In this document: one piece after another, positions 1 to 63,177 of the stretch
Numbering within the stretch: position 1 is the stretch's first letter
Layout: the number at the start of each line of letters is the position of its first letter
DNA from: Minisyncoccota bacterium
Lineage (GTDB): Bacteria; Patescibacteriota; Minisyncoccia; Phycocordibacterales; UBA12088
Direction of reading: 5' to 3'
NCBI GenBank assembly: GCA_041920275.1
Contig: JAYRSE010000008.1
Location: forward strand, 1 to 63,177
DNA length: 63,177 nt
The notes under the pieces: generated by a model
The model's database searches: none
Seen by the model: only the letters and a program-made list of their open reading frames with translations
What the model was told of the DNA's origin: nothing
Made by a program: the position numbers and the translations under genes

Positions 1-354
1 TACACCTCCCGTCGCATGACGGGCGGGAGTTTGGTATTCTTATGCATGAATTGCGTTGGTTAATTGGTTGGTAATGCATACACCGATTGTACCAACGCAA
101 TTCGCCGTTACGGAGTGGGGACAACGCGTTATTTATTTACAAATATAGAATTGGCAAACGAGGGAATAAATGAAGAGAAACTTCATTTATTCAAAAAAGT
201 CGGTTCGAACTTTTTAATTAAGGATCGAACCGTCTTTTTTGAGCCACGCGGAGCGTGGCGAACCCTTTCAGATCCAGGATTTTTTGGGGGGAATACATTT
301 GTGTCGGCACTTCGTGCCGATCCCGATTCGGCTTCAAAATGCGATTTCGATTTC

Positions 355-444
355 TGGCGGAGGGGAAGAGATTCGAACTCTTGGTCCCGTTTCCGAGACT
401 CCTGTTTTCAAGACAGGTGCGATAGACCACTCTGCCACCCCTCC
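355..444 (-). tRNA. tRNA-Ser (anticodon TGA), class II with long variable arm, CCA encoded
   Basis: The reverse complement folds as a cloverleaf. Acceptor GGAGGGG/CCCCTCC; anticodon stem CCTGT/ACAGG with loop CTTGAAA; variable-arm hairpin; T-arm AAGAG-TTCGAAT-CTCTT; 3' G-CCA. Confidence 0.85.
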
Positions 445-502
445 GTACCACACTAGATATACCACATTTGCGAAAATGTGTCGCGGTGAAAAGTAGTCAG
501 AT

Positions 503-733
503 TCATGTAGTACCACCCTCGCGCGTGTCTCGTTGTTTGGCGATCAAGAAAATATAAATAATGTCGAGTATTCCCATGGTGTTCACGATACTGAGTGGAA
601 TGAACCACCATACTTCCTTGCGGCGTGCGGCGAGCCAGAGCGCCCACATTTTCCAGGGTATGCTCCACAAGGTGAGTGCAAGCAGTGTGTAGAGGTCCAT
701 TCCCAGCAGGGCTTCTTTGAAGGCGGCTTCCAT
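503..733 (-). CDS. small two-helix membrane protein (resembles DUF5652-type small membrane proteins)
   Basis: 76-aa ORF with two hydrophobic helices joined by WKMWALWLAARRKEVWWF, followed by NTMGILDIIYIFLI. It is divergent from ruvX. The family assignment is from memory only. Confidence 0.55.
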   Translation of the reverse strand: MEAAFKEALLGMDLYTLLALTLWSIPWKMWALWLAARRKEVWWFIPLSIVNTMGILDIIYIFLIAKQRDTREGGTT

Positions 734-779
734 ACCGATAATGCTACCATTAAAGGGCGAACGATGCTATGCTCACTGC

Positions 780-1193
780 ATGGCACGGGTTATGGGCATC
801 GACTACGGTTCTCGGCGCGTGGGTGTCGCACTTTCGGACGATGCGCAGGTCATGGCGTTTCCCGAGGGGATACTGTCGAACGACGATGCCTTGATGGCGT
901 CACTTGCGAAACGTATAGGAGATGAGGGTGTGCAGCTCGTGGTGGTGGGTGAAGCCGATAATCCCGTGGGTGGTACGAACACCATTCAACGACGTGTCAT
1001 GATCTTTGCGGAAGCGTTGCGTATAGCGACCGGCTGTGAGGTGGTCTTGGTCTCGGAGGCGTACACGAGCGCTGAGGCGCGCCGTGCTATCAGGGAGCGT
1101 GCTTCGGAAAAGGCGACCCGCGAAATGCCGGTCGACGCGGCCGCGGCCGCCATAATCTTACAGATGTATCTGGACAGTAAAAAACACGCTTGA
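780..1193 (+). CDS. ruvX: YqgF/RuvX-type putative Holliday junction resolvase / pre-16S rRNA nuclease
   Basis: The product starts MARVMGIDYGSRRVGVALSD, which matches the family N-terminus, and later has VVVGEADNPVGGTN and SEAYTSAEA. I moved the start from ORF-track 717 to the ATG at 780. Confidence 0.85.
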   Translation: MARVMGIDYGSRRVGVALSDDAQVMAFPEGILSNDDALMASLAKRIGDEGVQLVVVGEADNPVGGTNTIQRRVMIFAEALRIATGCEVVLVSEAYTSAEARRAIRERASEKATREMPVDAAAAAIILQMYLDSKKHA

Positions 1194-1222
1194 AGGCATT
1201 ATCCACTTCAACCAAACAAACC

Positions 1223-1555
1223 ATGATCTCAGTGCAGGATTTCTCAAAGATCGACATGCGGATCGGGCACATACTCGCGGTCGAGCGGGTGCCCGAAACC
1301 GACAAGCTCCTGCGACTCACGGTCGATTTCGGGGAAGAGCGACACCGCACGGTCGTGTCGGGAATCGCGGGGTATTTCGAGGACCCGACGATATTGGTGG
1401 GGAAACGCTGCCCGTTTGTCACCAACCTTGAGCCGCGCACCATACGCGGGCTCACCAGTGAAGCGATGATCGTGGCGGTACATACGGAGGCGGGTGCTTT
1501 TTCGATACTTGAGCCCACTATGGCGGAGATGCCGGCAGGTACGCGTTTGAACTGA
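1223..1555 (+). CDS. tRNA-binding domain protein (CsaA/Trbp111/EMAP-like OB fold)
   Basis: MISVQDFSKIDMRIGHILAVERVPETDKLLRLTVDFGEE..RTVVSGIA is the typical tRNA-binding-domain pattern. I prefer the ATG at 1223 over the TTG at 1190. Confidence 0.8.
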   Translation: MISVQDFSKIDMRIGHILAVERVPETDKLLRLTVDFGEERHRTVVSGIAGYFEDPTILVGKRCPFVTNLEPRTIRGLTSEAMIVAVHTEAGAFSILEPTMAEMPAGTRLN

Positions 1556-1619
1556 GTGTGGTGGTGTCGACTGTCGATGTGTGTCAGTATCATAATCGGC
1601 GATCCATATTTCCTTTACC

Positions 1620-2201
1620 ATGAGAAAGTGTTGGGAATGGTTTCAAGCGCGTGCGACAAGCAAACATGCTGAAGCGTGGCTTGCGGTCATGTCTTTTTCG
1701 GAATCCTCTTTTTTTCTCATCCCTCCCGACGTGCTCTTGATCGCGATCCTTTCGGCCCAAGCGGGACGGTGGGTCTATTACGCAGTTCTCACCACTGTTT
1801 CGTCCGTTGCCGGTGCCGTTTTTGGATATGCGCTCGGATATTACGTCTTCGAACCCCTCGTACAGCCGCTTATCGAGCTGTACGGGCTTGCCACTGAGTT
1901 CGCACACGTCGGCGCGCTCTATGAAGAGAGTACGTTCATTTCAGTGTTCACCGCCGCGTTCACGCCGATACCTTTCAAGGTGTTCGTGCTCGCGGGTGGT
2001 TTTTTCAAGGTCCCGCTCATTCCCTTCGTGCTCGCAAGTATCATGGGGAGGGGGATGCGCTTTTTCATCGTGGCGTGGCTTTCGCATCGGTACGGGCCGC
2101 GCGGAGCCGAGTTCGCGCTTCGTTACATGGATCGGATACTTATTGGCATGGTGGTGCTTGGTATTGTGCTGTTCATCGCTCATCGCATGGGGCTTGTGTG
2201 A
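1620..2201 (+). CDS. DedA/YqaA-family (SNARE-associated) membrane protein
   Basis: 193 aa and polytopic. Motifs SESSFFLIPPDVLLIA and FTPIPFKVFVLAGG are typical of YqaA/DedA proteins. Confidence 0.8.
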   Translation: MRKCWEWFQARATSKHAEAWLAVMSFSESSFFLIPPDVLLIAILSAQAGRWVYYAVLTTVSSVAGAVFGYALGYYVFEPLVQPLIELYGLATEFAHVGALYEESTFISVFTAAFTPIPFKVFVLAGGFFKVPLIPFVLASIMGRGMRFFIVAWLSHRYGPRGAEFALRYMDRILIGMVVLGIVLFIAHRMGLV

Positions 2202-2437
2202 TAGCCGAACGACGTACACACTCGAATCAGTGCCATCGACGTCGGCCCTCTTTTTCAAATGGCGCGAGTCCCCTGTTGCAGTCTTTTGCGATCGATGCGT
2301 AGAGTTTGCATCGCTATCCACCGACATATTACACTCGACACCGTCACTCTTGGTATACTGTCTTCATGGTACCCGGTTCACATTACAACACCCCTTCGCC
2401 CGTCTTCCGGGCGTTCCCTCCTCCCGAATACCTCACC

Positions 2438-3469
2438 ATGCCGGCGGTCGGTTTGGATATTTCCGATTATGCCGTAAAGCACGTCTTCATCAGGCGGTAC
2501 GGGAGACACTTTCATCTCGATTCCGTCGGGAAGCTCGATCTGCCGCTTGGTGTGGTGGAGGATGGGATCATTAAAGACCCCGATACTCTGGTGAGGGTAT
2601 TGGAGCGCATTCGCGAGGAGCATGGCTACACGCACACACACCTTTCTCTGCCGGAAGCGCACGCATACCTTTTTCAGTTCGAGGTACCCCATGGCGCGGA
2701 GGCGGAACTGCGCCAGCTGATCGAATTCAGTCTCAAGGAGCACGTACCCATCGATGCGCAGGATGCGGTCTTTGATTTTTCGATCATGGAGGAACGAGAG
2801 CGGTCCCGATCCGTGAATGTGTCCGTGTACCCGAGCGCCATTTCGCAAGTGTACGTCGATGCCGTGCGAGCGGCCGGTTTCAACATCCTTTCCGTTGAAA
2901 TAGAAGGTCAAGCGACGGCGCGCGCATTGCTGCCACCTACGGGAACAGAGCCGACCATCATCATCGACCTCGGAAGGAGTCAAGCGGGATTTTCGATCTC
3001 AGCCAACGGTTCGGTGATATTTACGGCAAATTTGGAGATAGGAGGAGATCGCTTTACTCGCGCGGTCGCGCGAGGGTTGGATGTCTCGTTCCAAGAAGCG
3101 GAAAGAATGAAGCGTGAGCATGGGTTTCGAGATACTCGGGCGAACAGCGCGGTCCATCAGATGTTGCGAGGCGTGGTTGACGAGCTGTGTGAGGCGATCC
3201 GTCGACATCTGATGTACTGGCAATTACACGCGACCGATGATTCCACCAAGGAGATACGGAGTGTCGTGTTGGTCGGGGGAAACGCGAACATGCCGGGCCT
3301 CTCGGAGTACATGTCCGTGGTGCTGGACGTGAAGGTTACCGTGGGAAATGTCTGGACCAACATATTTTCTTTCAACGAATATCTGCCTGAGATGCACCGT
3401 ACCGAGTCATTGGAGTTTGCAACAGCGACCGGTCTTGCCATGCGCAGTTTGCTCCGCAGTAGTGTATGA
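2438..3469 (+). CDS. pilM: type IV pilus assembly protein PilM (actin-like ATPase fold)
   Basis: MPAVGLDISDYAVKHV..., an internal IIIDLGRSQAGFSI and VVLVGGNANMPGLSEY match the PilM/FtsA-like fold. I moved the start to the ATG at 2438. Confidence 0.8.
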   Translation: MPAVGLDISDYAVKHVFIRRYGRHFHLDSVGKLDLPLGVVEDGIIKDPDTLVRVLERIREEHGYTHTHLSLPEAHAYLFQFEVPHGAEAELRQLIEFSLKEHVPIDAQDAVFDFSIMEERERSRSVNVSVYPSAISQVYVDAVRAAGFNILSVEIEGQATARALLPPTGTEPTIIIDLGRSQAGFSISANGSVIFTANLEIGGDRFTRAVARGLDVSFQEAERMKREHGFRDTRANSAVHQMLRGVVDELCEAIRRHLMYWQLHATDDSTKEIRSVVLVGGNANMPGLSEYMSVVLDVKVTVGNVWTNIFSFNEYLPEMHRTESLEFATATGLAMRSLLRSSV

Positions 3470-4023
3470 GTGAGAACAACTTGCACAACCTTCTTGGACA
3501 ACACGACCGTCGCACACTTGCGGTTGCATACTATACCCGTGTCGCCGGAGTCGCGGGCATCTTGTTCGGGGGTGTTGCCGTAATCGGATTGGTCATGCTT
3601 TTCCCCGCATATCTCTCACTTACGCACGAAATATCGACTACACACAATGAGCTGGCGTCGTTCGCGGAAAGCGATCGTTCCTACCGAGATGATCTGGCAA
3701 CGATAAAGGGATCCCGGCTGCTTACGGAACGGGTATCGACCTACTTGGCGCGAGACCGAGGCACATTCTATCTCGATCGCGTACTCGCGGCGGACACCGG
3801 AGCGATCACCATTGATTCGTACTCTTTCGATCGACGCGCTCGCACCATGGTGGTAGGTGGAGTGGCCGCCACACGGGGAGATCTCGTTTCATTTTCAGAC
3901 CTGCTCGCTGCGGATAGTGTTTTCGAGCACGCTCGCGTACCCGTTGAGAACTTTGAAAATCGTGTCGACCTACCCTTCACGATGACGCTCACCATTGCGT
4001 CTTCGTCGACAAAAGAGCTATGA
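3466..4023 (+). CDS. PilN-like bitopic pilus assembly protein
   Basis: ATGA overlap with the pilM stop. It has a single N-terminal TM (AGILFGGVAVIGLVMLFPAYL) plus an ectodomain of about 130 aa. The call rests on position and topology only. Confidence 0.5.
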   Translation: MSENNLHNLLGQHDRRTLAVAYYTRVAGVAGILFGGVAVIGLVMLFPAYLSLTHEISTTHNELASFAESDRSYRDDLATIKGSRLLTERVSTYLARDRGTFYLDRVLAADTGAITIDSYSFDRRARTMVVGGVAATRGDLVSFSDLLAADSVFEHARVPVENFENRVDLPFTMTLTIASSSTKEL

Positions 4024-4550
4024 AGCATGTGACTCATGAACAAAAGATCTTGGTGATAAGTGCCGTATGGTGCCTTGCCGCGTGTGGCGCGTATGCATAC
4101 GCATTCGTCCATCTGGGCACCATGCGTTCAATGTTGCATGAGGAGCGTGAGACGGTCGTGGCTAGGCGTGTCGAAATGCAATCTCACGCGCGAACAAAAG
4201 AAGTGGCGCAAGAGGTCGGCATGTTGCGCGAAAAGCTTTTCGAGTACATAACGCCCGGCGACCTACCCACCGGCTTCATTTCAGAATGGGAAACCATTCT
4301 GTTGTCGCTCGGAATAACTTTCGATACTGCGATTGCTCATCGAGATGATCAGGACACATCAGGTACCATGCGGGTGCTCGATGTGGTACTCAGTGTCCGG
4401 GGTTCGGAAGAGATGATACGCGCCGGTCTCCGTGCGCTCGAAGACCTTTCCTATGTCTCTTCGGTGGAAGGATTTTCCCTGAATCGTGTCGAGGTCGAAG
4501 AGGGAGATGTGTGGGAAGGGACGATACGAATACAAGCAATGACCAGATAG
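4020..4550 (+). CDS. PilO-like bitopic pilus assembly protein
   Basis: ATGA overlap with the previous gene. It has an N-terminal TM (ILVISAVWCLAACGAYAYAF), a coiled segment and a C-terminal domain. The call rests on position and topology only. Confidence 0.45.
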   Translation: MKHVTHEQKILVISAVWCLAACGAYAYAFVHLGTMRSMLHEERETVVARRVEMQSHARTKEVAQEVGMLREKLFEYITPGDLPTGFISEWETILLSLGITFDTAIAHRDDQDTSGTMRVLDVVLSVRGSEEMIRAGLRALEDLSYVSSVEGFSLNRVEVEEGDVWEGTIRIQAMTR

Positions 4551-4574
4551 TGCCGTTATTTGACTTTCATCACC

Positions 4575-4967
4575 ATGAAATTGCCTGATCTGAAATCACT
4601 GCGCGCCGCGTTTCGAAAGCGAAGTCGTGCGGGAGCTTCGCCTGTGCGTGATTGGGGCATCCTGCTCGGAAGCACGGTCGCTCTTTTCTTCGGTTGTGTC
4701 GTGCTTGGTTCGGTGGCGTATTTCGAAGGAACGATCCCGATGGAAGATCAGTCGATTCGAAATACCACAGCAGACATTCCGGACAAGGCAGAAATATCGG
4801 CCTTGATCGAAGTCTTGCATACCAGGCGCGCGCGGGTGGAAGAGCGTGCGAACAGTGCGGCCTCGATCATGTCGCGAAACTCGGAAACAAATGCAGTCGA
4901 AGAACCCGTATCTTTCATGAGTGGGTCCGCCACCTCCTCCACTTCTTCACCGGTGGTCATCGAATGA
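4575..4967 (+). CDS. bitopic membrane protein, last gene of the pil-like module
   Basis: 130-aa ORF with a basic N-terminus, a TM (WGILLGSTVALFFGCVVLGSVAYF) and a Ser-rich tail. No family was recognised. Confidence 0.4.
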   Translation: MKLPDLKSLRAAFRKRSRAGASPVRDWGILLGSTVALFFGCVVLGSVAYFEGTIPMEDQSIRNTTADIPDKAEISALIEVLHTRRARVEERANSAASIMSRNSETNAVEEPVSFMSGSATSSTSSPVVIE

Positions 4968-5086
4968 TCGCGTGTGATGGCATTGTCGTATCGACTGCCG
5001 AACCGCTCCCGGTGAGCATATGTTCGAACCCTCACCCGTTCCGTGGGTATAGAGCGTCGTTCATTTTTCTGATACAGTACCGGTAC

Positions 5087-5161
5087 GCCCCCGTAGCTCA
5101 ATGGATAGAGCCGCGGACTTCTAAGCCGTTGATGTAGGTTCGATTCCTACCGGGGGCACCA
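5087..5161 (+). tRNA. tRNA-Arg (anticodon TCT), CCA encoded
   Basis: Acceptor GCCCCCG/CGGGGGC; D-arm GCTC-AATGGATA-GAGC; anticodon loop CTTCTAA; T-arm GTAGG-TTCGATT-CCTAC; 3' A-CCA. Confidence 0.85.
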
Positions 5162-5230
5162 TGATATGTACTCCCTAAAGTGGACACACGTTAGGGGGTA
5201 CATTGTTTTCTTTTGTTAACATTAAAGTTA

Positions 5231-5605
5231 TTAACAAAAGAGCCGCCCAACCAACTCTTTCAAAGAGTGGTGGACGGCTTGTTGGGAGCTGTGGCGTTTA
5301 TGTTCGAATTCGTTGAAGACGTAGGCACCAACGTCACCAGAACCTTCGTGCTCGACGAACCAGACGTCTCCGCCATGACCGGGAACCCAGTTCTTGACGA
5401 TGCCGATGATGCCAACTGCACGAACATTCAGGTGCTTCGGGACAATCATCATGCCGGTTGTTTCGCCAAGTTCAGTGATTTTCACACGCAGACCAGGTTT
5501 CACTTCACTGCAGTCCTTTTTTGCCTCCAGACTCGAATGGGTTTTAAGGATAACCTGAGTTGGCTGAACAATACAACAAAAAAGTATAGTGTCTAGGAGA
5601 GCCAT
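5231..5605 (-). CDS. hypothetical protein (orphan)
   Basis: 124-aa ORF in an AT-richer patch. The beta-rich-looking segment GMMIVPKHLNVRAVGIIGIVKNWVPGHGGDVWFVEHEGSGDV reads like real protein. An equally long antisense ORF (5213..5596 +) makes the strand choice uncertain. Confidence 0.4.
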   Translation of the reverse strand: MALLDTILFCCIVQPTQVILKTHSSLEAKKDCSEVKPGLRVKITELGETTGMMIVPKHLNVRAVGIIGIVKNWVPGHGGDVWFVEHEGSGDVGAYVFNEFEHKRHSSQQAVHHSLKELVGRLFC

Positions 5606-5703
5606 AGTATTTCTCTCGACACAGGAGGCAAGTTGTGTTAAATTGGCGTGAAATCTAGTCGCGATGGCCAGATTAACACCTTCCAGAGAGAAAGGAGAAA
5701 GAG

Positions 5704-5991
5704 ATGAACCGGCAGGAGAAGAGCAAGCGTGTGGAATGGGAGTATTGCGAGTGTGGATGCCACGGATACGAGCTTCGCCTCGGCCCTGTGTACTACTGGA
5801 TGTTCAACGATCTTGGTCGTGGTGGAAGCTCCAAACAATTCCACCTGAACACCGGACACAGTGGCCTTGGCAGTCACCTTGGCAGTTTCTCGTCGTTCGA
5901 GGAGGCGGATCGGGAGGCCCGTACTCACGCCAAGCCCATCCTCAAGAATTGGCGTGAGGAGCTCGATCGTGCGGAAGCCTCCGTTCGCTGA
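5704..5991 (+). CDS. hypothetical protein (orphan, Cys/His-containing N-terminus)
   Basis: 95-aa ORF preceded by a strong Shine-Dalgarno sequence (AAAGGAGAAAGAG then ATG). It contains WEYCECGCHGYEL. No family was recognised. Confidence 0.55.
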   Translation: MNRQEKSKRVEWEYCECGCHGYELRLGPVYYWMFNDLGRGGSSKQFHLNTGHSGLGSHLGSFSSFEEADREARTHAKPILKNWREELDRAEASVR

Positions 5992-6422
5992 GGACAATAC
6001 ACCGGCCGATGCACAACGAGTACACGAGCCCCTTGCGGACTAACAATCCGCCTGGGGCTCTCACTTTTCTACACTTGAAATTATTATCATAATTTTTTTT
6101 ATATTTAATTCACTCAGGGTATACGCCTTGCATAAACTCGGATTTATTCGCCGTCAAAAACTTGAAATTTTCAGTGTGCAGGCTCGCTGCCCGCATTATT
6201 GACAGGTGTTTCACCGTGCTTTAGGCGCGGTGGGTTCGCACTAATTCAAGTTTCCTGCATAGTCTAGAGAGACCTCAATGCCTCATTAACATCGATATGT
6301 CTAGTAAATCCCGAAGCGACAACAAAACCACTCAAATGAGTGGTTTTTCAGATTCAACCGTCACTCGCAATTTTTCGTTGATCTGGTTCAATATGAATGA
6401 ATCGCGAGGCATCCAGTGATCG

Positions 6423-6623
6423 TTACGTATCCTCCTCACTCGCAAGAAGGATGGACCGTACCACCTCATGAAGTTCTGTGGAGTCAGGCAGATCGTTGTG
6501 TCCCTTCCTTCGTACGGACACGAAACGTTTGTCGGGCGTTCCAAGACGTTCGAACAGGCGCATGCCGGACTTTTGAGAAATGATGCGGTCGTTGTCTCCG
6601 TGAATGATCGTGACGGGGTGCAG
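6423..6623 (-). pseudogene. C-terminal remnant of an alpha/beta-fold hydrolase
   Basis: The minus-strand frame reads LHPVTIIHGDNDRIISQKSGMRLFERLGTPDKRFVSVRRKGHNDLPDSTELHEVVRSILLASEEDT*. This is the typical C-terminal (acid residue ... GH) end of alpha/beta hydrolases. An in-frame TGA lies immediately upstream and there is no N-terminal nucleophile part. Confidence 0.5.
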
Positions 6624-6721
6624 TCAGAACAGTGTGTGGAGATGATTGGAACACTCACATTGCATACTGCGAAATGTGAAAGAATCATGGGGTGAGTACA
6701 ACGAGAGGGAGGTGCGATATT

Positions 6722-6761
6722 AAAATACCAGTATTAGTACCGGTACTAATACTGGTATTTT
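6722..6761. repeat. perfect 40-bp AT-rich palindrome
   Basis: AAAATACCAGTATTAGTACC|GGTACTAATACTGGTATTTT. The two halves are exact reverse complements. It lies about 130 bp upstream of the CDS at 6892. Confidence 0.95.
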
Positions 6762-6891
6762 GACAGGATGCGTGTCGATCTATCGCTCGGCATCTTGTAC
6801 GGATCAACATGCCGGTATCGGATCTTTGTGACAGTGAATCTTTGAGGATGTGCGCACGTGCGCCCCTTGCGAAGGGTGCTATACTGTACGC

Positions 6892-7317
6892 ATGAAGGGC
6901 ACACGGACGGCTTTCATACTGGGGGCAAGTGTGGCGGGTGCGCTTTTTGCCGGGTACATGAGCGCAGTGAAGTTGTTTTCCGGCGCGTGTGCGTTCAATG
7001 AGGCATGCCCTCTGTTTCTGGGGCACCCCTCGTGCTACTTCGGATTTCTGCTCTTTCTTGTACTCGCGTTCGTTTCGTTTGCGCATCGGTACTATGTGCG
7101 CTGTGCATCGTATGCATTACCGACCGTACGCGCGGTTTCGTTCTTCGGCGTTCTGTTTGCCGGCTATTTCACTTTGGGTGAGCTGCCGCTCCTGTTTGCG
7201 CAAGGACTTTCCGCCTACGTGCTCGGTCTGCCGACCTGTGCACTCGGGTTCATTTTCTTCCTGTTAATATTTGCAGCATCTATGTTTCCAATGCGCATCC
7301 GGTTGCAGGTCCGGTGA
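6892..7317 (+). CDS. four-TM cysteine-bearing membrane protein (VKOR/DsbB-like topology, unassigned)
   Basis: 141 aa with four hydrophobic helices. The first loop carries C-x5-C (GACAFNEAC), with further Cys in SCYFG and LPTCALG, but there is no CxxC. TATACT lies 6 nt upstream of the ATG. Confidence 0.6.
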   Translation: MKGTRTAFILGASVAGALFAGYMSAVKLFSGACAFNEACPLFLGHPSCYFGFLLFLVLAFVSFAHRYYVRCASYALPTVRAVSFFGVLFAGYFTLGELPLLFAQGLSAYVLGLPTCALGFIFFLLIFAASMFPMRIRLQVR

Positions 7318-7341
7318 GTACCTGTGGTAAAAGCAAAGAAC

Positions 7342-7361
7342 AAGGCGCCCTCAGGCGCCTT
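7342..7361. terminator. GC hairpin between convergent genes
   Basis: AAGGCGCC-CTCA-GGCGCCTT forms an 8-bp stem. It overlaps the stop of the minus-strand ORF at 7351 and follows the plus-strand stop at 7317. Confidence 0.45.
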
Positions 7362-7554
7362 TGATCATCAGGCAAACATCATATTCCTTGCCGTCGACCT
7401 CGATGGTACCGAGCAGTGCGTACGGGGACCGGTCGTACTCGCCTTTTTTGCATGCGCAGAAGCCACCTTGGGATAATTCCACACACACTTTTTCGGGAGA
7501 AGATCGCACAGCATCCTCCGCGTAGCGTCTCAAGGTGTTTGATATTCGTATCAT
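7351..7554 (-). CDS. small hypothetical protein (67 aa, 4 Cys), downstream of the kinase gene
   Basis: The ORF is co-directional with the kinase-like gene and 61 bp downstream of it. It contains CVELSQGGFCACKKGE ... DVC. No family was recognised. Confidence 0.45.
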   Translation of the reverse strand: MIRISNTLRRYAEDAVRSSPEKVCVELSQGGFCACKKGEYDRSPYALLGTIEVDGKEYDVCLMIKGA

Positions 7555-7615
7555 GAAAGTTCTCTAATGATCTACGGCTCGTGTTGATAGTACAGTGTTT
7601 AACGCGACGGTGCAA

Positions 7616-8506
7616 TCAACTGTGTTGTATCTGTGCGATCGCATTACGGAGTGCATTTTTATGCAAACCGATCTGTTGCACGTCATTCAGATATTTTCCG
7701 ACGGTGTTTCCTTGTGCGTCAACCATGACGTACGGATCTTCGTCATCGAGTATGTCACTTACCGCTCGGCCGAAGTCTATCACGTAGGCGTGTCCCGAAT
7801 CGGTGTCGATCATGATGTTGTCCGCATGCAAGTCTCGGTGGTGTACTCGGTACCGTGTGTGGAGTGCATGGATATACGCCTCAAGATCCGCAAAGAATGT
7901 GTCGATATCGAACCCTTCCGGCAGAAGTGAGGGAAGCGCGATCGCGCGCTTGAGACTTATCGCTCGTAACTCCTCGAGTACTAGAACAGAAGTATTTCCC
8001 TCTGAAAATACGAACAATGTCTTCGGGCAGCGCACCTTGTTGACGACAAGTGAACTTGCGAGGTCGGTGATCCGCTCCTCCTCGAACACGTCGTTGTGGT
8101 TCGTGTATTCTTTTCCCGTATTGAAAATGTATTTGTAGCAGGTGCCGAGGTATTGAGTGCTCGTGTGAACACGCCCCGTACCGCCGGTGCCGATGATATT
8201 GTCGGATCGCTCGATGATGGAGCGGGCTATCGTGAGCGCCTCCTCGCTCATTTGTTCCCGTTGTGCGTGCTCTGTGAGTTCGGATGCGGGGTGGTGCCGT
8301 GTGTGACCGAGCGCATTTTTTCGACCGTTGATCAGTGCCTCGAGTCGTGAAAGCGCATCTTTCGGTTTTGCGTGTTCGTTCCAAATATCGCTCTCCCACC
8401 GCGTTCGCAATTCGGTTGGAACGGTCTCAAGTAATGCATCGATCTTGTCTTCGATGTCTGCTTCGTTGATCGGGATATCGTTTGGAAACTCCGGCGAGAA
8501 TGGCAT
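7616..8506 (-). CDS. atypical protein kinase-like protein (ePK/RIO/Kdo-kinase-like fold)
   Basis: Gly-rich loop IIGTGGTGRVH, catalytic loop HRDLHADNIMID and a DFG motif (YVIDFGRA). I set the start at the ATG at 8506, because the ORF-track TTG at 8542 lies inside a repeat. Confidence 0.75.
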   Translation of the reverse strand: MPFSPEFPNDIPINEADIEDKIDALLETVPTELRTRWESDIWNEHAKPKDALSRLEALINGRKNALGHTRHHPASELTEHAQREQMSEEALTIARSIIERSDNIIGTGGTGRVHTSTQYLGTCYKYIFNTGKEYTNHNDVFEEERITDLASSLVVNKVRCPKTLFVFSEGNTSVLVLEELRAISLKRAIALPSLLPEGFDIDTFFADLEAYIHALHTRYRVHHRDLHADNIMIDTDSGHAYVIDFGRAVSDILDDEDPYVMVDAQGNTVGKYLNDVQQIGLHKNALRNAIAQIQHS

Positions 8507-8521
8507 ACGAGGTGGATGTAA

Positions 8522-8614
8522 GTGGTGCGACCTGATTTTCAAGGAGCGCAGCGACTATGAAAATGGAAGTACCCTTGTGGTGCGACCTGATTTTCAGGGA
8601 GTGTAGCGACTATG
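8522..8614. repeat. two 38-bp direct repeats with a 55-bp period
   Basis: Copies at 8522-8559 and 8577-8614 are 35/38 identical (GTGGTGCGACCTGATTTTCA[A/G]GGAG[C/T]G[C/T]AGCGACTATG). The 15-mer AAAATGGAAGTACCC occurs at 8560-8574 and again at 8679-8693. Confidence 0.9.
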
Positions 8615-8696
8615 CGACATTGTTTTCTTATGATCTGCCCACAGCCGGAAAATTAGTAAACAAAAAGTCCCTGTGTGAAAAATGGAAGTACCCACG

Positions 8697-8717
8697 TGAT
8701 GCGCGCTAAGGGACTCG
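8697..8717. repeat. partial duplicate of the tRNA-Val 3' end (att-like)
   Basis: TGATGCGCGCTAAGGGACTCG matches tRNA-Val positions 8880-8900 at 20/21, and lies 183 bp beyond the tRNA 3' end. Confidence 0.85.
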
Positions 8718-8879
8718 GTCACTCTCGTGGGTTTTTTATTTCGTTCCACGTATAAAAAACCTCACTCGATCGACCCCCACTCGCGCCGCCGCTTCGCGGG
8801 CTTCGCCGGCGCTCGGTTCGAGTCCCTCAACGCTTGAAAACAACACTCGTGCAATGCTCCGCATTTCACTCGTTTGTTT

Positions 8880-8955
8880 TGGTGCGCGCTAAGGGACTCG
8901 AACCCCTGACATCCTCGGTGTAAACGAGGCGCTCTACCAACTGAGCTAAGCGCGC
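8880..8955 (-). tRNA. tRNA-Val (anticodon TAC), CCA encoded
   Basis: The reverse complement GCGCGCTTAGCTCAGTTGGTAGAGCGCCTCGTTTACACCGAGGATGTCAGGGGTTCGAGTCCCTTAGCGCGCACCA folds as a canonical cloverleaf with loop TTTACAC. Confidence 0.9.
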
Positions 8956-9065
8956 GGTACGACAAGCATGCCATGTTTGGGCCGTTCACGCAATGTGTAC
9001 CCAAAATTTGATCATGTGAAGTGATGTCGGTGCGAGAGAAAGGTGTTCTGTGGTACAGTGTACGT

Positions 9066-9350
9066 ATGGCAAACACCCGTTCCCAGCTTCACTGTATCGT
9101 CACCGGTCGCGTGCAAGGTTCGACGTTTCGTGATTTTGTGCGAAATATCGCGAACGAAATGAACCTCGTCGGTTTTGTTGCGAACCTGCCGGATGGTTCT
9201 GTGGAGGTGCTTGCGCAGGGTGAATACGGCATTCTCAAGGTCTTTATACAGCATCTCGCTCGCGGGCCGGCGGGTTCGCTCGTGACGGGTGTGTACGATG
9301 AGTGGAGCGAAGAATTCGAGCGGGAGTTCGAGGATTTTCGCATTCTGTAG
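9066..9350 (+). CDS. acyP: acylphosphatase
   Basis: 94 aa with VTGRVQGSTFRDFV (family signature V-x-G-x-VQGV-x-FR) and VGFVANLPDGSVEV. I moved the start to the ATG at 9066. Confidence 0.8.
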   Translation: MANTRSQLHCIVTGRVQGSTFRDFVRNIANEMNLVGFVANLPDGSVEVLAQGEYGILKVFIQHLARGPAGSLVTGVYDEWSEEFEREFEDFRIL

Positions 9351-9373
9351 TGTTTTCGTGTATCGTGTCTCGC

Positions 9374-10054
9374 ATGGAAACACAGGTTCCACACAGTATC
9401 GGTATCATTATGGACGGCAATCGTCGCTGGGCTCGCGAGCGTGGACTCCCGACCCTTGAAGGTCATCGCGCGGGTTATGCAAAGCTCAAGGAGGTCGCGG
9501 CGTGGTGTCGCGATGTGGGAGTGCGTCACCTCGCGGTGTATGCGTTTTCGACCGAAAATTGGAAACGTGACGTGAATGAAGTTGCATATCTGATGGATTT
9601 CATGCGCATCGCCTTTCGCGAGCAGCTGTCTGAACTGCGCAAAGAACGCACTGCGGTGCACATCGTCGGCAAGCTTGATTTGTTGCCGGCGGATCTACAG
9701 GAGACCGTGTGCACGCTTCATGATACCAATCCGAGTGATGCCACTCACCACCTGTGGGCATGTGTGAGTTACGGTGGCAGAGCGGAGATCGTGGATGCGG
9801 TGAACGTTTTGCGTGAGGAAGATGGGGTGGTGGATGAAGACGCGATTACTCGTGCATTGTGGACTGCCGCCATGCCCGCACCCGACATCATTGTACGCAC
9901 CGGTGGTGAAAAACGGCTCTCAAACTTTCTGATGTGGCATTCGGGATACAGTGAATTGTTCTTCTTGGACACCTTGTGGCCGGATTTTTCTCGGGATACA
10001 TTCGACACCGTGATTGCGGAGTTTATGGCGCGAAAGCGTAATTTCGGCGTTTAG
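9374..10054 (+). CDS. uppS: undecaprenyl/isoprenyl diphosphate synthase (cis-prenyltransferase)
   Basis: IIMDGNRRWARERG and IVRTGGEKRLSNFLMWHSGYSELFF are the hallmark UPPS motifs. I moved the start to the ATG at 9374. Confidence 0.9.
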   Translation: METQVPHSIGIIMDGNRRWARERGLPTLEGHRAGYAKLKEVAAWCRDVGVRHLAVYAFSTENWKRDVNEVAYLMDFMRIAFREQLSELRKERTAVHIVGKLDLLPADLQETVCTLHDTNPSDATHHLWACVSYGGRAEIVDAVNVLREEDGVVDEDAITRALWTAAMPAPDIIVRTGGEKRLSNFLMWHSGYSELFFLDTLWPDFSRDTFDTVIAEFMARKRNFGV

Positions 10055-10055
10055 C

Positions 10056-11099
10056 ATGGAGACGACGGATACCATGTTTGCGTCTGCTCGTACATGCGCA
10101 GAGCGTGTCGTGCGCTCCGCTCTGGATGAGCGGAGCGACTTGCCGCTCTATGGTATGTTACGCTATTTCATGGGGTATGCTGACGAGTTACTGCATGCAT
10201 GTGACACGGTCGCGGGGAAGCGCATACGTGCGTCCCTGGTACTCCTCACGGCTGAGATGTGCGGTGGGGGCGCGAGCGCGAAAGACTTGGCGGTTGCTAT
10301 CGAGCTCTTTCACAACTTTACGCTCATGCACGATGACATTGAGGACCATGACGATATGCGTCGTGGTCGCCCTACCGTGTGGAAGTTGTGGGGAGTAAAT
10401 CATGCAATCAACGCAGGAGATGCGCAGGCGTTCATTACCAGTGATTTTCTGCTCCGAGTTGCGATGACTGGGGATGCGGGGGCTCGTGCCGCGTGCGAGC
10501 TCAATGCGTGTTTTTTGGAAGTTATCGAGGGGCAGTACATGGATTTCGAACTTACTGTAAAAAGACTCACCGACACGGGTGTGACGATCGATACCTACCT
10601 TGAAATGACTCGTAAAAAGACCTCTGTTTTGGTCGGAGCGGCCACCGCCGGAGGCGGTCTCGCTGCGGGATGTGACGAAGCGACCCATGATCTTCTTTAT
10701 ACCTATGGGGAATCACTCGGTATGGCGTATCAGATTGCTGACGACATGGCTTCGATATGGGGTGAAGCGCGGGACACGGGAAAGCGGGCACGAGGGGATT
10801 TGTACGAGCGAAAAAAAACATACCCCGTGCTCTATGCGCGCGACCACGGGGTGAATAAGTGGTTCATGGCACGATACAACGATACTGCACCTCTCAGTGA
10901 CGACGATGTGCGGGAACTGCTGAAGGCGCTCACTGCGACGGGTGCGTGTGAGGCGACTCGAGCACTCGGAGCGTCGTATGTTGAACGAGCAAAAGTGTCG
11001 GCGAACGCTTTGCCGTTTTCACCTGCTCACAAAAAAGTACTCACGAACTTGGTTGATGCGTTAGTACACTTCGCTCCAAAACAGCACGCGACAGACTAA
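10056..11099 (+). CDS. trans-polyprenyl diphosphate synthase (GGPP/FPP synthase family)
   Basis: The first Asp-rich motif is LMHDDIEDHDDMRRGRPT and the second is QIADDMASIWG. The ATG at 10056 directly follows the uppS stop. Confidence 0.85.
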   Translation: METTDTMFASARTCAERVVRSALDERSDLPLYGMLRYFMGYADELLHACDTVAGKRIRASLVLLTAEMCGGGASAKDLAVAIELFHNFTLMHDDIEDHDDMRRGRPTVWKLWGVNHAINAGDAQAFITSDFLLRVAMTGDAGARAACELNACFLEVIEGQYMDFELTVKRLTDTGVTIDTYLEMTRKKTSVLVGAATAGGGLAAGCDEATHDLLYTYGESLGMAYQIADDMASIWGEARDTGKRARGDLYERKKTYPVLYARDHGVNKWFMARYNDTAPLSDDDVRELLKALTATGACEATRALGASYVERAKVSANALPFSPAHKKVLTNLVDALVHFAPKQHATD

Positions 11100-11194
11100 C
11101 GTCGCTTTTTGGGCGGCGTGCAAGGGCAAGTGTGTGTACTTGTGTCTGCACGATATGTGGTGCGTGGTGGTCGGGTGCGTGGTACGCTTGTGGT

Positions 11195-11926
11195 ATGACA
11201 CCCGATAATTCATCCGTGGAAGTGATATATGAGGATGCTCAGATCCTTTCGGTCAACAAACCGGCGGGCATGGCGGTGCATGAGGATGGTCACACACAAG
11301 GTCCCTTTCTGACCGACTGGGTGCGCGAGACGCGACCGGATATGGTGGGGGTGGGGGAGACCATGTGGCTGCAGAACGGAAACGAAATCGACCGGCCCGG
11401 GATCGTGCATCGCTTGGACCGAGATACGAGCGGCATCATCGTGCTTGCAAAGACGCAGGAGTCGCACGCTTTCCTCAAGGCGCAGTTCCAAGCCCGTACC
11501 ATGGAAAAGGAGTACCGCGCGTTCGTCTGGGGAACGATACGTGAAGTGCATGGTACGATCGACAAGCCGATCGGGAGGTCGCGCAAGGATTTTCGCCTGT
11601 GGTCTGCGGGTAAGGACGCGGGAGGAATGCTGCGTGCCGCGATCACACGCTACACGGTGCTCGCCGCGCGCGACGGCTTCTCGTACCTCTCGGTCGAGCC
11701 GAAGACCGGCCGCACGCATCAGATACGGGTGCATTTGAAGGCGGTCGGGCACCCCATAGTCTGCGACACGCGCTACGCACCCAAGCGCGAGCAGGCATTG
11801 GGTTTTGTGCGGCTTGCGCTTCACGCACACACGCTTGCATTCACACACCCGGACGGTACGCGCATGGTGCTTCAAGCGCCGTTGCCGGATGATTTTTTGC
11901 ACGCCGAGGCACGCATTGGTGTGTAA
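11195..11926 (+). CDS. RluA-family pseudouridine synthase (no S4 domain)
   Basis: Catalytic motif HRLDRDTSGIIVLAK, then GRTHQIRVHL. I set the start at the ATG at 11195 (MTPDNSSVEVIYEDAQILSVNKPAGMAVH). Confidence 0.85.
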   Translation: MTPDNSSVEVIYEDAQILSVNKPAGMAVHEDGHTQGPFLTDWVRETRPDMVGVGETMWLQNGNEIDRPGIVHRLDRDTSGIIVLAKTQESHAFLKAQFQARTMEKEYRAFVWGTIREVHGTIDKPIGRSRKDFRLWSAGKDAGGMLRAAITRYTVLAARDGFSYLSVEPKTGRTHQIRVHLKAVGHPIVCDTRYAPKREQALGFVRLALHAHTLAFTHPDGTRMVLQAPLPDDFLHAEARIGV

Positions 11927-11975
11927 AAAAAGCGAGCGAGCTTTCTGTCGCTCACTCGGATGGGGTGCTCCACCC

Positions 11976-12431
11976 CTAGCGGATCTTCCGTACGTTGGAA
12001 GTGGGGGGAACCTGACACATTTTTCTTTTGTTCGGATCGAGTGGGGTGATCGTTGCGTTTTTGCTCGGTCGCTTCAGTGCGGCGTACTGAAGAATGAGGT
12101 TGATGCAAGCGATCTCCGGCCATTTTCCGTGCCCCACAATGTCATACTGGAGACGATGGTGTGCAACCGGAACCGCGCTGTACTTACGGTGGTGCCTCTC
12201 CACACTCAGCCCGCATTCCCCAACACCGAACCATCTTTCATCACGACATTTTCGCAAAAAGAATCGTTCAAGCTCGTCGAAAGTGGGAGCGTATACCCGC
12301 ACATCGGTTTCCGTTACGCACACATATTTGCCCGGGTAGTTTTCCCACCGTCCCGGCTGGGGGAACCCCGCCACATCGCGCAGTTCAACGAGTCGGTCGT
12401 ACAACTGCTTTTCGCACGGGTTGAAACCCAT
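11976..12431 (-). CDS. hypothetical protein (orphan)
   Basis: 151-aa ORF with a GGAGG Shine-Dalgarno sequence 7 nt upstream of the ATG. No family was recognised. Confidence 0.55.
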
Positions 12432-12580
12432 GGCACACCTCCGTTTCGGTATGTGATTTGTTATTTGACCTCTTACCTTACTCTACGTTGTTCGCGTCAA
12501 ACGTCAAGACGGTAACGGAGTGGGTTTGGTTGGGAAAAAATTTGCGTTCGCCGTCATACCATGGTACAGTACCTGCCACT

Positions 12581-13168
12581 ATGCAGACAGCAGCAGTCAT
12601 TTCACCGGTAAACGTCGAAGCGCGCAAAAAGTTGGACGTGCGCCCGGGCGATACCGTGCGGGTAAGTCAAAAGATCCAGGAAAAGGGTAAGATCCGCATC
12701 CAGGTATTCGAAGGCCTCGTACTTTCGGTCAAGCACGGCAATGAAGCGGGTGGCACCTTCACAGTGCGCAAGGTGGCGAGCGGAGTGGGGGTCGAAAAGA
12801 CGTTCCCCCTTTACAGCCCCATGATCGACAAGATCGAGATCGTGAAGCGCACCAAAGTGCGTCAGAGCAAGCTCTACTACATCCGCGAGAAGGCGGCCAA
12901 GGTCATTCGTCGCTCGATGCGTAACGCCTTTACGGTCGGCGAGTCGATCGAGTCGGACATCGCGGAGAAGGAACGTGTGACCCGCGAAGCGGAAGAGGCC
13001 GCACAGCGTGCGGCGGAGGAAGAAACCCGTGCACAGGAAGCGGCGAAGGCGGCGGAAGAAGTGGTGGAATCCGAGAAGGCGTCCGAAGAAGTTGCTTCGG
13101 AAACAAAGGAAGAGACGAGTACGCAAGACGCTCCCGCAGAAACGTCGGAAGAATCGAAAAAAGACTGA
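12581..13168 (+). CDS. rplS: 50S ribosomal protein L19 with an acidic C-terminal extension of about 80 aa
   Basis: The core [44 protein letters not shown]...[19 protein letters not shown] is classic L19. The tail is E/A/K-rich. Confidence 0.9.
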
Positions 13169-13250
13169 TCCCAAACACCCGCCGCTCGGCGGGTGTTTTT
13201 GTATCGTTTACAAAACGATAAATACTCTGTATGATAGACGGCAGGTGCAT

Positions 13251-13334
13251 GCCCAGGTGGTGAAATTGGTATACACGCTACCTTGAGGTGGTAGTGAGCG
13301 CAAGCTCGTGGAGGTTCAACTCCTCTCCTGGGCA
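13251..13334 (+). tRNA. tRNA-Leu (anticodon GAG), class II, CCA not encoded
   Basis: Acceptor GCCCAGG/CCTGGGC; anticodon stem CTACC/GGTAG with loop TTGAGGT; variable arm GAGC-GCAA-GCTC; T-arm GGAGG-TTCAACT-CCTCT. Confidence 0.85.
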
Positions 13335-13597
13335 CAGAAAGAAACACCCCGCAGGGGTTTTTCTTTTGCCCGGGAAGCAAGGCACCCACGTGCCTTGCGT
13401 GAGGAGTTGAAGACCTTGTGAGACGTTTTGCGAGTCCGTAGGACGAAGCAAAAGGTCCACAAGGTGTACTGAACATGTAATGTTCAACTCCTCTCCTGGG
13501 CACAGAAAGAAACACCCCGCAGGGGTTTTTCTTTTGCCCGGGAAGCAAGGCACCCACGTGCCTTGCGTGAGGAGTTGAAGACCTTGTGAGACGTTTT
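13314..13597. repeat. perfect 116-bp direct repeat (13314-13429 and 13482-13597) that includes the tRNA-Leu 3' end
   Basis: Both copies read GTTCAACTCCTCTCCTGGGCACAGAAAGAAACACCCCGCAGGGGTTTTTCTTTTGCCCGGGAAGCAAGGCACCCACGTGCCTTGCGTGAGGAGTTGAAGACCTTGTGAGACGTTTT. The period is 168 bp. Copy 1 starts inside the tRNA T-arm. Confidence 0.9.
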
Positions 13598-13647
13598 TGA
13601 TTGAAATGGTTACGAAAGTGTGTCACACTGTAGCCGCATCCACGCAT

Positions 13648-13723
13648 GGTGCCTATGGTGTAATGGTTAGCACCAGGGTTTGTGGAGCCCTTAGTCCGGG
13701 TTCGAGTCCCGGTAGGCACCCCA
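13648..13723 (+). tRNA. tRNA-His (anticodon GTG) with encoded G-1 and CCA
   Basis: G-1 then acceptor GTGCCTA/TAGGCAC; anticodon stem AGGGT/GCCCT with loop TTGTGGA; T-arm CCGGG-TTCGAGT-CCCGG; 3' C-CCA. Confidence 0.85.
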
Positions 13724-13956
13724 AAGCAAAACGCCCCGCACGGGCGTTTTGTGTGGGTTCCTAAGGAAGCAAACTGCTTTGCTTCTGTCCGGGACTCGAA
13801 AGGCGGAGCTATGCGCCGACCGCAGGGAGGAGCGGGCGAGCCGGGGTCGAGAGTGCTTGATGGTTCCGGAGTGAAGCGAACGGAAGCATCTAGCAACTCG
13901 TGACCGAACAACCGGTAGGCACCCCAAAGCAAAACGCCCCGCACGGGCGTTTTGTG
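13709..13956. repeat. perfect 45-bp direct repeat (13709-13753 and 13912-13956) containing the tRNA-His 3' end plus a terminator hairpin
   Basis: Both copies read CCGGTAGGCACCCCAAAGCAAAACGCCCCGCACGGGCGTTTTGTG, with a 203-bp period. The hairpin AAAACGCCC-CGCAC-GGGCGTTTT lies inside each copy. Confidence 0.9.
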
Positions 13957-14178
13957 CCTAAAAACCTGTGGCCATCGTCTTAGGCGGTGGCAAAGTGGAG
14001 CACGAAAGCGACCATGAGCGAGAACGCTATGAATGCGGTTATGATGTTTGTGGCGATGATATGTCTCATGATCGGTCTTACTGCACAGTATTCGACGAAT
14101 TTGGATCGTTATTCTTACACACGATCGCGTGTTACCTCGCTGCTTTGCCTGGCGTCGTAAGTGGGGTACAATACTCCC

Positions 14179-14472
14179 ATGACGGATCAGGGAACAATTG
14201 CTGAGCAAAAGAACGACTCCGTTACCGAGCCGGTCGTGCAGGATGTTCGTGAGGGTGCGCACCCGCATGCGTTCAAGCGGATCGGGTGGGGCATCATTGC
14301 GCTTTGCGGTGTACTCGCACTCGTTGGTATTTGGTCGCGGTGGGGCGAGGAGATCAAAGAGGCGTGTACCGGAGGAGGTGATACCGGTGCGTGTGTCATC
14401 GAGTATGACGATCCTCCCTCCATGGAAGACGTTCGTTTCGAACAACCGCCACGAAACGCTCTCGAGGAATGA
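14179..14472 (+). CDS. small bitopic membrane protein (hypothetical)
   Basis: 97 aa with one TM (IGWGIIALCGVLALVGIW). TTGCCT-16 nt-TACAAT sits with only 6 nt between the -10 box and the ATG. Confidence 0.45.
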   Translation: MTDQGTIAEQKNDSVTEPVVQDVREGAHPHAFKRIGWGIIALCGVLALVGIWSRWGEEIKEACTGGGDTGACVIEYDDPPSMEDVRFEQPPRNALEE

Positions 14473-14522
14473 CGATCATTTGAAACTTACTCACATCACT
14501 TCATTTTTTCACATCATAATAT

Positions 14523-15257
14523 ATGAATACCGAACAGACGACTTCCACGAGCGACATAAATCAAAAAGAACAAGAGTCGCCGTCGCGTACGATCAATCCG
14601 TACCTCACACCACTTGCGGTGCTTGCGGCCGGCATACTCATTGCGGGAGCTGTCGCTGTGTCCGACGCTCCCTCGAGCGTTTCGACAGCTTCCGGTGGAC
14701 GGGTACTTGAAGCGGAGGTGTTGCCGGTGACCGAAGACGACCATGTGTATGGTTCGCGTGATGCGGACGTGTTCCTGGTCGAGTATTCCGACTATCGCTG
14801 CGGTTTTTGCGGTCGTTTCCATGACACGATCATGAAGGTGCTCGAGATGTATGAAGGCAAGGTGGCGTGGGTATACCGCCATACGCCGTTTCAGCCGGGT
14901 GGTGAAGAGGCGGCGATCGCGAGCGAGTGTATCGCCGAGCTTGCAGGTGAAGATGCGTTCTGGAAATACACCGACCTCGCGCTCAACAACCAGCAGTCGC
15001 TCGGTACCGCGTGGCACCTCAAGACCGCAAAGGAGCTCGGTGCGGATGAAGAGAAATTCAAGGCGTGCGTTGCCTCCGACAAGTATGACGCACTCATCGA
15101 AAGTCATGCACGCAATATGCAGGAGGTGGGTGGGAACGGTACCCCGTTCACGGTGGTGCTAACCCGAAAGGGTGATATGGTCAAAGTGTCGGGGGCGATG
15201 CCGATCGAGAACGTGACCCTTTCGATCGAGCGGGCCCTGAAGTCGCTTGAAAGTTAA
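14523..15257 (+). CDS. membrane-anchored DsbA-family thiol:disulfide oxidoreductase
   Basis: N-terminal TM, then a thioredoxin fold with active site YSDYRCGFCGRF (CxxC) and GNGTPFTVV near the C-terminus (cis-Pro region). Confidence 0.8.
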   Translation: MNTEQTTSTSDINQKEQESPSRTINPYLTPLAVLAAGILIAGAVAVSDAPSSVSTASGGRVLEAEVLPVTEDDHVYGSRDADVFLVEYSDYRCGFCGRFHDTIMKVLEMYEGKVAWVYRHTPFQPGGEEAAIASECIAELAGEDAFWKYTDLALNNQQSLGTAWHLKTAKELGADEEKFKACVASDKYDALIESHARNMQEVGGNGTPFTVVLTRKGDMVKVSGAMPIENVTLSIERALKSLES

Positions 15258-15272
15258 GATCAGCCAAAATAT

Positions 15273-15815
15273 ATGCGCACCATTCCGCGCAAGCACCTGG
15301 TCTTCGGTGTACTCGCGGGTGCGGGACTTGCCGCCGGATTCTACCTGTTTGTGGTACACGACATACTGCTTGATCCCACTCCTCAGGCCCCGGAGGAGTG
15401 GGTGACCTACCTGCCTGATTTTTCATTCCCGAATGAGCGTGGAGAGGAGGTCGTGTTCGCGAAGATACAGGCGCCGGTGCGGATCGTGAACTTCTGGGCG
15501 AGTTGGAGTCCGTACAGCAGGGAAGAAATTCCCGCACTCGCCGCACTCAAGCGTGAGTTCGGAGATAGGGTCGAAGTGGTTGCATTGAATCGCGACAAGA
15601 ATCCCGCCGATGGTCGCACCTTCTTGGAGGAGATCGGTCTTTCGAGTGAGATCACCTTTGCGTACGATTCCGAGGATACCTACTTCAGGCGGGTCGGAGG
15701 GTACAACATGCCCGAGACCGTGTTTGTTGGCCCGAATGGTGAGGTCTTGGCACATGTGCACGGCCCCATGGATCTTGAGGTGATGCGTGCAACAGTGGGC
15801 GGTCTCTTGGATTGA
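15273..15815 (+). CDS. TlpA/ResA-like thioredoxin-fold protein lacking the CxxC cysteines
   Basis: N-terminal TM and a redoxin-like core (VRIVNFWASW..., MPETVFVGPNGEV). The position of the canonical WCxxC reads WSPYS (AGT CCG TAC AGC at 15507-15518). Confidence 0.75.
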   Translation: MRTIPRKHLVFGVLAGAGLAAGFYLFVVHDILLDPTPQAPEEWVTYLPDFSFPNERGEEVVFAKIQAPVRIVNFWASWSPYSREEIPALAALKREFGDRVEVVALNRDKNPADGRTFLEEIGLSSEITFAYDSEDTYFRRVGGYNMPETVFVGPNGEVLAHVHGPMDLEVMRATVGGLLD

Positions 15816-15879
15816 CGTCGCAATGCCTTCGTGTACCGACCGTTGCGCGGTATACTTGGAGAGCTGAGATAGTGTAAGT

Positions 15880-16641
15880 ATGGATCAATTGACACCCCTG
15901 TTTCTCTTATCCGTGTTTTTTGCAGGCAACTTGATGTTTCTTGCGCCGTGCACCTTGCCACTTTTGCCGGCATACATCGGCTTTTTGAGCGGACTCACCC
16001 AACAGCAGGTGATGATCGGTGTCTCGATCGCACAACGTCGAAGGGTTTTTTTGAACGCGGTACTTTTTGTGATCGGATTCACCCTCGTGTTTTCGATCTT
16101 GGGGATCTTGGCGGGGTATGCGGGTTCGCTCCTTGCGTCCGTGCGTGAGTGGCTTCGTATCGCAGGCGGGGTGTTCGTGCTTTTCTTCGGCGTGTTCATG
16201 CTTGGTGCTTTCAGCGCATCGTTTCTCACCAAGGAACGTCGGATGCGCCTCCCCTCCTGTTTCTCGGTCGGTTCCGGTCGATCTTCCTTCGTACTCGGTG
16301 CGGCGTTTGGGATAGGATGGACCCCATGCAGCGGGCCGGTTTTGGGTTCGGTGCTTTCCTACGCCGGAACGACCGGTGATGTATCAACAGGGGCGTTGTT
16401 GCTCGCCATTTTTTCACTCGGCTTTTCGGTACCATTCCTTGCGCTTGCGGCCGGTTTTTCGCATGCCGCTCGCATTGTGACCGCACTGGGTCCCTTTTTG
16501 CGGGTGGTTTCCGTTGTGGGCGGTGCGGTGCTCGTGATCATGGGTCTATGGCTCATTTTCGGCCATTCGGCGCTCACTGAATGGTTCTTCAGACTGTTTG
16601 ACTCGGTTGACATGTCGGAGATCATACTTCCGTATCTCTGA
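15880..16641 (+). CDS. ccdA: CcdA/DsbD-family thiol-disulfide electron transporter
   Basis: Polytopic, with the two conserved membrane cysteines in LAPCTLPLLPAY and GWTPCSGPVLGSVL. Confidence 0.85.
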   Translation: MDQLTPLFLLSVFFAGNLMFLAPCTLPLLPAYIGFLSGLTQQQVMIGVSIAQRRRVFLNAVLFVIGFTLVFSILGILAGYAGSLLASVREWLRIAGGVFVLFFGVFMLGAFSASFLTKERRMRLPSCFSVGSGRSSFVLGAAFGIGWTPCSGPVLGSVLSYAGTTGDVSTGALLLAIFSLGFSVPFLALAAGFSHAARIVTALGPFLRVVSVVGGAVLVIMGLWLIFGHSALTEWFFRLFDSVDMSEIILPYL

Positions 16642-16775
16642 AGCGGTGTTGTCGCGTGCTATACTGGATCAGTATTTAATCGTACGGAACCCGCTCGTGG
16701 AAGATCTGCGGAGTGAGAGAGTTCAATGCAAGTCTTCCACCGTGAAGAGTTTCGGAATAATCGAATCACACAGGT

Positions 16776-17621
16776 ATGGAGACAACATCACAAGAATCGA
16801 AGGTTGGGGGGAATGCGTGTTGCAGTGGCGACTCCACGCAGTTTGCACGTCTACAGGGTGCCGCCAAGCTCGTGCTCGTACTGCTTGCGGCGTTTCTGTT
16901 CGCGCAGACGTTGAATGCGCTCAAGGAGTACCGGTATATCGGAGGTGGTGTGGCTCCGACCAATGTGGTGAACGTTGCGGGCGAGGGGGAGGTATTCGCC
17001 ATCCCCGACACCGCACAGTTCAACTTCACCGTCCTGCGTGAAGGTCCAACCGCAAGTGAGGTGCAGCGCGGCGGCGCAGAAAAAGGTGCAGAGCTCGTAG
17101 CCGCACTCAAAGAAAAGGGGGTCGAGGAAAAGGACATCAAAACGGTCTCGTACCGTGTCGAGCCCAAGTACGAGTGGCAACCGAAGGCGTGCGTGACCTA
17201 TCCGTGCGATCGTAAGCAGGTGCAGGTCGGATTCACGCTCGAGCAGACCTTTGAGGTGAAGGTGCGCACCCTCGATTCCGCGGGCGATCTGCTTGCGCTC
17301 ATGAGCGAAAAAGGTGCGACCGGTGTGAGCAACATCTCGTTCACCGTGGCTGACGAGGATAATGTTCGAGCACAAGCTCGAAAGCTCGCCATTGAGGACG
17401 CGAGGAAAAAGGCGGAGCAACTCGCGAAAGACCTCGGTGTGTCGATGGTGCGTATCGTTGGTTACTACGAAAGCTCGCCGGAGACTCCCATGCCGTATGC
17501 GCGCATGATGAGCAAATCCGTCGAGGAAGATGAAGCGCTCGAAGCAATGCCTGCGGCCGTGGTGCCGGTGGGAGAGAATCGTTTCGTGAGCGCGGTGGAG
17601 GTGTTGTACGAAGTACGCTAG
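16776..17621 (+). CDS. SIMPL/DUF541-family secreted protein
   Basis: N-terminal TM (LVLVLLAAFLFAQTL) followed by the pattern V.GEGEV...PD.A.F.F.V, then DIKT.SY.V.P.Y, C-terminally ARKLAIEDARKKAEQLAKDLGV, and ending FVSAVEVLYEV. Confidence 0.75.
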   Translation: METTSQESKVGGNACCSGDSTQFARLQGAAKLVLVLLAAFLFAQTLNALKEYRYIGGGVAPTNVVNVAGEGEVFAIPDTAQFNFTVLREGPTASEVQRGGAEKGAELVAALKEKGVEEKDIKTVSYRVEPKYEWQPKACVTYPCDRKQVQVGFTLEQTFEVKVRTLDSAGDLLALMSEKGATGVSNISFTVADEDNVRAQARKLAIEDARKKAEQLAKDLGVSMVRIVGYYESSPETPMPYARMMSKSVEEDEALEAMPAAVVPVGENRFVSAVEVLYEVR

Positions 17622-17648
17622 GAAGCACACTTCGACGTAAGGTGTCGC

Positions 17649-17677
17649 AAAAACGAACGGCAACCCCGTTCGTTTTT
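17649..17677 (+). terminator. rho-independent terminator
   Basis: AAAAACGAACGG-CAACC-CCGTTCGTTTTT, a 12-bp stem ending in a T-run, lies 28 bp after the stop at 17621. Confidence 0.75.
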
Positions 17678-17885
17678 GGGTACCCGCTCACACGTTTCCG
17701 CGCGTCTTTACGGTAAATGATCGAAGGTTGACTTCGATCATATGCATGAGGGGTGGAGTGGGCTTTCGGTGTTTGACGCCGGCCATGTTGTGCGGTATCA
17801 TATTATCGACGGCCCTTGCGGGCGGTTTTTTAAAGGAGCGGTTCGCGACACCCCATTATTGTGGTACGATATTCGAACAACCACT

Positions 17886-18068
17886 ATGCAACGATTCATA
17901 AACTACCTACACGACACCCGCGGAGAGCTCAAGCATGTGAGCTGGCCGACGCAGCGACAGACGATCATGTATACCATTCTGGTCGTTCTTATTTCCGTTG
18001 TCACCTCGGTGTATTTGGGGTTGCTTGACATGCTCTTTACCAAAGGCCTTCGGTTCCTCGTCGGCTAG
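17886..18068 (+). CDS. secE: preprotein translocase subunit SecE
   Basis: 60 aa with ELKHVSWPTQRQT followed by one TM. The position upstream of nusG-rplK is conserved. I moved the start to the ATG at 17886. Confidence 0.8.
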   Translation: MQRFINYLHDTRGELKHVSWPTQRQTIMYTILVVLISVVTSVYLGLLDMLFTKGLRFLVG

Positions 18069-18090
18069 TTTTTAAGGACCATTAAACACC

Positions 18091-18636
18091 ATGGAAGACC
18101 ACATACAGCATGACGATCGCCGCTGGTATGCGATACATACCTACGCGGGTTATGAGAAGGCGGTACAACGCAACCTCAAGCAGCGTATCGAAAGTATGGG
18201 CATGGAAGACAAGATCTTCGACGTGGTCGTTCCCACGGAAAAGAAGATCAAGATAAAGGCGGGCAAGCGCGTGGAGGAGGAAGAAAAGATATATCCAGGA
18301 TATGTGCTCGTGAACATGGTGGTCGACGAGAACAGTTGGTATGTGGTGCGTAACACACCTCGTGTGACCGGATTCGTCGGTTCCGGGGTGGATCCCGTGC
18401 CGCTCGAGCAAAAAGAGATCGACGTGCTCTTCAAGCGTATGCGCTCGGATACGGTCAAACACAAGATCGACCTTGCGGTCGATGATGCGGTGGTCGTGGT
18501 CGATGGTCCATTCAAGGAACTTGAAGGGAAGGTGGGTGACGTGGATGAGGATCGTGGTAAGGTTAAGGTGCTCGTACCCATGTTCGGCCGCGAAACGCCG
18601 GTCGAGCTCGACTTCTTGCAAGTCCGCAGAATTTAA
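18091..18636 (+). CDS. nusG: transcription termination/antitermination factor NusG
   Basis: NGN domain (RWYAIHTYAGYEKAV...PGYVLVNM) and KOW motif (VVVVDGPFKELEGKVGDVDEDRGKVKVLVPMFGRETPVEL). Confidence 0.92.
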   Translation: MEDHIQHDDRRWYAIHTYAGYEKAVQRNLKQRIESMGMEDKIFDVVVPTEKKIKIKAGKRVEEEEKIYPGYVLVNMVVDENSWYVVRNTPRVTGFVGSGVDPVPLEQKEIDVLFKRMRSDTVKHKIDLAVDDAVVVVDGPFKELEGKVGDVDEDRGKVKVLVPMFGRETPVELDFLQVRRI

Positions 18637-18653
18637 GGTAGTATCCACCCACT

Positions 18654-19079
18654 ATGGCAAAGAAAGTCATCAAAAAGCAGGTCAAACTTCAGATCCCCGC
18701 AGGGAAGGCGAATCCCGCCCCTCCCATCGGCCCCGCGCTCGGTCAGGCCGGTATCAACATCGGTGATTTCGTGAACAAGTTCAACGAAGCCACTCGGGAC
18801 AAGATGGGTAGCATCATCCCTGTAGTTATATCGGTGTATGACGATCGTTCGTACGATTTCATTTGCAAGAAGTCTCCCGCCAGCAACCTCATACTCAAAC
18901 AGATCGGCAAAGAGAAGGGGTCGGGCAAGAATGTCGTATCGAAAGCCGGCACGATCACCAAGGACCAGCTTCGCACCATTGCCGAGGAAAAGATGGAGGA
19001 TCTCAATACGAACGATGTTGAGCAGGCGATGAAGATCATCGCGGGTACCGCTCGATCAATGGGTGTCGAGGTGCGCTAG
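18654..19079 (+). CDS. rplK: 50S ribosomal protein L11
   Basis: [34 protein letters not shown] is the L11 signature. The product is 141 aa. Confidence 0.95.
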
Positions 19080-19096
19080 TTTTCACAGGCACACAC

Positions 19097-19142
19097 AAAA
19101 AACAAACAACACGGACGAACCCGCCCATGTTGTTTGTTTTTT
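19097..19142. terminator. long AT-stem hairpin (bidirectional terminator candidate)
   Basis: AAAAAACAAACAACA - 16 nt - TGTTGTTTGTTTTTT, directly after rplK. No rplA follows. Confidence 0.6.
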
Positions 19143-19424
19143 GTAATGAAACGGGGTGAGATCATCGCTCGCTTGTAGAGCTTGCGGTCCTGAGGATCGT
19201 CTCGATCCTCGACCGGAGCTCCTCGATCTCGGCGGCTTGTTCAGCGATCCTCATTCTCCGGGTATTGCTTTTCTCCTCAAGCTCCGAAACATCCTCCTTG
19301 ACCGCGACCAGCCGTCTCGCGAAGTCGATACGGGTGAGTGGGCCGCACAGCCGATGCCTGCCTCGTGTGCAAAAATGGACTGCGTTCAGATCGTACGTGG
19401 GGAGTGCGTTGGTGTGTGTACACG

Positions 19425-21815
19425 CTAGATCGCATCACCTCCCCCCGGACTGCCGCCACCGAGCTCGGAGTACGGTCGCACCTGCAGTGCGTCGATACGG
19501 AGGACGTTGCTCTCCGGGTGCGCGATCACTCGCACCACGAAGTTGCCGTCGGTGAAGTACGAGGGGGTCCATGAGGTGCCCCACAGAGAACCTTGACCGC
19601 CTATGGTGTACACCTTGTCGTCTGCGGTGAGTATCGGGGTATGTATGCCCGTGGTGTAGCTCAGGCCGCCATCCCATGACAGCATGACCTCGACCGTGCC
19701 GCCCGACGCGTTTCCCGAGGCCTCGAGCCTGAGTGCGACTCCGGTTACCGTGCTGCCTCCCGGTACGTTGAAGCCGAACGTACTGTAGGTCTGCCGAGCG
19801 CCTTCGGTGCTCGAGGTGGCATAGCTGCCGTCGGAGCTGGTACCCTGCGAGCCATTCACCCACTCGTTCTCGTACAGTCCGGACACGTAGGGGGCGCGGA
19901 AGCCCGGTTCGTTGCCGATCTCCTCGTCGTTCCGGTCGGTTATCGCGTCTCCACTATCGCCCGCGCCACCGCTCACGGTGCTCGCGGAAGGGCCGACACC
20001 GCCTATGGGTTCGACGAGCGTGTTGGTGCCTCCGGTGATGCGCGCGCGAGCACGGAAGTGTTCCGCGGTGGTGACGGAGCCGAGCATGACCGGGGTCGTG
20101 TTGGAGACCGCGCCGAACGTGGTGTCCGTAAAGGACTCGAGGAGGAGGTCGATCGAGAGCATACTTGCGTAGTAGGAGCGGTCGATGTCCGCCACGACCA
20201 GGTAGTCTGCCGTCTCGGTGATCTCAACGTCCTCGTTGAACACGAAACCGCCGAACGCTCCCGGTGCATACGAGAAGGATCCGGCGGAGTCGAGCGCGAT
20301 GTCCCCCGCACTGAGCTCGCGGTCACCGTCAATGTCGCGGTAAAGGCGGATGTTCGTGACGTTGGAGGCGTCGATCTTGTGCGCTGTGGTGTTGGTGAAA
20401 GTGAGCGTGGTCGCTGTCGCTGTTTCTCCGGTCGGAGTGAGCGAGAACGCGAAGATGGGGATGTCGGTGCTGTTCAAGAAGAGGAACGCGTTCTGGACCT
20501 GACCTCCACTGTGGTCCGCAAGGGTGAGAGCACCGGTGATGCGCAAGGTCATCTCGTCGTACGCACTCGGAGCATCGCTCGTATCGCCGGTGGTGTGGAG
20601 CGCGAATCGCGAAGTGGTGGTCGAAATGGAAAGGAAGGAGCCGGCTTCAACACCCGCGATGACGAGCGAGTCGCCTCGGGCGAAGTTCTGGGTGACGTCG
20701 ATGACGAGCACGGTGTCGTTGTTCTCATAAGAAACGGTCGGGGCGACCTTTCCTGATGCGGTGCCGGTGAAAGAGAGAGTCGCGCCGGTGTCGAACCGGA
20801 AGTTCGTGGTGGTGGAGGCGATGCTGATGCGGATGTCGTTCACCGCAGTCGCCGTGGGTGAGGTGAGCGGCTCAATGAACGTGATGGTCTCGAGCGTGCT
20901 GGTGGATTGACCGGCGTAGAACTGCTGGTCGGAATCAGATGACAGAAAGGGAACATCGATGAGCCAATTGATGTTCCCCTCCGAATCGTAACAACCGCTC
21001 ACATTCGCCCTGCAGACAACGGTTCGGTCGTTCACATTGTATGAGTCTTGCACGTCTAGATTTGCGAGCGTGCGGGTACCTTGCGGATCGAGGTACCAGT
21101 AGGTGCCCGGTATGGTGGAGCGAAGCGCGAGCCGTGAAGTGCTCGCAAGTCCGGTAAAGTACCAATCGTTGGTGATCGTGGTCTTGGAACCGGCCTCGAA
21201 GGTGGTGGTCGCGGTGGTGGTCGCGACCTTGGTGAGGTTGTAGAAGGTGGTGCTTCCGGTGAGGGTCTGGTCGGCGCCCGTAAGGTATACGGTGCTGTGG
21301 TTCGGGGTGAGGGTGCCGAGGTTGGTGAGGTTGCCGGTGATCGAAAGTTGGGTGGTCGATGCTTCTTCCGTGCCGAGTGCAAGTGTTGCGCTCGGTGCGA
21401 TACCGAGTGCGGAAGTGGAGGCGTTTCCCGAAAGTACGGCCCCTGTGCCGGAAATAATGAGGTTGTTCCAACCGCTTTCACCGATCATGGTTCCGGAGAG
21501 GGTCCGCGTCGAGTCACCGTCGAATGTGGTGGTGCCGAGATGGGTAACGGTACCGTCGTTGGTGTAGTCGGTCCTGATCGTTGCCTCTTGCGAGATGGTG
21601 ACATGGGTGGTCGAAGAGACGGTGAACGCGAAACTCTGAGTGGAGCTACCGAGAAGGGGGGTGAGAAGGAGTAGGGCAACGAGCGAGCAGATGCACGTTC
21701 GGTACAACGAAGAAAACGAATGCCGGCCAATGGTGGAAACGGTACGCGTGGCGGTCTCGACGCATCGGGCGGTGTTGGTCTGTGGGCGTTGTTGCATGCA
21801 AGTGGAATGCCACAC
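19425..21815 (-). CDS. large secreted/surface protein (Thr/Ser/Gly-rich beta-repeat region, C-terminal beta-sandwich-like domain)
   Basis: 796 aa with an N-terminal signal/anchor (CSLVALLLLTPLLGSSTQSFA) and long T/S/G-rich low-complexity beta-strand-like segments. The C-terminal 170 aa (GFNVPGGSTVTGVALRLEASGNASGGTVEVMLSWDGG...) look globular. An alternative start is the ATG at 21797. Confidence 0.7.
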   Translation of the reverse strand: MWHSTCMQQRPQTNTARCVETATRTVSTIGRHSFSSLYRTCICSLVALLLLTPLLGSSTQSFAFTVSSTTHVTISQEATIRTDYTNDGTVTHLGTTTFDGDSTRTLSGTMIGESGWNNLIISGTGAVLSGNASTSALGIAPSATLALGTEEASTTQLSITGNLTNLGTLTPNHSTVYLTGADQTLTGSTTFYNLTKVATTTATTTFEAGSKTTITNDWYFTGLASTSRLALRSTIPGTYWYLDPQGTRTLANLDVQDSYNVNDRTVVCRANVSGCYDSEGNINWLIDVPFLSSDSDQQFYAGQSTSTLETITFIEPLTSPTATAVNDIRISIASTTTNFRFDTGATLSFTGTASGKVAPTVSYENNDTVLVIDVTQNFARGDSLVIAGVEAGSFLSISTTTSRFALHTTGDTSDAPSAYDEMTLRITGALTLADHSGGQVQNAFLFLNSTDIPIFAFSLTPTGETATATTLTFTNTTAHKIDASNVTNIRLYRDIDGDRELSAGDIALDSAGSFSYAPGAFGGFVFNEDVEITETADYLVVADIDRSYYASMLSIDLLLESFTDTTFGAVSNTTPVMLGSVTTAEHFRARARITGGTNTLVEPIGGVGPSASTVSGGAGDSGDAITDRNDEEIGNEPGFRAPYVSGLYENEWVNGSQGTSSDGSYATSSTEGARQTYSTFGFNVPGGSTVTGVALRLEASGNASGGTVEVMLSWDGGLSYTTGIHTPILTADDKVYTIGGQGSLWGTSWTPSYFTDGNFVVRVIAHPESNVLRIDALQVRPYSELGGGSPGGGDAI

Positions 21816-22127
21816 ACTGAAGTGCGTGGTGTGTGTGCTCTACAACAGTATATCATCCGCATACGAGCATAGGGTATCGGTCCAACGGTGACATGTGGAT
21901 ACATCTCGTTCGAGCTCCGATACCGAGCATACCTCGACGAACTTCCGGACGTTTGCACGATCTTGCTCTCGCGCGCTTCCCATCACTCGCCGGAAGGTGA
22001 CAGTGCTCGGTGACCGTGCATGCCGAATCGGTGCGCCTTGAATGGTGTACCGATCGTATCCGTTCGTCCGAGAGTGCACCGATTGTGCACAGTATTCTTT
22101 TTTTGTGGTCGGGTGTATGCTGCGTGT

Positions 22128-25100
22128 ATGGAAGAAAAAGTGGGCATCGATGAGTCGGTGCAGGGAGCGGTCTCTGCCGGGACTGTCGTACCTGCTGCGG
22201 TCGCGAGGGTGCGTGCGTGGTCCTTGGAAGTGTGGTCTCGCGTCAAGGCGATCCGTTTCTCACGCACGACGCTTTTGTACGGACTCGCGGGTGTCGCATT
22301 TGTTGCTGTTGCCGGTGCGGGAGTGGTGTGGTACCTGCGGACTTTCCAAGACCCCGCATGGTACGCGTACAGCGAAGTGTACCGTTTGGTGCCCGAGACC
22401 GTGTCGGCAAGTGCGGGCATCACCATATCACTTCCCGAAGAGGCGCCTCAGGCGACCGAGCAAGCGATCACCATCACTCCGGAGATCTCAGGTACCTTCG
22501 TCGCCTCTCATGAGGAGCGAGTACTGCGCTTTCAACCGGCCGAGCCACTCGCGGTCGGCTCATACTACACGGTCGCATTCGCGCAAGGGGACCTTGCCCT
22601 TGCGGCCGACCTCTTGGTCGTGGACGACCCGCACATCGTTTCCATTCTCCCAAGTGCGGATGCGGAAGTGCACGAAGCTACGGAAGTATCGGTCATCTTC
22701 AACCGCCCCATGGTGCCGATCTCTTCACGGGCGATCATGGATGAGGAAGCCGTGCCGGTGCGCCTCGAACCCTCCGTGCCGGGTACGTGGCAGTGGAAGA
22801 GCACGCGTCTCTTGCAGTTCACCCCCGAGGAGGACCTGGTGCGCGGTACGACATACACCGTTACCGTGAACGAGGGGTTCCGCTCGCTCGACGGGGTTGC
22901 GGTGCCCGGCTTCTCGCATTCTTTCACCACGCGCACCCTGAAGCATGAAGCGCCACCCTCCACGGTGCGTTTTGATTCGCCGCTTGAGATCGTGTTCAAC
23001 CAGGAGGTGGACCTGTCACGCACCGCAGCGGAGGTGAAGCTGTTTCGGAACGGAGAGGAAGTGGAGCCGATCGTGTCGTACGCAAGTGTGGAAGAGGAGG
23101 GAAAGGGACTGTTCGGTCTCACACTTTTCAGTCGGGGTGGCAAGGTGGACAAGACGCGCCTGTGGGTGCGCCCCAAAGAGGACATGCATGGACGAGAAGG
23201 GTTCTGGGATTTCGGGCAAACGTACGACCTTTCCATCCCGAACCAGTATCCGGCCGAAGGCGACATCGTGAACGAAGAGGGCATCACCTGGAACTATGCG
23301 ATACCCGAGGTACTTTCTTCGCTCGCCGCCGTTTCGAAACGTTCCGATCATGTGGAGCCCATGTTCTTCGATCCCGAGGGTGAGCTGGTGGCCACATTCT
23401 TTGAGCCCATCGACCTTGCGCGTACGAAACTTTTGCTCGAAGGTGTGCGTCATGTCGCCTATGGTACGGAATGCAGAACGACCGAAGAGGGGAGGTCGAT
23501 CATGGACCCTGAAAGCGGCACGTGCGTGACGCAAGAGAACAAGAAGGAGCTTCGGATCACGGTTGACCCTTCCGCCTATCCGCGTGGAAAAGAGACGACC
23601 ATCACCTTTGAGCGCGTGGTGAGCGAGGAGGGTCTTGAGCTTGCGCGTGATCCGATCGTGGGTACGGTGCGTACGGTACCGGACCTCGTTATCTACAAAA
23701 CGGTGCCCGAAACGAGCAGTACCACCGCAGCACTCAATCGCTTTACGATATGCTCCAACACTCCGCTTGCGCGCCCCGAGTCGATGCGCGACATGTTCCG
23801 CACCGAGGGGTATGTCGTGTATCCCGATCGACCGTGGCGCCCGTCCTATCGTGTCTCATGGCACCAAGATAGCTGCAACATCGGTGAATTCGAAACAAGT
23901 GTCGAGTATGGTCTTCACCCTGAGCGCGGTTATGAGTTTGCGCTTTCGATCACCGATGCGTTCGGTGCGCGGTATTCAGGAGATGTGCGCTTCACCACGA
24001 GAGCGGTGCCGAGCATATACACGCGTTTTCACAACATGCAGAAGTGGTACAACGTGACCGTGCCCGGCAAGACCCGACTCACCTACGCGGTCGAAAATCT
24101 GCCCGCGGTTGCCGTACAGGTGTGCAAGGTTTCACCGGAGACGATGTTGCGCGTGCTCGATGGCCTCGCTCTGGGCAACAAGTTTCCCGATGCCACGCTG
24201 TGCGAGTCCTCCCGTTTGGTCCCGATCGACCTGCCGGATACATACTGGGTCAACAACTATTTCCACTTCGATATCAAGGATCACGTTGAGGACGTACGTG
24301 GGCACTACATCCTCACCTTCACGCACGCGAATTTCCGAGACGAGCGGGGTGTCCAGCGGTACGACCACACGCTCCTTTCCGTTTCCAACCTCACTGTGGG
24401 AGAAAAAAGCGCACAACGCAACTCATGGGGTGAGACCAGTGCGCGCATCTCCGAAAGCACCGCGCGCGATCTCTACTGGGTGCTCGGTGCGAACACGCTC
24501 GATCCCATCTTTGGAGCACAGGTCACTTCGTATGTGGCGGGAATCGAAGAAGAGGAGAACACGCGTGGGGTGCTCACTCGGCATGCACAGGGCACGACCG
24601 ACAGCGATGGTGTCGCGCGTTTGCAAGCGGTTAAGAACACCCGCGGGGCGGTTGTCAGGTTCGGAGGTGACACTGCCGTCGTGTCCGCACGCACTGACAC
24701 GCTCATGCGAGCGTGGGGGTCGAGTGGAGAGTTGCGCACGTACCTCTATACCGACCGTCCGATCTATCGACCGGGAGACAGCGTGCATGTGCGCGGTATC
24801 GACCGAGTCGGTTCCGATCAGAAATGGCAGGTGACCGAAGGGTACACGACCACGCTCAAGGTCATCGATAGCAGAGGTGAGGCCATACACACCGAGCCGC
24901 TCACCGTGTCGCGCTACGGTACGTTCGACACCACCGTTACACTTCCCGCGGACGCTTCGCTCGGCGGGTATTCAATCCAAACGTCCGACAACGGGTACGG
25001 GTGGTTCGAAGTCGAGGAGTATGCTCCCGCGCCATTCAAGGCGGAGGTGACTCCGGTCGAGGCGGAGTACGTTGCGGGAGACAAGGCCATCTTCGACCTT

Positions 25101-28100
25101 TCCGCACGCTACTACTTTGACATGCCGGTCGCGGATGCCTCGGTCGAGTACACCGTACTCGCTCAAGACTACCACTTCGATCGGTATGTCGATGAGTACT
25201 TCAGTTTCGGCAAGGGTTGGTACTCATGCTATTGGTGCGGGTACGGTGACTCGTTCATTACCCGAGGTACGGTCACTTTGGATGCGGAAGGTGCGGGGCG
25301 TGTGGAGGTACCGCTCGATTTCGCGATGCAGTTCGAGAACCCTGACAAGGAAGGCAGTAAGGTCTATACACTCATCGCTCGCGTGACCGATCGAAGTGGC
25401 AAGCAGATCGCGGCACAGAATTCGGTGATCGTACATCGTGGCGAGTACTACCTGGGAGCCAAGGTGGAGCCGTATGTGCTGGGTGCGGGGCAGGACGCCA
25501 AGATCCGTGTAAAGAGCGTTGACACCCAAGGCAAGCCGGTATCGCTCGACGGTGTTTCCCTTACCGTGTTTCGCTCCACGTGGGAGTCCTTCAAGCGGCG
25601 AGAAGTGGATGGTGGATACTACTGGCACTCCGAAGAAGTGCGCACGCCGGTCTTTACCGAGCGGGTGCGTACCGACAAAGACGGCAACGCATCCGTCACT
25701 CGCTCATTAACGGAGCCCGGTTCCTATGTGGTCACGGTCGAGCGCGTCGACAGTAAAAAGAATCCGATCCAAGCCGAAACGAGTTTCTATGTGTGGGGCG
25801 AGGGTGATGTGTCCGTGCGACCGATGAACAACGAGTCGCTCACGGTGGTCGCCGACCGTCCTTCGTACCGTTCGGGGGAGGAAGCGACCATTCTTGCGGA
25901 GTCGCCGTTTTCTCGCGGTCGCGCACTGGTCACGGTCGAGCGAGGTGATATCTACCAGCACTGGAGCGTGCCGGTTTCGGGTGGTTTTGTGCGACAGACC
26001 ATTCCGCTTGTTCCCTCGTACACACCCACCGTACACGCATCGGTCCTTTTGGTGGGTCCGGGCCCCGAGGTAAAGTATGGCAGCATACCTTTGCAGGTGA
26101 ACACCGACGAATACACCCTTGGGGTCGAAGCGACTCCCGACAAACGCGCCTACCTGCCCGGCGAGGATGTGGTGCTTACCGTTCGCACCAAAGACGCGAA
26201 GGGTGCGCCCGTCTCGGCGGAGGTGTCTCTTGCGGTCGTTGATCTTTCCGTTCTTGCACTTGTGGGAAATCCGAAAAAAGACCCGGTCGGTTTCTTCTAT
26301 GGCGGAGTGCCACTCGGTATATCGACCGCACACAGCGCAAAGAACATGCTTGTCGAGATGGACATACCGGCGGGCACCAAAGGTGGTGGCGGTGGCGAGG
26401 ACCTCGAGCGTCGTAAGCGGGGTGAGTTCAAAGACACGGCCCACTGGAGTGCGCGGGTGGTCACGAATGAAGCGGGTGAGGCGACCGTGCGCTTCACGCT
26501 GCCCGACAATCTCACCACCTGGCAGGTCGAGTCGCTCGGGGTCACTCCGGATACGCGTCTCGGGGTGCACTACACCGAGTTCACCAGCAAAAAGCGCCTT
26601 ATGGCCATACCGATACGTCCGCGCTTCGTGGTGCCCGGCGATACGCTTTCGCTCGGGATGCAGATCATGAACAACACCGATGAGTCGGTAACGGTACGAG
26701 CGCGCATCACCTCGAACACGCTTACCGTGCGAGACGCCGAAGAGCGTACCGTGCGTGTGCCGGCCGGTGGTCAAGAGATCGCTTACTTCGACACAGAGGC
26801 ACCGGTCGACTATGATCAGGGTTCGCATACGGTCACGTTCCATGCGGTTTCGGATGGTACCGAGGATGTGGTGGAAGGGGTGATACCGATTCGCTCCACG
26901 GGTGCCTACGAGGTGACCGCGACCGCGGGGATGACGAGCGGCACGTCGGTGACCGAGTCGGTGTACGTGCCGAGTTACGCACTTGCAGGCAGAGGTGAGC
27001 TCACTGTGCAAGCGCAGGCCACGCTCGTGGGCTCGCTCCTCTCCGTGGTGAAGCACATGGCCGAGTACCCGTACGGATGCAGCGAGCAGATCGCAAGTCG
27101 ACTCGCTTCGCTTTCGACGATCACGCATGTCGGCGCACTTTTCGGCAAAGACGCAATGCAGATGGCGGATACGGTCGTGTTCGGCACCACGACCTACTCG
27201 CTCGATGAGGCGGTGCGTGCGGGGCTGCGTGAGCTTCTGGGGAGGCAGCGGTACGACGGAGGCTTCTCGTTCTATGTGGGCACCGACGCGAGTGTGCACC
27301 TCACGGTCGAGGTGCTCTCCGCGCTTACGGTCGTGCGTGACGCCGGCTACGAGGTGCCCGATCAAGTGTTTGCTCGAGGTGCGGCGTATGTGGTGCGTGA
27401 GATCACCGAGGAAGGATGGACGCTTGATGACCCCGACACGCTCGCGCGGGTCGTATACGCGCTTTCTTCACCCTATGTGCCCGCAAAAGAGCGAGTACCA
27501 TTCGTCTCTCATGTCGAAAAGCTTGCTCGAGACCCACTTGCGATGGAGCGTTTGAACACGCTCGCACTCGGGTATCTCACACTTGCGACAGGTAAGGCAC
27601 CGTACCGGAAAGAGATCGCCGATCTGTTCTTCAAGACGCTTGAGAACCGCTTGGTCATTGACGCGCGCGGAGCGTACGTGAAGGGACTGCGTGACGAGAC
27701 ATACAGTTGGTTCGAGAGCAATGAAAAGAACACCGCACTGTTCGTGCTTGCGGTTGCGGAGCGGGGAGGTGAACATGTCGCGCTCGAAAATACGCTCCGT
27801 TGGCTCAAGCGCGGCCTGCGAGACGAAGGTGGGTGGGGCTCGACCAATACGACCGCAAGTGTCCTCAATGCCGCGGTGCGGCTCGCACAGGTGCGTAAAG
27901 AGCATACCGCCGTGTTCGACATGGTGCTCACCAAGAACGTGACGGAGGCCGCTCGGTATTCGGTGGGGCCCGCGACCCTCATGGGTACCCTCACCCACGC
28001 CTTCCCGCTCGACATCTTCGCGCGCAATCGTATCGAGCGTGTTTCACTCCGCAAGGAAGGGGAAGCCGGTGCTGGCAGTATGTACTACGAGATGCAGCTA

Positions 28101-28628
28101 CGGTACATGCTGCCTCCCGACCTGTTGCCGCCACGTGACGAGGGCTTTACTGTGGAGCGTGCGCTCTATGCACGCAATGGCGAGGTGGTGCGCAAAGCGA
28201 ACGTGGGTGAATTGGTGACGGGAAAGGTGACTGTCACGGTGCCGCGCGTGTCCCGTGCGGTGTCGCTCGAGAGCTTTGTACCCGCCGGCTTTGAGATCGT
28301 GAATGTGCGTTATGCGACCGAAGAGGGAAGAGATCTTGCGTTCGACGAGGACGGCAAACCCATACGGAAGCCCGACGAGCCGTGGTGGGCGTACATGGAG
28401 CCCAGGAGCGGACCGCGCGCGTTTCCAGTCACGTACGAAGAGCTTCACGACGATCGCGCATTCGTCTTTGCTGAGGAGGTGCGCCCTGGTATCTATGTCT
28501 ACGAGTACACGCTCCGTGCACTGGTACCCGGCATCTACCGACACAAGCCCGCGACCGTGAGCGAGATGTACACGCCGGAGGTCTTTGGCCGGAGCGATGC
28601 GGGTACGTTCGAGATAGTCGAGCCGTAG
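22128..28628 (+). CDS. bacterial alpha-2-macroglobulin family protein with thioester motif, TM-anchored
   Basis: 2166 aa with one N-terminal TM (LLYGLAGVAFVAVAGAGVVWYL) and repeated MG-like domains. The thioester motif YPYGCSEQ has its Cys codon at 27078-27080. I set the start at the ATG at 22128. Confidence 0.9.
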   Translation: MEEKVGIDESVQGAVSAGTVVPAAVARVRAWSLEVWSRVKAIRFSRTTLLYGLAGVAFVAVAGAGVVWYLRTFQDPAWYAYSEVYRLVPETVSASAGITISLPEEAPQATEQAITITPEISGTFVASHEERVLRFQPAEPLAVGSYYTVAFAQGDLALAADLLVVDDPHIVSILPSADAEVHEATEVSVIFNRPMVPISSRAIMDEEAVPVRLEPSVPGTWQWKSTRLLQFTPEEDLVRGTTYTVTVNEGFRSLDGVAVPGFSHSFTTRTLKHEAPPSTVRFDSPLEIVFNQEVDLSRTAAEVKLFRNGEEVEPIVSYASVEEEGKGLFGLTLFSRGGKVDKTRLWVRPKEDMHGREGFWDFGQTYDLSIPNQYPAEGDIVNEEGITWNYAIPEVLSSLAAVSKRSDHVEPMFFDPEGELVATFFEPIDLARTKLLLEGVRHVAYGTECRTTEEGRSIMDPESGTCVTQENKKELRITVDPSAYPRGKETTITFERVVSEEGLELARDPIVGTVRTVPDLVIYKTVPETSSTTAALNRFTICSNTPLARPESMRDMFRTEGYVVYPDRPWRPSYRVSWHQDSCNIGEFETSVEYGLHPERGYEFALSITDAFGARYSGDVRFTTRAVPSIYTRFHNMQKWYNVTVPGKTRLTYAVENLPAVAVQVCKVSPETMLRVLDGLALGNKFPDATLCESSRLVPIDLPDTYWVNNYFHFDIKDHVEDVRGHYILTFTHANFRDERGVQRYDHTLLSVSNLTVGEKSAQRNSWGETSARISESTARDLYWVLGANTLDPIFGAQVTSYVAGIEEEENTRGVLTRHAQGTTDSDGVARLQAVKNTRGAVVRFGGDTAVVSARTDTLMRAWGSSGELRTYLYTDRPIYRPGDSVHVRGIDRVGSDQKWQVTEGYTTTLKVIDSRGEAIHTEPLTVSRYGTFDTTVTLPADASLGGYSIQTSDNGYGWFEVEEYAPAPFKAEVTPVEAEYVAGDKAIFDLSARYYFDMPVADASVEYTVLAQDYHFDRYVDEYFSFGKGWYSCYWCGYGDSFITRGTVTLDAEGAGRVEVPLDFAMQFENPDKEGSKVYTLIARVTDRSGKQIAAQNSVIVHRGEYYLGAKVEPYVLGAGQDAKIRVKSVDTQGKPVSLDGVSLTVFRSTWESFKRREVDGGYYWHSEEVRTPVFTERVRTDKDGNASVTRSLTEPGSYVVTVERVDSKKNPIQAETSFYVWGEGDVSVRPMNNESLTVVADRPSYRSGEEATILAESPFSRGRALVTVERGDIYQHWSVPVSGGFVRQTIPLVPSYTPTVHASVLLVGPGPEVKYGSIPLQVNTDEYTLGVEATPDKRAYLPGEDVVLTVRTKDAKGAPVSAEVSLAVVDLSVLALVGNPKKDPVGFFYGGVPLGISTAHSAKNMLVEMDIPAGTKGGGGGEDLERRKRGEFKDTAHWSARVVTNEAGEATVRFTLPDNLTTWQVESLGVTPDTRLGVHYTEFTSKKRLMAIPIRPRFVVPGDTLSLGMQIMNNTDESVTVRARITSNTLTVRDAEERTVRVPAGGQEIAYFDTEAPVDYDQGSHTVTFHAVSDGTEDVVEGVIPIRSTGAYEVTATAGMTSGTSVTESVYVPSYALAGRGELTVQAQATLVGSLLSVVKHMAEYPYGCSEQIASRLASLSTITHVGALFGKDAMQMADTVVFGTTTYSLDEAVRAGLRELLGRQRYDGGFSFYVGTDASVHLTVEVLSALTVVRDAGYEVPDQVFARGAAYVVREITEEGWTLDDPDTLARVVYALSSPYVPAKERVPFVSHVEKLARDPLAMERLNTLALGYLTLATGKAPYRKEIADLFFKTLENRLVIDARGAYVKGLRDETYSWFESNEKNTALFVLAVAERGGEHVALENTLRWLKRGLRDEGGWGSTNTTASVLNAAVRLAQVRKEHTAVFDMVLTKNVTEAARYSVGPATLMGTLTHAFPLDIFARNRIERVSLRKEGEAGAGSMYYEMQLRYMLPPDLLPPRDEGFTVERALYARNGEVVRKANVGELVTGKVTVTVPRVSRAVSLESFVPAGFEIVNVRYATEEGRDLAFDEDGKPIRKPDEPWWAYMEPRSGPRAFPVTYEELHDDRAFVFAEEVRPGIYVYEYTLRALVPGIYRHKPATVSEMYTPEVFGRSDAGTFEIVEP

Positions 28629-28820
28629 TGGAATGGCTTCGGTCTTCGTCACGATTGACACCGTGCGTGCCGGAGTCGACCCGTCTTTCGGATGTCTTGT
28701 GGTCACTATCACCCCGGTGGACGATCGGGCGGTTTTCCGACACTTGACATTTCTGAAACATGCGCTATATTGTTGAGTGGTTGCACGCATATCGCGTGCT
28801 TTTGCGTGGAGAGGTCCACA

Positions 28821-29390
28821 ATGAAGAGCTTATCTTTTGCACTCGCCCTCTTGAGCGCAACCGCCGCTTCGGCGGAGGTGACAAAGGGGTCGTACGACGC
28901 GGAGACGTTCTGGGTCAACGCCGTCCAAGAGGATGGATGTATTCGGACGAGCACCTACGTGGTGCTGACGTTCGACAGGACCAAAAAGTCCTCAGTTCCC
29001 CCATCCCTCCTCGTTTCGCGGTACGTGGATGATACCTGCACGGGAGAGTATCTCCTCTCCGCGTACGGGATCCTGGAGAATCCTTGGACGACGCAGGGCG
29101 CAGGTGTATCCGTAACGGATATGGTCCAAGTCGAGGGAATGATGAGTGGTGACGCCACATACAGCATGGAAGTCCATGTAGATCTCACATGGACCGGCGC
29201 TTCCAACAAGGAACGGTGGTGGTCAAACTCCGGATACGAAGGTGCCTGCTTCGTGAGCACCTCGACCTATGACCAGACCTCGTGGGTTGCCGACGTTTCG
29301 GGCACGGTGGACGGGTTGTCTGTCGACTCTTTCCACGCAGGGAAGACGCTGTACAATTCCTCATGGAGTGAGCGGCCGAAGAAGTGCTAG
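28821..29390 (+). CDS. secreted hypothetical protein
   Basis: 189 aa with a signal peptide MKSLSFALALLSATAASA|EV and a GGAGAGG Shine-Dalgarno sequence upstream. No family was recognised. Confidence 0.6.
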   Translation: MKSLSFALALLSATAASAEVTKGSYDAETFWVNAVQEDGCIRTSTYVVLTFDRTKKSSVPPSLLVSRYVDDTCTGEYLLSAYGILENPWTTQGAGVSVTDMVQVEGMMSGDATYSMEVHVDLTWTGASNKERWWSNSGYEGACFVSTSTYDQTSWVADVSGTVDGLSVDSFHAGKTLYNSSWSERPKKC

Positions 29391-29401
29391 GCCGCAAAGG
29401 G

Positions 29402-29428
29402 AAAGCGGGTCGTTTGACCCGCTTTTTT
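29402..29428 (+). terminator. rho-independent terminator
   Basis: AAAGCGGGTC-GTTT-GACCCGCTTTTTT, 12 bp after the stop at 29390. Confidence 0.8.
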
Positions 29429-29506
29429 GCGGTCCGCTTCCCATGCGAGTGCCGCAAAGCTCGAGGTATGTGCCCAATCTGACGGCTTCATATACAAAAG
29501 CAATTT

Positions 29507-30741
29507 TTACCGATTCGTGGCGTTCTTACGCAGCTTTGCGGTCAAGACGGTATTTCGCTCCGTCAGATCGCATGTCCGCTCGATCGAATCTTCGTAAGAG
29601 CCCGTACTGAGGACCGAGAATATGACATGTCCGAGCGCATTCTCTGTGAACATGAGGAGCGGAGCGGGTTTCTCGATGTTTGGACTCTTATATACGATCG
29701 GAGCGGGCGCATCACAGTACGTGGCGAGGGCGTCTACGTGCGCTCTCCAGTACTGCGCAAAAAGCGCAACGGTCTCGTTCGGCCTGAGGTGGTAGGGTTT
29801 ATTTGCCAACAGGTACCATGGTAATGCGGTATCGCACTCATCTATCAAAACTTCGTCACATACGGCATCCCGCGCAGATCTTGGGTTGCTGTTCATTGTA
29901 AGGGTATTGCGCATGAAAACGTATTCGCTTTGGAACGCGTTCTTGAGTCCGGATGTGATGGAGTCTGCAATTTCGGAGCGTTGCAGTACTTCCGCCAATG
30001 CTTCGGATGTTTGCGCGTCCACACCTCCGGCGTCAAGCCACTTTTCGATCGTGTCGTACACCACATTGTCGATCGCGGTCGCTACCAAGATACCCAAGGT
30101 CGTGGTGTTGGGGGATGCGATGTGCTTCGCGATGCGCAAGGTACCTCGATCGCACGTGCGGTGGAGGTCGCATCATTCGCCAGTTTCGCCACGTGCGCAC
30201 GAAGGAGGGAGAGGTACGTCATGTCTCGCAGTGCCCCCAGTGGACTCAAGGTGGTGTCTGCGGAAAAGGTTGCGGGATCGCTGCTTCCGGGGTCCTGATA
30301 GTACGGCGCATCGGCGATCGCTTCGAAAAATTCGAACGCTCGGGTGTTCGTTTCGAGCAAGGTGCGCACTTGCTCCATGTCGGGATCTTGCACCAGTTCC
30401 CGAAGCGGTTCACCATGAAGGCCTGTACGATCCACCTCCGCGTTGAGTTCCTCCATGAACCTCCAGCCATTCTGCTCGATCGGCACGTTGTGTACGGCCG
30501 GAACGAGGTCGCTGTCGTCGATGGGTGGAATGTCAGATGTTATGACACCGAGCAGATAGGGAAGACAATACAGAAATGCGATGGAGACGATACCGATACC
30601 GATACCATTCCGTACAAACTTTCCGGTCCGCATACCGAGTCGCTTGTTCGTGTGCTCCTCGGGCACTTGGCCGCCCGCGGGCGCGCTCTTTTCGAGGACA
30701 GAGTTTTCGATGGCAACAAGAGGGGTGTCTTGCGGAAGCAT
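29507..30741 (-). pseudogene. membrane-anchored helical protein split into two overlapping frames (frameshifted gene or two overlapping ORFs)
   Basis: ORF 30082..30894 (TM IGIGIVSIAFLYCLPYLLGV, then a helical domain ending ...LRAHVAKLANDATSTARAIEV) decays into a P/R/S-rich tail. ORF 29507..30139, in a frame offset by one nucleotide, continues plausibly (LRIAKHIASPNTTTLGILVATAIDNVVYD...). The two frames are both open over 30082-30172. The 5' end (ATG 30741 or 30633) is uncertain. Confidence 0.5.
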
Positions 30742-30942
30742 AGGTTTTGAATTGGTTTGTACACAGTTCAGTGTATCACCGCTCATTGTAAGTTGTACAT
30801 GGGGTGTGAATTGCGGGTCGCCATCGCACGCGTTTCGGTTGATAACACAGTAGGTCACGAAACCATCGCATTGTAGAATATCCGGTATTTCCAACCCATT
30901 TAAGCCCCCGCATCTTTCCGGATCGTCCGCAAGTCATGCGAG

Positions 30943-30988
30943 CACTGTGGTCCATTTATTTGCGGCCGCAACTAAATGGACCACAGTG
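30943..30988. repeat. 46-bp near-perfect palindrome with a GCGGCCGC core
   Basis: CACTGTGGTCCATTTATTTGCGG|CCGCAACTAAATGGACCACAGTG, with 22/23 arm positions complementary. It lies in the divergent intergenic region. Confidence 0.9.
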
Positions 30989-31133
30989 CATTCGCTCGAA
31001 TGATTGTTGGTGGGTGATACTTATGCTATATTCGTGTGCGTAAGACTCGAGCAGATTGCCCTTGCTCGGGCAATAGCTCGTTTGCTCGTATGTACATTTT
31101 CAACTTCAACCAGACAATTGATGGAGGTGGCGT

Positions 31134-31475
31134 ATGCCTTTTGGTTCCCCAAACACGCCCAGTGAGTTCGATGGAACAAATAAAGGTGATTGGTTCTTCG
31201 CAGACATGTTCGGTATGTTCCACACGTGGTGGGTGATGTTAGTGTTTATCCTTGCCATCATGTGGATACTTGAGATCCTGACCGGTATTTCGCTTTTAAC
31301 GCATGTTTCGAGCATATACAACCTCATCAAGGAACGATTGGGTCCGGACTGGGCGTTTACCGTCATGTTCTTCATAACGGTAATCCCACCCTTCATACTG
31401 GTCTTCGTGCTCCGTCGAAACTTTTTCGTGATTGGAGCACGACGGCAGTTCGGGTATTTTTCTCGCTGGCCCTGA
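31134..31475 (+). CDS. small polytopic membrane protein (hypothetical)
   Basis: 113 aa with a GGAGGTGG Shine-Dalgarno sequence 5 nt upstream and 2-3 hydrophobic helices. It lies in an AT-richer patch. Confidence 0.5.
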   Translation: MPFGSPNTPSEFDGTNKGDWFFADMFGMFHTWWVMLVFILAIMWILEILTGISLLTHVSSIYNLIKERLGPDWAFTVMFFITVIPPFILVFVLRRNFFVIGARRQFGYFSRWP

Positions 31476-31632
31476 AAGCCACAAAAGTGGCAAGCACAAC
31501 CGCAAGCCCCTGGTCTAACCACCCGGGGCTCTTTTCAAACCACAACATCCCTTGTAGTTGCGTGAGTTTGAATGGATGGTTCCGCGCAATTTGCATATGC
31601 ACCGGTGTCCTTATCGAAGCGTATCGGTTTTT

Positions 31633-33699
31633 TCAAGGCACCATCGACGGTGTTTCGGTGATGTGTACGGTCACTCGTTCTTCTTCCGCATCGCTCTGTG
31701 CGGCGAGTGTGTATGTGCCAGGTCCCTTAGGGTACCACCCGCCGCGTTCTAAAGAGAGTGGCGAGCCGTTCAGGGTCCACGCCGCCTCTTTTGAAGTCGA
31801 AAGCGGTATGCGCATGCCGGATGTGTAGAGGAATGTGTCGCCGTCGTGCGGGGAGCGAATGAGCGTGTCTTCCAAAAGCAACATGCGCGCGGTCTCGACG
31901 TTGTCATCCGCAAGGCCGTACGAGTATCCCCGTTCGCTCTCGACCTGCACGATCGGGCCCATATCTATCGGTGTCGCACGGTAGTAGGGTGTGGTGTAAA
32001 GAAGCTCCATGACCTCGCGCCAGAGCGTGCCCGCACCCACCGCACCGGAGACCCCGTGCATGGGGGTGTTCTTCGCGTTGCCGACCCACACCCCCACCGC
32101 GTAGTCGCCGGTGTAGCCCACGGTCCAGCTGTCGTGATAGTTGCGTGAGGTGCCCGTTTTTACGCCGTACCCTCCGTGCGAAAGTTCCAGGTTGCCACGC
32201 ACCCCGAACTGTTCGACACCCGCGGTGCGGTCGGAAAGGATCGTGTGTACGAGCGCCACATACTCGGGGGGCGCCACGTTGTGCGTCTCGGTGACGATCG
32301 AGCGGGGAGGAACGAAATGGAACGCTGTGCCCGATGCGGTGGTGCCCGCAATAAGCGGAACGAGCGTACCTTTGTTCGCAAAGAGGGTGAAAGCGTGGGT
32401 GAGGGTAAGAAGGTCGAGTTCCAGGCCGCCGAGCGCAATGCCATACCCGTAGGAGTCCCACTCTTGCGCCGGCTTCAAGCCGAGTGCGGTGCCCAAGAAC
32501 GCGTAGGTTTCCGAGGGGGTGTTGAATCGTTCCACTTCGACCGCAGGTATGTTCAAACTGTTTCCGAGCGCCTCTTCCAGGGTCACGGTACCTCGAAAGG
32601 TGCCGTCGTAGTTCTTGGGGTAGAGCGCATAGCCGGTCCCGATGTCGAACTTGAGCTCGCGGTCCTCCACGAGCGAGTATGGGCGCAGTCCGTTCATGAA
32701 GCCCTGGAGAAACAGGAAGGGTTTGATCGTACTGCCGACCGGTCGTGTCGCGAGTGCCATGTTGATGCGCATGCCGTCGCGGTCGCTCCCGGGCGCGGGG
32801 GAGCCCACCAGTGCGAGCACTTCTCCTTCGGTCGACACGACCGCTATCGCACCGTGCGTTCCACCGTACGCTTCGGTACGTTCAAGGTGTCGAGCGAGGA
32901 GTGTGCGCAAGCGCTCGGTGAGGTCGGTATCAAGCGAGGTGCTGCAGTCGGGGCAGTCTCGCAATAGGTCGTTGAGCTCCATGCGCAAAGGAGGGGTGTG
33001 GGTACCGCGATGTGGCAGAGGGTCTGCTGTACCGAGCGTCTGTGCAAGCAAGGTGGCCCGGGCGAAGTTGCTTTCGGAGAGCGGGCGCGCCGAGTTCGGG
33101 CGGGAGAAGGCGGCGAGCAGTTGGAGCGTCTCGCTTTCGGTCAGTCGGTCGACCTCTTTGTCGAAGTACGCATGGGCGGCCGCCGGTACTCCTTGGATGT
33201 TGCCGCCGAGCGGCACCGTGTTCAGGTACATGGTCAGTATCTCATCTTTGCTGTGTCGGTACTCGAGTACGAACGCAAGGACCGTTTCGCGCAGTTTGTT
33301 CCGGAGGGTGCGCTCGCCGCTCGTGTCGAGGAGTATACGGGCGAGCTGTTGACTTACGGTGCTCGCGCCACCGCTCGGTACGCCACGCAGATGGTCGAAC
33401 AATGCGCGTGCGATACGATGGGGGTTCACTCCGGGGTGGTAAGGGAACCATCGATCCTCTTTGTCGAGCACGAGCGCTTTGAGCGGTTCCGGATATGTGG
33501 TCCGAAAGAGCGCGAGCTGCTCGCGTGCGTTCTCTCCGACGCGGACAAGCGTACCGGTTCGGTCGTAGACGACAGGTGATGCGAGCGACCGGTATGTTTC
33601 CATGGCGCGAGCGTTGGCGATGTGTGCATACCCATGCGCGGCAAGTGCCGACACTCCGAGTGTGAGCGCGAGAATGGCATTTTTTCTTAGGTGGGGCAT
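31633..33699 (-). CDS. pbpC: bifunctional penicillin-binding protein, PBP1C-like (transglycosylase + transpeptidase + C-terminal domain)
   Basis: Glycosyltransferase-51 motifs EDRWFPYHPGVN, GGASTVSQQLAR and RNKLRE. Transpeptidase motifs STIK, SLN and KTG. A C-terminal beta domain is present. I set the start at the ATG at 33699. Confidence 0.85.
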   Translation of the reverse strand: MPHLRKNAILALTLGVSALAAHGYAHIANARAMETYRSLASPVVYDRTGTLVRVGENAREQLALFRTTYPEPLKALVLDKEDRWFPYHPGVNPHRIARALFDHLRGVPSGGASTVSQQLARILLDTSGERTLRNKLRETVLAFVLEYRHSKDEILTMYLNTVPLGGNIQGVPAAAHAYFDKEVDRLTESETLQLLAAFSRPNSARPLSESNFARATLLAQTLGTADPLPHRGTHTPPLRMELNDLLRDCPDCSTSLDTDLTERLRTLLARHLERTEAYGGTHGAIAVVSTEGEVLALVGSPAPGSDRDGMRINMALATRPVGSTIKPFLFLQGFMNGLRPYSLVEDRELKFDIGTGYALYPKNYDGTFRGTVTLEEALGNSLNIPAVEVERFNTPSETYAFLGTALGLKPAQEWDSYGYGIALGGLELDLLTLTHAFTLFANKGTLVPLIAGTTASGTAFHFVPPRSIVTETHNVAPPEYVALVHTILSDRTAGVEQFGVRGNLELSHGGYGVKTGTSRNYHDSWTVGYTGDYAVGVWVGNAKNTPMHGVSGAVGAGTLWREVMELLYTTPYYRATPIDMGPIVQVESERGYSYGLADDNVETARMLLLEDTLIRSPHDGDTFLYTSGMRIPLSTSKEAAWTLNGSPLSLERGGWYPKGPGTYTLAAQSDAEEERVTVHITETPSMVP

Positions 33700-33864
33700 G
33701 TCGTTTTTCAGTATAGCTCGCGATCGCGCAAGCGTACATACACGTATACTTGCAGGAAAGGTCATTTCAGGAGTACGATGTGTGTATGTGTGGCGCATGC
33801 GCCACAGCTCGCGTGCGCGTACGTCGTGTGTACGAGATGAATTTATCAGCCAATGTAATATTCT

Positions 33865-35373
33865 ATGGTGTATCAACATAACCTATCACTCCGTCTTTTT
33901 GTCACCGCGTTGCTCCTCACCCTTTCTTGGTGCGGAATCGCGTCCGCTGAAACGCGACCGGGGGATGCGGGTGAGAACGTTCGCGTCGTTGTGAGCTTTC
34001 GTACCCCGATCGGCGGGGAAGAGCGTGCGGCCGCCCTTGGTGTGGGGGGTGTCATTCGGCACCATCTTGCGAGTGTGAACGCACTTGCGCTCACATTGCC
34101 CGCGCGTGCGGTCGAGGTGCTCAAACGCCATCCGCGGGTGCAGCTGGTCGAGCCCGATGTGCGTGTGTGGGCGCTTGAAGAGCCGAACTACGCCGCCGAG
34201 CTTTCTCACACATGGGGAGTCGAGCGTATCGGTGCCGGCACTGCGCATACGCAAGGGTACACGGGCGCGGGGGTGAAGGTCGCGGTAGTCGATACCGGTA
34301 TCGACTACACCCACCCGCAGCTCGCACCGCTCTATAAAGGTGGATACGATTTCGTGAACAATGATAGCGATCCGAAGGATGATCATGGCCATGGCACGCA
34401 TGTGGCCGGCACCATCGCCGCACTGCGTGACGGTGCGGGAGTGGTCGGTGCCGCACCATCGATCGAGCTCTATGCGCTTAAAGTGCTCGCCGCCGATGGA
34501 AGCGGGTACATGAGCGACATCATTGCCGCCATGGAGTGGGCGACCGCGCATGGGATGGCGGTCACCAACAGTAGTTTGGGTACCAGTGCCGATCCGGGTT
34601 CCGCCTTTCGTGCAGCGTACGATGCGGCAGCGGCAGCCGGGGTGACGAACGTAGCCGCCGCCGGCAATAGCTACACTCGATGTACGTCGTACTTTGTGGA
34701 CAATGTGAACTATCCCGCACGGTACGAGTCCGTGCTCGCGGTCGGTGCGGTCGATCTGAACGATGCGCGCGCCTGTTTCTCGAGTACCGGTGGCACGGTC
34801 GAGTTTGCCGCACCCGGCGTCTCGATCGTGAGTACCGTCACCGGCGGAGGGGAGGGAGCGATGAGCGGCACCTCCATGGCCTCACCGCATGTGGCTGGAG
34901 CCGCCGCTCTTCTGCGTGGCGCGGGTGCGAGTGCGGCACAGACTCGCGAGCTCCTTCGCTCGACCGCGCGCGACCTGGGGACCAAAGGGCGCGATGTGCA
35001 GTATGGCTACGGCTTGGTGCAGGTGCCCGCAGCGCTTTCCGCATTCCTTGGCGCCCCTGAGGAGCCGGTCGTGCAAAGCATGAACGTCCACTCGATCAGC
35101 TACTCGCTCGACCGCTTGCGCCGCGACCTCACGGTCACCGTTTCGGTCAAGGCGAATGGTGTCGGTCTTTCGGGTGTTTCCGTTCGCGGCACACTCGAAA
35201 ATGGGACCAGGGGCCTCAGTTGGACGCTTTCCGGCACCACCGACTCGTCGGGTCAGTACCGTGCCACATTGCGGCGTGCGCCGAGCGGTACCTACACGAC
35301 CTCCTTGTCCGCACTGGCGAGGGATGGGTACGTATGGGACGGCACCACTCCATCGAACACGTTCACCAAATAA
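33865..35373 (+). CDS. secreted subtilisin-like serine protease (S8) with propeptide and C-terminal beta domain
   Basis: Signal peptide, then an inhibitor-I9-like propeptide. The catalytic triad motifs are VAVVDTGID, HGHGTHVAGT and GTSMASPHVAGAAALL. Confidence 0.9.
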   Translation: MVYQHNLSLRLFVTALLLTLSWCGIASAETRPGDAGENVRVVVSFRTPIGGEERAAALGVGGVIRHHLASVNALALTLPARAVEVLKRHPRVQLVEPDVRVWALEEPNYAAELSHTWGVERIGAGTAHTQGYTGAGVKVAVVDTGIDYTHPQLAPLYKGGYDFVNNDSDPKDDHGHGTHVAGTIAALRDGAGVVGAAPSIELYALKVLAADGSGYMSDIIAAMEWATAHGMAVTNSSLGTSADPGSAFRAAYDAAAAAGVTNVAAAGNSYTRCTSYFVDNVNYPARYESVLAVGAVDLNDARACFSSTGGTVEFAAPGVSIVSTVTGGGEGAMSGTSMASPHVAGAAALLRGAGASAAQTRELLRSTARDLGTKGRDVQYGYGLVQVPAALSAFLGAPEEPVVQSMNVHSISYSLDRLRRDLTVTVSVKANGVGLSGVSVRGTLENGTRGLSWTLSGTTDSSGQYRATLRRAPSGTYTTSLSALARDGYVWDGTTPSNTFTK

Positions 35374-35381
35374 ACACTGCC

Positions 35382-35411
35382 AAAAACACCCGCGCAAGCG
35401 GGTGTTTTTTT
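35382..35411 (+). terminator. rho-independent terminator
   Basis: AAAAACACCCGC-GCAA-GCGGGTGTTTTTTT, directly after the protease stop. Confidence 0.85.
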
Positions 35412-35471
35412 GTCACCACTCTCGAGGGCGAAGTCGCGCCTCTCGAATTGATGTGTGTGGAGCAAAAGTGC

Positions 35472-35500
35472 TTGACTGTATAGCAAAACAATGCTATAAT
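35472..35500 (+). promoter_or_regulatory. near-consensus sigma70-type promoter
   Basis: TTGACT - 17 nt - TATAAT, about 120 bp upstream of the first glycosyltransferase gene. Confidence 0.65.
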
Positions 35501-35620
35501 ATAACAATCTGGCTGTTATTTCCGTGTTCTGATACACGTTTCTCCGCTCTGATAAGGTGGAATTAACCGGGTTTTGACAACCTTGTGCAAGCGCATGCGT
35601 GCGCGTATTGTGCGAACCGT

Positions 35621-36385
35621 ATGACGAAAGAATTCAAAAAGATCACCATACTCATACCATGCCGCAATGAGGCGGAAGGTATCGTGCGTGTCCTCCGTGC
35701 ACTTCCGCATGAACGTGCTCGACGCGTCGGGTTCCTTCTCGATCCGGTGGTGATCGACAACAACTCGACCGACCACACCGCAGCGATCGCTCGTGCCCTG
35801 GGTGCTCGTGTTCTCCGCGAAGTGGAACCCGGAAAGGGTCATGCTATGCGATGCGGTTTCGGGAATATTCCGGAAGATGCCGATTACGTTGTTATGATCG
35901 ATGGTGACGGCACGTACGATGCCGGTGAGATCATGCGTCTGGTGGAGCCGCTCGAATGTGGTTTTGCTGATGTGATCATCGGTTCTCGACTGGCGGGAAA
36001 GATAGAGCATGACGCGATGTCGCTTTTGAACCGCCTCGGGAACTGGTCCTTTTCCTTTTTGGTGCGCACGGTCTACCGTGCAAATGTGACCGACGTGTTA
36101 ACCGGATACTATGCGTGGAGCAGGGAAGCGATATTGGACCTTCGTCCGCACATCACCGTGCGGGATTTCGGTATCGAGATGGACATGGTCACGAAAATGG
36201 CACGACTTGGCAAAAGGGTCTACTGCGTGCCGATCCGGTACGCGGCAAGGTCGGGAGATTCGCACCTGCGACCATTTGCGGACGGTGTGCGCATACTGCG
36301 TGTCTTTCTGCGTAACATCACCTGGCGCCCCGCTCGAGAGTTCGGGGAGACAAGAACGGACGATCGTTTGATGGTCGCTCGCTGA
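35621..36385 (+). CDS. family 2 glycosyltransferase (polyprenyl-phosphate sugar synthase-like)
   Basis: ITILIPCRNEAEGI, VVIDNNSTDHT and VVMIDGDGTYD (DxD) give a GT-A fold. Confidence 0.85.
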   Translation: MTKEFKKITILIPCRNEAEGIVRVLRALPHERARRVGFLLDPVVIDNNSTDHTAAIARALGARVLREVEPGKGHAMRCGFGNIPEDADYVVMIDGDGTYDAGEIMRLVEPLECGFADVIIGSRLAGKIEHDAMSLLNRLGNWSFSFLVRTVYRANVTDVLTGYYAWSREAILDLRPHITVRDFGIEMDMVTKMARLGKRVYCVPIRYAARSGDSHLRPFADGVRILRVFLRNITWRPAREFGETRTDDRLMVAR

Positions 36386-36392
36386 ATGGCAT

Positions 36393-38216
36393 ATGCATAT
36401 CGTTTATGTGACACAGTATTATCCGCCACATGCGGGCGGTCTCGAGCAGGTTGCGATACGGCAGGCGCGTGCCGCACACACGGCGGGCCACGAGGTCACG
36501 GTGGTCACTTGTGCGCCGGATCCGAGCCGTGTGGGGGTGTTGGATGAAGGTGGGGTCACGGTGCATCGAGTGTCGTCAGTGAACACGCTTGATACGCGTT
36601 TCGGACTGCCGTTCTCTTTTGTAGGCATATCCATGCTGCGCACGCTCGTGAGGGCGGTACGTGGTGCGGACCTCGTGCACCTGCATGACGTATTCTACAT
36701 GCCGTCCTGGTTCGCATACCTGGTCGCTCGGTACTATCACAAGGACCTGGTGTTGACCCAGCACGTCGCACTCGTTGCTCACCCGTCACGAATCGTTCGC
36801 GCGGTCCAGCGGGTGGTTTATCGTACATGGGGTGATGCCATCTTTCGATACGCGAGAACGATCGTGGTGTACAACAAGATCGTCCTCGATTTTCTGATCG
36901 GACGCGGAGTACCTGCGCATATAGTGCACGAGGTACGCAATGGTGTTTCGGTGCGAGCGTTCACGCCTGCGACCGAAGCGGAGCGACATGAGGCACGAAG
37001 AGCGCTCGGCCTTCCGGAGGACAGAGTGCTCGTGCTTTTCGTCGGACGTATGGTTCCCAAGAAGGGGTATCGTGAGCTCTTCGAAGCGCGCGACCCCGCG
37101 TACGACCTGGTGTTCGTGGGACCCGGTTCCGTTCCCGATTCGTGGCGGGCGGAGCCGAACGTCCACGTGCTTGGTGAAATACCTCATGAAAAACTGATAC
37201 CGTTGTACCGCGCAGCCGACGTGTTTTGTGCGCCTTCCAAGGGGGAGCTTTTCACGCTGGTCATGCAAGAGGCGTGCGCGAGCGGACTCCCGATCGTCAC
37301 TACGAACGAGTTAGAATACGCCGGCGAGCTCGACGTGTCACAGGTTGCTTTGGTGGAGCAAACATCGGAAGCTATCAAACGCGCGCTCGTTCGTTTGTCA
37401 CACGACCCCGATCTGCGGGCGCGGATGGGTGCGTATGCTCGAACGCTCGCGGAGGAGCGGTTCGATTGGGATAAGAACGCTCGCGCGGTGCTCGACCTGT
37501 ATGCGCGTCTCCGTACGACGCGGGTACAGGTGACCACGAGTTGGGACGACGGCCACGTGCTCGATGTGCGCCTGAGCGAGCTGTTGGAGAAGCACGCTAT
37601 GACCGGCACGTTCTACGTGTCTCCGGACAATGTGGAGTTTCCGCCGGAAGAACGTTTGAGCGAAGATGCGATACGTCATCTTGCGGAGAAGCATGAGATC
37701 GGTGCGCACACGCTTACGCATCGACACCTCACACGACTGTCGGACGAAGAGGCGCGTACGGAAATTCATGAGAGCAAACGTGTGCTCGAGCGTACGATCG
37801 GTATTCCCGTAGTCTCGTTCTGTTATCCGGCAGGCAGGTATGCGAAGAGGCATGCGACCATGGTGCGTGAAGCGGGTTATCGGTTCGCGCGCACCGTCAA
37901 GCGTTTCATGTTTCGTGCGCATGATCCATTCGAAGCGCCCACCACCATACATACATACGACCATTGGTCCGACGTGTGGGGCGTCGTGAAGCTCTCGCGG
38001 GGGAACCCGATCACGTTCTTTTCACTGTATCGTCGATGGGACCTGCAGGCCATGCGGCTCTTCGATCGCGCGCTTGTGCGTGGCGGCGTGTTCCACCTGT
38101 GGGGACACAGTTGGGAACTTGCGGAAAACAACGGTTGGGAGCGACTGGAAAGCGTACTACAATACATACATGGTCGTTCCGGGGTTGCGTACCTTCGGAA
38201 TTGCGATATCGTATGA
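36393..38216 (+). CDS. fusion protein: GT4-type glycosyltransferase + NodB-type polysaccharide deacetylase (CE4)
   Basis: The N-terminal half has YYPPHAGGLEQV and the EX7E region GELFTLVMQEACASGLPIV. The C-terminal 230 aa have TTSWDDGHVLD and IGAHTLTHRHL, matching the NodB motifs. Confidence 0.85.
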   Translation: MHIVYVTQYYPPHAGGLEQVAIRQARAAHTAGHEVTVVTCAPDPSRVGVLDEGGVTVHRVSSVNTLDTRFGLPFSFVGISMLRTLVRAVRGADLVHLHDVFYMPSWFAYLVARYYHKDLVLTQHVALVAHPSRIVRAVQRVVYRTWGDAIFRYARTIVVYNKIVLDFLIGRGVPAHIVHEVRNGVSVRAFTPATEAERHEARRALGLPEDRVLVLFVGRMVPKKGYRELFEARDPAYDLVFVGPGSVPDSWRAEPNVHVLGEIPHEKLIPLYRAADVFCAPSKGELFTLVMQEACASGLPIVTTNELEYAGELDVSQVALVEQTSEAIKRALVRLSHDPDLRARMGAYARTLAEERFDWDKNARAVLDLYARLRTTRVQVTTSWDDGHVLDVRLSELLEKHAMTGTFYVSPDNVEFPPEERLSEDAIRHLAEKHEIGAHTLTHRHLTRLSDEEARTEIHESKRVLERTIGIPVVSFCYPAGRYAKRHATMVREAGYRFARTVKRFMFRAHDPFEAPTTIHTYDHWSDVWGVVKLSRGNPITFFSLYRRWDLQAMRLFDRALVRGGVFHLWGHSWELAENNGWERLESVLQYIHGRSGVAYLRNCDIV

Positions 38217-40468
38217 TCCGCACACTGCTTGTCGTTGCGCCGTATTATCCGCCACATGCGGGCGGGTTGGAACGGTATGCGGAGGAAGTTGCGGCACGTA
38301 TTGCGGTGAAAGGTGAGTATCGAGTGATCGTTCTGACCACGAGCGAAGACGGTGGTGAGCATACGGAAACGCTTCGTGGCGTCACGGTGCGTAGGATCCC
38401 GTACGCCTTCAAGATATCCAATACGCCGTTCTCGTTCCGATGGTTTGTTTCGTTGTTCCGCATTCTCCGTGAAATAGCACCCGATCTCATACATATACAT
38501 ACCCCCGTTCCGGGTCTGGGCGACCTCGTTGCGTTGATCGCCGACATGAAGATCCCGCTCGTTGTGACTTACCATGCGCAAAGTATGCGCAAGGGGGTGT
38601 GGTATTTGGACGTACCGGTCTGGCTCTATGAGCACACGCTCATGCGTGTGCTCCTGTGGCTTGCAGATGAAGTGGTGTGTTCATCGAATGCGGTCCGCAA
38701 GGAGTTCCTTCCTTTCGTGCTGCACAAGAGTTCGGTGGTCACTCCTGCGGTTGATGGTGATTTGTTCTCTCCCGATACGGATGTGCACACCGATCGCGAT
38801 ACGCTGACGCTTCTTGCGGTGAACGGTCTTAGGCGGGGTGAGGAACACAAGGGAGTGCGTCGGCTGATTGATATGCTTCCGGCGCTTTTGCAAACACACC
38901 CGAAGGTGCGTTTGGTCATCGTGGGCGATGGTAGTGAGCGGGTCGGATTCGAAGCGCTTGCGAACGAGCGCGGTGTCACGTCAGCGATCTCGTTCGTCGG
39001 TGCGCAGGACCCCGTTGGTATGGTCGCTTGGTACCGGCGTGCCGACATATTCCTGCTTCCGACCACGAACGACAGTTTTCCCACGGTGATACTCGAAGCG
39101 ATGGCGTGCGGCGTACCGGTCGTATCGACCACGGTAGGGGATATACGCGATATGATCGAGGAGGGTGAGAGCGGTTACGCGGTCGATCCATGGGATCCTT
39201 ACGCATTCCTTGATCGGGTGCGGACACTCTGCGACGACCCCGCACTTCGTCGGCGTATGGGTGCACGGGGGAGGGAGCTTGTCGTTGCACAACATTCCTG
39301 GGAACGAGTTGCGGATGCCTGCCATGCATGCTATGAGCGGGTAAGTGCGCGCGCCCCCACGATCGTACACTGCGCCGCGTACTATCCTCCTCATATGGGC
39401 GGAATGGAAACGGTGGTGGAACGGATGGCACAGGAATCGGCTGACCGAGGTCGGCGAGTTCGCGTGTACACGTCTCGTGCGGGAGCGGAACGTGCGCCTC
39501 GCGTCGTGCGGGGGAATGGCATGGTGCTGCGTCGTTTACCGCATATCGAACTGGCGCATACCCCCATCATGTGGTCGTTGCCGTTCCATCTGCTCTTCCT
39601 GCCACGTGGCAGTATCCTTCACGTTCATGTGGCACAAGCACTTCTTCCCGAGATCGCGCGGAGCATCGCCTTCGTGCGCGGGTTCCCCTTCATTGCCCAC
39701 TTGCACCTCGATGTCGAGGCGTCGGGTCCGTTGGGAAGATTCTTGCCACACTACAAGCGCTACCTGTTGGGGCCGGTGTTGCGCACGTCCGATGCGGTGT
39801 GTGTCTTTTCCGAAGAACAGCGTGGAGTCGTGAAGGAACGTTACGGGGTCGAAAACGAACGAATACATATCGTGCCGAACGGAGTCGATCCGGTGTTCTT
39901 TGCGGAGCCGCGGATCGCCTCGCGCACCCCGCTCACCATTGTTTTCGTGGGACGGCTCGCCATACAAAAGCGTGTCGATCGCTTGATACGCGCCGCAGCG
40001 CTGGTACCCATTCCGATGAAGGTCGTCATCGTCGGTGACGGGGACTTGCGCGCGGAACTCGAGACACTTGCTCGATCGCTTTGCCCGGGGATCGTCGAGT
40101 TCGTTGGCGCACGTTCTTCAAAAGGGGTGCGCAAGTACTTGAGACAGGCCGACGTACTCGTGCTTCCTTCCGACCGCGAGGGTATGCCACTCACCATCCT
40201 CGAGGCGATGGCTGCGGGCGTTCCCGTTGTCGGCTCGGATGTGACAGGTATCCGTGAGCATGTGCGAGGAGTGGGTGTCCTTGTGTCTGAGCTCGATCCC
40301 GATCACTTTGCCGAAGCCATAGAGCGTTTGGTCGGCGATCATCAAGCATATGCGCGCGCATCACGGGCCGGTGTCGAGTATGCGCGAGAACATACCTGGG
40401 TTCGCACGGTCGACCGCATGGAGGAAGTGTATCGGTCCGCATTGCGTCATAGGAATACGACGGTATGA
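38213..40468 (+). CDS. tandem double GT4 glycosyltransferase
   Basis: There are two complete GT-B units. Each begins YYPPH[AM]GG[LM]E and ends with an E-x7-E region (SFPTVILEAMACGVPVV and GMPLTILEAMAAGVPVV). The ATG at 38213 overlaps the previous stop (ATGA). Confidence 0.8.
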   Translation: MIRTLLVVAPYYPPHAGGLERYAEEVAARIAVKGEYRVIVLTTSEDGGEHTETLRGVTVRRIPYAFKISNTPFSFRWFVSLFRILREIAPDLIHIHTPVPGLGDLVALIADMKIPLVVTYHAQSMRKGVWYLDVPVWLYEHTLMRVLLWLADEVVCSSNAVRKEFLPFVLHKSSVVTPAVDGDLFSPDTDVHTDRDTLTLLAVNGLRRGEEHKGVRRLIDMLPALLQTHPKVRLVIVGDGSERVGFEALANERGVTSAISFVGAQDPVGMVAWYRRADIFLLPTTNDSFPTVILEAMACGVPVVSTTVGDIRDMIEEGESGYAVDPWDPYAFLDRVRTLCDDPALRRRMGARGRELVVAQHSWERVADACHACYERVSARAPTIVHCAAYYPPHMGGMETVVERMAQESADRGRRVRVYTSRAGAERAPRVVRGNGMVLRRLPHIELAHTPIMWSLPFHLLFLPRGSILHVHVAQALLPEIARSIAFVRGFPFIAHLHLDVEASGPLGRFLPHYKRYLLGPVLRTSDAVCVFSEEQRGVVKERYGVENERIHIVPNGVDPVFFAEPRIASRTPLTIVFVGRLAIQKRVDRLIRAAALVPIPMKVVIVGDGDLRAELETLARSLCPGIVEFVGARSSKGVRKYLRQADVLVLPSDREGMPLTILEAMAAGVPVVGSDVTGIREHVRGVGVLVSELDPDHFAEAIERLVGDHQAYARASRAGVEYAREHTWVRTVDRMEEVYRSALRHRNTTV

Positions 40469-42861
40469 GAGAGTACGTGATCTCGAAAAAGGTCTTGGTG
40501 AATACGAGCGCGCTGTGGTGGGCGATCTTCGTCCTGTGCGCGGGGAACGGCTGGAATCCGTTCGGCCTTCTCTGGGTTATTGGTATCCCGTTCGTGTTGT
40601 TGCTTCCGGGTTTGCTCACACTCCTCTTGGCGCGTTCCGTTCGCGAACCGTTGCCAATGCGTCTTGCGACGGCGGTTGCGCTTTCGGTGTTCGAATTGAT
40701 CGTGCTCGGGCTGCTTGCGAATGGCACGCTTCCTTCTCTCGGAGTGGAACGGCCGCTCGACACCACCTATGCGTTGTGGTTGATCTCGACGCTCTTGCTG
40801 GTGCTTTTGGTGCTTGCGTGGAGTAAGATCACCGATCTTCGGGTGGTGCTGCCGAATGTGCTCAGTTCTCGACTTCTTCAGCGTGGCACGTTCCTGCTCG
40901 TACCGGCCATGTTTTCCGGCATGGGTGCCGCAGGCGCGTTCCTGCTGGATCGGTATGATCACGCATGGCTCACGATCGCGCTGCTCGCGGGTATCGCACT
41001 CTACGTTATCGCATACATGCGCCATGCTCGATCGCTTCCTTCGCACATCGCACCCTTCGCACTTTTTTTCATTGCCATGGCACTCCTCTTCATGACCTCG
41101 TTGCGTGGAGAGTATATCACCGGACATGACATACAGCGCGAGTATTTCGTCTTCCAGCTCGCGAAGGATGCCGGCAGGTGGAGTGCGGAGGCGTATCGCG
41201 ATGCGTACAACGCATGTCTTTCGATCACGGTACTGCCAACCTTGCTTTCGAATGTGTTGCATGTCCCCGACATGTACGTGTACAAGGCGCTCATGCAAGG
41301 CGTGTTCGCGACAAGTGTCGTGGGTGCGTTCTACATCGCCCGAACATTGCTCGCCGTGCCGTTTGCGTTCCTATCGACGGTGGTGCTCATGTCGTTTCCG
41401 ACGTTCTTCCAGGACATGCCGTTCTTGGTGCGGCAAGAGGTGGCGTTCCTGTTCTTGGTGCCCATGATCTACTTTCTCTTCAATGATCGATACTCGCTTG
41501 ATGCGCGACGAGTACTTTTCCTTTTGTTCGGCGCCGGCGTGCTGCTTGCACACTACTCGACCATGTACATGGTGCTCGCAGTGTTCCTGATGACCGCGCT
41601 TGTCACGCCGCTCGCTCATTGGGGGTGGGAGCGGATCCGGAACGCACGAATGTTCGCCGAGAGCGCACTTCACGGTTCGCACGAGGATGGGAAGTATCGG
41701 GGGGTCGTGACGCTCGGCATGGTCGCGTCGCTCATTGTGCTTACCGTCATATGGACATCGGTCATCACCGGTACCGACGGTCATGTGCGTGAGGTGGCGG
41801 GAAAAGTGTGGGCATCGGTCATTGAAGGGTTTGACGGTAACGAACATTCGGTCGATGTGTTTGCCGTGTTCTCCTTCGGACGAGTGGAAACGCTCGCAAC
41901 GCTCGAAGAGTATGTGGAGCGGGTGGTGGATGAACGGCGGGCCGCCTCGCCCGATGAGTTCTACTCGGAGGAGACGTATGCCGACTTTCCATTGGTGACG
42001 GTCGAGCGGACCGAGCTCCCGGTCACTTCGCTGGGTGCGATCGGTCTTCCGTTCGGCGTATCGCTCCAACTTGCGGTGACCTTCGTCGGGCAGGTGATAG
42101 CGAAGTTGGTGCAGATCGCGATCATCGTTGGCGTGGTGTATGTGTGTCTCCGAAGGACCTGGATCCGACAGATGCGTGTTGAGTATATGGTGCTCACGAT
42201 CGCATCACTTACGTTCATTGCGCTCTGTATCATCGTGCCGGAGCTTTCAAAAGAGTATGGTCTGTTCCGCGCGCTCCAGCAGTCGCTCTATGTGCTCGCA
42301 CCCTTCGTGCTTGTGGGGGTCTTTGCGGCGAGTGTACAGGTGGTGAGGTGTATGCGGCTCGGACGAACGGTCGTTCCCTCTGTTACGGGTGACGCGACCG
42401 CATACTTTGCGGCAAGCGCGTTGTGCGTGGTGTTTTTCTTGTACACGACCGGCTTCATGACCCAGCTTGTGGGTGGCAACGTGCCGGCATTGCACTTGAA
42501 CAATGTGGGAGACGATTACAAGCAGTATGTGACCGAACGAGCGGAATATGAGGCGATCCGGTGGCTCTTGGTTCGTCTCGAGGAGGATCGGGCGCAGACC
42601 GGCACTTACCCGCTTGTGCAGTCCGATCGATTCGGTGAAAAGAAGCTGCAGGCGTACGTGCGCTCGCGTGTGGGAGGAGATATTCATCCGGGTGTGATAC
42701 ATAAGGACGCATACGTGTTCGTCACCCCTGCGGTGTTGTATGGTGGTGTGGCGACGGTGCTTTACGACGGCAACGTCATCAAGTTCGCGTACCCGATGGG
42801 TTTTTTGGAAACACAGAAAACATTGGTATATGAACGTGACGGCGTGCGCATTTATCGGTAG
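40465..42861 (+). CDS. large polytopic membrane protein (GT-C-like / DUF2206-like, putative glycan polymerase or transferase)
   Basis: 798 aa with at least 12 predicted TM helices in two blocks and a soluble C-terminal domain of about 150 aa. The motif YITGHDIQREYFVFQ resembles DUF2206-type proteins (from memory). The start overlaps the previous stop. Confidence 0.65.
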   Translation: MREYVISKKVLVNTSALWWAIFVLCAGNGWNPFGLLWVIGIPFVLLLPGLLTLLLARSVREPLPMRLATAVALSVFELIVLGLLANGTLPSLGVERPLDTTYALWLISTLLLVLLVLAWSKITDLRVVLPNVLSSRLLQRGTFLLVPAMFSGMGAAGAFLLDRYDHAWLTIALLAGIALYVIAYMRHARSLPSHIAPFALFFIAMALLFMTSLRGEYITGHDIQREYFVFQLAKDAGRWSAEAYRDAYNACLSITVLPTLLSNVLHVPDMYVYKALMQGVFATSVVGAFYIARTLLAVPFAFLSTVVLMSFPTFFQDMPFLVRQEVAFLFLVPMIYFLFNDRYSLDARRVLFLLFGAGVLLAHYSTMYMVLAVFLMTALVTPLAHWGWERIRNARMFAESALHGSHEDGKYRGVVTLGMVASLIVLTVIWTSVITGTDGHVREVAGKVWASVIEGFDGNEHSVDVFAVFSFGRVETLATLEEYVERVVDERRAASPDEFYSEETYADFPLVTVERTELPVTSLGAIGLPFGVSLQLAVTFVGQVIAKLVQIAIIVGVVYVCLRRTWIRQMRVEYMVLTIASLTFIALCIIVPELSKEYGLFRALQQSLYVLAPFVLVGVFAASVQVVRCMRLGRTVVPSVTGDATAYFAASALCVVFFLYTTGFMTQLVGGNVPALHLNNVGDDYKQYVTERAEYEAIRWLLVRLEEDRAQTGTYPLVQSDRFGEKKLQAYVRSRVGGDIHPGVIHKDAYVFVTPAVLYGGVATVLYDGNVIKFAYPMGFLETQKTLVYERDGVRIYR

Positions 42862-42872
42862 TACGACACTCT

Positions 42873-44075
42873 ATGAAAGTGCTCATCATAAACAGCATCG
42901 GGTACGAGGGGGGTGGTGCGGAGACCACCATCACCGTGCTCGCACGTAGGCTCAATCTTGACGGACATCAGGTGTGTGTTGTGACGAGCGACCTTGGACC
43001 CGAAAAGGCACACTTCAGTGACCGTGAGTTCCGAGCGTGCGCGGGGCGTTCGTTCGTGGGGAAGGCGATCTGTCGTTTGTGGAACGCGAGTGCGTGCCGG
43101 GTCGTTGCGCAGGTGTTGCGCGAGTTCGATCCCGATATTGTGCAAGTGCACACCACGTACGAGGTTTCGCCGGCGGTGCTTTTCGTACTGCGGAATCACC
43201 CGACGATATTGGTGGTACATGGTGCGGAGGACTACACCAAGGAGCTGTTGTTGTGGGGTTTCCCACCACGGTTCTTTGCCACAGGAGGTGATGATCCTCG
43301 GTACGAGCATTTGACACTTGAAGGGAAGGCGCATTACTGGTACCACATGGCCCTGAGTGTTCCGTTGTATCGGTACTTGCTGCGATATGTTTCGCGCGTG
43401 CTCGTGGTGAGCGAGTTCATGCGCGAGATGTTGGCGCGACAGGGTATCGAGAGTGTATGCATTCCGAACGGTGTCGCATTGCCTGAACCCGTTTCGCTCG
43501 ACCCTGCAAGCAAGGTGGTGCTGTATGCGGGGCGACTTGAGAAGTTGAAAGGGGTCGATCATCTTATCGACGCGATGCCCGAGGTGCTCGCCACAGTGTC
43601 CGATGCGCGACTGGTGGTGGTGGGGACAGGGACCTACGAGGACAGTCTCCGTGAACGAGCCCACCGAAACGGACTCGCGGACCATGTTGAGTGGGTCGGA
43701 CATGTGTCACAGGAGATCCTGAACAAGTACTATGCTGCGGCCGCGCTTGTCGTGGTGCCATCGGTGTGGCCGGAGCCGTTTGGAAAAGTGGGGGTGGAGG
43801 CGATGGCCGTGGGACGGCCGGTCATTGGGAGTGCTGTGGGAGGTGTTCGGGAATGGTTGTCTCACGGGGAGAGCGGCTTTCTGGTTCCACCAAAGGATGC
43901 GCATGCGCTCGCGGAGCGTATCGTGGAACTGCTCAGTGACGTGCGGTTGCGAACCACCATGGGACGGGCTGCGGAAGATCGCGCCCAACAATTTTCCATC
44001 GAGCGATTTTGCACCGCGCTCGCCGATCTGCATCGCACCTGCCTTACGAGAGGGATGAACGGTTCGCGTCGGTGA
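42873..44075 (+). CDS. GT4-type glycosyltransferase
   Basis: 400 aa with a GT-B fold and the EX7E region EPFGKVGVEAMAVGRPVIGSAVGGVREW. Confidence 0.85.
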   Translation: MKVLIINSIGYEGGGAETTITVLARRLNLDGHQVCVVTSDLGPEKAHFSDREFRACAGRSFVGKAICRLWNASACRVVAQVLREFDPDIVQVHTTYEVSPAVLFVLRNHPTILVVHGAEDYTKELLLWGFPPRFFATGGDDPRYEHLTLEGKAHYWYHMALSVPLYRYLLRYVSRVLVVSEFMREMLARQGIESVCIPNGVALPEPVSLDPASKVVLYAGRLEKLKGVDHLIDAMPEVLATVSDARLVVVGTGTYEDSLRERAHRNGLADHVEWVGHVSQEILNKYYAAAALVVVPSVWPEPFGKVGVEAMAVGRPVIGSAVGGVREWLSHGESGFLVPPKDAHALAERIVELLSDVRLRTTMGRAAEDRAQQFSIERFCTALADLHRTCLTRGMNGSRR

Positions 44076-46242
44076 TCTTTCCGAATTTCGTGAACGTACG
44101 CTCGGTAGAGTCGCACATGATGGAGAGCCAGCGCTCGAACTCGGCAGGATCGTTGTATACCGGCCCGATGGGTCCTGCGGGAGTGTTGTTGACGTCAACG
44201 ATGTACACTCGCCCGTCTCGCACATCACGCAACACGTCGAGCTCGCCATAGTCGAGACCCATTTCTTCGCACATGCGAATGATTCGGTCTTGTTCATCCG
44301 GGGTGAGCGTTTGCTCGGTCGGCAGCATCTCCTCCGCTACGGTGAGATTGAAGGGATCGTCCTTTGCGTGGTACCGCTTCATGACGAGCGGTATCTCCCC
44401 GCAAAAGACACTCACTCGCATGTCCACGGGTGGCGCCCCCTCGGGTGCGGTCGGTATGTATTGTTGGTATATGTAGCCCGGCTCGGGATCGCAAGGACAG
44501 TGTACGAGCGTGCCATCATGGACCGCATTGTCTTCAGATTTGCGCACACATGTGCCGTTGTGCGTGCGAGGGTCGATTCGTGTCCGGTATCCGAAGGTGC
44601 GGAAGAACACATCGTCCACCAGTGATTTACCGATGTTCTCACACCCGCCGTTCAGTACGGGATGTCGTTCGCGAAGCGCGGCAAGTGTCTCGTCCGCATA
44701 CCAGACGGTGGCATCCTTGAAGCGCATACGCAGATCGGCGGGCACGGACGGGTCGTTGGTGATGCGCCATCCGAGCTCATGAAAGACCCGGTACACAATG
44801 TGGTAGGTCCGCGGCTTGTCGGGGTAGGTGAGTATGGTGATGTTCGTTCCTCGAGTGCGGCGTGCACGTCGGTATGCCGTGCGCGAAACGAAGTGAGTCT
44901 TCAGCGGCCACACCACTTCTTCCAGGAAGCGAAGGTGTGCGGACCGTGCGAGATGTGGTATGGTCAACCGTTCCGTCAATGCACGAAAGTGGGGGTGTTC
45001 GTACGTGCGCGCCCTTCGCTGAAAAAGCAGATGGCAGGCGATCGCCGAGAGTGTCGCGGCACATAGGTAGGAGACACCGACACCGAACAGGCCCAAGAAC
45101 GAAAAGATCGGGAAAAAAAGTGCGATACCTGCGGCGAAGACGACGCTGCGTGTGAGAAGCGCGCCGGTGTCCTTTGCCATGCGGAAGAGTGTTGCGTACA
45201 GCAGTGACGCCGCGACCGGTATGCCGGAAAGCGTCAGTATGGCGAGCAGCGAAGATCCTTCCGCACTGTAGGCGCCACCGAATGCGGCAAGTATGAAGGG
45301 GCCGAACAAGAGGAGTGTGACGATGGCGGGCAGCAGAAGGAGTGCGACGATGCCCCCCGCGTTCCGTAGATGTGGAGCGGTCGAACCTTCGTCAAAGGAC
45401 GATTCCGCGAGCAGAGCGTTCATGACGCTCGACGGTATGGTGAAGAGAAGCCCGGCGATCAGCATTACGATGGAGTAATATGCCGCCTGTGCGGGGCCGT
45501 ACAGGTTGGTGACGAGTATCGGGAGTACGGCGATCGGGATGTACCCGATAATGTCCGCAAGATAGTTGTCCCTGCTGAAGCGTTTCGTGTGTGCAATGAA
45601 CTCGTGGTCGATGTGGAATGAAGGCCGATAGCCGAATGAGCGCACAAGCGCGGCCATGCTCAAGAGAAAGCCGGACGCTTGTGCGACCGCCCCCGCCAGA
45701 AAGATGCCGAACGCCCCCCACTCGATGAACGCGAACGGCAAGCACACTTTGAGCGCACTGAACGCCGTATCGATCGCAAGCGTGTACTGTGTTTTTCGGT
45801 ATGCGAGAAATATCGCATCGGTGTACATGTTGAGTGCCGCAAAGACCGCAAAAAGTACAAAGAGCGTTGCGGTGAGTGGGCTGTCGGTCAAGGTGGAGAG
45901 TGCGGGTGAGAGGTGGGGGGCGAGAAGGATGTAGGCGCATGCAAGGATGCATGCGGCGATCCCCACGACCGCAAGACCCGTGGTGATGCTCTTGTTCTTG
46001 TCTCGTTCTTTTTCGAGGAAACGGATCGTGGCGGTATCGAAACCGACCAGCGAGAACGTGGCGATGAGTATGAGCGTGGAGGTGAGGGTCGCCGCGAGTC
46101 CGACCTCATGATCGACGTAGAGGCGCGCGGTGACGAGCCAGAAGAGAAAACCGAACCCGGAGGTGACGACCGCCGCAAGGAGCGGGAATATTGAGTTTTT
46201 GAACATGCTTTGCAGCATGAATCCGAGCACTTTGGCGCGCAT
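44044..46242 (-). CDS. fusion protein: Wzx/MOP-type polysaccharide flippase + C-terminal ATP-grasp-like domain
   Basis: The N-terminal 430 aa or so have about 12-14 TM helices with a Wzx-like organisation. The C-terminal 300 aa or so are soluble and end with GLDYGELDVLRDVRDGRVYIVDVNNTPAGP, which resembles the ATP-grasp Mg/ATP-binding end. The domain call is inference. Confidence 0.65.
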   Translation of the reverse strand: MRAKVLGFMLQSMFKNSIFPLLAAVVTSGFGFLFWLVTARLYVDHEVGLAATLTSTLILIATFSLVGFDTATIRFLEKERDKNKSITTGLAVVGIAACILACAYILLAPHLSPALSTLTDSPLTATLFVLFAVFAALNMYTDAIFLAYRKTQYTLAIDTAFSALKVCLPFAFIEWGAFGIFLAGAVAQASGFLLSMAALVRSFGYRPSFHIDHEFIAHTKRFSRDNYLADIIGYIPIAVLPILVTNLYGPAQAAYYSIVMLIAGLLFTIPSSVMNALLAESSFDEGSTAPHLRNAGGIVALLLLPAIVTLLLFGPFILAAFGGAYSAEGSSLLAILTLSGIPVAASLLYATLFRMAKDTGALLTRSVVFAAGIALFFPIFSFLGLFGVGVSYLCAATLSAIACHLLFQRRARTYEHPHFRALTERLTIPHLARSAHLRFLEEVVWPLKTHFVSRTAYRRARRTRGTNITILTYPDKPRTYHIVYRVFHELGWRITNDPSVPADLRMRFKDATVWYADETLAALRERHPVLNGGCENIGKSLVDDVFFRTFGYRTRIDPRTHNGTCVRKSEDNAVHDGTLVHCPCDPEPGYIYQQYIPTAPEGAPPVDMRVSVFCGEIPLVMKRYHAKDDPFNLTVAEEMLPTEQTLTPDEQDRIIRMCEEMGLDYGELDVLRDVRDGRVYIVDVNNTPAGPIGPVYNDPAEFERWLSIMCDSTERTFTKFGKITDANRSSLS

Positions 46243-46409
46243 GTGTATAGTATGCCACAGTGCGGTTGCGGGACGCTATGGACAATCCGGCTGCGGCACT
46301 GTCATTTTTTCGCGCGGCGGGTATACTTGTTGTACCGAATGTGGGTGGCGTGTATCGAATTGATACAATATATATGGTATACGGGTAGCGTCACCTTCCG
46401 GGTGTATCC

Positions 46410-47795
46410 ATGCAGCCATCAGATCGAAACGTGCGAAGACGGGAACGTGTGGTGTTGAGAGGGGTGCGTATGCGCCGTGTTCTGCGTGGTCCGTTCGCTA
46501 TTATATTCGCGATGGTGGGTGTCACGATGCTTGCGGGGCTCGCCCTGTATCTCTGGTTCGTATGGCCGCACCTTGAGCCTTCGCGCGTTGAGAAGGTGGC
46601 GACCACGGCTGCGACCTCCGCTCCATTCATTGCGCCGAAGATCGAGCCCCTTGACGAGCCGGTAGCTCCGATCGTGTCGCCGGAACGGGAAGTGCCGATC
46701 CCGACCGAAGAGGAACGTGAGCGGGAGATACGGGAACGCGACGAACCGGCCGAAAAGCCCGTACCGGTGGCACCTGCGCCGCGCGCGGCTCTGACGGGGG
46801 TAGGACTTGCGTTGGGTGAGACGCTTTCCGTTGTGAGCGAGGACGAGCTTAGGAGAAGGCTGGACGACATGGTGTCGCTCGGTGTGTCCTGGATAAGGAT
46901 CGACCTGGCCTGGAGTAGTATCGAGCCGGTCAAGGGGGAGTACCGTTGGGACTCCACCGACCGTGTTGTGCGTGAAGCGCGCGCTCGGGGTATCCGTGTG
47001 CTCGGTCTCCTTACATACACTCCCGCATGGGCGCGCGCGAGCGAGTGCGCGTATACAAAGATGTGTGAACCGGACGATCCCGACGCGTTCGCTCGTTTTG
47101 CCGCGGTTGCCGCAAAACGCTATGCCGCATCGGGTGTGTACCACTGGGAGGTCTGGAATGAGCCGAACCTGAAGCTCTTTTGGGCATCCGGTGCCAGTCC
47201 GGAACGGTATGCGGTACTGCTTGGACGTACCGCGAGCGCGGTCCGTTCGGCGGTCCCCTCCGCATTCATCGTGTCGGGCGGTCTTGCCGCGGTCGCGACA
47301 AGGAACGGTTCCATGGCGGCGAGGGAATATCTGGAGCGGATGTATGATGCGGGTGCGGGCACCTCGTTCGACGCGGTCGGGTACCATCCGTACTCGTACC
47401 CGCTTGCGCCACACTTCTATGCTGCGTCGAGCCCGTGGAGTCAGATGGCGGAGACCGAGTGGAGTATGCGGAGTGTCATGCGGGCGTACGGTGATACTGC
47501 GAAAAAGATATGGATCACCGAGTATGGGGCACCGACGGGAGGCCCGGGTCTTGCTGCAGACACGAGCGTACACGAACTTCCCACTTCGCCCACCCATGTC
47601 ACCGAGGATTTTCAGGCGATCATGCTGCGCGAAGCGTTCGAGGAGAACACCGCCTACGACTTCACCGGTCCGCTCTTTTGGTACAGCTACCGAGATCTGG
47701 GTACGAGCGATGACACGGTCGAGTACCATTTCGGTCTGATTCGGTCCGACGGGACCGCCAAACCCGCATACAAGGTCTTGCGTTCGATGCGTTAG
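46410..47795 (+). CDS. membrane-anchored clan GH-A glycoside hydrolase (GH5/GH39-like)
   Basis: N-terminal TM, a charged E/R/P linker, then a TIM-barrel-like domain with the acid/base motif HWEVWNEPN and a nucleophile region IWITEYGAP. Confidence 0.75.
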   Translation: MQPSDRNVRRRERVVLRGVRMRRVLRGPFAIIFAMVGVTMLAGLALYLWFVWPHLEPSRVEKVATTAATSAPFIAPKIEPLDEPVAPIVSPEREVPIPTEEEREREIRERDEPAEKPVPVAPAPRAALTGVGLALGETLSVVSEDELRRRLDDMVSLGVSWIRIDLAWSSIEPVKGEYRWDSTDRVVREARARGIRVLGLLTYTPAWARASECAYTKMCEPDDPDAFARFAAVAAKRYAASGVYHWEVWNEPNLKLFWASGASPERYAVLLGRTASAVRSAVPSAFIVSGGLAAVATRNGSMAAREYLERMYDAGAGTSFDAVGYHPYSYPLAPHFYAASSPWSQMAETEWSMRSVMRAYGDTAKKIWITEYGAPTGGPGLAADTSVHELPTSPTHVTEDFQAIMLREAFEENTAYDFTGPLFWYSYRDLGTSDDTVEYHFGLIRSDGTAKPAYKVLRSMR

Positions 47796-48290
47796 CGTGT
47801 CGTCTCCTTTGCGAAGGCCGCGGAAAATATCGGACATCCACTGGCAACCGGCATGACCTTGAAATATCGCCCGCAGTCGCGCGAGTTTCTATCGGTCATA
47901 CGGACATCTGTTGACGCCGGTCGCTTCGCGAAGTACGCACAACTAGCGCACTTGTGCGTCCCGTGCGGGAGTACGTACCATGAGCATGGTTCGATCGAGT
48001 GATGCAAGCACAAAAAGGCGACCGAGCGATGTGGATCACCATCACGCACATGCGCCGCGTCGTTTGCTGTGTACAGCTTTTCGGGGTCCGAGACCTGCCA
48101 AAGTCGCGCCGGTCTCGGACCTCGCCAGCTGCGACCATAGGCAGTACGAAGGCATCTCAAAACGCGTGGTGCAGCACGAAACCCATGGGCTATCAACCTC
48201 CAAAAGAAGAAGAATCCTCCTCCCCACCGTAACGAGTGTAGGCGCAGTCGCGCTTTTTGTGCGCGTTTTATCGGCAAATCACAGTACCCT

Positions 48291-49964
48291 ATGAACTTAC
48301 ACAGAATACTTTCTTCTCTCGCGATCGTTGTCTTTGCGGGCAGCGCGATCGTCGCGGGGACCGGCGCGTTCTTCTCGGACACCGAGACGTCGTCGGCGAA
48401 TACCTTTACCTCGGGCGCGATCGACCTTACGGTCGACAGCGAGGCGCATTACAACGGCCATGTGTGTGTGGACGGGTTGTGGCAGCTCGATCAAACCGGC
48501 GGTGCATCAGGAGAGCCGGATTATCCGCGGGTCGGTACGCCGTGCGGTGGCACATGGGCTCGCACCGACCTTGGACCGACCAACAAGTTCTTCGACTACG
48601 GTGACCTGAAGCCGGGCGATCACGGGGAGAACACCATCTCGCTTCATGTAGAGAACAACGACGCATGGGCCTGCGCGTACATAGAGAACGTGGTGAGCGA
48701 CGACAACGGTTTGACCGAGCCGGAGGTGGAAGCGGGTGATGCGGACGATGGAGCGGGCAACGGCGAGCTTGCGGATGAGGTGAACTTCTTTGCGTGGGTT
48801 GATGATGGAGACAACGTATGGGAGCCGACGTCCGGAGAGAACCCTCTCTTCTCAAACATTTCCGGAAATGCCATCACGCGAGCATACCCGCTGCACACAC
48901 CCGCAGGTGGCGTAAGTAACACGCCGATGGCCCCCGGACAGACCCGGTACATCGGTCTGTACTGGTGTTATGGCGCCATTGACACAGCGAACAATGCGCT
49001 TACGTGCAACGGTCAACCCGTATCAAACGTATCGCAGACCGACACGATGACCGCGGATATCACCTTCTACGCGGAGCAGTCGCGAAATAACCCCGACTTC
49101 GTGTGTCCTCCCGCAGAAGATGTCGTACAGGACAACAATGGTGACCGGCGCACTGCGGTTGGTGCGGCTCTCGCGTCGTATGACGCCCCTGCATGCTCGG
49201 TCACGGTGGAGGTCGGCTCATCGATCCAGTCCGCAATTAACGGGGCGGCACCCGGGGCTACGGTTTGTGTGGGTCCGGGCACTCACGAAGACGATGATTA
49301 TCCTCTTCGAGTGAATAAGGATAATATGACGCTCGCGTCTGTCGCAGGTGCCGCAACGACGATCCTGACAGGTGGTGTTGTCGCCGATAACGATGGTGTA
49401 AAAATTGCCGGGTTCACTATCCCGAGTTCGAACGCCCTCGGTGAGACGTTTGGTGTGTACATCAACACGGGTGCAGATGGGGTGCAGGTGATGTATAACG
49501 ATTTGAATGGGCCCGGTGTGACAAGTGGACGCGGTGTGGTCAGTGCAATCGGTGTCACGAGCGCAGTCATCGCACAAAACGAAATTAGAAATTATCTGAC
49601 GGGTGTGTTCCTGAACCCATCGTCTGACATGGTGGTTGAATTGAACGATCTGATTGCAAATGGTGTAGGTTCTGCGAATGATAATCCGACCAACAACATC
49701 GTTCGCAAGAATCAGATCACGGGGAACGCTGTTGAGGGAGTCGGTGTGTTGTCCGTTGGTCCGGAATCCTTAACCGTAACGTCAAACAACATCTTTGGAA
49801 ATGGTCCGGGTGCCGGAGATGAACTTAACAATTACGGACTAGACGCTGTGAGTGCGGAGAACAACTGGTGGGGAGATGCGACCCCTGCTGATGAGATCGG
49901 TGGTGTCGGTGCAGCATTGGTAGACTTTACACCGTTCGAACTCTCGCCATTTGCCCTGAACTAG
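48291..49964 (+). CDS. TasA/camelysin-like protein with SipW-type signal peptide fused to a parallel beta-helix domain
   Basis: The N-terminus MNLHRILSSLAIVVFAGSAIVAGTGAFFSDTETSSANTFTSGAIDL, then DLKPGDHGENTISL and NDAWAC, parallels B. subtilis TasA (GGGTWAAFNDIKS...FASGTLDL...NLKPGD). The C-terminal half has PbH1-like repeats (NEIRNYLTGVFL, NQITGNAVEGVGV, SNNIFGNG). Confidence 0.8.
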   Translation: MNLHRILSSLAIVVFAGSAIVAGTGAFFSDTETSSANTFTSGAIDLTVDSEAHYNGHVCVDGLWQLDQTGGASGEPDYPRVGTPCGGTWARTDLGPTNKFFDYGDLKPGDHGENTISLHVENNDAWACAYIENVVSDDNGLTEPEVEAGDADDGAGNGELADEVNFFAWVDDGDNVWEPTSGENPLFSNISGNAITRAYPLHTPAGGVSNTPMAPGQTRYIGLYWCYGAIDTANNALTCNGQPVSNVSQTDTMTADITFYAEQSRNNPDFVCPPAEDVVQDNNGDRRTAVGAALASYDAPACSVTVEVGSSIQSAINGAAPGATVCVGPGTHEDDDYPLRVNKDNMTLASVAGAATTILTGGVVADNDGVKIAGFTIPSSNALGETFGVYINTGADGVQVMYNDLNGPGVTSGRGVVSAIGVTSAVIAQNEIRNYLTGVFLNPSSDMVVELNDLIANGVGSANDNPTNNIVRKNQITGNAVEGVGVLSVGPESLTVTSNNIFGNGPGAGDELNNYGLDAVSAENNWWGDATPADEIGGVGAALVDFTPFELSPFALN

Positions 49965-49980
49965 TCCTCTCTAGCCGTAT

Positions 49981-50007
49981 CCCTCACATTCCTTGCGAAT
50001 GTGAGGG
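49981..50007 (+). terminator. hairpin after the first TasA-like gene
   Basis: CCCTCACATT-CCTTGCG-AATGTGAGGG forms a 10-bp stem with no clear T-run. Confidence 0.5.
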
Positions 50008-50031
50008 ACGGGCTGGCGGGGAACCGACGGC

Positions 50032-50087
50032 AAAAATACTAGTATTAGTACAGTGATTCTTCAGAAAAAATACTGATATTAATACAG
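50032..50087. repeat. two direct copies of an AT-rich motif related to the 6722 palindrome arm
   Basis: AAAATACTAGTATTAGTACA matches AAAATACCAGTATTAGTACC at 18/20. A second, more diverged copy AAAATACTGATATTAATACA follows. They lie 120-170 bp upstream of the ATG at 50207. Confidence 0.6.
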
Positions 50088-50206
50088 TAATTACTTACCA
50101 CCTCATGCTCCTCGGACGACTCTCTGGTAATGAGGGACACGTGTGGAGCAGAGCATAAGGACGTGTTATTCACCAGGTGCCGGGAAACACCGCAACTATC
50201 GAACGT

Positions 50207-51673
50207 ATGAAAAGCATCACCCACAGCGCGCTCACCCTTGCGACCGCGGCCGCACTCATCGGGGTGGGGGCGACAGGAGCGTTCTTTTCCGACACGGAGA
50301 CTTCCTCCGGCGGCACCTTTGCCGCCGGAGTGATCGACCTTATGGTCGGTAATGAGTCCTACTACAACGGCAATGTCTGCACGGATGTAGATCCCGGTCC
50401 GGGTGAGGACTTCCGGTGGCAAGGCGCTACAGAGTATCCCGAGCCGGACACGCCGTGCGTCGTAAGCTGGGCGGACACCACGAAGTCGCTTGTTGGCAAG
50501 CTCTTTTTCGCTTTTGCCGATCTGAAGCCGGACGACGAGGGTGAGGATACGATCTCGCTTACGGTCGATACCAACGATGCGTGGGCGTGCATGGAGGTAT
50601 CGCTCACCTCGGACGACGACGTGTCATCGGTCGAGCCGGAGCTGGACGCGGGGGATTTGTCTGAGGACACCGAGAACATGTGGGATGGTGAGCTTGCGCG
50701 CGTGCTCCAGTTCATTTGGTGGGCGGACGATGGTGACAATGTGCTCGAGAGCGATGAGTATCCAACCCGCGTCCTTTCGGACGGTGTGCAGACATTGCAC
50801 GACCTTGCCACGTCGACCGGCTCGTTCCAGTTGGCGCTTGCCGATAGTGTCACTAATGTCTGGACCGGCACCGCCGGCCCGCTGCTTGCGGGCGAGACGT
50901 ACCACATCGGCAAGGCGTGGTGCTTTGGGACGCTCACGCCCGCACCGGTTTTGGCGGGGCAGGGTGTAAACCCTTCGGTAGCTTCAGGTATCGCGTGCGA
51001 CGGCACCATGATACCCGATGTGAACAGCATTCAGACCGACGGCACCACGCTCGATGTATCGTTCATCGCTCACCAAGCACGCCATGATAGTGCGTACCGT
51101 TGTCCCGATCCATACGAGCCACCGGTTTCGTGTGAGATCGTGCAGACGTATGCGGATGAGGTGGTGTTTGTCGATCAGGGTTTGCTTCGTGACGGCATTA
51201 ACGCAGTGACGTTGGGGCGAAGTGATACGAACAAGGTACTTGGTGCGCCACAGTCGCTCGGTACACCATATGACGACACTACGAACCCGACCATACTCAA
51301 CGGTTTCTTCTCGCTCGGTTTTCCACTCGGTGGGAATACGGCGGAAATCATACTCTCTTTCAATGACAACTATGTGGTGAACGGACCGGGAATGGACCTG
51401 AAGCTTTGGGAGGTGACCGGAGGTACGAAGTATCCGGAGGAGCGAGTCGATGTGTACGTGGGTAATACGCCTACCGGTCCATGGACGCAGGTTGGGTTTG
51501 GAGTCTCACGTGATGCCGAGGTTGACCTTGGTGCTGTGGTCGCGGCGCGCTACGTGCGCGTCGTGGACGCGAGCTACCTCACCGATTTTCCACTCCCGAC
51601 GTATGCGGATGCCGACGGATTCGACCTCGATGCCGTACAAGCCCTGAACTGTATCGTTTCGCCTGCCCGATGA
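50207..51673 (+). CDS. TasA/camelysin-like protein with SipW-type signal peptide fused to a C-terminal beta-sandwich-like domain
   Basis: MKSITHSALTLATAAALIGVGATGAFFSDTETSSGGTFAAGVIDL, DLKPDDEGEDTISL and NDAWAC make it a clear paralogue of 48291..49964 over the first 200 aa or so. The C-terminal 170 aa or so are distinct (…DLKLWEVTGG…RYVRVVDAS…GFDLDAV). Confidence 0.8.
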   Translation: MKSITHSALTLATAAALIGVGATGAFFSDTETSSGGTFAAGVIDLMVGNESYYNGNVCTDVDPGPGEDFRWQGATEYPEPDTPCVVSWADTTKSLVGKLFFAFADLKPDDEGEDTISLTVDTNDAWACMEVSLTSDDDVSSVEPELDAGDLSEDTENMWDGELARVLQFIWWADDGDNVLESDEYPTRVLSDGVQTLHDLATSTGSFQLALADSVTNVWTGTAGPLLAGETYHIGKAWCFGTLTPAPVLAGQGVNPSVASGIACDGTMIPDVNSIQTDGTTLDVSFIAHQARHDSAYRCPDPYEPPVSCEIVQTYADEVVFVDQGLLRDGINAVTLGRSDTNKVLGAPQSLGTPYDDTTNPTILNGFFSLGFPLGGNTAEIILSFNDNYVVNGPGMDLKLWEVTGGTKYPEERVDVYVGNTPTGPWTQVGFGVSRDAEVDLGAVVAARYVRVVDASYLTDFPLPTYADADGFDLDAVQALNCIVSPAR

Positions 51674-51764
51674 TCGTCGTTCCCCTCTCTCCTTTCAGGA
51701 GGGGGGGGTGGTGGGTCCCGCTCGCACACCTGATCTCCGTACGCTGAAACCCGACACCATTTCC

Positions 51765-52454
51765 ATGAAGCACCTTCGCACCTACGCCAAATACCTGTTG
51801 CTCGTCGAGCTCGCGCTCGTGGCGGTACTTGTGGTCGGTCTGTTGGTGCCACTTCCCGGCAAGGTGGAATTCAAGATAGTGCAGAGTGGCTCGATGGAGC
51901 CCGTGATGCCGGTCGGTAGTATGGTCGCCATTGTGCCACATGCCGAGTATGCGGTGGGGGACATCATCACCTTTGGCGATGACACCAGAACGCGCATTCC
52001 CACTTCGCACCGCGTCGTGGGGATCACCCGTGAGGGCGGTGCGCTGCACTACCTTACCAAGGGAGATGCCAATGAAGAGGCGGACAATGCACCCGTGCCC
52101 CATGGCGCGATCATAGGCGCGGTCGAGCTTGTCGTGCCGCGGTTGGGGTACGTGCTGCACTTTGCGCGTTCCGAGCGCGGGTTCTTCTTGATGGCGGTCG
52201 TTCCCGCCGTGCTCATCATGGTGGACGAGGTGCTCACGATCGCCGCCATACTGCGCAGGAGACGAGGGACCGGTGCGCGACCGAGCGATGTGCGGCATCA
52301 TCATTTTGTTACGCATTCCGACACGCAAGGGCGAGCATCCGACGTGACGAGTCGCGATCGTTCGCAGGTGAAACCACCCGCATCCGCACTGCCGCCGCGT
52401 CGACCGTGTCATGTGTCCGTCGACGGCATGCGTATCGTTCTGCGCTCGGTTTAG
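51765..52454 (+). CDS. sipW: SipW-type (archaeal/ER-type) signal peptidase I with a basic C-terminal tail
   Basis: TM, then IVQSGSMEPVMPVGSMV (catalytic Ser), PTSHRVVGI (His) and YLTKGDANEEAD, followed by a second TM. The tail of about 70 aa is R/H/S-rich. I set the start at the ATG at 51765. Confidence 0.85.
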   Translation: MKHLRTYAKYLLLVELALVAVLVVGLLVPLPGKVEFKIVQSGSMEPVMPVGSMVAIVPHAEYAVGDIITFGDDTRTRIPTSHRVVGITREGGALHYLTKGDANEEADNAPVPHGAIIGAVELVVPRLGYVLHFARSERGFFLMAVVPAVLIMVDEVLTIAAILRRRRGTGARPSDVRHHHFVTHSDTQGRASDVTSRDRSQVKPPASALPPRRPCHVSVDGMRIVLRSV

Positions 52455-52457
52455 ACC

Positions 52458-53621
52458 ATGTTCCCATTCCAACACACGAACCACGTACTCGACCTACGCC
52501 GCAAGCGGCGCACTGCGTTCCGTGCGCTGCGTGGATCGACCCGGTCGCATGGTGACTTGTCGTTCGCGGCGGGCGGCCCCTCGAACAATGAGGGTGGGGT
52601 GGAGTTGTCGAGCGACCCATGTTCGATCGCTCGACCGTCGCGCGAGAGCGAGGCGCCCGGTTTCGCACAGACACTCGTACGACCGTTTGCCCACATGTTC
52701 GCACTCGCGGCGTTCGTCATCGCCGGTGGCTATGTGGTGTATACGCTCGGTCCATCGCTTGCGTACTTTTCTGACACCGAGGGTTCGACCGCGAGTGCCA
52801 TGAGTACCGGTTCGCTCCTGGTCGACGCGCACGGTGGCGGATCCTTCGGACTCTCTTGCAATGATCGCGAGGAGTTGTCCGTTTCCGTGACGCTCGACGG
52901 CACGCGTACGAGTGCCTATGCGATACGTGCCGAATTCGTACCCGGGACCGACAACGGGTTCTGTGAGATGCTGAAGCTCTCAGCCGTGCAGCGCGGGGAG
53001 GAGCGGTATGCGGGTGATCTTCTCGGTTTTTCATTGCATGACGTCACCGATGCGAGCGACTGGAGCTTTACGGTTTCCGCAGACGACCTGTCCGTGCTGC
53101 CGGATGGTGCGATGTGCGGGGTCGCGCTCGTCTTCGAGGCGTACTGTCCCGCATTGGGTTATCTGGGTGGCGGCTTCACCGATCGCGATGCGGTCATGTT
53201 TACGTTCGTCAAAGAGCCGTGCGGCGGGGATGAGCCATGCGATCCCGGATGTTGCGGGAATGTCGATATCACGATCGATCAGACCATCACGAGCATTACC
53301 AACAACACGGTGGTGTCGGGTGCGAACAGCGGGGGCAACACGGTCGTCGGAGGCGGGACGCTGGTTACGGGTGAGAGCGGAAATGTGATAACGATCGACG
53401 GCGGGACACAGAGCAGTGTGGTGGACATCGATGTCGCGTGCGGGTGTGCCGAATGTGACCCGTGTGCAGACGCACAGGTAAGTGCTGAGCCGATTTCCGC
53501 AGCCGGCACGCTCTTTGATGAGACCGGAGAGACCCCCCACGCGGGAACGGCAAGTATGGAAACCTTGATAGGGTCGGTACGTGAAGAGCTCGCCGAGCGC
53601 CTGAATGGAGTGCGGAGGTGA
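52458..53621 (+). CDS. third SipW-signal protein (TapA/TasA-like position) with a Cys-rich, G-x-N-repeat C-terminus
   Basis: A hydrophobic segment is followed by LGPSLAYFSDTEGSTASAMSTGSLLVD, the same AxFSDTE signal-type motif. The C-terminus has CGGDEPCDPGCCG, ITNNTVVSGANSGGNTVVGGGTLVTGESGN and CGCAECDPC. The start is ambiguous: ATG 52458 is 3 nt after the sipW stop, and ATG 52695 is the alternative. Confidence 0.6.
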   Translation: MFPFQHTNHVLDLRRKRRTAFRALRGSTRSHGDLSFAAGGPSNNEGGVELSSDPCSIARPSRESEAPGFAQTLVRPFAHMFALAAFVIAGGYVVYTLGPSLAYFSDTEGSTASAMSTGSLLVDAHGGGSFGLSCNDREELSVSVTLDGTRTSAYAIRAEFVPGTDNGFCEMLKLSAVQRGEERYAGDLLGFSLHDVTDASDWSFTVSADDLSVLPDGAMCGVALVFEAYCPALGYLGGGFTDRDAVMFTFVKEPCGGDEPCDPGCCGNVDITIDQTITSITNNTVVSGANSGGNTVVGGGTLVTGESGNVITIDGGTQSSVVDIDVACGCAECDPCADAQVSAEPISAAGTLFDETGETPHAGTASMETLIGSVREELAERLNGVRR

Positions 53622-53750
53622 TAACTGGAGTGGCGTCCGATACCTGCAGTTCGTGCGCTTCCGGTGACCGTTCGCACCGAACGTTCATGTGCATATGCGA
53701 TACGTTGTGTGCAAAGAAAAGCCGCCGAGATTCGGCGGCGGTAAGCGTGT

Positions 53751-54293
53751 TTACGGATGTTCGTCGAACTTGGGACACGGACGAAGTCCGAAGAACAGAC
53801 CGACGGTGCCGAGGCCGAGCAGGGCCATGTGTCGCAAGACCCCATCGCGATCCAGGCGTCTCCTGGAGGTGTGCATGGTAAGGTCATGTTTGTACACGAC
53901 CTTCTGACGCGCTTTGCGTACTATGGCCATTGCGAGCGCCACATCCTCGAGCATGCACGCACCCCGCGTATCGAAGCCACCGACACGCAAAAATGATGCT
54001 CGCCACACGAACAGGTTCGCGCCGACCGCAGTCGCTCCACGGAACATCGTTCCGAAAAAACGCACAAGGGCGGCATAGACCCGCTGCAGTCGCATGAGGT
54101 GCTTCCGCTCGAAGTCCGCGGGACCGGTCACCATGCCGATGCGAGTATCCTCGATGATCTCATGCGGCGCTATGGGGTTTGTGCGAACACGTGCTCCAGT
54201 GTCTGGCGTACACCCGCTTCTTCGTTCAGTGTGGGAACGACCACTGAGACCCGGATCATGTTCGGATCCCGTTTTGCAGCTTATTTCACACAT
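53751..54293 (-). pseudogene. N-terminally truncated family 2 glycosyltransferase remnant
   Basis: It contains the distal GT2 region (IGMVTGP..., GANLFVWRASFLRVGGFDTRGACMLEDVALAMAI, HTSRRRLDRDG). The first 80-100 aa, including the nucleotide-binding/DxD part, are absent, and the upstream gap to the next gene is only about 80 bp. Confidence 0.5.
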
Positions 54294-54376
54294 TCCCCCT
54301 CAGTTACTCGAATTTCGTCGGCGTATATGCGCCGACAGGCGGTCTTTGAAAATGATGCACGCAGAGTTTCAAAAGT

Positions 54377-54748
54377 CTAGGGCCGACCTTGCTTGAGGCG
54401 TGCGATATCCGCATCAAGTAGTTCGATCGTCTCCTCAACCTCCCTCGAGTACCGCACGTCGCTCTTGCCGCGGTGTGCGTACTGCATCCGTACCTTGTGC
54501 ACTTGTTCCTCGAGATCCATGAGTCGCTGCGCAAAATCAAGATCCCTTTCCACCTTCCTGAAGCGACTGTCTCGATGCATCGCTCTGATCGTGTCCCGAG
54601 AATCCCTTTCAAACTGATCCATAAGCTCGCGACTTGCACTGCCGACACCGCGTTTTGCGGACACCATCATGATGTAGAGATACAGCGCTCCGCCTGCAAT
54701 GAAAAGAGCAAGAAGGCCCGCCAGCACCCAACCAAGGATAGCAAACAT
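54377..54748 (-). CDS. small bitopic coiled-coil membrane protein (hypothetical)
   Basis: 123 aa from the ATG at 54748, with a GGGAGA Shine-Dalgarno sequence upstream. It has an N-terminal TM (MFAILGWVLAGLLALFIAGGALYLYIMMV) and then charged helices. Confidence 0.5.
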   Translation of the reverse strand: MFAILGWVLAGLLALFIAGGALYLYIMMVSAKRGVGSASRELMDQFERDSRDTIRAMHRDSRFRKVERDLDFAQRLMDLEEQVHKVRMQYAHRGKSDVRYSREVEETIELLDADIARLKQGRP

Positions 54749-55027
54749 GGTATATCTCCCAAGGTTATTTTGACCCGAGTACTTTATGGCATGTTTTCCA
54801 TTAAAAGTCAAGTACACTGCGGTGTGCCGGCTCAAACCGCTTGCACACCCTCTCTTGAGAAAAGCCGCAGCGAAAGTAGTGCGTTTGAGCAAGCGACTAA
54901 AGACTCGGGCAACGCTCCCCAAGCGGTCTCTCAAAAACAAAGTTGCTGAAGGGGCGTTTCCGAGATGGGCGAGCAGGTACAGCGGCGACGTGCCGTGAGG
55001 GGAATTACTCACACGAGACAGTATCGG

Positions 55028-55066
55028 AAAAATTGCAGTACCAATACAAGTACTAATATTGTAATT
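55028..55066. repeat. imperfect AT-rich palindrome related to the 6722 motif
   Basis: AAAAATTGCAGTACCAATACAAGTACTAATATTGTAATT shares the TATTAGTAC/GTACTAATA core with the 6722 palindrome. It lies 95-130 bp upstream of the ATG at 55160. Confidence 0.45.
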
Positions 55067-55159
55067 ATTAATCCTCTATTCGGCAGGTGTGATCACGCAG
55101 TATCACGATCTCGGATGCTTCACGCGGCACGGGTGGGGTGTGTGATATAATGCGTCCAT

Positions 55160-55792
55160 ATGGCCATGTTTCGTGAGCACGTGACCGTTGGTGCACTCGT
55201 GGCAACGGTGGGGGTGGTGGCGACTTACTACTACGCGTTCTCGACCGACTGGAAGCTCCTGCTCGCGCTTTTCATCGTCACGGTCATCGCTTCCTTTCTG
55301 CCCGACCTCGACAGTGACACCAGTGTCCCGTTCTACATCGTGTTCGGACTGTTCACGCTCGCATGCGGCGGCTTGGTGCTCTTTGACACCCTCACCCGTG
55401 GTGCAGAGAGCATGTACGAGCTTGCGGGTCGACCGCTCTTTGCGATCATCTTCGTGTGGCTCATTGTGGGCGGCATCTTCAAGAAAATGACGCGGCACCG
55501 CGGTATGATGCATTCGATCCCCGCCGCGGTGAACATGGCGCTCATCGTCTATATCGGCGCCTTCTTTTGGGGTACCGACGAGTTCGAGGGCGTGCTGCTT
55601 GCGGTCGGTGCGGGGGTGGGGTACCTGGTGCACCTCATACTCGATGAGCTGTACGCGACGGTGAGCATCGACGGCAACCTCTTCGATGTGCGCGAGTCGC
55701 TCGGGTCCGCGCTCAAGCTTTTTTCATCATCTCGGTTGGCGAACATCTTTACGTACTGCGTGCTTGCAACGCTCGTGTATGTGGTCGCATAA
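55160..55792 (+). CDS. YdjM/DUF457-family membrane-bound metal-dependent hydrolase
   Basis: MFREHVTVGALV, FLPDLDSD, HRGMMHSIP and LVHLILDELY are typical YdjM-like motifs. TATAAT lies 8 nt upstream of the ATG. Confidence 0.7.
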   Translation: MAMFREHVTVGALVATVGVVATYYYAFSTDWKLLLALFIVTVIASFLPDLDSDTSVPFYIVFGLFTLACGGLVLFDTLTRGAESMYELAGRPLFAIIFVWLIVGGIFKKMTRHRGMMHSIPAAVNMALIVYIGAFFWGTDEFEGVLLAVGAGVGYLVHLILDELYATVSIDGNLFDVRESLGSALKLFSSSRLANIFTYCVLATLVYVVA

Positions 55793-55851
55793 CGCATTTG
55801 CGTGACGGGAGAAAGGTCGCTCGTGCCTGAATATAGTGGTATCATGCCGCG

Positions 55852-56538
55852 ATGCAGTGCGTGATACTTGCCGCGGGAAAGGGGACGCGTATGCGCCCGC
55901 TTACCGACACCCTCCCCAAGCCGCTCGTGCCCGTGTGCGGGGTACCGCTTTTAGAGCACATACTGCGAGCCCTCCCGGAAGAGGTGGACGAAGTGGTGCT
56001 TGTGGTGAAGTATCGCAAGGAAGCCATCCGTGCATACTGCAAAGAATGGTGTGCGGGCAGGCGCATCGTGTACGTGGAGCAAGGCGAACCCGATGGTACA
56101 GGCGGGGCGCTCATTGCGGCGCGTGGCGTGCTGCATGAGCGCTTTATGGTGCTCCTTGCGGATGATCTGCACGGAAAAGAGGGGCTTTGCGCATTGGCGA
56201 GTGAAACCTGTGCGCTGCTTGCCGCACCGGTCGAAGACCCGCGACCGTTCGGTGTGATCGTGCGTACTGATGCGGGTACGGTGGCACAGATCATCGAAAA
56301 GCCGGAATACCCGGTGTCGAACCTGGTGAACACCGGAGCGATGGTGCTCGATGCACGAATTTTCGACTATACGACTCCGGCGATCGGGGGCGAGGTCCGG
56401 CTCACGGACATGCTCACGCTCCTTGCACACCGTGTGCCTGTGCGGGTCGTCATGCAACCCGCGTGGTGTCCGGTCGGCCGGCCCGATGACATATCGCGTG
56501 CCGAGGCGTTTCTTGGGTGCGGCAAGAGCTGTGGATAA
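55852..56538 (+). CDS. sugar-1-phosphate nucleotidylyltransferase-family protein
   Basis: The N-terminal signature is ILAAGKGTRMRPLTDTLPKPLVPV, followed by EPDGTGGAL and VIEKP. Confidence 0.85.
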   Translation: MQCVILAAGKGTRMRPLTDTLPKPLVPVCGVPLLEHILRALPEEVDEVVLVVKYRKEAIRAYCKEWCAGRRIVYVEQGEPDGTGGALIAARGVLHERFMVLLADDLHGKEGLCALASETCALLAAPVEDPRPFGVIVRTDAGTVAQIIEKPEYPVSNLVNTGAMVLDARIFDYTTPAIGGEVRLTDMLTLLAHRVPVRVVMQPAWCPVGRPDDISRAEAFLGCGKSCG

Positions 56539-56682
56539 CGGTGCTTGCGGAATGAAGCGGGTGGGGTATCATGGTGGAAGAAGATGAGTGATTCCATATC
56601 ATCGTCTTCGTTCTTTGATGCTTCGGCATCACCTTCGTCGCACCGCGTATGGTGCAAAATTGTCCTAAGGACAACAATTTTC

Positions 56683-56707
56683 AAAGACCGCACCCTGTGC
56701 GGTCTTT
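56683..56707. terminator. hairpin between convergent genes
   Basis: AAAGACCGCAC-CCT-GTGCGGTCTTT forms an 11-bp stem. Confidence 0.65.
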
Positions 56708-56819
56708 ATCCCGTCCACAGGTGGTCCCATGCGCGAGATGTGGTACGGTGACGCCACGGATCGCGATCGCTGTCACACGGTGTTTCGTTACGGAGCGAGG
56801 CGCACGATCGATCGTTTGT

Positions 56820-57770
56820 TTAGCGCGGCATGAGATCGGTCAGTTCCTCTGAGCGATAGAAAAGCCCGCCCAGTGCGCCGTACGAGTAGGTGTTGTTGCC
56901 GAGGGTGATCGGAGCACCGCCGGCCGCAGGGCTCGGGTTGGGAAGCGACTTGTCGAAACCGAGATTGAAAATGGTCACGATCACCTCCGGTTCCTCGCCG
57001 ATATCGTATCCCGATCGCTTCCACTGCTCGGTCACTTCCTTGATGAAAAGCGCCGTGTACAGGTATGAGTAGTAGTGGTCCTTTTCATCGGTGAGTCGCA
57101 CGAAGAGCTCTTTCGCAGGGTCGACCCCTTCGGGGTAGGCGATACGCTCAGCCATCCCACCGCCGGGATAGAATGGAGAGTGTGGGTCGTTCGCATACAT
57201 CTCGATGCGTTCCGCCGTTTCCTGTTTGATGCCCGAGACACCGAGCGAAAATTGGGTGAGCGAACCGAGGATCTTCATCGGTTCGAACCACCGCTTGAAC
57301 ACCTCGCGGTTTGAAGTGAAAAAACGCGCCTGCTCGGGCACCACGACCGCCGCGATCATGCGCTTTTGCACGCCGGTCTCTTCCGAGACACGGGTGAGCA
57401 CCGCGTCATCTTTTGCAAGAGCGCTGCGTATCACCGCCCACTCCGGCGTTTCCACCCAGGCGCATTCGCTCTGCGCGGGGTCATTACACACACTATTCGG
57501 TACGGTAGGTACGACGGTGTTGGAAGTCGTGGCGCTTGTGGTGGTGGTCGTGATCTGCGGAGTCACCGCGGGACCTGCCGCGGCACTCGCTTCTTGCCAG
57601 GCATCAAGAAAAAAACGATTCCGCTCTTCAATGGTGCCGCGCACGTTGAGCAGATCGAAGCGCATCGCCACGAAGACCCCGGTGAATGCGAAGCCGATGA
57701 TCGCGAACATGATGATCGATAACCGAAAAGTGATACGACCGAGACGTTGAATGGTGGTGATGGTGTGCAT
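56820..57770 (-). CDS. membrane-anchored extracellular protein (hypothetical), last gene of the repeat-protein operon
   Basis: 316 aa with an N-terminal TM (LSIIMFAIIGFAFTGVFVAM), a Thr-rich linker and a globular domain. No family was recognised. Confidence 0.6.
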   Translation of the reverse strand: MHTITTIQRLGRITFRLSIIMFAIIGFAFTGVFVAMRFDLLNVRGTIEERNRFFLDAWQEASAAAGPAVTPQITTTTTSATTSNTVVPTVPNSVCNDPAQSECAWVETPEWAVIRSALAKDDAVLTRVSEETGVQKRMIAAVVVPEQARFFTSNREVFKRWFEPMKILGSLTQFSLGVSGIKQETAERIEMYANDPHSPFYPGGGMAERIAYPEGVDPAKELFVRLTDEKDHYYSYLYTALFIKEVTEQWKRSGYDIGEEPEVIVTIFNLGFDKSLPNPSPAAGGAPITLGNNTYSYGALGGLFYRSEELTDLMPR

Positions 57771-57918
57771 GTGTCGTTCGATATGGACGCCATCATATCA
57801 TATTCGATCGGATCATGTGCGGTCCGGGTCACGTAGCCGATGGTGAGCCGAGCGTTTTTGGGTGTGTACCGAAACAACGCCGGTGTGGAGGCCGGCGTTG
57901 CGGTTCGGTACGTTATGC

Positions 57919-60795
57919 TTACTTGAAGATTGAGAAGAGGGATGAGACTCGCTCACGGATGCTCGTCCAGAGTCCGCCGGTTGCGGCAAGCTGCGCCTCC
58001 GTTTCCGTGCGGACCTCTTCCTTCGCAACGACAACCTGCTCTTGTATCGCACGTTCGATCGCCTCCGTGGCGGCGACCAGCGTTTCTTCTTCCTTGATCA
58101 CCGGTGCGGCACCGATGCGCTCGAACGTCTCGTTCGGGATCGGTGCACCTTGCTCTCTCGCGGTGTTCACGACCGATTTGGTGCTTGCGATCTCACGCTC
58201 TTGTTCGGTGTCGAGAGGGAAATCCCTTCCGCACCATATCTCGTTCACTTTCTTCTGTGTCGTGTAGTACACGTAACCGGTGCTTTGTGTCATGCCCCAC
58301 GGGGTGAGCACGTCGGCCGCATACTTCCGCTGGAAGGTGTGGACCGCATCGAGCGTTTGGAGATCGAACATGCCCGTGATGGCGACGTTCGTCGCGTCCT
58401 CGCGCGATCGAAGGAACATCTGCAGCTTACTTACCTGCGTCGGGTCATTCGCCGCTTCGTAGCGCAGGTAGCCGGTGAGCAATGCGTCACAAGCAAGAGG
58501 TTCTGCCGTGGTGACCACCGCACTCGTCACGGTGACCGGGAACGATGCGACGGGAGACTCGATCGGTTTGCTTCTAAGGTCCTCTCCGGTACTCGCACTC
58601 ACAAAGGCTTTGTTGGTGTACGTGCCGGGTGTGGTGGACGAGCTGAAGAATGCGGTGTAACGCACAATAACGGTTTCATCTTTCGCTATCTTCTCCAAGC
58701 TCCAACGTTGTTCGTGGACCACGTCTCCCGCATCGTTGTAGATGGTGTCGAGGAGCAGGGTATGGTACATCGGATCGCCCGTGTTCGTGACCGTGATCGT
58801 GTATTCCACGCTCGAGCTTGCCGTTATGGAGCTTGCGCTTGCCGTTTTCACTATCGACAGGCCGTTCTTGTAGGCGGTGGTGCCGCGAAGCAATGATCCT
58901 CCTCCACCCCCTCCTCGGGTCACCACGCTTATCGTATCGGTGTTGTTGGTCGTGTCCGCGTCCGGCTCATCGCTCTCCACGGTGAAGTCGGTGTCGATCG
59001 AGGTCTCTGCGCCCACGAGCTTACTGATACATGCGGGAAGGGTGATCGTCTTACTTCCGCCTGCGGGAATGCGTCCGACATGGTATCGAAGCCGTCCTTC
59101 CGTATCTTCCACCATGCCGTCGATCTTTTGGAAGAGCGTGTTGTGTCTTCCGGTGAGATAGACATTGCGTGCCGATGCGTCGCCGAAATTGTTGAGGGTC
59201 ACCTCGTAGCTGAAGCAGGTGCCGGGACGTACCGTGGGAGGAGTGATCGCGCGCGCACCGACCCAGAGATCGGGACGGCCGAACGTGATGTTCCCGTTCC
59301 AGTCGCCGAGTATGTTGAAGATGGCGAGCACCCAGTTGCGACCGAGCACATTGGTGTTGACCACATTCACCACGTTGGCGCTCGCTTGTGCGTCACCGGT
59401 CGCAATACTCGCTTCGTCGCCGGCCTCGGCCATGTTCTCGCCCGTGAGCGCGTACACGTTGAAGCGATTACGTACCTCGGCGGTGTTGGTGTTCGTGACC
59501 GAAAGCTCGTCGAGGTCGGTGACCGGAGCACCTACGGCGTTCGGAAGTCCCTCCCAGAAGATCTCGATACCGGAAGCGGTTTCGCGCCAACTCATACCGT
59601 CGGGTAGGCCGAACACCTTGCCGTTCCAGTCGCCACTCACACGAAAGAGCAAAGAAATGGAGTCTCCGAATATGGTGGTGTTGACTCGATCCACGATGTT
59701 GGTGTTCGCCTGCGCGTCACCGGTCGACATGTCGGCCTGCGCACCGCTCGCCTCGTTGTTGCCGGAATCCGCCACCGTACTGCCGATCGTGGAAACATCC
59801 GCGGTGTTCGTAGTGTCGTATGTGACCGTGCTTCCCGCAGGGACGGTCGAGCCGCCCTTGAGGAGCTCGTAGAACCAGTCGGCACCCGGGAAGATGATAT
59901 CGCCGTTACCTCCACCAAAGCCGTTCATGGTAAGGAGGAGATAGTTGGCATTCGTGATGTTCGTGTTCACGACGTTCATGATGTTCGCACCCGCGTACGC
60001 GTCACCGGAGGTGATCCGTGCGTCACCCGTAAGTGCGCTCGCCCTGCTTGCACCGGTCGTTGCGCCTACGGTGAGATCGTTCTCGACGACCGCATTGTTG
60101 GTGTTCGTGAGCGAAAGCGACGTGTTGCCGGTGCAGGTGCCATCCTCGATCGAGCAGGTATCGCCCGTTGCAAGGGTCGGTCGGTCGCCGGTGAGTACCG
60201 CAAAGAGCGAACGCAGGTCGAATGCCACGTTACCCATGAGCATGTTCAGGAAATAGAGAAGGCCGCGTGCGTTGAAGACGTTGGTGTTCACCACGTTGAG
60301 GACGTTCGCGGTCGAAATCGCGTAACCGGTCGTGATGATCGCGTTCGTGCCGGCAACGGCAAGGTTGTCGCCGGTGCCACTGAGGACGCTCGCGTTCGTG
60401 CTTGCCGTCGCATCGTTCTCATGCGACACCACGCCTTCGGTGGCACCGGACACGGAGGTGTCGTTCGTGTTCTGTTCAGTTTCGATATCGGCGCTCGAAC
60501 TCGCGTTGCCGGTTGCGATAGTGACATCGTCTGAATTCTCGCTCGCGCCTCCCGTATGGTTCCCGACATCGGTCCCCGCAGATCCATCGGGTGTACTCTC
60601 GTCCACAATGGTCGAGGAAGATTCATCGGGGTCTTGTGTGGTCTGTTCGGGCGCGGTCGACTCCGACGTCTGCGTGGACTCTTCGGCGTAGAGGGGTGTG
60701 CCCGAGAACGCGAAAAAGCACCCGAGCACGAGCGCAAACGTAAGGTAGGCGAACGTGGTGTGTGCACTGTCAGAACGGAAAAAGTGATAAGGCAT
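57919..60795 (-). CDS. giant secreted protein: four TGDA-x-A-x-AN-VVN-VVNTN modules + two DUF11/CARDB-like Ig-type domains + peptidoglycan-binding domain
   Basis: Signal peptide (FALVLGCFFAFSGTPLYA|EE). Four modules of about 90 aa end in STANVLNVVNTNVF, AGANIMNVVNTNIT, ANTNIVDRVNTTIF and ASANVVNVVNTNVL. Then come CFSYEVTLNNFGDASARNVYL and VEYTITVTNTGD. The C-terminal LQMFLRS...ITGMFDLQTLDAVHTFQRKY resembles PG_binding_1. Confidence 0.8.
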   Translation of the reverse strand: MPYHFFRSDSAHTTFAYLTFALVLGCFFAFSGTPLYAEESTQTSESTAPEQTTQDPDESSSTIVDESTPDGSAGTDVGNHTGGASENSDDVTIATGNASSSADIETEQNTNDTSVSGATEGVVSHENDATASTNASVLSGTGDNLAVAGTNAIITTGYAISTANVLNVVNTNVFNARGLLYFLNMLMGNVAFDLRSLFAVLTGDRPTLATGDTCSIEDGTCTGNTSLSLTNTNNAVVENDLTVGATTGASRASALTGDARITSGDAYAGANIMNVVNTNITNANYLLLTMNGFGGGNGDIIFPGADWFYELLKGGSTVPAGSTVTYDTTNTADVSTIGSTVADSGNNEASGAQADMSTGDAQANTNIVDRVNTTIFGDSISLLFRVSGDWNGKVFGLPDGMSWRETASGIEIFWEGLPNAVGAPVTDLDELSVTNTNTAEVRNRFNVYALTGENMAEAGDEASIATGDAQASANVVNVVNTNVLGRNWVLAIFNILGDWNGNITFGRPDLWVGARAITPPTVRPGTCFSYEVTLNNFGDASARNVYLTGRHNTLFQKIDGMVEDTEGRLRYHVGRIPAGGSKTITLPACISKLVGAETSIDTDFTVESDEPDADTTNNTDTISVVTRGGGGGGSLLRGTTAYKNGLSIVKTASASSITASSSVEYTITVTNTGDPMYHTLLLDTIYNDAGDVVHEQRWSLEKIAKDETVIVRYTAFFSSSTTPGTYTNKAFVSASTGEDLRSKPIESPVASFPVTVTSAVVTTAEPLACDALLTGYLRYEAANDPTQVSKLQMFLRSREDATNVAITGMFDLQTLDAVHTFQRKYAADVLTPWGMTQSTGYVYYTTQKKVNEIWCGRDFPLDTEQEREIASTKSVVNTAREQGAPIPNETFERIGAAPVIKEEETLVAATEAIERAIQEQVVVAKEEVRTETEAQLAATGGLWTSIRERVSSLFSIFK

Positions 60796-61315
60796 AGGCG
60801 ATGGTTTGAGCGTGAGAGATCGTGAAGCGTGTCAAAAATAATGCTGGGCGCGGGTGCGCGAACACGGATCTTGATCCCTCTGACTCGATGATTATGTTGG
60901 TAAAAATACTTGGTGCAGTGCGTGGCACGGGATCGTCTCGCAACTGCGGTGGGGCCGGAACATATTCGGCCTCTTCATGTACACGAATCGGGATCCCATC
61001 GCGTACGGTATGCGACGATGAGGCGCCTGTTTCGATATGTACACGTGCTTCGGTGCTTGTTGCGATGTATACGGACTCTATCGAAACAGGGTCGTTCGAT
61101 GTCTCGTGGATATCAACGACCGTTTCGCCGTTCACGATGGTGGTAATGTGAACGCTCGCCGAGCCCGATGCGCCCGCTTGGGCGTCGCTCGTTTGATGAA
61201 CGGTGGCGCCTGAGATGTGTGAGCGAACGTACGCGCCGGCGTTCGCCGTGGTGTACGTTGAAGTCGAGACGAAGAGTGCCGATGACACCGCAATGAGCGG
61301 AATGGAAATGAACAT
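60770..61315 (-). CDS. small secreted protein (hypothetical)
   Basis: 181 aa from the ATG at 61315, with a signal-like N-terminus MFISIPLIAVSSALFVSTSTYT. It overlaps the next gene's start by 26 nt. Confidence 0.5.
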   Translation of the reverse strand: MFISIPLIAVSSALFVSTSTYTTANAGAYVRSHISGATVHQTSDAQAGASGSASVHITTIVNGETVVDIHETSNDPVSIESVYIATSTEARVHIETGASSSHTVRDGIPIRVHEEAEYVPAPPQLRDDPVPRTAPSIFTNIIIESEGSRSVFAHPRPALFLTRFTISHAQTIAYALSLFPF

Positions 61316-61479
61316 ACGATCGCGTTTGTGCGGATAAGTCCCTCCGTAAGGTCTCGTCGATCTCGGTCGGCTGAAGGATGATGGTCCCTCGAGCATCTCG
61401 ATGGTCCGAAAAGACCTTAGGGGAGGGGGCGACCTTAGGTCGCCACCCAACCCGGCACTACGCCGTTCCGACCCCGCGA

Positions 61480-62592
61480 CTAGCGCAGGATGCGGATCAC
61501 TGTGTGCTTCGAAGCGTCGATGATACCGACGAACGAGCGTGCCGCGCCGGTCACGACGAGCGTGTCGGTCATGGTGCTGCCACCATTCCCGCCGTTGCCG
61601 GTCGTGCTTGCTGCGGTGTTCGTTGCGGATGCGTCGCCATCAGCTGCGGCTTCGCCTTCCGCCTCGACCTCGCCCTCAGCGCCATCCTCGCCCTCAGCTT
61701 CGACTTCGACATCAGCGTCGCTGTCTGCAGCTGCGGTGACGGGAGCGGTCATGGCCATACCATTGCCGCTCGTGCCGCCCATGCTCACGCTGTCGGAGAG
61801 GACTGCGTTGTTGCCGGTGTCCGCGCCGGACATGACGAAGTTCGCGGTCTCGCTCATGTCGACGTTACCGACAAGGATCATGGTGTTCGCGGGAACGTAC
61901 TCCTTGGAGTACGACTCCCACTCGCCACCCTTCTCGGTGGAGCCTTCCTCCTTGCTCCACTCCTCCTCGACCTCACCGTCTCCCTCTGCCTCGTACTCGC
62001 TCTCCTCGTCGAGGTAGTAGCTGTCGTAGTACATGGAAGCGCTCTCGTAGTACTCGTTGTAACGATCGCAGCAGTCATCCTCGACCGTGATATCGATCTC
62101 GGTGCTGTTCACGCCACCATCGATGGAGACCTCGGAGGTCGCATCGCCCGTCATGAGAGTGGTGATGTTGGTTGCGGTACCACCGTTGCCACCGTTGCCG
62201 GTCGCGCTCGTTGCCGAGCCGGTAGCCGTAGCGTCGCCGTCAGCCCAGGCTTCGCCTTCGGCCTCGACTTCGCTGTCCTCACCATCCTCACCTTCCGCCT
62301 CGACGTTCACGTCCGCATCGCTCTCTGCAAGTGCGGTGGTCGGGCCTGCGATCGCCGCGCTACTGCCGCTGTTGCCACCGACACTTGCGCTCGAGCTCAT
62401 GACCACGTTGCCGCCGGTGTTCGCAAGCGAACCGACCATGTTGGTCGTAGCTGCCACACTGAAGTTGTTCACACCCACGAAGGTGTTGACCGCCTCCTGT
62501 GCGTTTGCCGGAGCTGCGAACAAACCGAGTGTAAGCGCGGGCAGCATTGCAAGCGCAGCCGCCTTGCCCACTACTGTGTTTGCTGTAACCAT
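61480..62592 (-). CDS. secreted, highly acidic, internally duplicated repeat protein
   Basis: Signal peptide MVTANTVVGKAAALAMLPALTLGLFAAPANA|QE. Two homologous halves each carry A[ND]TG[GN]N-V, ESDADV-VEAEGEDG..EVEAEGEA and TGNGGNGG. The central part is a CC/Tyr/Glu-rich segment (DDCCDRYNEYYESASMYYDSYYLDEESEYE). Confidence 0.7.
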   Translation of the reverse strand: MVTANTVVGKAAALAMLPALTLGLFAAPANAQEAVNTFVGVNNFSVAATTNMVGSLANTGGNVVMSSSASVGGNSGSSAAIAGPTTALAESDADVNVEAEGEDGEDSEVEAEGEAWADGDATATGSATSATGNGGNGGTATNITTLMTGDATSEVSIDGGVNSTEIDITVEDDCCDRYNEYYESASMYYDSYYLDEESEYEAEGDGEVEEEWSKEEGSTEKGGEWESYSKEYVPANTMILVGNVDMSETANFVMSGADTGNNAVLSDSVSMGGTSGNGMAMTAPVTAAADSDADVEVEAEGEDGAEGEVEAEGEAAADGDASATNTAASTTGNGGNGGSTMTDTLVVTGAARSFVGIIDASKHTVIRILR

Positions 62593-62719
62593 ACTGTAGG
62601 ATTGTAATTAATTCTTGTAATTCGCTTCCTCCGTCCCTTAAGGGTATACGGAAGAAACAAGCTATGTTTTCGCGTAACTACCTACGCGAAAGGTATCGAC
62701 CCTGTGCGGGCATATCGCC

Positions 62720-62754
62720 CACACGATACCCGGTTTCCGTGCTGGTATCGTGTG
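62720..62754. promoter_or_regulatory. 11-bp inverted repeat upstream of the repeat-protein operon
   Basis: CACACGATACC - 13 nt - GGTATCGTGTG, 130-160 bp upstream of the ATG at 62592 on the minus strand. Confidence 0.35.
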
Positions 62755-63056
62755 CGCGTATCACCGAGTTGTTGTGAAGATCGGGTGCCGTTGCGTTCGG
62801 CCGTTCGTGCGGTATGTATCGGATACAAAAAAACGCGATACCCTTTTTTAGGGCACGCGGTACACATACTGCCGTGTGCTACGACGTTCGGTCGCGGTGA
62901 TGGTTTCCTTGACGTACTGCATAGCGACGCACGCGTCGCCGGTTTCCCCTTGTGACTGAAAGTGTATGCTTTTTCGGGCGAGTGTCAAATACCACATCAT
63001 ACGGAATGTGGTGTTATGATGTACGAGGGTCTGTTGTGCCTCCCCGCACCACCCAA

Positions 63057-63176
63057 CTAGGACACCTCACTGTGGATAACGAATAATTCACTGGCCCGAT
63101 AATAGTTCAGACACTGACGAGGAATGTCGTTCAGATAGGACTCTATCGAACGAAGCTCGCCGTCAGATACCGTGGC
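63057..63176 (-). CDS. 3' end of a gene running off the window (unknown product)
   Basis: The minus frame is open to the window edge and reads ATVSDGELRSIESYLNDIPRQCLNYYRASELFVIHSEVS*. It is not in the ORF track because it has no start codon in the window. Confidence 0.3.
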   Translation of the reverse strand, partial: ATVSDGELRSIESYLNDIPRQCLNYYRASELFVIHSEVS

Positions 63177-63177
63177 A

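What the first reader, a model, noticed from the sequence alone, without database searches (positions are those of the whole stretch)
48291..53621. TasA/SipW-type fibre locus with three modular SipW-signal proteins
Four co-directional genes make up this locus.
- Two are clear paralogues (48291 and 50207). They share a SipW-class signal peptide and a TasA/camelysin-like N-terminal core of about 200 aa (GTGAFFSDTETS..TF..G.IDL, DLKP[GD]D, NDAWAC).
- Their C-termini are unrelated: parallel beta-helix repeats in one, a beta-sandwich-like domain in the other.
- Next comes an archaeal/ER-type signal peptidase (SGSMEP, SHRV, GDAN).
- Three nt after its stop, a third protein starts. It has the same AYFSDTEGS signal-type motif and a Cys-rich, G-x-N-repeat C-terminus.

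In Bacillus, tapA-sipW-tasA builds biofilm fibres, and TasA-like subunits also form archaeal bundling pili. In those systems the subunit is essentially the bare core. Here every core is fused to a distinct putative enzymatic or adhesive module. As far as I know, that arrangement has not been described.

I infer a donor-strand-type fibre or surface display scaffold that carries different tips.
Basis: partly seen in the sequence, partly recalled or inferred. Interest (0 to 1): 0.8.

Follow-up and report, generated by a model that had tools for sequence, protein, structure and literature searches.

The report
TasA-like modular surface proteins with SipW
This is a real operon from an ultrasmall (Patescibacteria/CPR) bacterium in which a dedicated archaeal-type signal peptidase sits beside three secreted proteins that share the TasA "donor-strand" N-terminus but carry different outer modules; the layout is common in that phylum yet apparently undescribed, and fibre formation is inferred, not shown.

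Summary
The four genes are real. p1 and p2 are paralogues (38% identity over about 290 aa). p3 is an archaeal/ER-type signal peptidase I (TIGR02228, 101.8 bits). p4 carries the same A|YFSDTE site.

The p1/p2 core is about 255-280 aa, not 200. Sequence profiles match TasA/camelysin only over the signal peptide plus first strand. A confident core-only model has the TasA fibre (8AUR) as its single significant PDB match (E 1.9e-4), but TM is only 0.34-0.38.

The mature N-terminus aligns with TasA's donor strand. It is the most conserved stretch of the family, and AlphaFold cannot place it in a monomer.

The arrangement is not unique:
- At least 398 species-level genomes encode a relative, and the best 79 loci are essentially all labelled Patescibacteria.
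- All 66 loci with enough downstream DNA have 1-5 tandem core genes (64 of 66 have 2-5) followed by the peptidase.
- 43 of 155 cores are bare.

New here: p3 and p4 share one frame, split by a single conserved TAG. In 14 relatives peptidase and p4 module are one protein.

Verdict: a new variant of the TasA/SipW superfamily. Polymerisation is plausible but untested. Interest 0.6.

The parts
48291..49964 (+). p1: SipW-type signal peptide (aa 1-26, 48291-48368), conserved donor-strand-like segment (aa 27-47, 48369-48431), enlarged TasA-like jelly-roll core (to about aa 282, 49136), flexible linker, and a right-handed parallel beta-helix (about aa 290-557, 49158-49961).
   Evidence: ORF. TIGR04088 scores 23.5, above the cut-off of 19. 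NosD Pfam match. AlphaFold pLDDT 84.6, with residues 23-42 and 282-285 below 50. Foldseek gives beta-helix CAZymes plus 8aur_A. The core-only model has 8aur_A as its top and only significant match.
49980..50008 (+). Perfect 12-bp hairpin (5-nt loop) 16 nt after the p1 stop. It is a possible terminator or RNA-stabilising element and has no T-run.
50032..50092 (+). Two 27-nt direct repeats (AAAAATACTnnTATTAnTACAGTnATT, 34-nt spacing) in the p1-p2 spacer. They are a candidate promoter or operator for p2-p3-p4.
   Evidence: No sigma-70 consensus was found in the region.
50207..51673 (+). p2: signal peptide (aa 1-25, 50207-50281), donor-strand-like segment and TasA-like core (aa 26 to about 300, 50282-51106), and a CPR-specific C-terminal domain of unknown fold (about aa 301-488, 51107-51670).
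   Evidence: BLASTP against p1. TIGR04088 scores 16.7, below the cut-off. The C-terminal domain has no Pfam or PDB match and only 2 hits in the word-indexed search, but it recurs in core-family proteins of about 20 related loci.
51765..52454 (+). p3: archaeal/ER-type (SipW-like) signal peptidase I with N- and C-terminal TM segments, catalytic SGSMEP, SHRV and GDAN motifs, and a basic, low-complexity C-terminal tail.
   Evidence: TIGR02228 scores 101.8 against a cut-off of 51.85. The Bacillus SipW equivalog scores 99.6, below its cut-off of 190. Motifs are invariant in 15 homologues. Hydropathy analysis.
52452..52454 (+). Single in-frame TAG separating p3 from p4, followed by ACC ATG. The position aligns to the linker of single-ORF peptidase-p4 fusions in relatives.
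   Evidence: The identical TAG is present in an independent contig, L080, which is 93.8% identical at nucleotide level overall.
52458..53621 (+). p4: 78-aa basic leader, TM segment (aa 79-98, 52692-52751), SLA|YFSDTEGS site (mature start aa 103, 52764), a roughly 150-aa domain with two conserved Cys distantly related to the N-terminal part of TasA, then a Cys-rich G/N/T-rich C-terminus.
   Evidence: It has 108 distant homologues sharing truncated-query residues 16-173. The family profile hits TasA 8AUR at E 4.6e-4. hhalign against TasA gives 61 columns at 87.5% probability. Of 61 members, 14 match Peptidase_M73 and 18 match cognate_SipW.
53721..53739 (.). GC-rich hairpin about 100 nt after the p4 stop, scored as a terminator on the minus strand for the convergent gene 53751-54293. 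It marks the end of the locus.

Best explanation
The locus is a Patescibacteria-type member of the TasA/SipW superfamily: a Sec-dependent surface-protein system with its own signal peptidase.

**Shown**
- p1, p2 and p4 carry SipW-class signal peptides ending in small residues at -3 and -1 (TGA|FF, TGA|FF, SLA|YF). This matches TasA's verified TWA|AF site.
- p3 is an archaeal-type Ser/His signal peptidase I.
- The p1 and p2 cores are homologous to each other.
- p1 ends in a CASH/NosD-type parallel beta-helix.

**Inferred**
1. p3 cleaves the three precursors and exposes the near-invariant N-terminus FFSDTETSxxNTFxxGxIDL.
2. This segment is homologous to the TasA donor strand (TasA F29 and F39 align to conserved Phe). 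It is the most conserved part of the family and has no confident place in the monomer model.
3. It therefore inserts into the jelly-roll core of a neighbouring subunit, as in TasA, AbpA, AbpX and Tafi.
4. The result is a short chain or fibre in which each subunit carries its own flexibly linked outer module. In p1 this is a glycan-binding or glycan-cleaving beta-helix. In p2 it is a CPR-specific domain.
5. p4 acts as the TapA/TafF-like initiator or membrane anchor. It combines a TM segment, a donor-strand motif and a small TasA-related domain, and in many relatives it is covalently fused to the peptidase.

**Likely role.** The locus lies in a cell-envelope island (glycosyltransferases, flippase, GH5-like protein, PBP, macroglobulin) of a presumably episymbiotic bacterium. 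The likely role is attachment to, or processing of, host or own surface glycans.
For: **Peptidase identity.**

**Signal peptides.**
- p1 passes the SipW-cognate signal model.
- 18 of 61 p4-family members also pass it.

**Core fold and family.**
- p1 and p2 are homologous at E 6e-50.
- The core-only AlphaFold model has pLDDT 87.2 and pTM 0.82.
- Its only PDB match at E<=1e-3 is the TasA fibre 8aur_A (E 1.9e-4, probability 1.00, 200 columns).
- The same match appeared with the full-length model.

**Donor-strand segment.**
- hhalign of the family against TasA aligns the signal peptide plus residues 28-48. The TasA sequence was verified 100% against 8AUR.
- TasA residues 28-38 are the experimentally defined donor strand, with F29, I32 and F39 as contacts (PMC9674648).
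- p1 27-47 is the most conserved 20-residue window of the core family: 3.73 bits against 2.6 bits for the rest.
- Residues 23-42 have pLDDT below 50 in the full-length model, and residues 21-40 have block-mean pLDDT of about 50 in the core-only model.

**Flexible module.** Full-length pTM of 0.57 against 0.82 for the core alone, plus the low-pLDDT linker 282-285, fit a flexibly tethered module.

**p4 relation to TasA.**

**Locus conservation.**
- All 66 of 66 related loci with more than 1.6 kb downstream have 1-5 tandem core genes (64 of 66 have 2-5) followed by the peptidase. The median gap is 21.5 nt.
- 43 of 155 cores are bare and are candidate major subunits.

**Fusions.** 14 loci have single-ORF peptidase-p4 fusions that keep a cleavage-like site.

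**Precedent.** Tafi and AbpX loci already show a two-domain tip, a TM-plus-jelly-roll anchor and a dedicated SPase.
Against: - No oligomer was modelled or observed.
- Sequence profiles link the core to TasA only through the first 47 or so columns.
- The family profile finds no TasA among PDB sequences.
- With the N-terminus removed, hhalign against TasA is not significant (E 0.12).
- Foldseek TM-scores are 0.34-0.38 with RMSD 7.8 A, below the usual same-fold threshold.
- This particular locus has no bare core.
- A 190-270 aa globular module sits where TasA's C-terminus makes an inter-subunit contact (PMC9674648). That could hinder TasA-like packing.
- The strong N-terminal conservation could partly reflect recognition by the dedicated peptidase.
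- p4's role is assigned by analogy only. The A2 profile found no TapA chain in the PDB.
Confidence: 0.5

Rival explanations
1. These are non-polymerising secreted or surface proteins. The dedicated peptidase only handles an unusual cleavage site with aromatic residues at P1'/P2'. The conserved N-terminus is a recognition or quality-control tag. The core is a stalk or wall-binding domain for individually acting enzymes and adhesins.
For: - Every core in this locus carries a large module.
- 112 of 155 cores in related loci carry one too.
- The C-terminal modules are typical of stand-alone exoproteins: beta-helix CAZyme-like, VWA, and SpaA-type prealbumin domains.
- The TasA cleavage site with Phe at P2' is known to need SipW rather than LepB (abstract of PMC10269814, listed).
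- The structural match to TasA has low TM.
Against: - Conservation extends about 20 residues past the cleavage site and exceeds that of the folded core. This is more than a peptidase site normally needs.
- That segment aligns with the experimentally proven TasA donor strand.
- AlphaFold leaves it unplaced in the monomer.
- Tandem arrays of 2-5 paralogues, often with a bare core, resemble pilus operons.
Confidence: 0.3
2. This is a covalently cross-linked polymer, like the Clostridium perfringens SipW-dependent BsaA protein. Subunits would be joined by intermolecular isopeptide bonds rather than, or in addition to, donor-strand exchange.
For: - The core has invariant Lys107 and several invariant Asn, Asp and Gln residues: N123, N175, N246, Q249, D105, D110.
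- One p4-family member weakly matches the BsaA family model TIGR04090 (E 0.0063).
- BsaA is SipW-dependent and forms intermolecular isopeptide bonds (title and abstract of PMC11580942).
Against: - p1, p2 and p4 themselves do not match BsaA models.
- The conserved acidic and amide residues could equally bind Ca2+, as described for AbpX and cannulae.
- No structural test was possible.
Confidence: 0.08
3. The cores are camelysin-type (peptidase M73) metalloproteases, as the Pfam and NCBI names suggest.
For: Peptidase_M73 is the Pfam family hit. Database names include 'CalY family protein'.
Against: - The match covers only profile positions about 3-54 of 196, meaning the signal peptide and first strand. 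It is below the gathering score in p1 and p2.
- No HExxH-type motif is among the invariant columns.
- The structural match is to a structural fibre protein.
Confidence: 0.03

Closest known systems
Bacillus subtilis tapA-sipW-tasA operon (TasA donor-strand-exchange fibres, TapA nucleator)
   Same: - A dedicated archaeal-type signal peptidase is encoded among its substrates.
[quoted passage not shown]
- The core has a jelly-roll-like fold, and TasA is its only significant PDB match.
- There is a second, non-homologous protein with a similar N-terminus: TapA there, p4 here.
   Different: - The core is about 60 aa larger, with big insertions and six conserved Cys.
- The Pfam M73 match is limited to the first 50 or so positions.
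- p3 scores 99.6 against the 190-bit cut-off of the Bacillus SipW equivalog.
- The cores carry 190-270 aa C-terminal modules.
- There are 2-5 tandem paralogues per locus in the family.
- p4 shows no detectable similarity to any TapA chain in the PDB.
- Gene order is core-core-sipW-p4.
Haloarchaeal Tafi loci (TafD signal peptidase, TafE/TafA pilins, two-domain tip TafC, TM + jelly-roll anchor TafF; PMC12337348, PMC11821415)
   Same: [quoted passage not shown]
   Different: - It is archaeal and often Tat-dependent.
- It has an accessory DUF5305 protein that is absent here.
- It has one tip per locus, rather than most subunits being modular.
- No peptidase-anchor fusion is reported.
AbpA/AbpX biomatrix loci (PMC9245690; bioRxiv 10.64898/2026.01.04.697558)
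   Same: - It belongs to the TasA superfamily.
- It has an adjacent TIGR02228-type peptidase and long signal sequences.
- Its loci encode predicted tip, minor-subunit and anchor components.
- Acidic residues near the donor strand are proposed to bind Ca2+. Invariant D30 and E32 here are compatible with that.
   Different: - No sequence or structural match to these proteins was recovered here.
- The AbpX-associated peptidase is described with ten TM helices, against two here.
- The anchors there are SLH or LPXTG proteins.
Chaperone-usher two-domain tip adhesins (e.g. FimH)
   Same: The concept is the same: a pilin-type domain that joins the fibre, fused to a functional outer domain.
   Different: - The fold family and secretion route are unrelated, and it needs a chaperone and usher.
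- The functional domain is N-terminal, and the tip lacks a donor strand.
- This is an analogy only.

Membership tests
TasA/CalY (Pfam PF12389 Peptidase_M73) | Match to the family profile over the domain, at or above the gathering score | tested here: not met
   p1 scores 21.5 bits and p2 19.1 bits against a cut-off of 22.5. Only profile positions 13-50 and 6-51 of 196 are matched, and p4 has no match. In 9 of 10 relatives scanned the match is likewise confined to profile positions 3-54.
TasA/CalY (TasA superfamily in the structural sense) | Jelly-roll beta-sandwich core resembling TasA | tested here: inconclusive
   For the core-only model (pLDDT 87.2), 8aur_A is the top and only hit with E<=1e-3 (E 1.9e-4, probability 1.00). 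However, TM is 0.34/0.38 and RMSD is 7.8 A. The profile search of PDB sequences finds no TasA.
TasA/CalY (TasA superfamily) | N-terminal donor strand of the mature protein, with conserved hydrophobic contacts (TasA F29, I32, F39) | tested here: met
   At sequence level only. hhalign aligns the family N-terminus to TasA 1-48 (E 1e-4, probability 58%). F28 and F39 of p1 align to TasA F29 and F39, and I32 aligns to Thr. This segment is the most conserved in the family.
TasA/CalY (TasA superfamily) | Polymerisation by donor-strand exchange | not testable with these tools
The only indirect sign is that the N-terminal segment is unplaced in monomer models.
SipW-dependent signal peptide proteins (TIGR04088 cognate_SipW) | Score at or above the curated cut-off of 19 bits | tested here: met
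   p1 scores 23.5 and meets it. p2 scores 16.7, below the cut-off. p4 is not detected, although the motif SLA|YFSDTEGS is present and 18 of 61 p4-family members pass.
Archaeal/ER-type signal peptidase I (TIGR02228) | Score above the cut-off, and catalytic Ser / His / Asp-box motifs | tested here: met
   It scores 101.8 bits against a cut-off of 51.85. SGSMEP, PTxHR and GDAN are invariant in 15 aligned sequences. Two TM segments flank the domain.
Bacillus SipW equivalog (NF046067) | Score above the equivalog cut-off of 190 bits | tested here: not met
   It scores 99.6 bits. It is SipW-like in type but not an orthologue by NCBI's criterion.
Right-handed parallel beta-helix / CASH (NosD, Beta_helix) | Profile match and beta-helix fold in the p1 C-terminus | tested here: met
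   PF05048 scores 23.9 against a cut-off of 23.6. The A1 profile matches NosD 7O0Y at E 6.4e-10. Block-mean pLDDT is 92-98 over residues 291-550. Foldseek probability is 1.00 to GH87, PL6, PL9, AlgG and AlgE4. Catalytic residues were not examined.
TapA (TasA nucleator) | Sequence similarity of p4 to TapA | tested here: not met
   The p4-family profile searched against all PDB sequences at E<=10 returns TasA but no TapA chain. Any TapA-like role rests only on the shared N-terminal motif and the locus position.
Tafi TafF-type anchor | [quoted passage not shown] | tested here: inconclusive
   A TM segment at aa 79-98 is followed by a domain distantly related to the N-terminal strands of TasA. The fold of the p4 domain was not modelled, and no sequence comparison with TafF was made.

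The most novel reading that the evidence does not exclude
The signal peptidase would itself be the assembly platform. In this reading the peptidase-p4 fusion (split here by one TAG) is a membrane-anchored initiator. Signal-peptide cleavage and donor-strand polymerisation are then coupled in one complex. The product is a heteropolymeric fibre in which essentially every subunit carries its own enzyme or adhesin: beta-helix glycanase, VWA, SpaA-like domain, or CPR-specific domains. Episymbiotic Patescibacteria would use this fibre to grip and remodel the host envelope.
Probability: 0.17. Interest if true: 0.85.

Novelty: new variant of a known kind. Interest (0 to 1): 0.6.

Why it matters
Patescibacteria/CPR make up a large share of bacterial diversity and mostly live attached to other cells. 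How they hold on to and exploit hosts is largely unknown beyond type IV pili.

This locus type occurs in hundreds of their species-level genomes. It offers a concrete, testable candidate for a second surface-appendage system.

It would also extend TasA-type donor-strand assembly in two directions:
- subunits that each display a different enzyme or adhesin;
- a signal peptidase fused to its own putative substrate or anchor.

There is a practical point too. Database labels such as 'CalY/camelysin family' for these proteins rest on about 50 N-terminal residues only. They should not be read as protease or bona fide TasA assignments.

Tried and rejected
- **phmmer of p1 and p2 against PDB sequences:** nothing relevant.
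- **Family profile A1 against PDB:** only the beta-helix part hits (NosD, PL6); no TasA.
- **hhalign of the core without its N-terminus against TasA:** only a non-significant, co-linear match of the last strand (E 0.12, probability 0.5%). Not used as evidence.
- **hhalign of the core family against the p4 family:** only 36 columns, covering the signal end plus the strand. The p4 domain is therefore not a copy of the p1/p2 core.
- **Word-indexed homologue searches:** p4 gave 1 hit and p2's C-terminus gave 2 hits. Both were nearly empty. Relatives appeared only with the exhaustive HMMER search or by scanning fetched loci.
- **Pfam and NCBIfam on p4:** no family.
- **Sigma-70 promoter scan:** zero sites.
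- **Single-linkage clustering of C-terminal tails:** it merged VWA, SpaA-like and p2-type tails into one cluster. It is used only for the bare-versus-extended count, not for domain classes.
- **Sequencing error as the cause of the TAG:** rejected, because an independent, 6%-divergent contig has the same codon.
- **Alternative genetic code:** considered and not pursued. The stop is TAG, not TGA, and all other genes read normally with table 11.
- **Camelysin protease reading:** rejected (see rival explanations).

Full report
**1. What is in the sequence**

Four co-directional ORFs occupy 48291-53621.
- p1: 557 aa.
- p2: 488 aa from the ATG at 50207.
- p3: 229 aa from the ATG at 51765.
- p4: 387 aa.

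A six-frame scan of the whole 63 kb window finds the motif [FYW][FYLN]xD[T..]Ex[STA] exactly three times. All three are in p1, p2 and p4.

p1 and p2 are 38% identical over about 290 residues (E 6e-50), and share nothing after that. p4 resembles them only across the end of the signal peptide and the next 20 or so residues.

A perfect 12-bp hairpin follows p1. Two 27-nt direct repeats lie in the 240-nt p1-p2 spacer. p2, p3 and p4 are packed closely: 91 nt separate p2 from the p3 ATG, and 3 nt separate p3 from p4. This suggests p1 and p2-p3-p4 may be separate transcription units.

**2. The peptidase**

- p3 passes the archaeal-type signal peptidase I model TIGR02228 (101.8 bits, cut-off 51.85).
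- It scores 99.6 bits on the Bacillus SipW equivalog, below that model's 190-bit cut-off.
- SGSMEP, PTxHR and GDAN are invariant across 15 aligned homologues.
- Hydrophobic segments flank the catalytic domain.

This part of the finding is solid.

**3. Is the p1/p2 core TasA-like?**

*Sequence evidence is narrow.*
- Pfam Peptidase_M73 matches only residues 13-51 (p1) and 4-51 (p2), corresponding to profile positions 13-50 and 6-51 of 196. Both fall below the gathering score.
- The same restriction holds in relatives that databases label with PF12389.
- A 39-sequence family profile finds only NosD and PL6 (the beta-helix) among PDB sequences, and no TasA.
- hhalign of the 110-sequence core alignment against TasA aligns only TasA 1-48 (E 1e-4, probability 58%).
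- Without the N-terminus, nothing significant remains.

*Structural evidence is better but not strong.*
- A core-only AlphaFold model (110 sequences, pLDDT 87.2, pTM 0.82) has the TasA fibre 8aur_A as its single PDB match at E<=1e-3: E 1.9e-4, probability 1.00, 200 columns.
- TM-scores are only 0.34/0.38.
- The same chain was the only non-beta-helix hit with probability 1.00 for the full-length model.

I conclude the core is very probably a divergent, enlarged (about 255-280 aa) TasA-superfamily jelly roll. It has large insertions and six conserved Cys. It is not a member of PF12389 by that family's own criterion.

**4. The N-terminal segment**

- By alignment with TasA's verified mature start (A28, after TWA), cleavage should fall at TGA|FF in p1 and p2 and at SLA|YF in p4.
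- The following segment aligns with TasA 28-46. Residues 28-38 are the donor strand, and F29, I32 and F39 are its contacts (PMC9674648).
- TasA F29 and F39 correspond to conserved Phe in the family.
- This segment is the most conserved 20-residue window of the core family: 3.73 bits per column against 2.6 for the rest.
- AlphaFold nevertheless leaves it unstructured and at low confidence in both monomer models.

That combination is what one expects of a strand that binds in trans. It is suggestive, not proof.

**5. The outer modules**

- p1 residues about 290-557 form a high-confidence right-handed beta-helix. It resembles NosD/CASH proteins and polysaccharide lyases, hydrolases and epimerases.
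- A low-confidence linker joins it to the core. Full-length pTM is 0.57 against 0.82 for the core alone.
- p2's roughly 190-aa C-terminal domain has no Pfam or PDB match. It recurs in core-family proteins of about 20 related loci. It is therefore a conserved, lineage-specific domain whose fold I could not test.

**6. p4**

- An exhaustive HMMER search found 108 distant relatives. They share the signal-peptide end and a roughly 150-aa domain with two invariant Cys.
- Of 61 members scanned, 14 match Peptidase_M73, 18 match the SipW-cognate signal model, and 21 carry lamin-tail domains.
- The family profile hits TasA in the PDB (8AUR, E 4.6e-4) over the first 52 or so mature residues.
- hhalign gives 61 columns at 87.5% probability.
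- It is not homologous to the p1/p2 core beyond the shared N-terminal 36 columns.

**7. The unexpected point**

- p3 and p4 are in one reading frame, separated by a single TAG (GTT TAG ACC ATG).
- The same TAG is present in an independent contig that is 93.8% identical overall. It is therefore not an assembly error.
- In 14 of 66 related loci, the peptidase and a p4-family module form one ORF of 474-731 aa.
- Those fusion proteins run: peptidase, C-terminal TM, basic linker with an MMDI-like motif, third TM, a conserved [ST][VIL][SA]|Y[FP]xDxExS site, then the p4 domain.
- Topology puts that site on the same side of the membrane as the active site. Self-processing is possible, and so is permanent tethering.
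- I found no description of such a fusion. A 2026 preprint notes only DUF5305-SPase fusions.

**8. Distribution**

- A scan of one genome per GTDB species found 398 loci encoding a relative of the core.
- The best 79 are MAGs that are essentially all labelled as Patescibacteria lineages: Paceibacteria, Kaiserbacteria, Nomurabacteria, Saccharibacteria-labelled bins, WWE3 and others. A few bins carry other automatic labels.
- All 66 loci with more than 1.6 kb of downstream DNA have 1-5 tandem core genes (64 of 66 have 2-5) followed by the peptidase on the same strand. The median gap is 21.5 nt.
- The 13 loci without a peptidase all end within 1.6 kb.
- Of 155 full-length cores, 43 are bare and 112 carry C-terminal extensions. 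These include beta-helix, VWA, SpaA-type prealbumin domains and several unnamed clusters.

The 'core plus variable module' design is therefore the family norm. However, about half of the loci also have a bare core, which this window lacks.

**9. Literature**

- PF12389-matching proteins in Patescibacteria were noted in passing in 2022 (PMC9245690).
- Searches of the held library found no paper describing their architecture or loci.
- The general logic is already described for archaeal Tafi and for AbpX/AbpA loci: TasA-superfamily strand-donation pilins with a dedicated SPase I, two-domain tip proteins and TM-plus-jelly-roll anchors.

**10. Judgement**

The SipW-type secretion and TasA-superfamily affinity are well supported. 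'Fibre with different tips' is a reasonable but untested inference. The claim of uniqueness fails at family level.
- I rate it a new variant of a known kind: a CPR-specific enlarged core, pervasive module fusions, and peptidase-substrate/anchor fusion or split.
- Confidence in the full mechanistic model, including donor-strand assembly, is about 0.5.
- Confidence that these are SipW-type-processed TasA-superfamily surface proteins is about 0.85.

Noticed in passing
window 52452-52457; L080 2584-2589; fused ORFs in L010, L016, L019, L025, L032, L033, L034, L037, L038, L043, L045, L052, L064, L076: p3 and p4 are one reading frame interrupted by a single TAG, which is conserved in an independent strain. 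In 14 related loci the signal peptidase and the p4-family module are a single protein that keeps a cleavage-like site after a third TM. The peptidase is thus fused to its own putative substrate or anchor.
   Followed up: partly
window 49980-50008 and 50032-50092: A perfect 12-bp hairpin follows p1. Two 27-nt AT-rich direct repeats lie 34 nt apart in the p1-p2 spacer. They are a possible terminator and a promoter or operator.
   Followed up: no
window 22020-28628 (+): A 2202-aa bacterial alpha-2-macroglobulin (MG2, bait region, A2M, bMG6, bMG10, Big_5) lies next to a class A PBP (31633-33879, minus strand) and a subtilase with a Big_1 domain (33865-35373). This is a large investment for a presumably small genome.
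   Followed up: no
window 35585-47795: A surface-glycan island lies immediately upstream of the locus. It contains GT2, GT4 fused to a polysaccharide deacetylase, a double GT4 (834 aa), a DUF2206 membrane protein, another GT4, a Polysacc_synt flippase with an unexplained roughly 300-aa cytoplasmic C-terminal extension (44044-46242, minus strand), and a GH5-like protein with a TM anchor.
   Followed up: no
window 57919-60795 (-): A 958-aa secreted protein has DUF11 domains and at least four copies of a 'TGDAxAxANxxNVVNTN'-type motif. A similar G/N/T-rich pattern appears in p4's C-terminus (about aa 270-320). Any relationship was not tested.
   Followed up: no
related loci, e.g. L012 2994-3884, L023 9944-10837, L026 9947-10795: Bare core proteins (about 275-310 aa, no C-terminal module) are often the first gene of the array in related loci. 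They are candidate major subunits. None is present in this window.
   Followed up: partly
L080 versus window 49879-54282: The independent contig is 93.8% identical overall with 31 gap openings, yet p4 is 99% identical at protein level and p3 shows a single substitution. Divergence therefore appears concentrated in the p2 region and the spacers, but this was not quantified.
   Followed up: no
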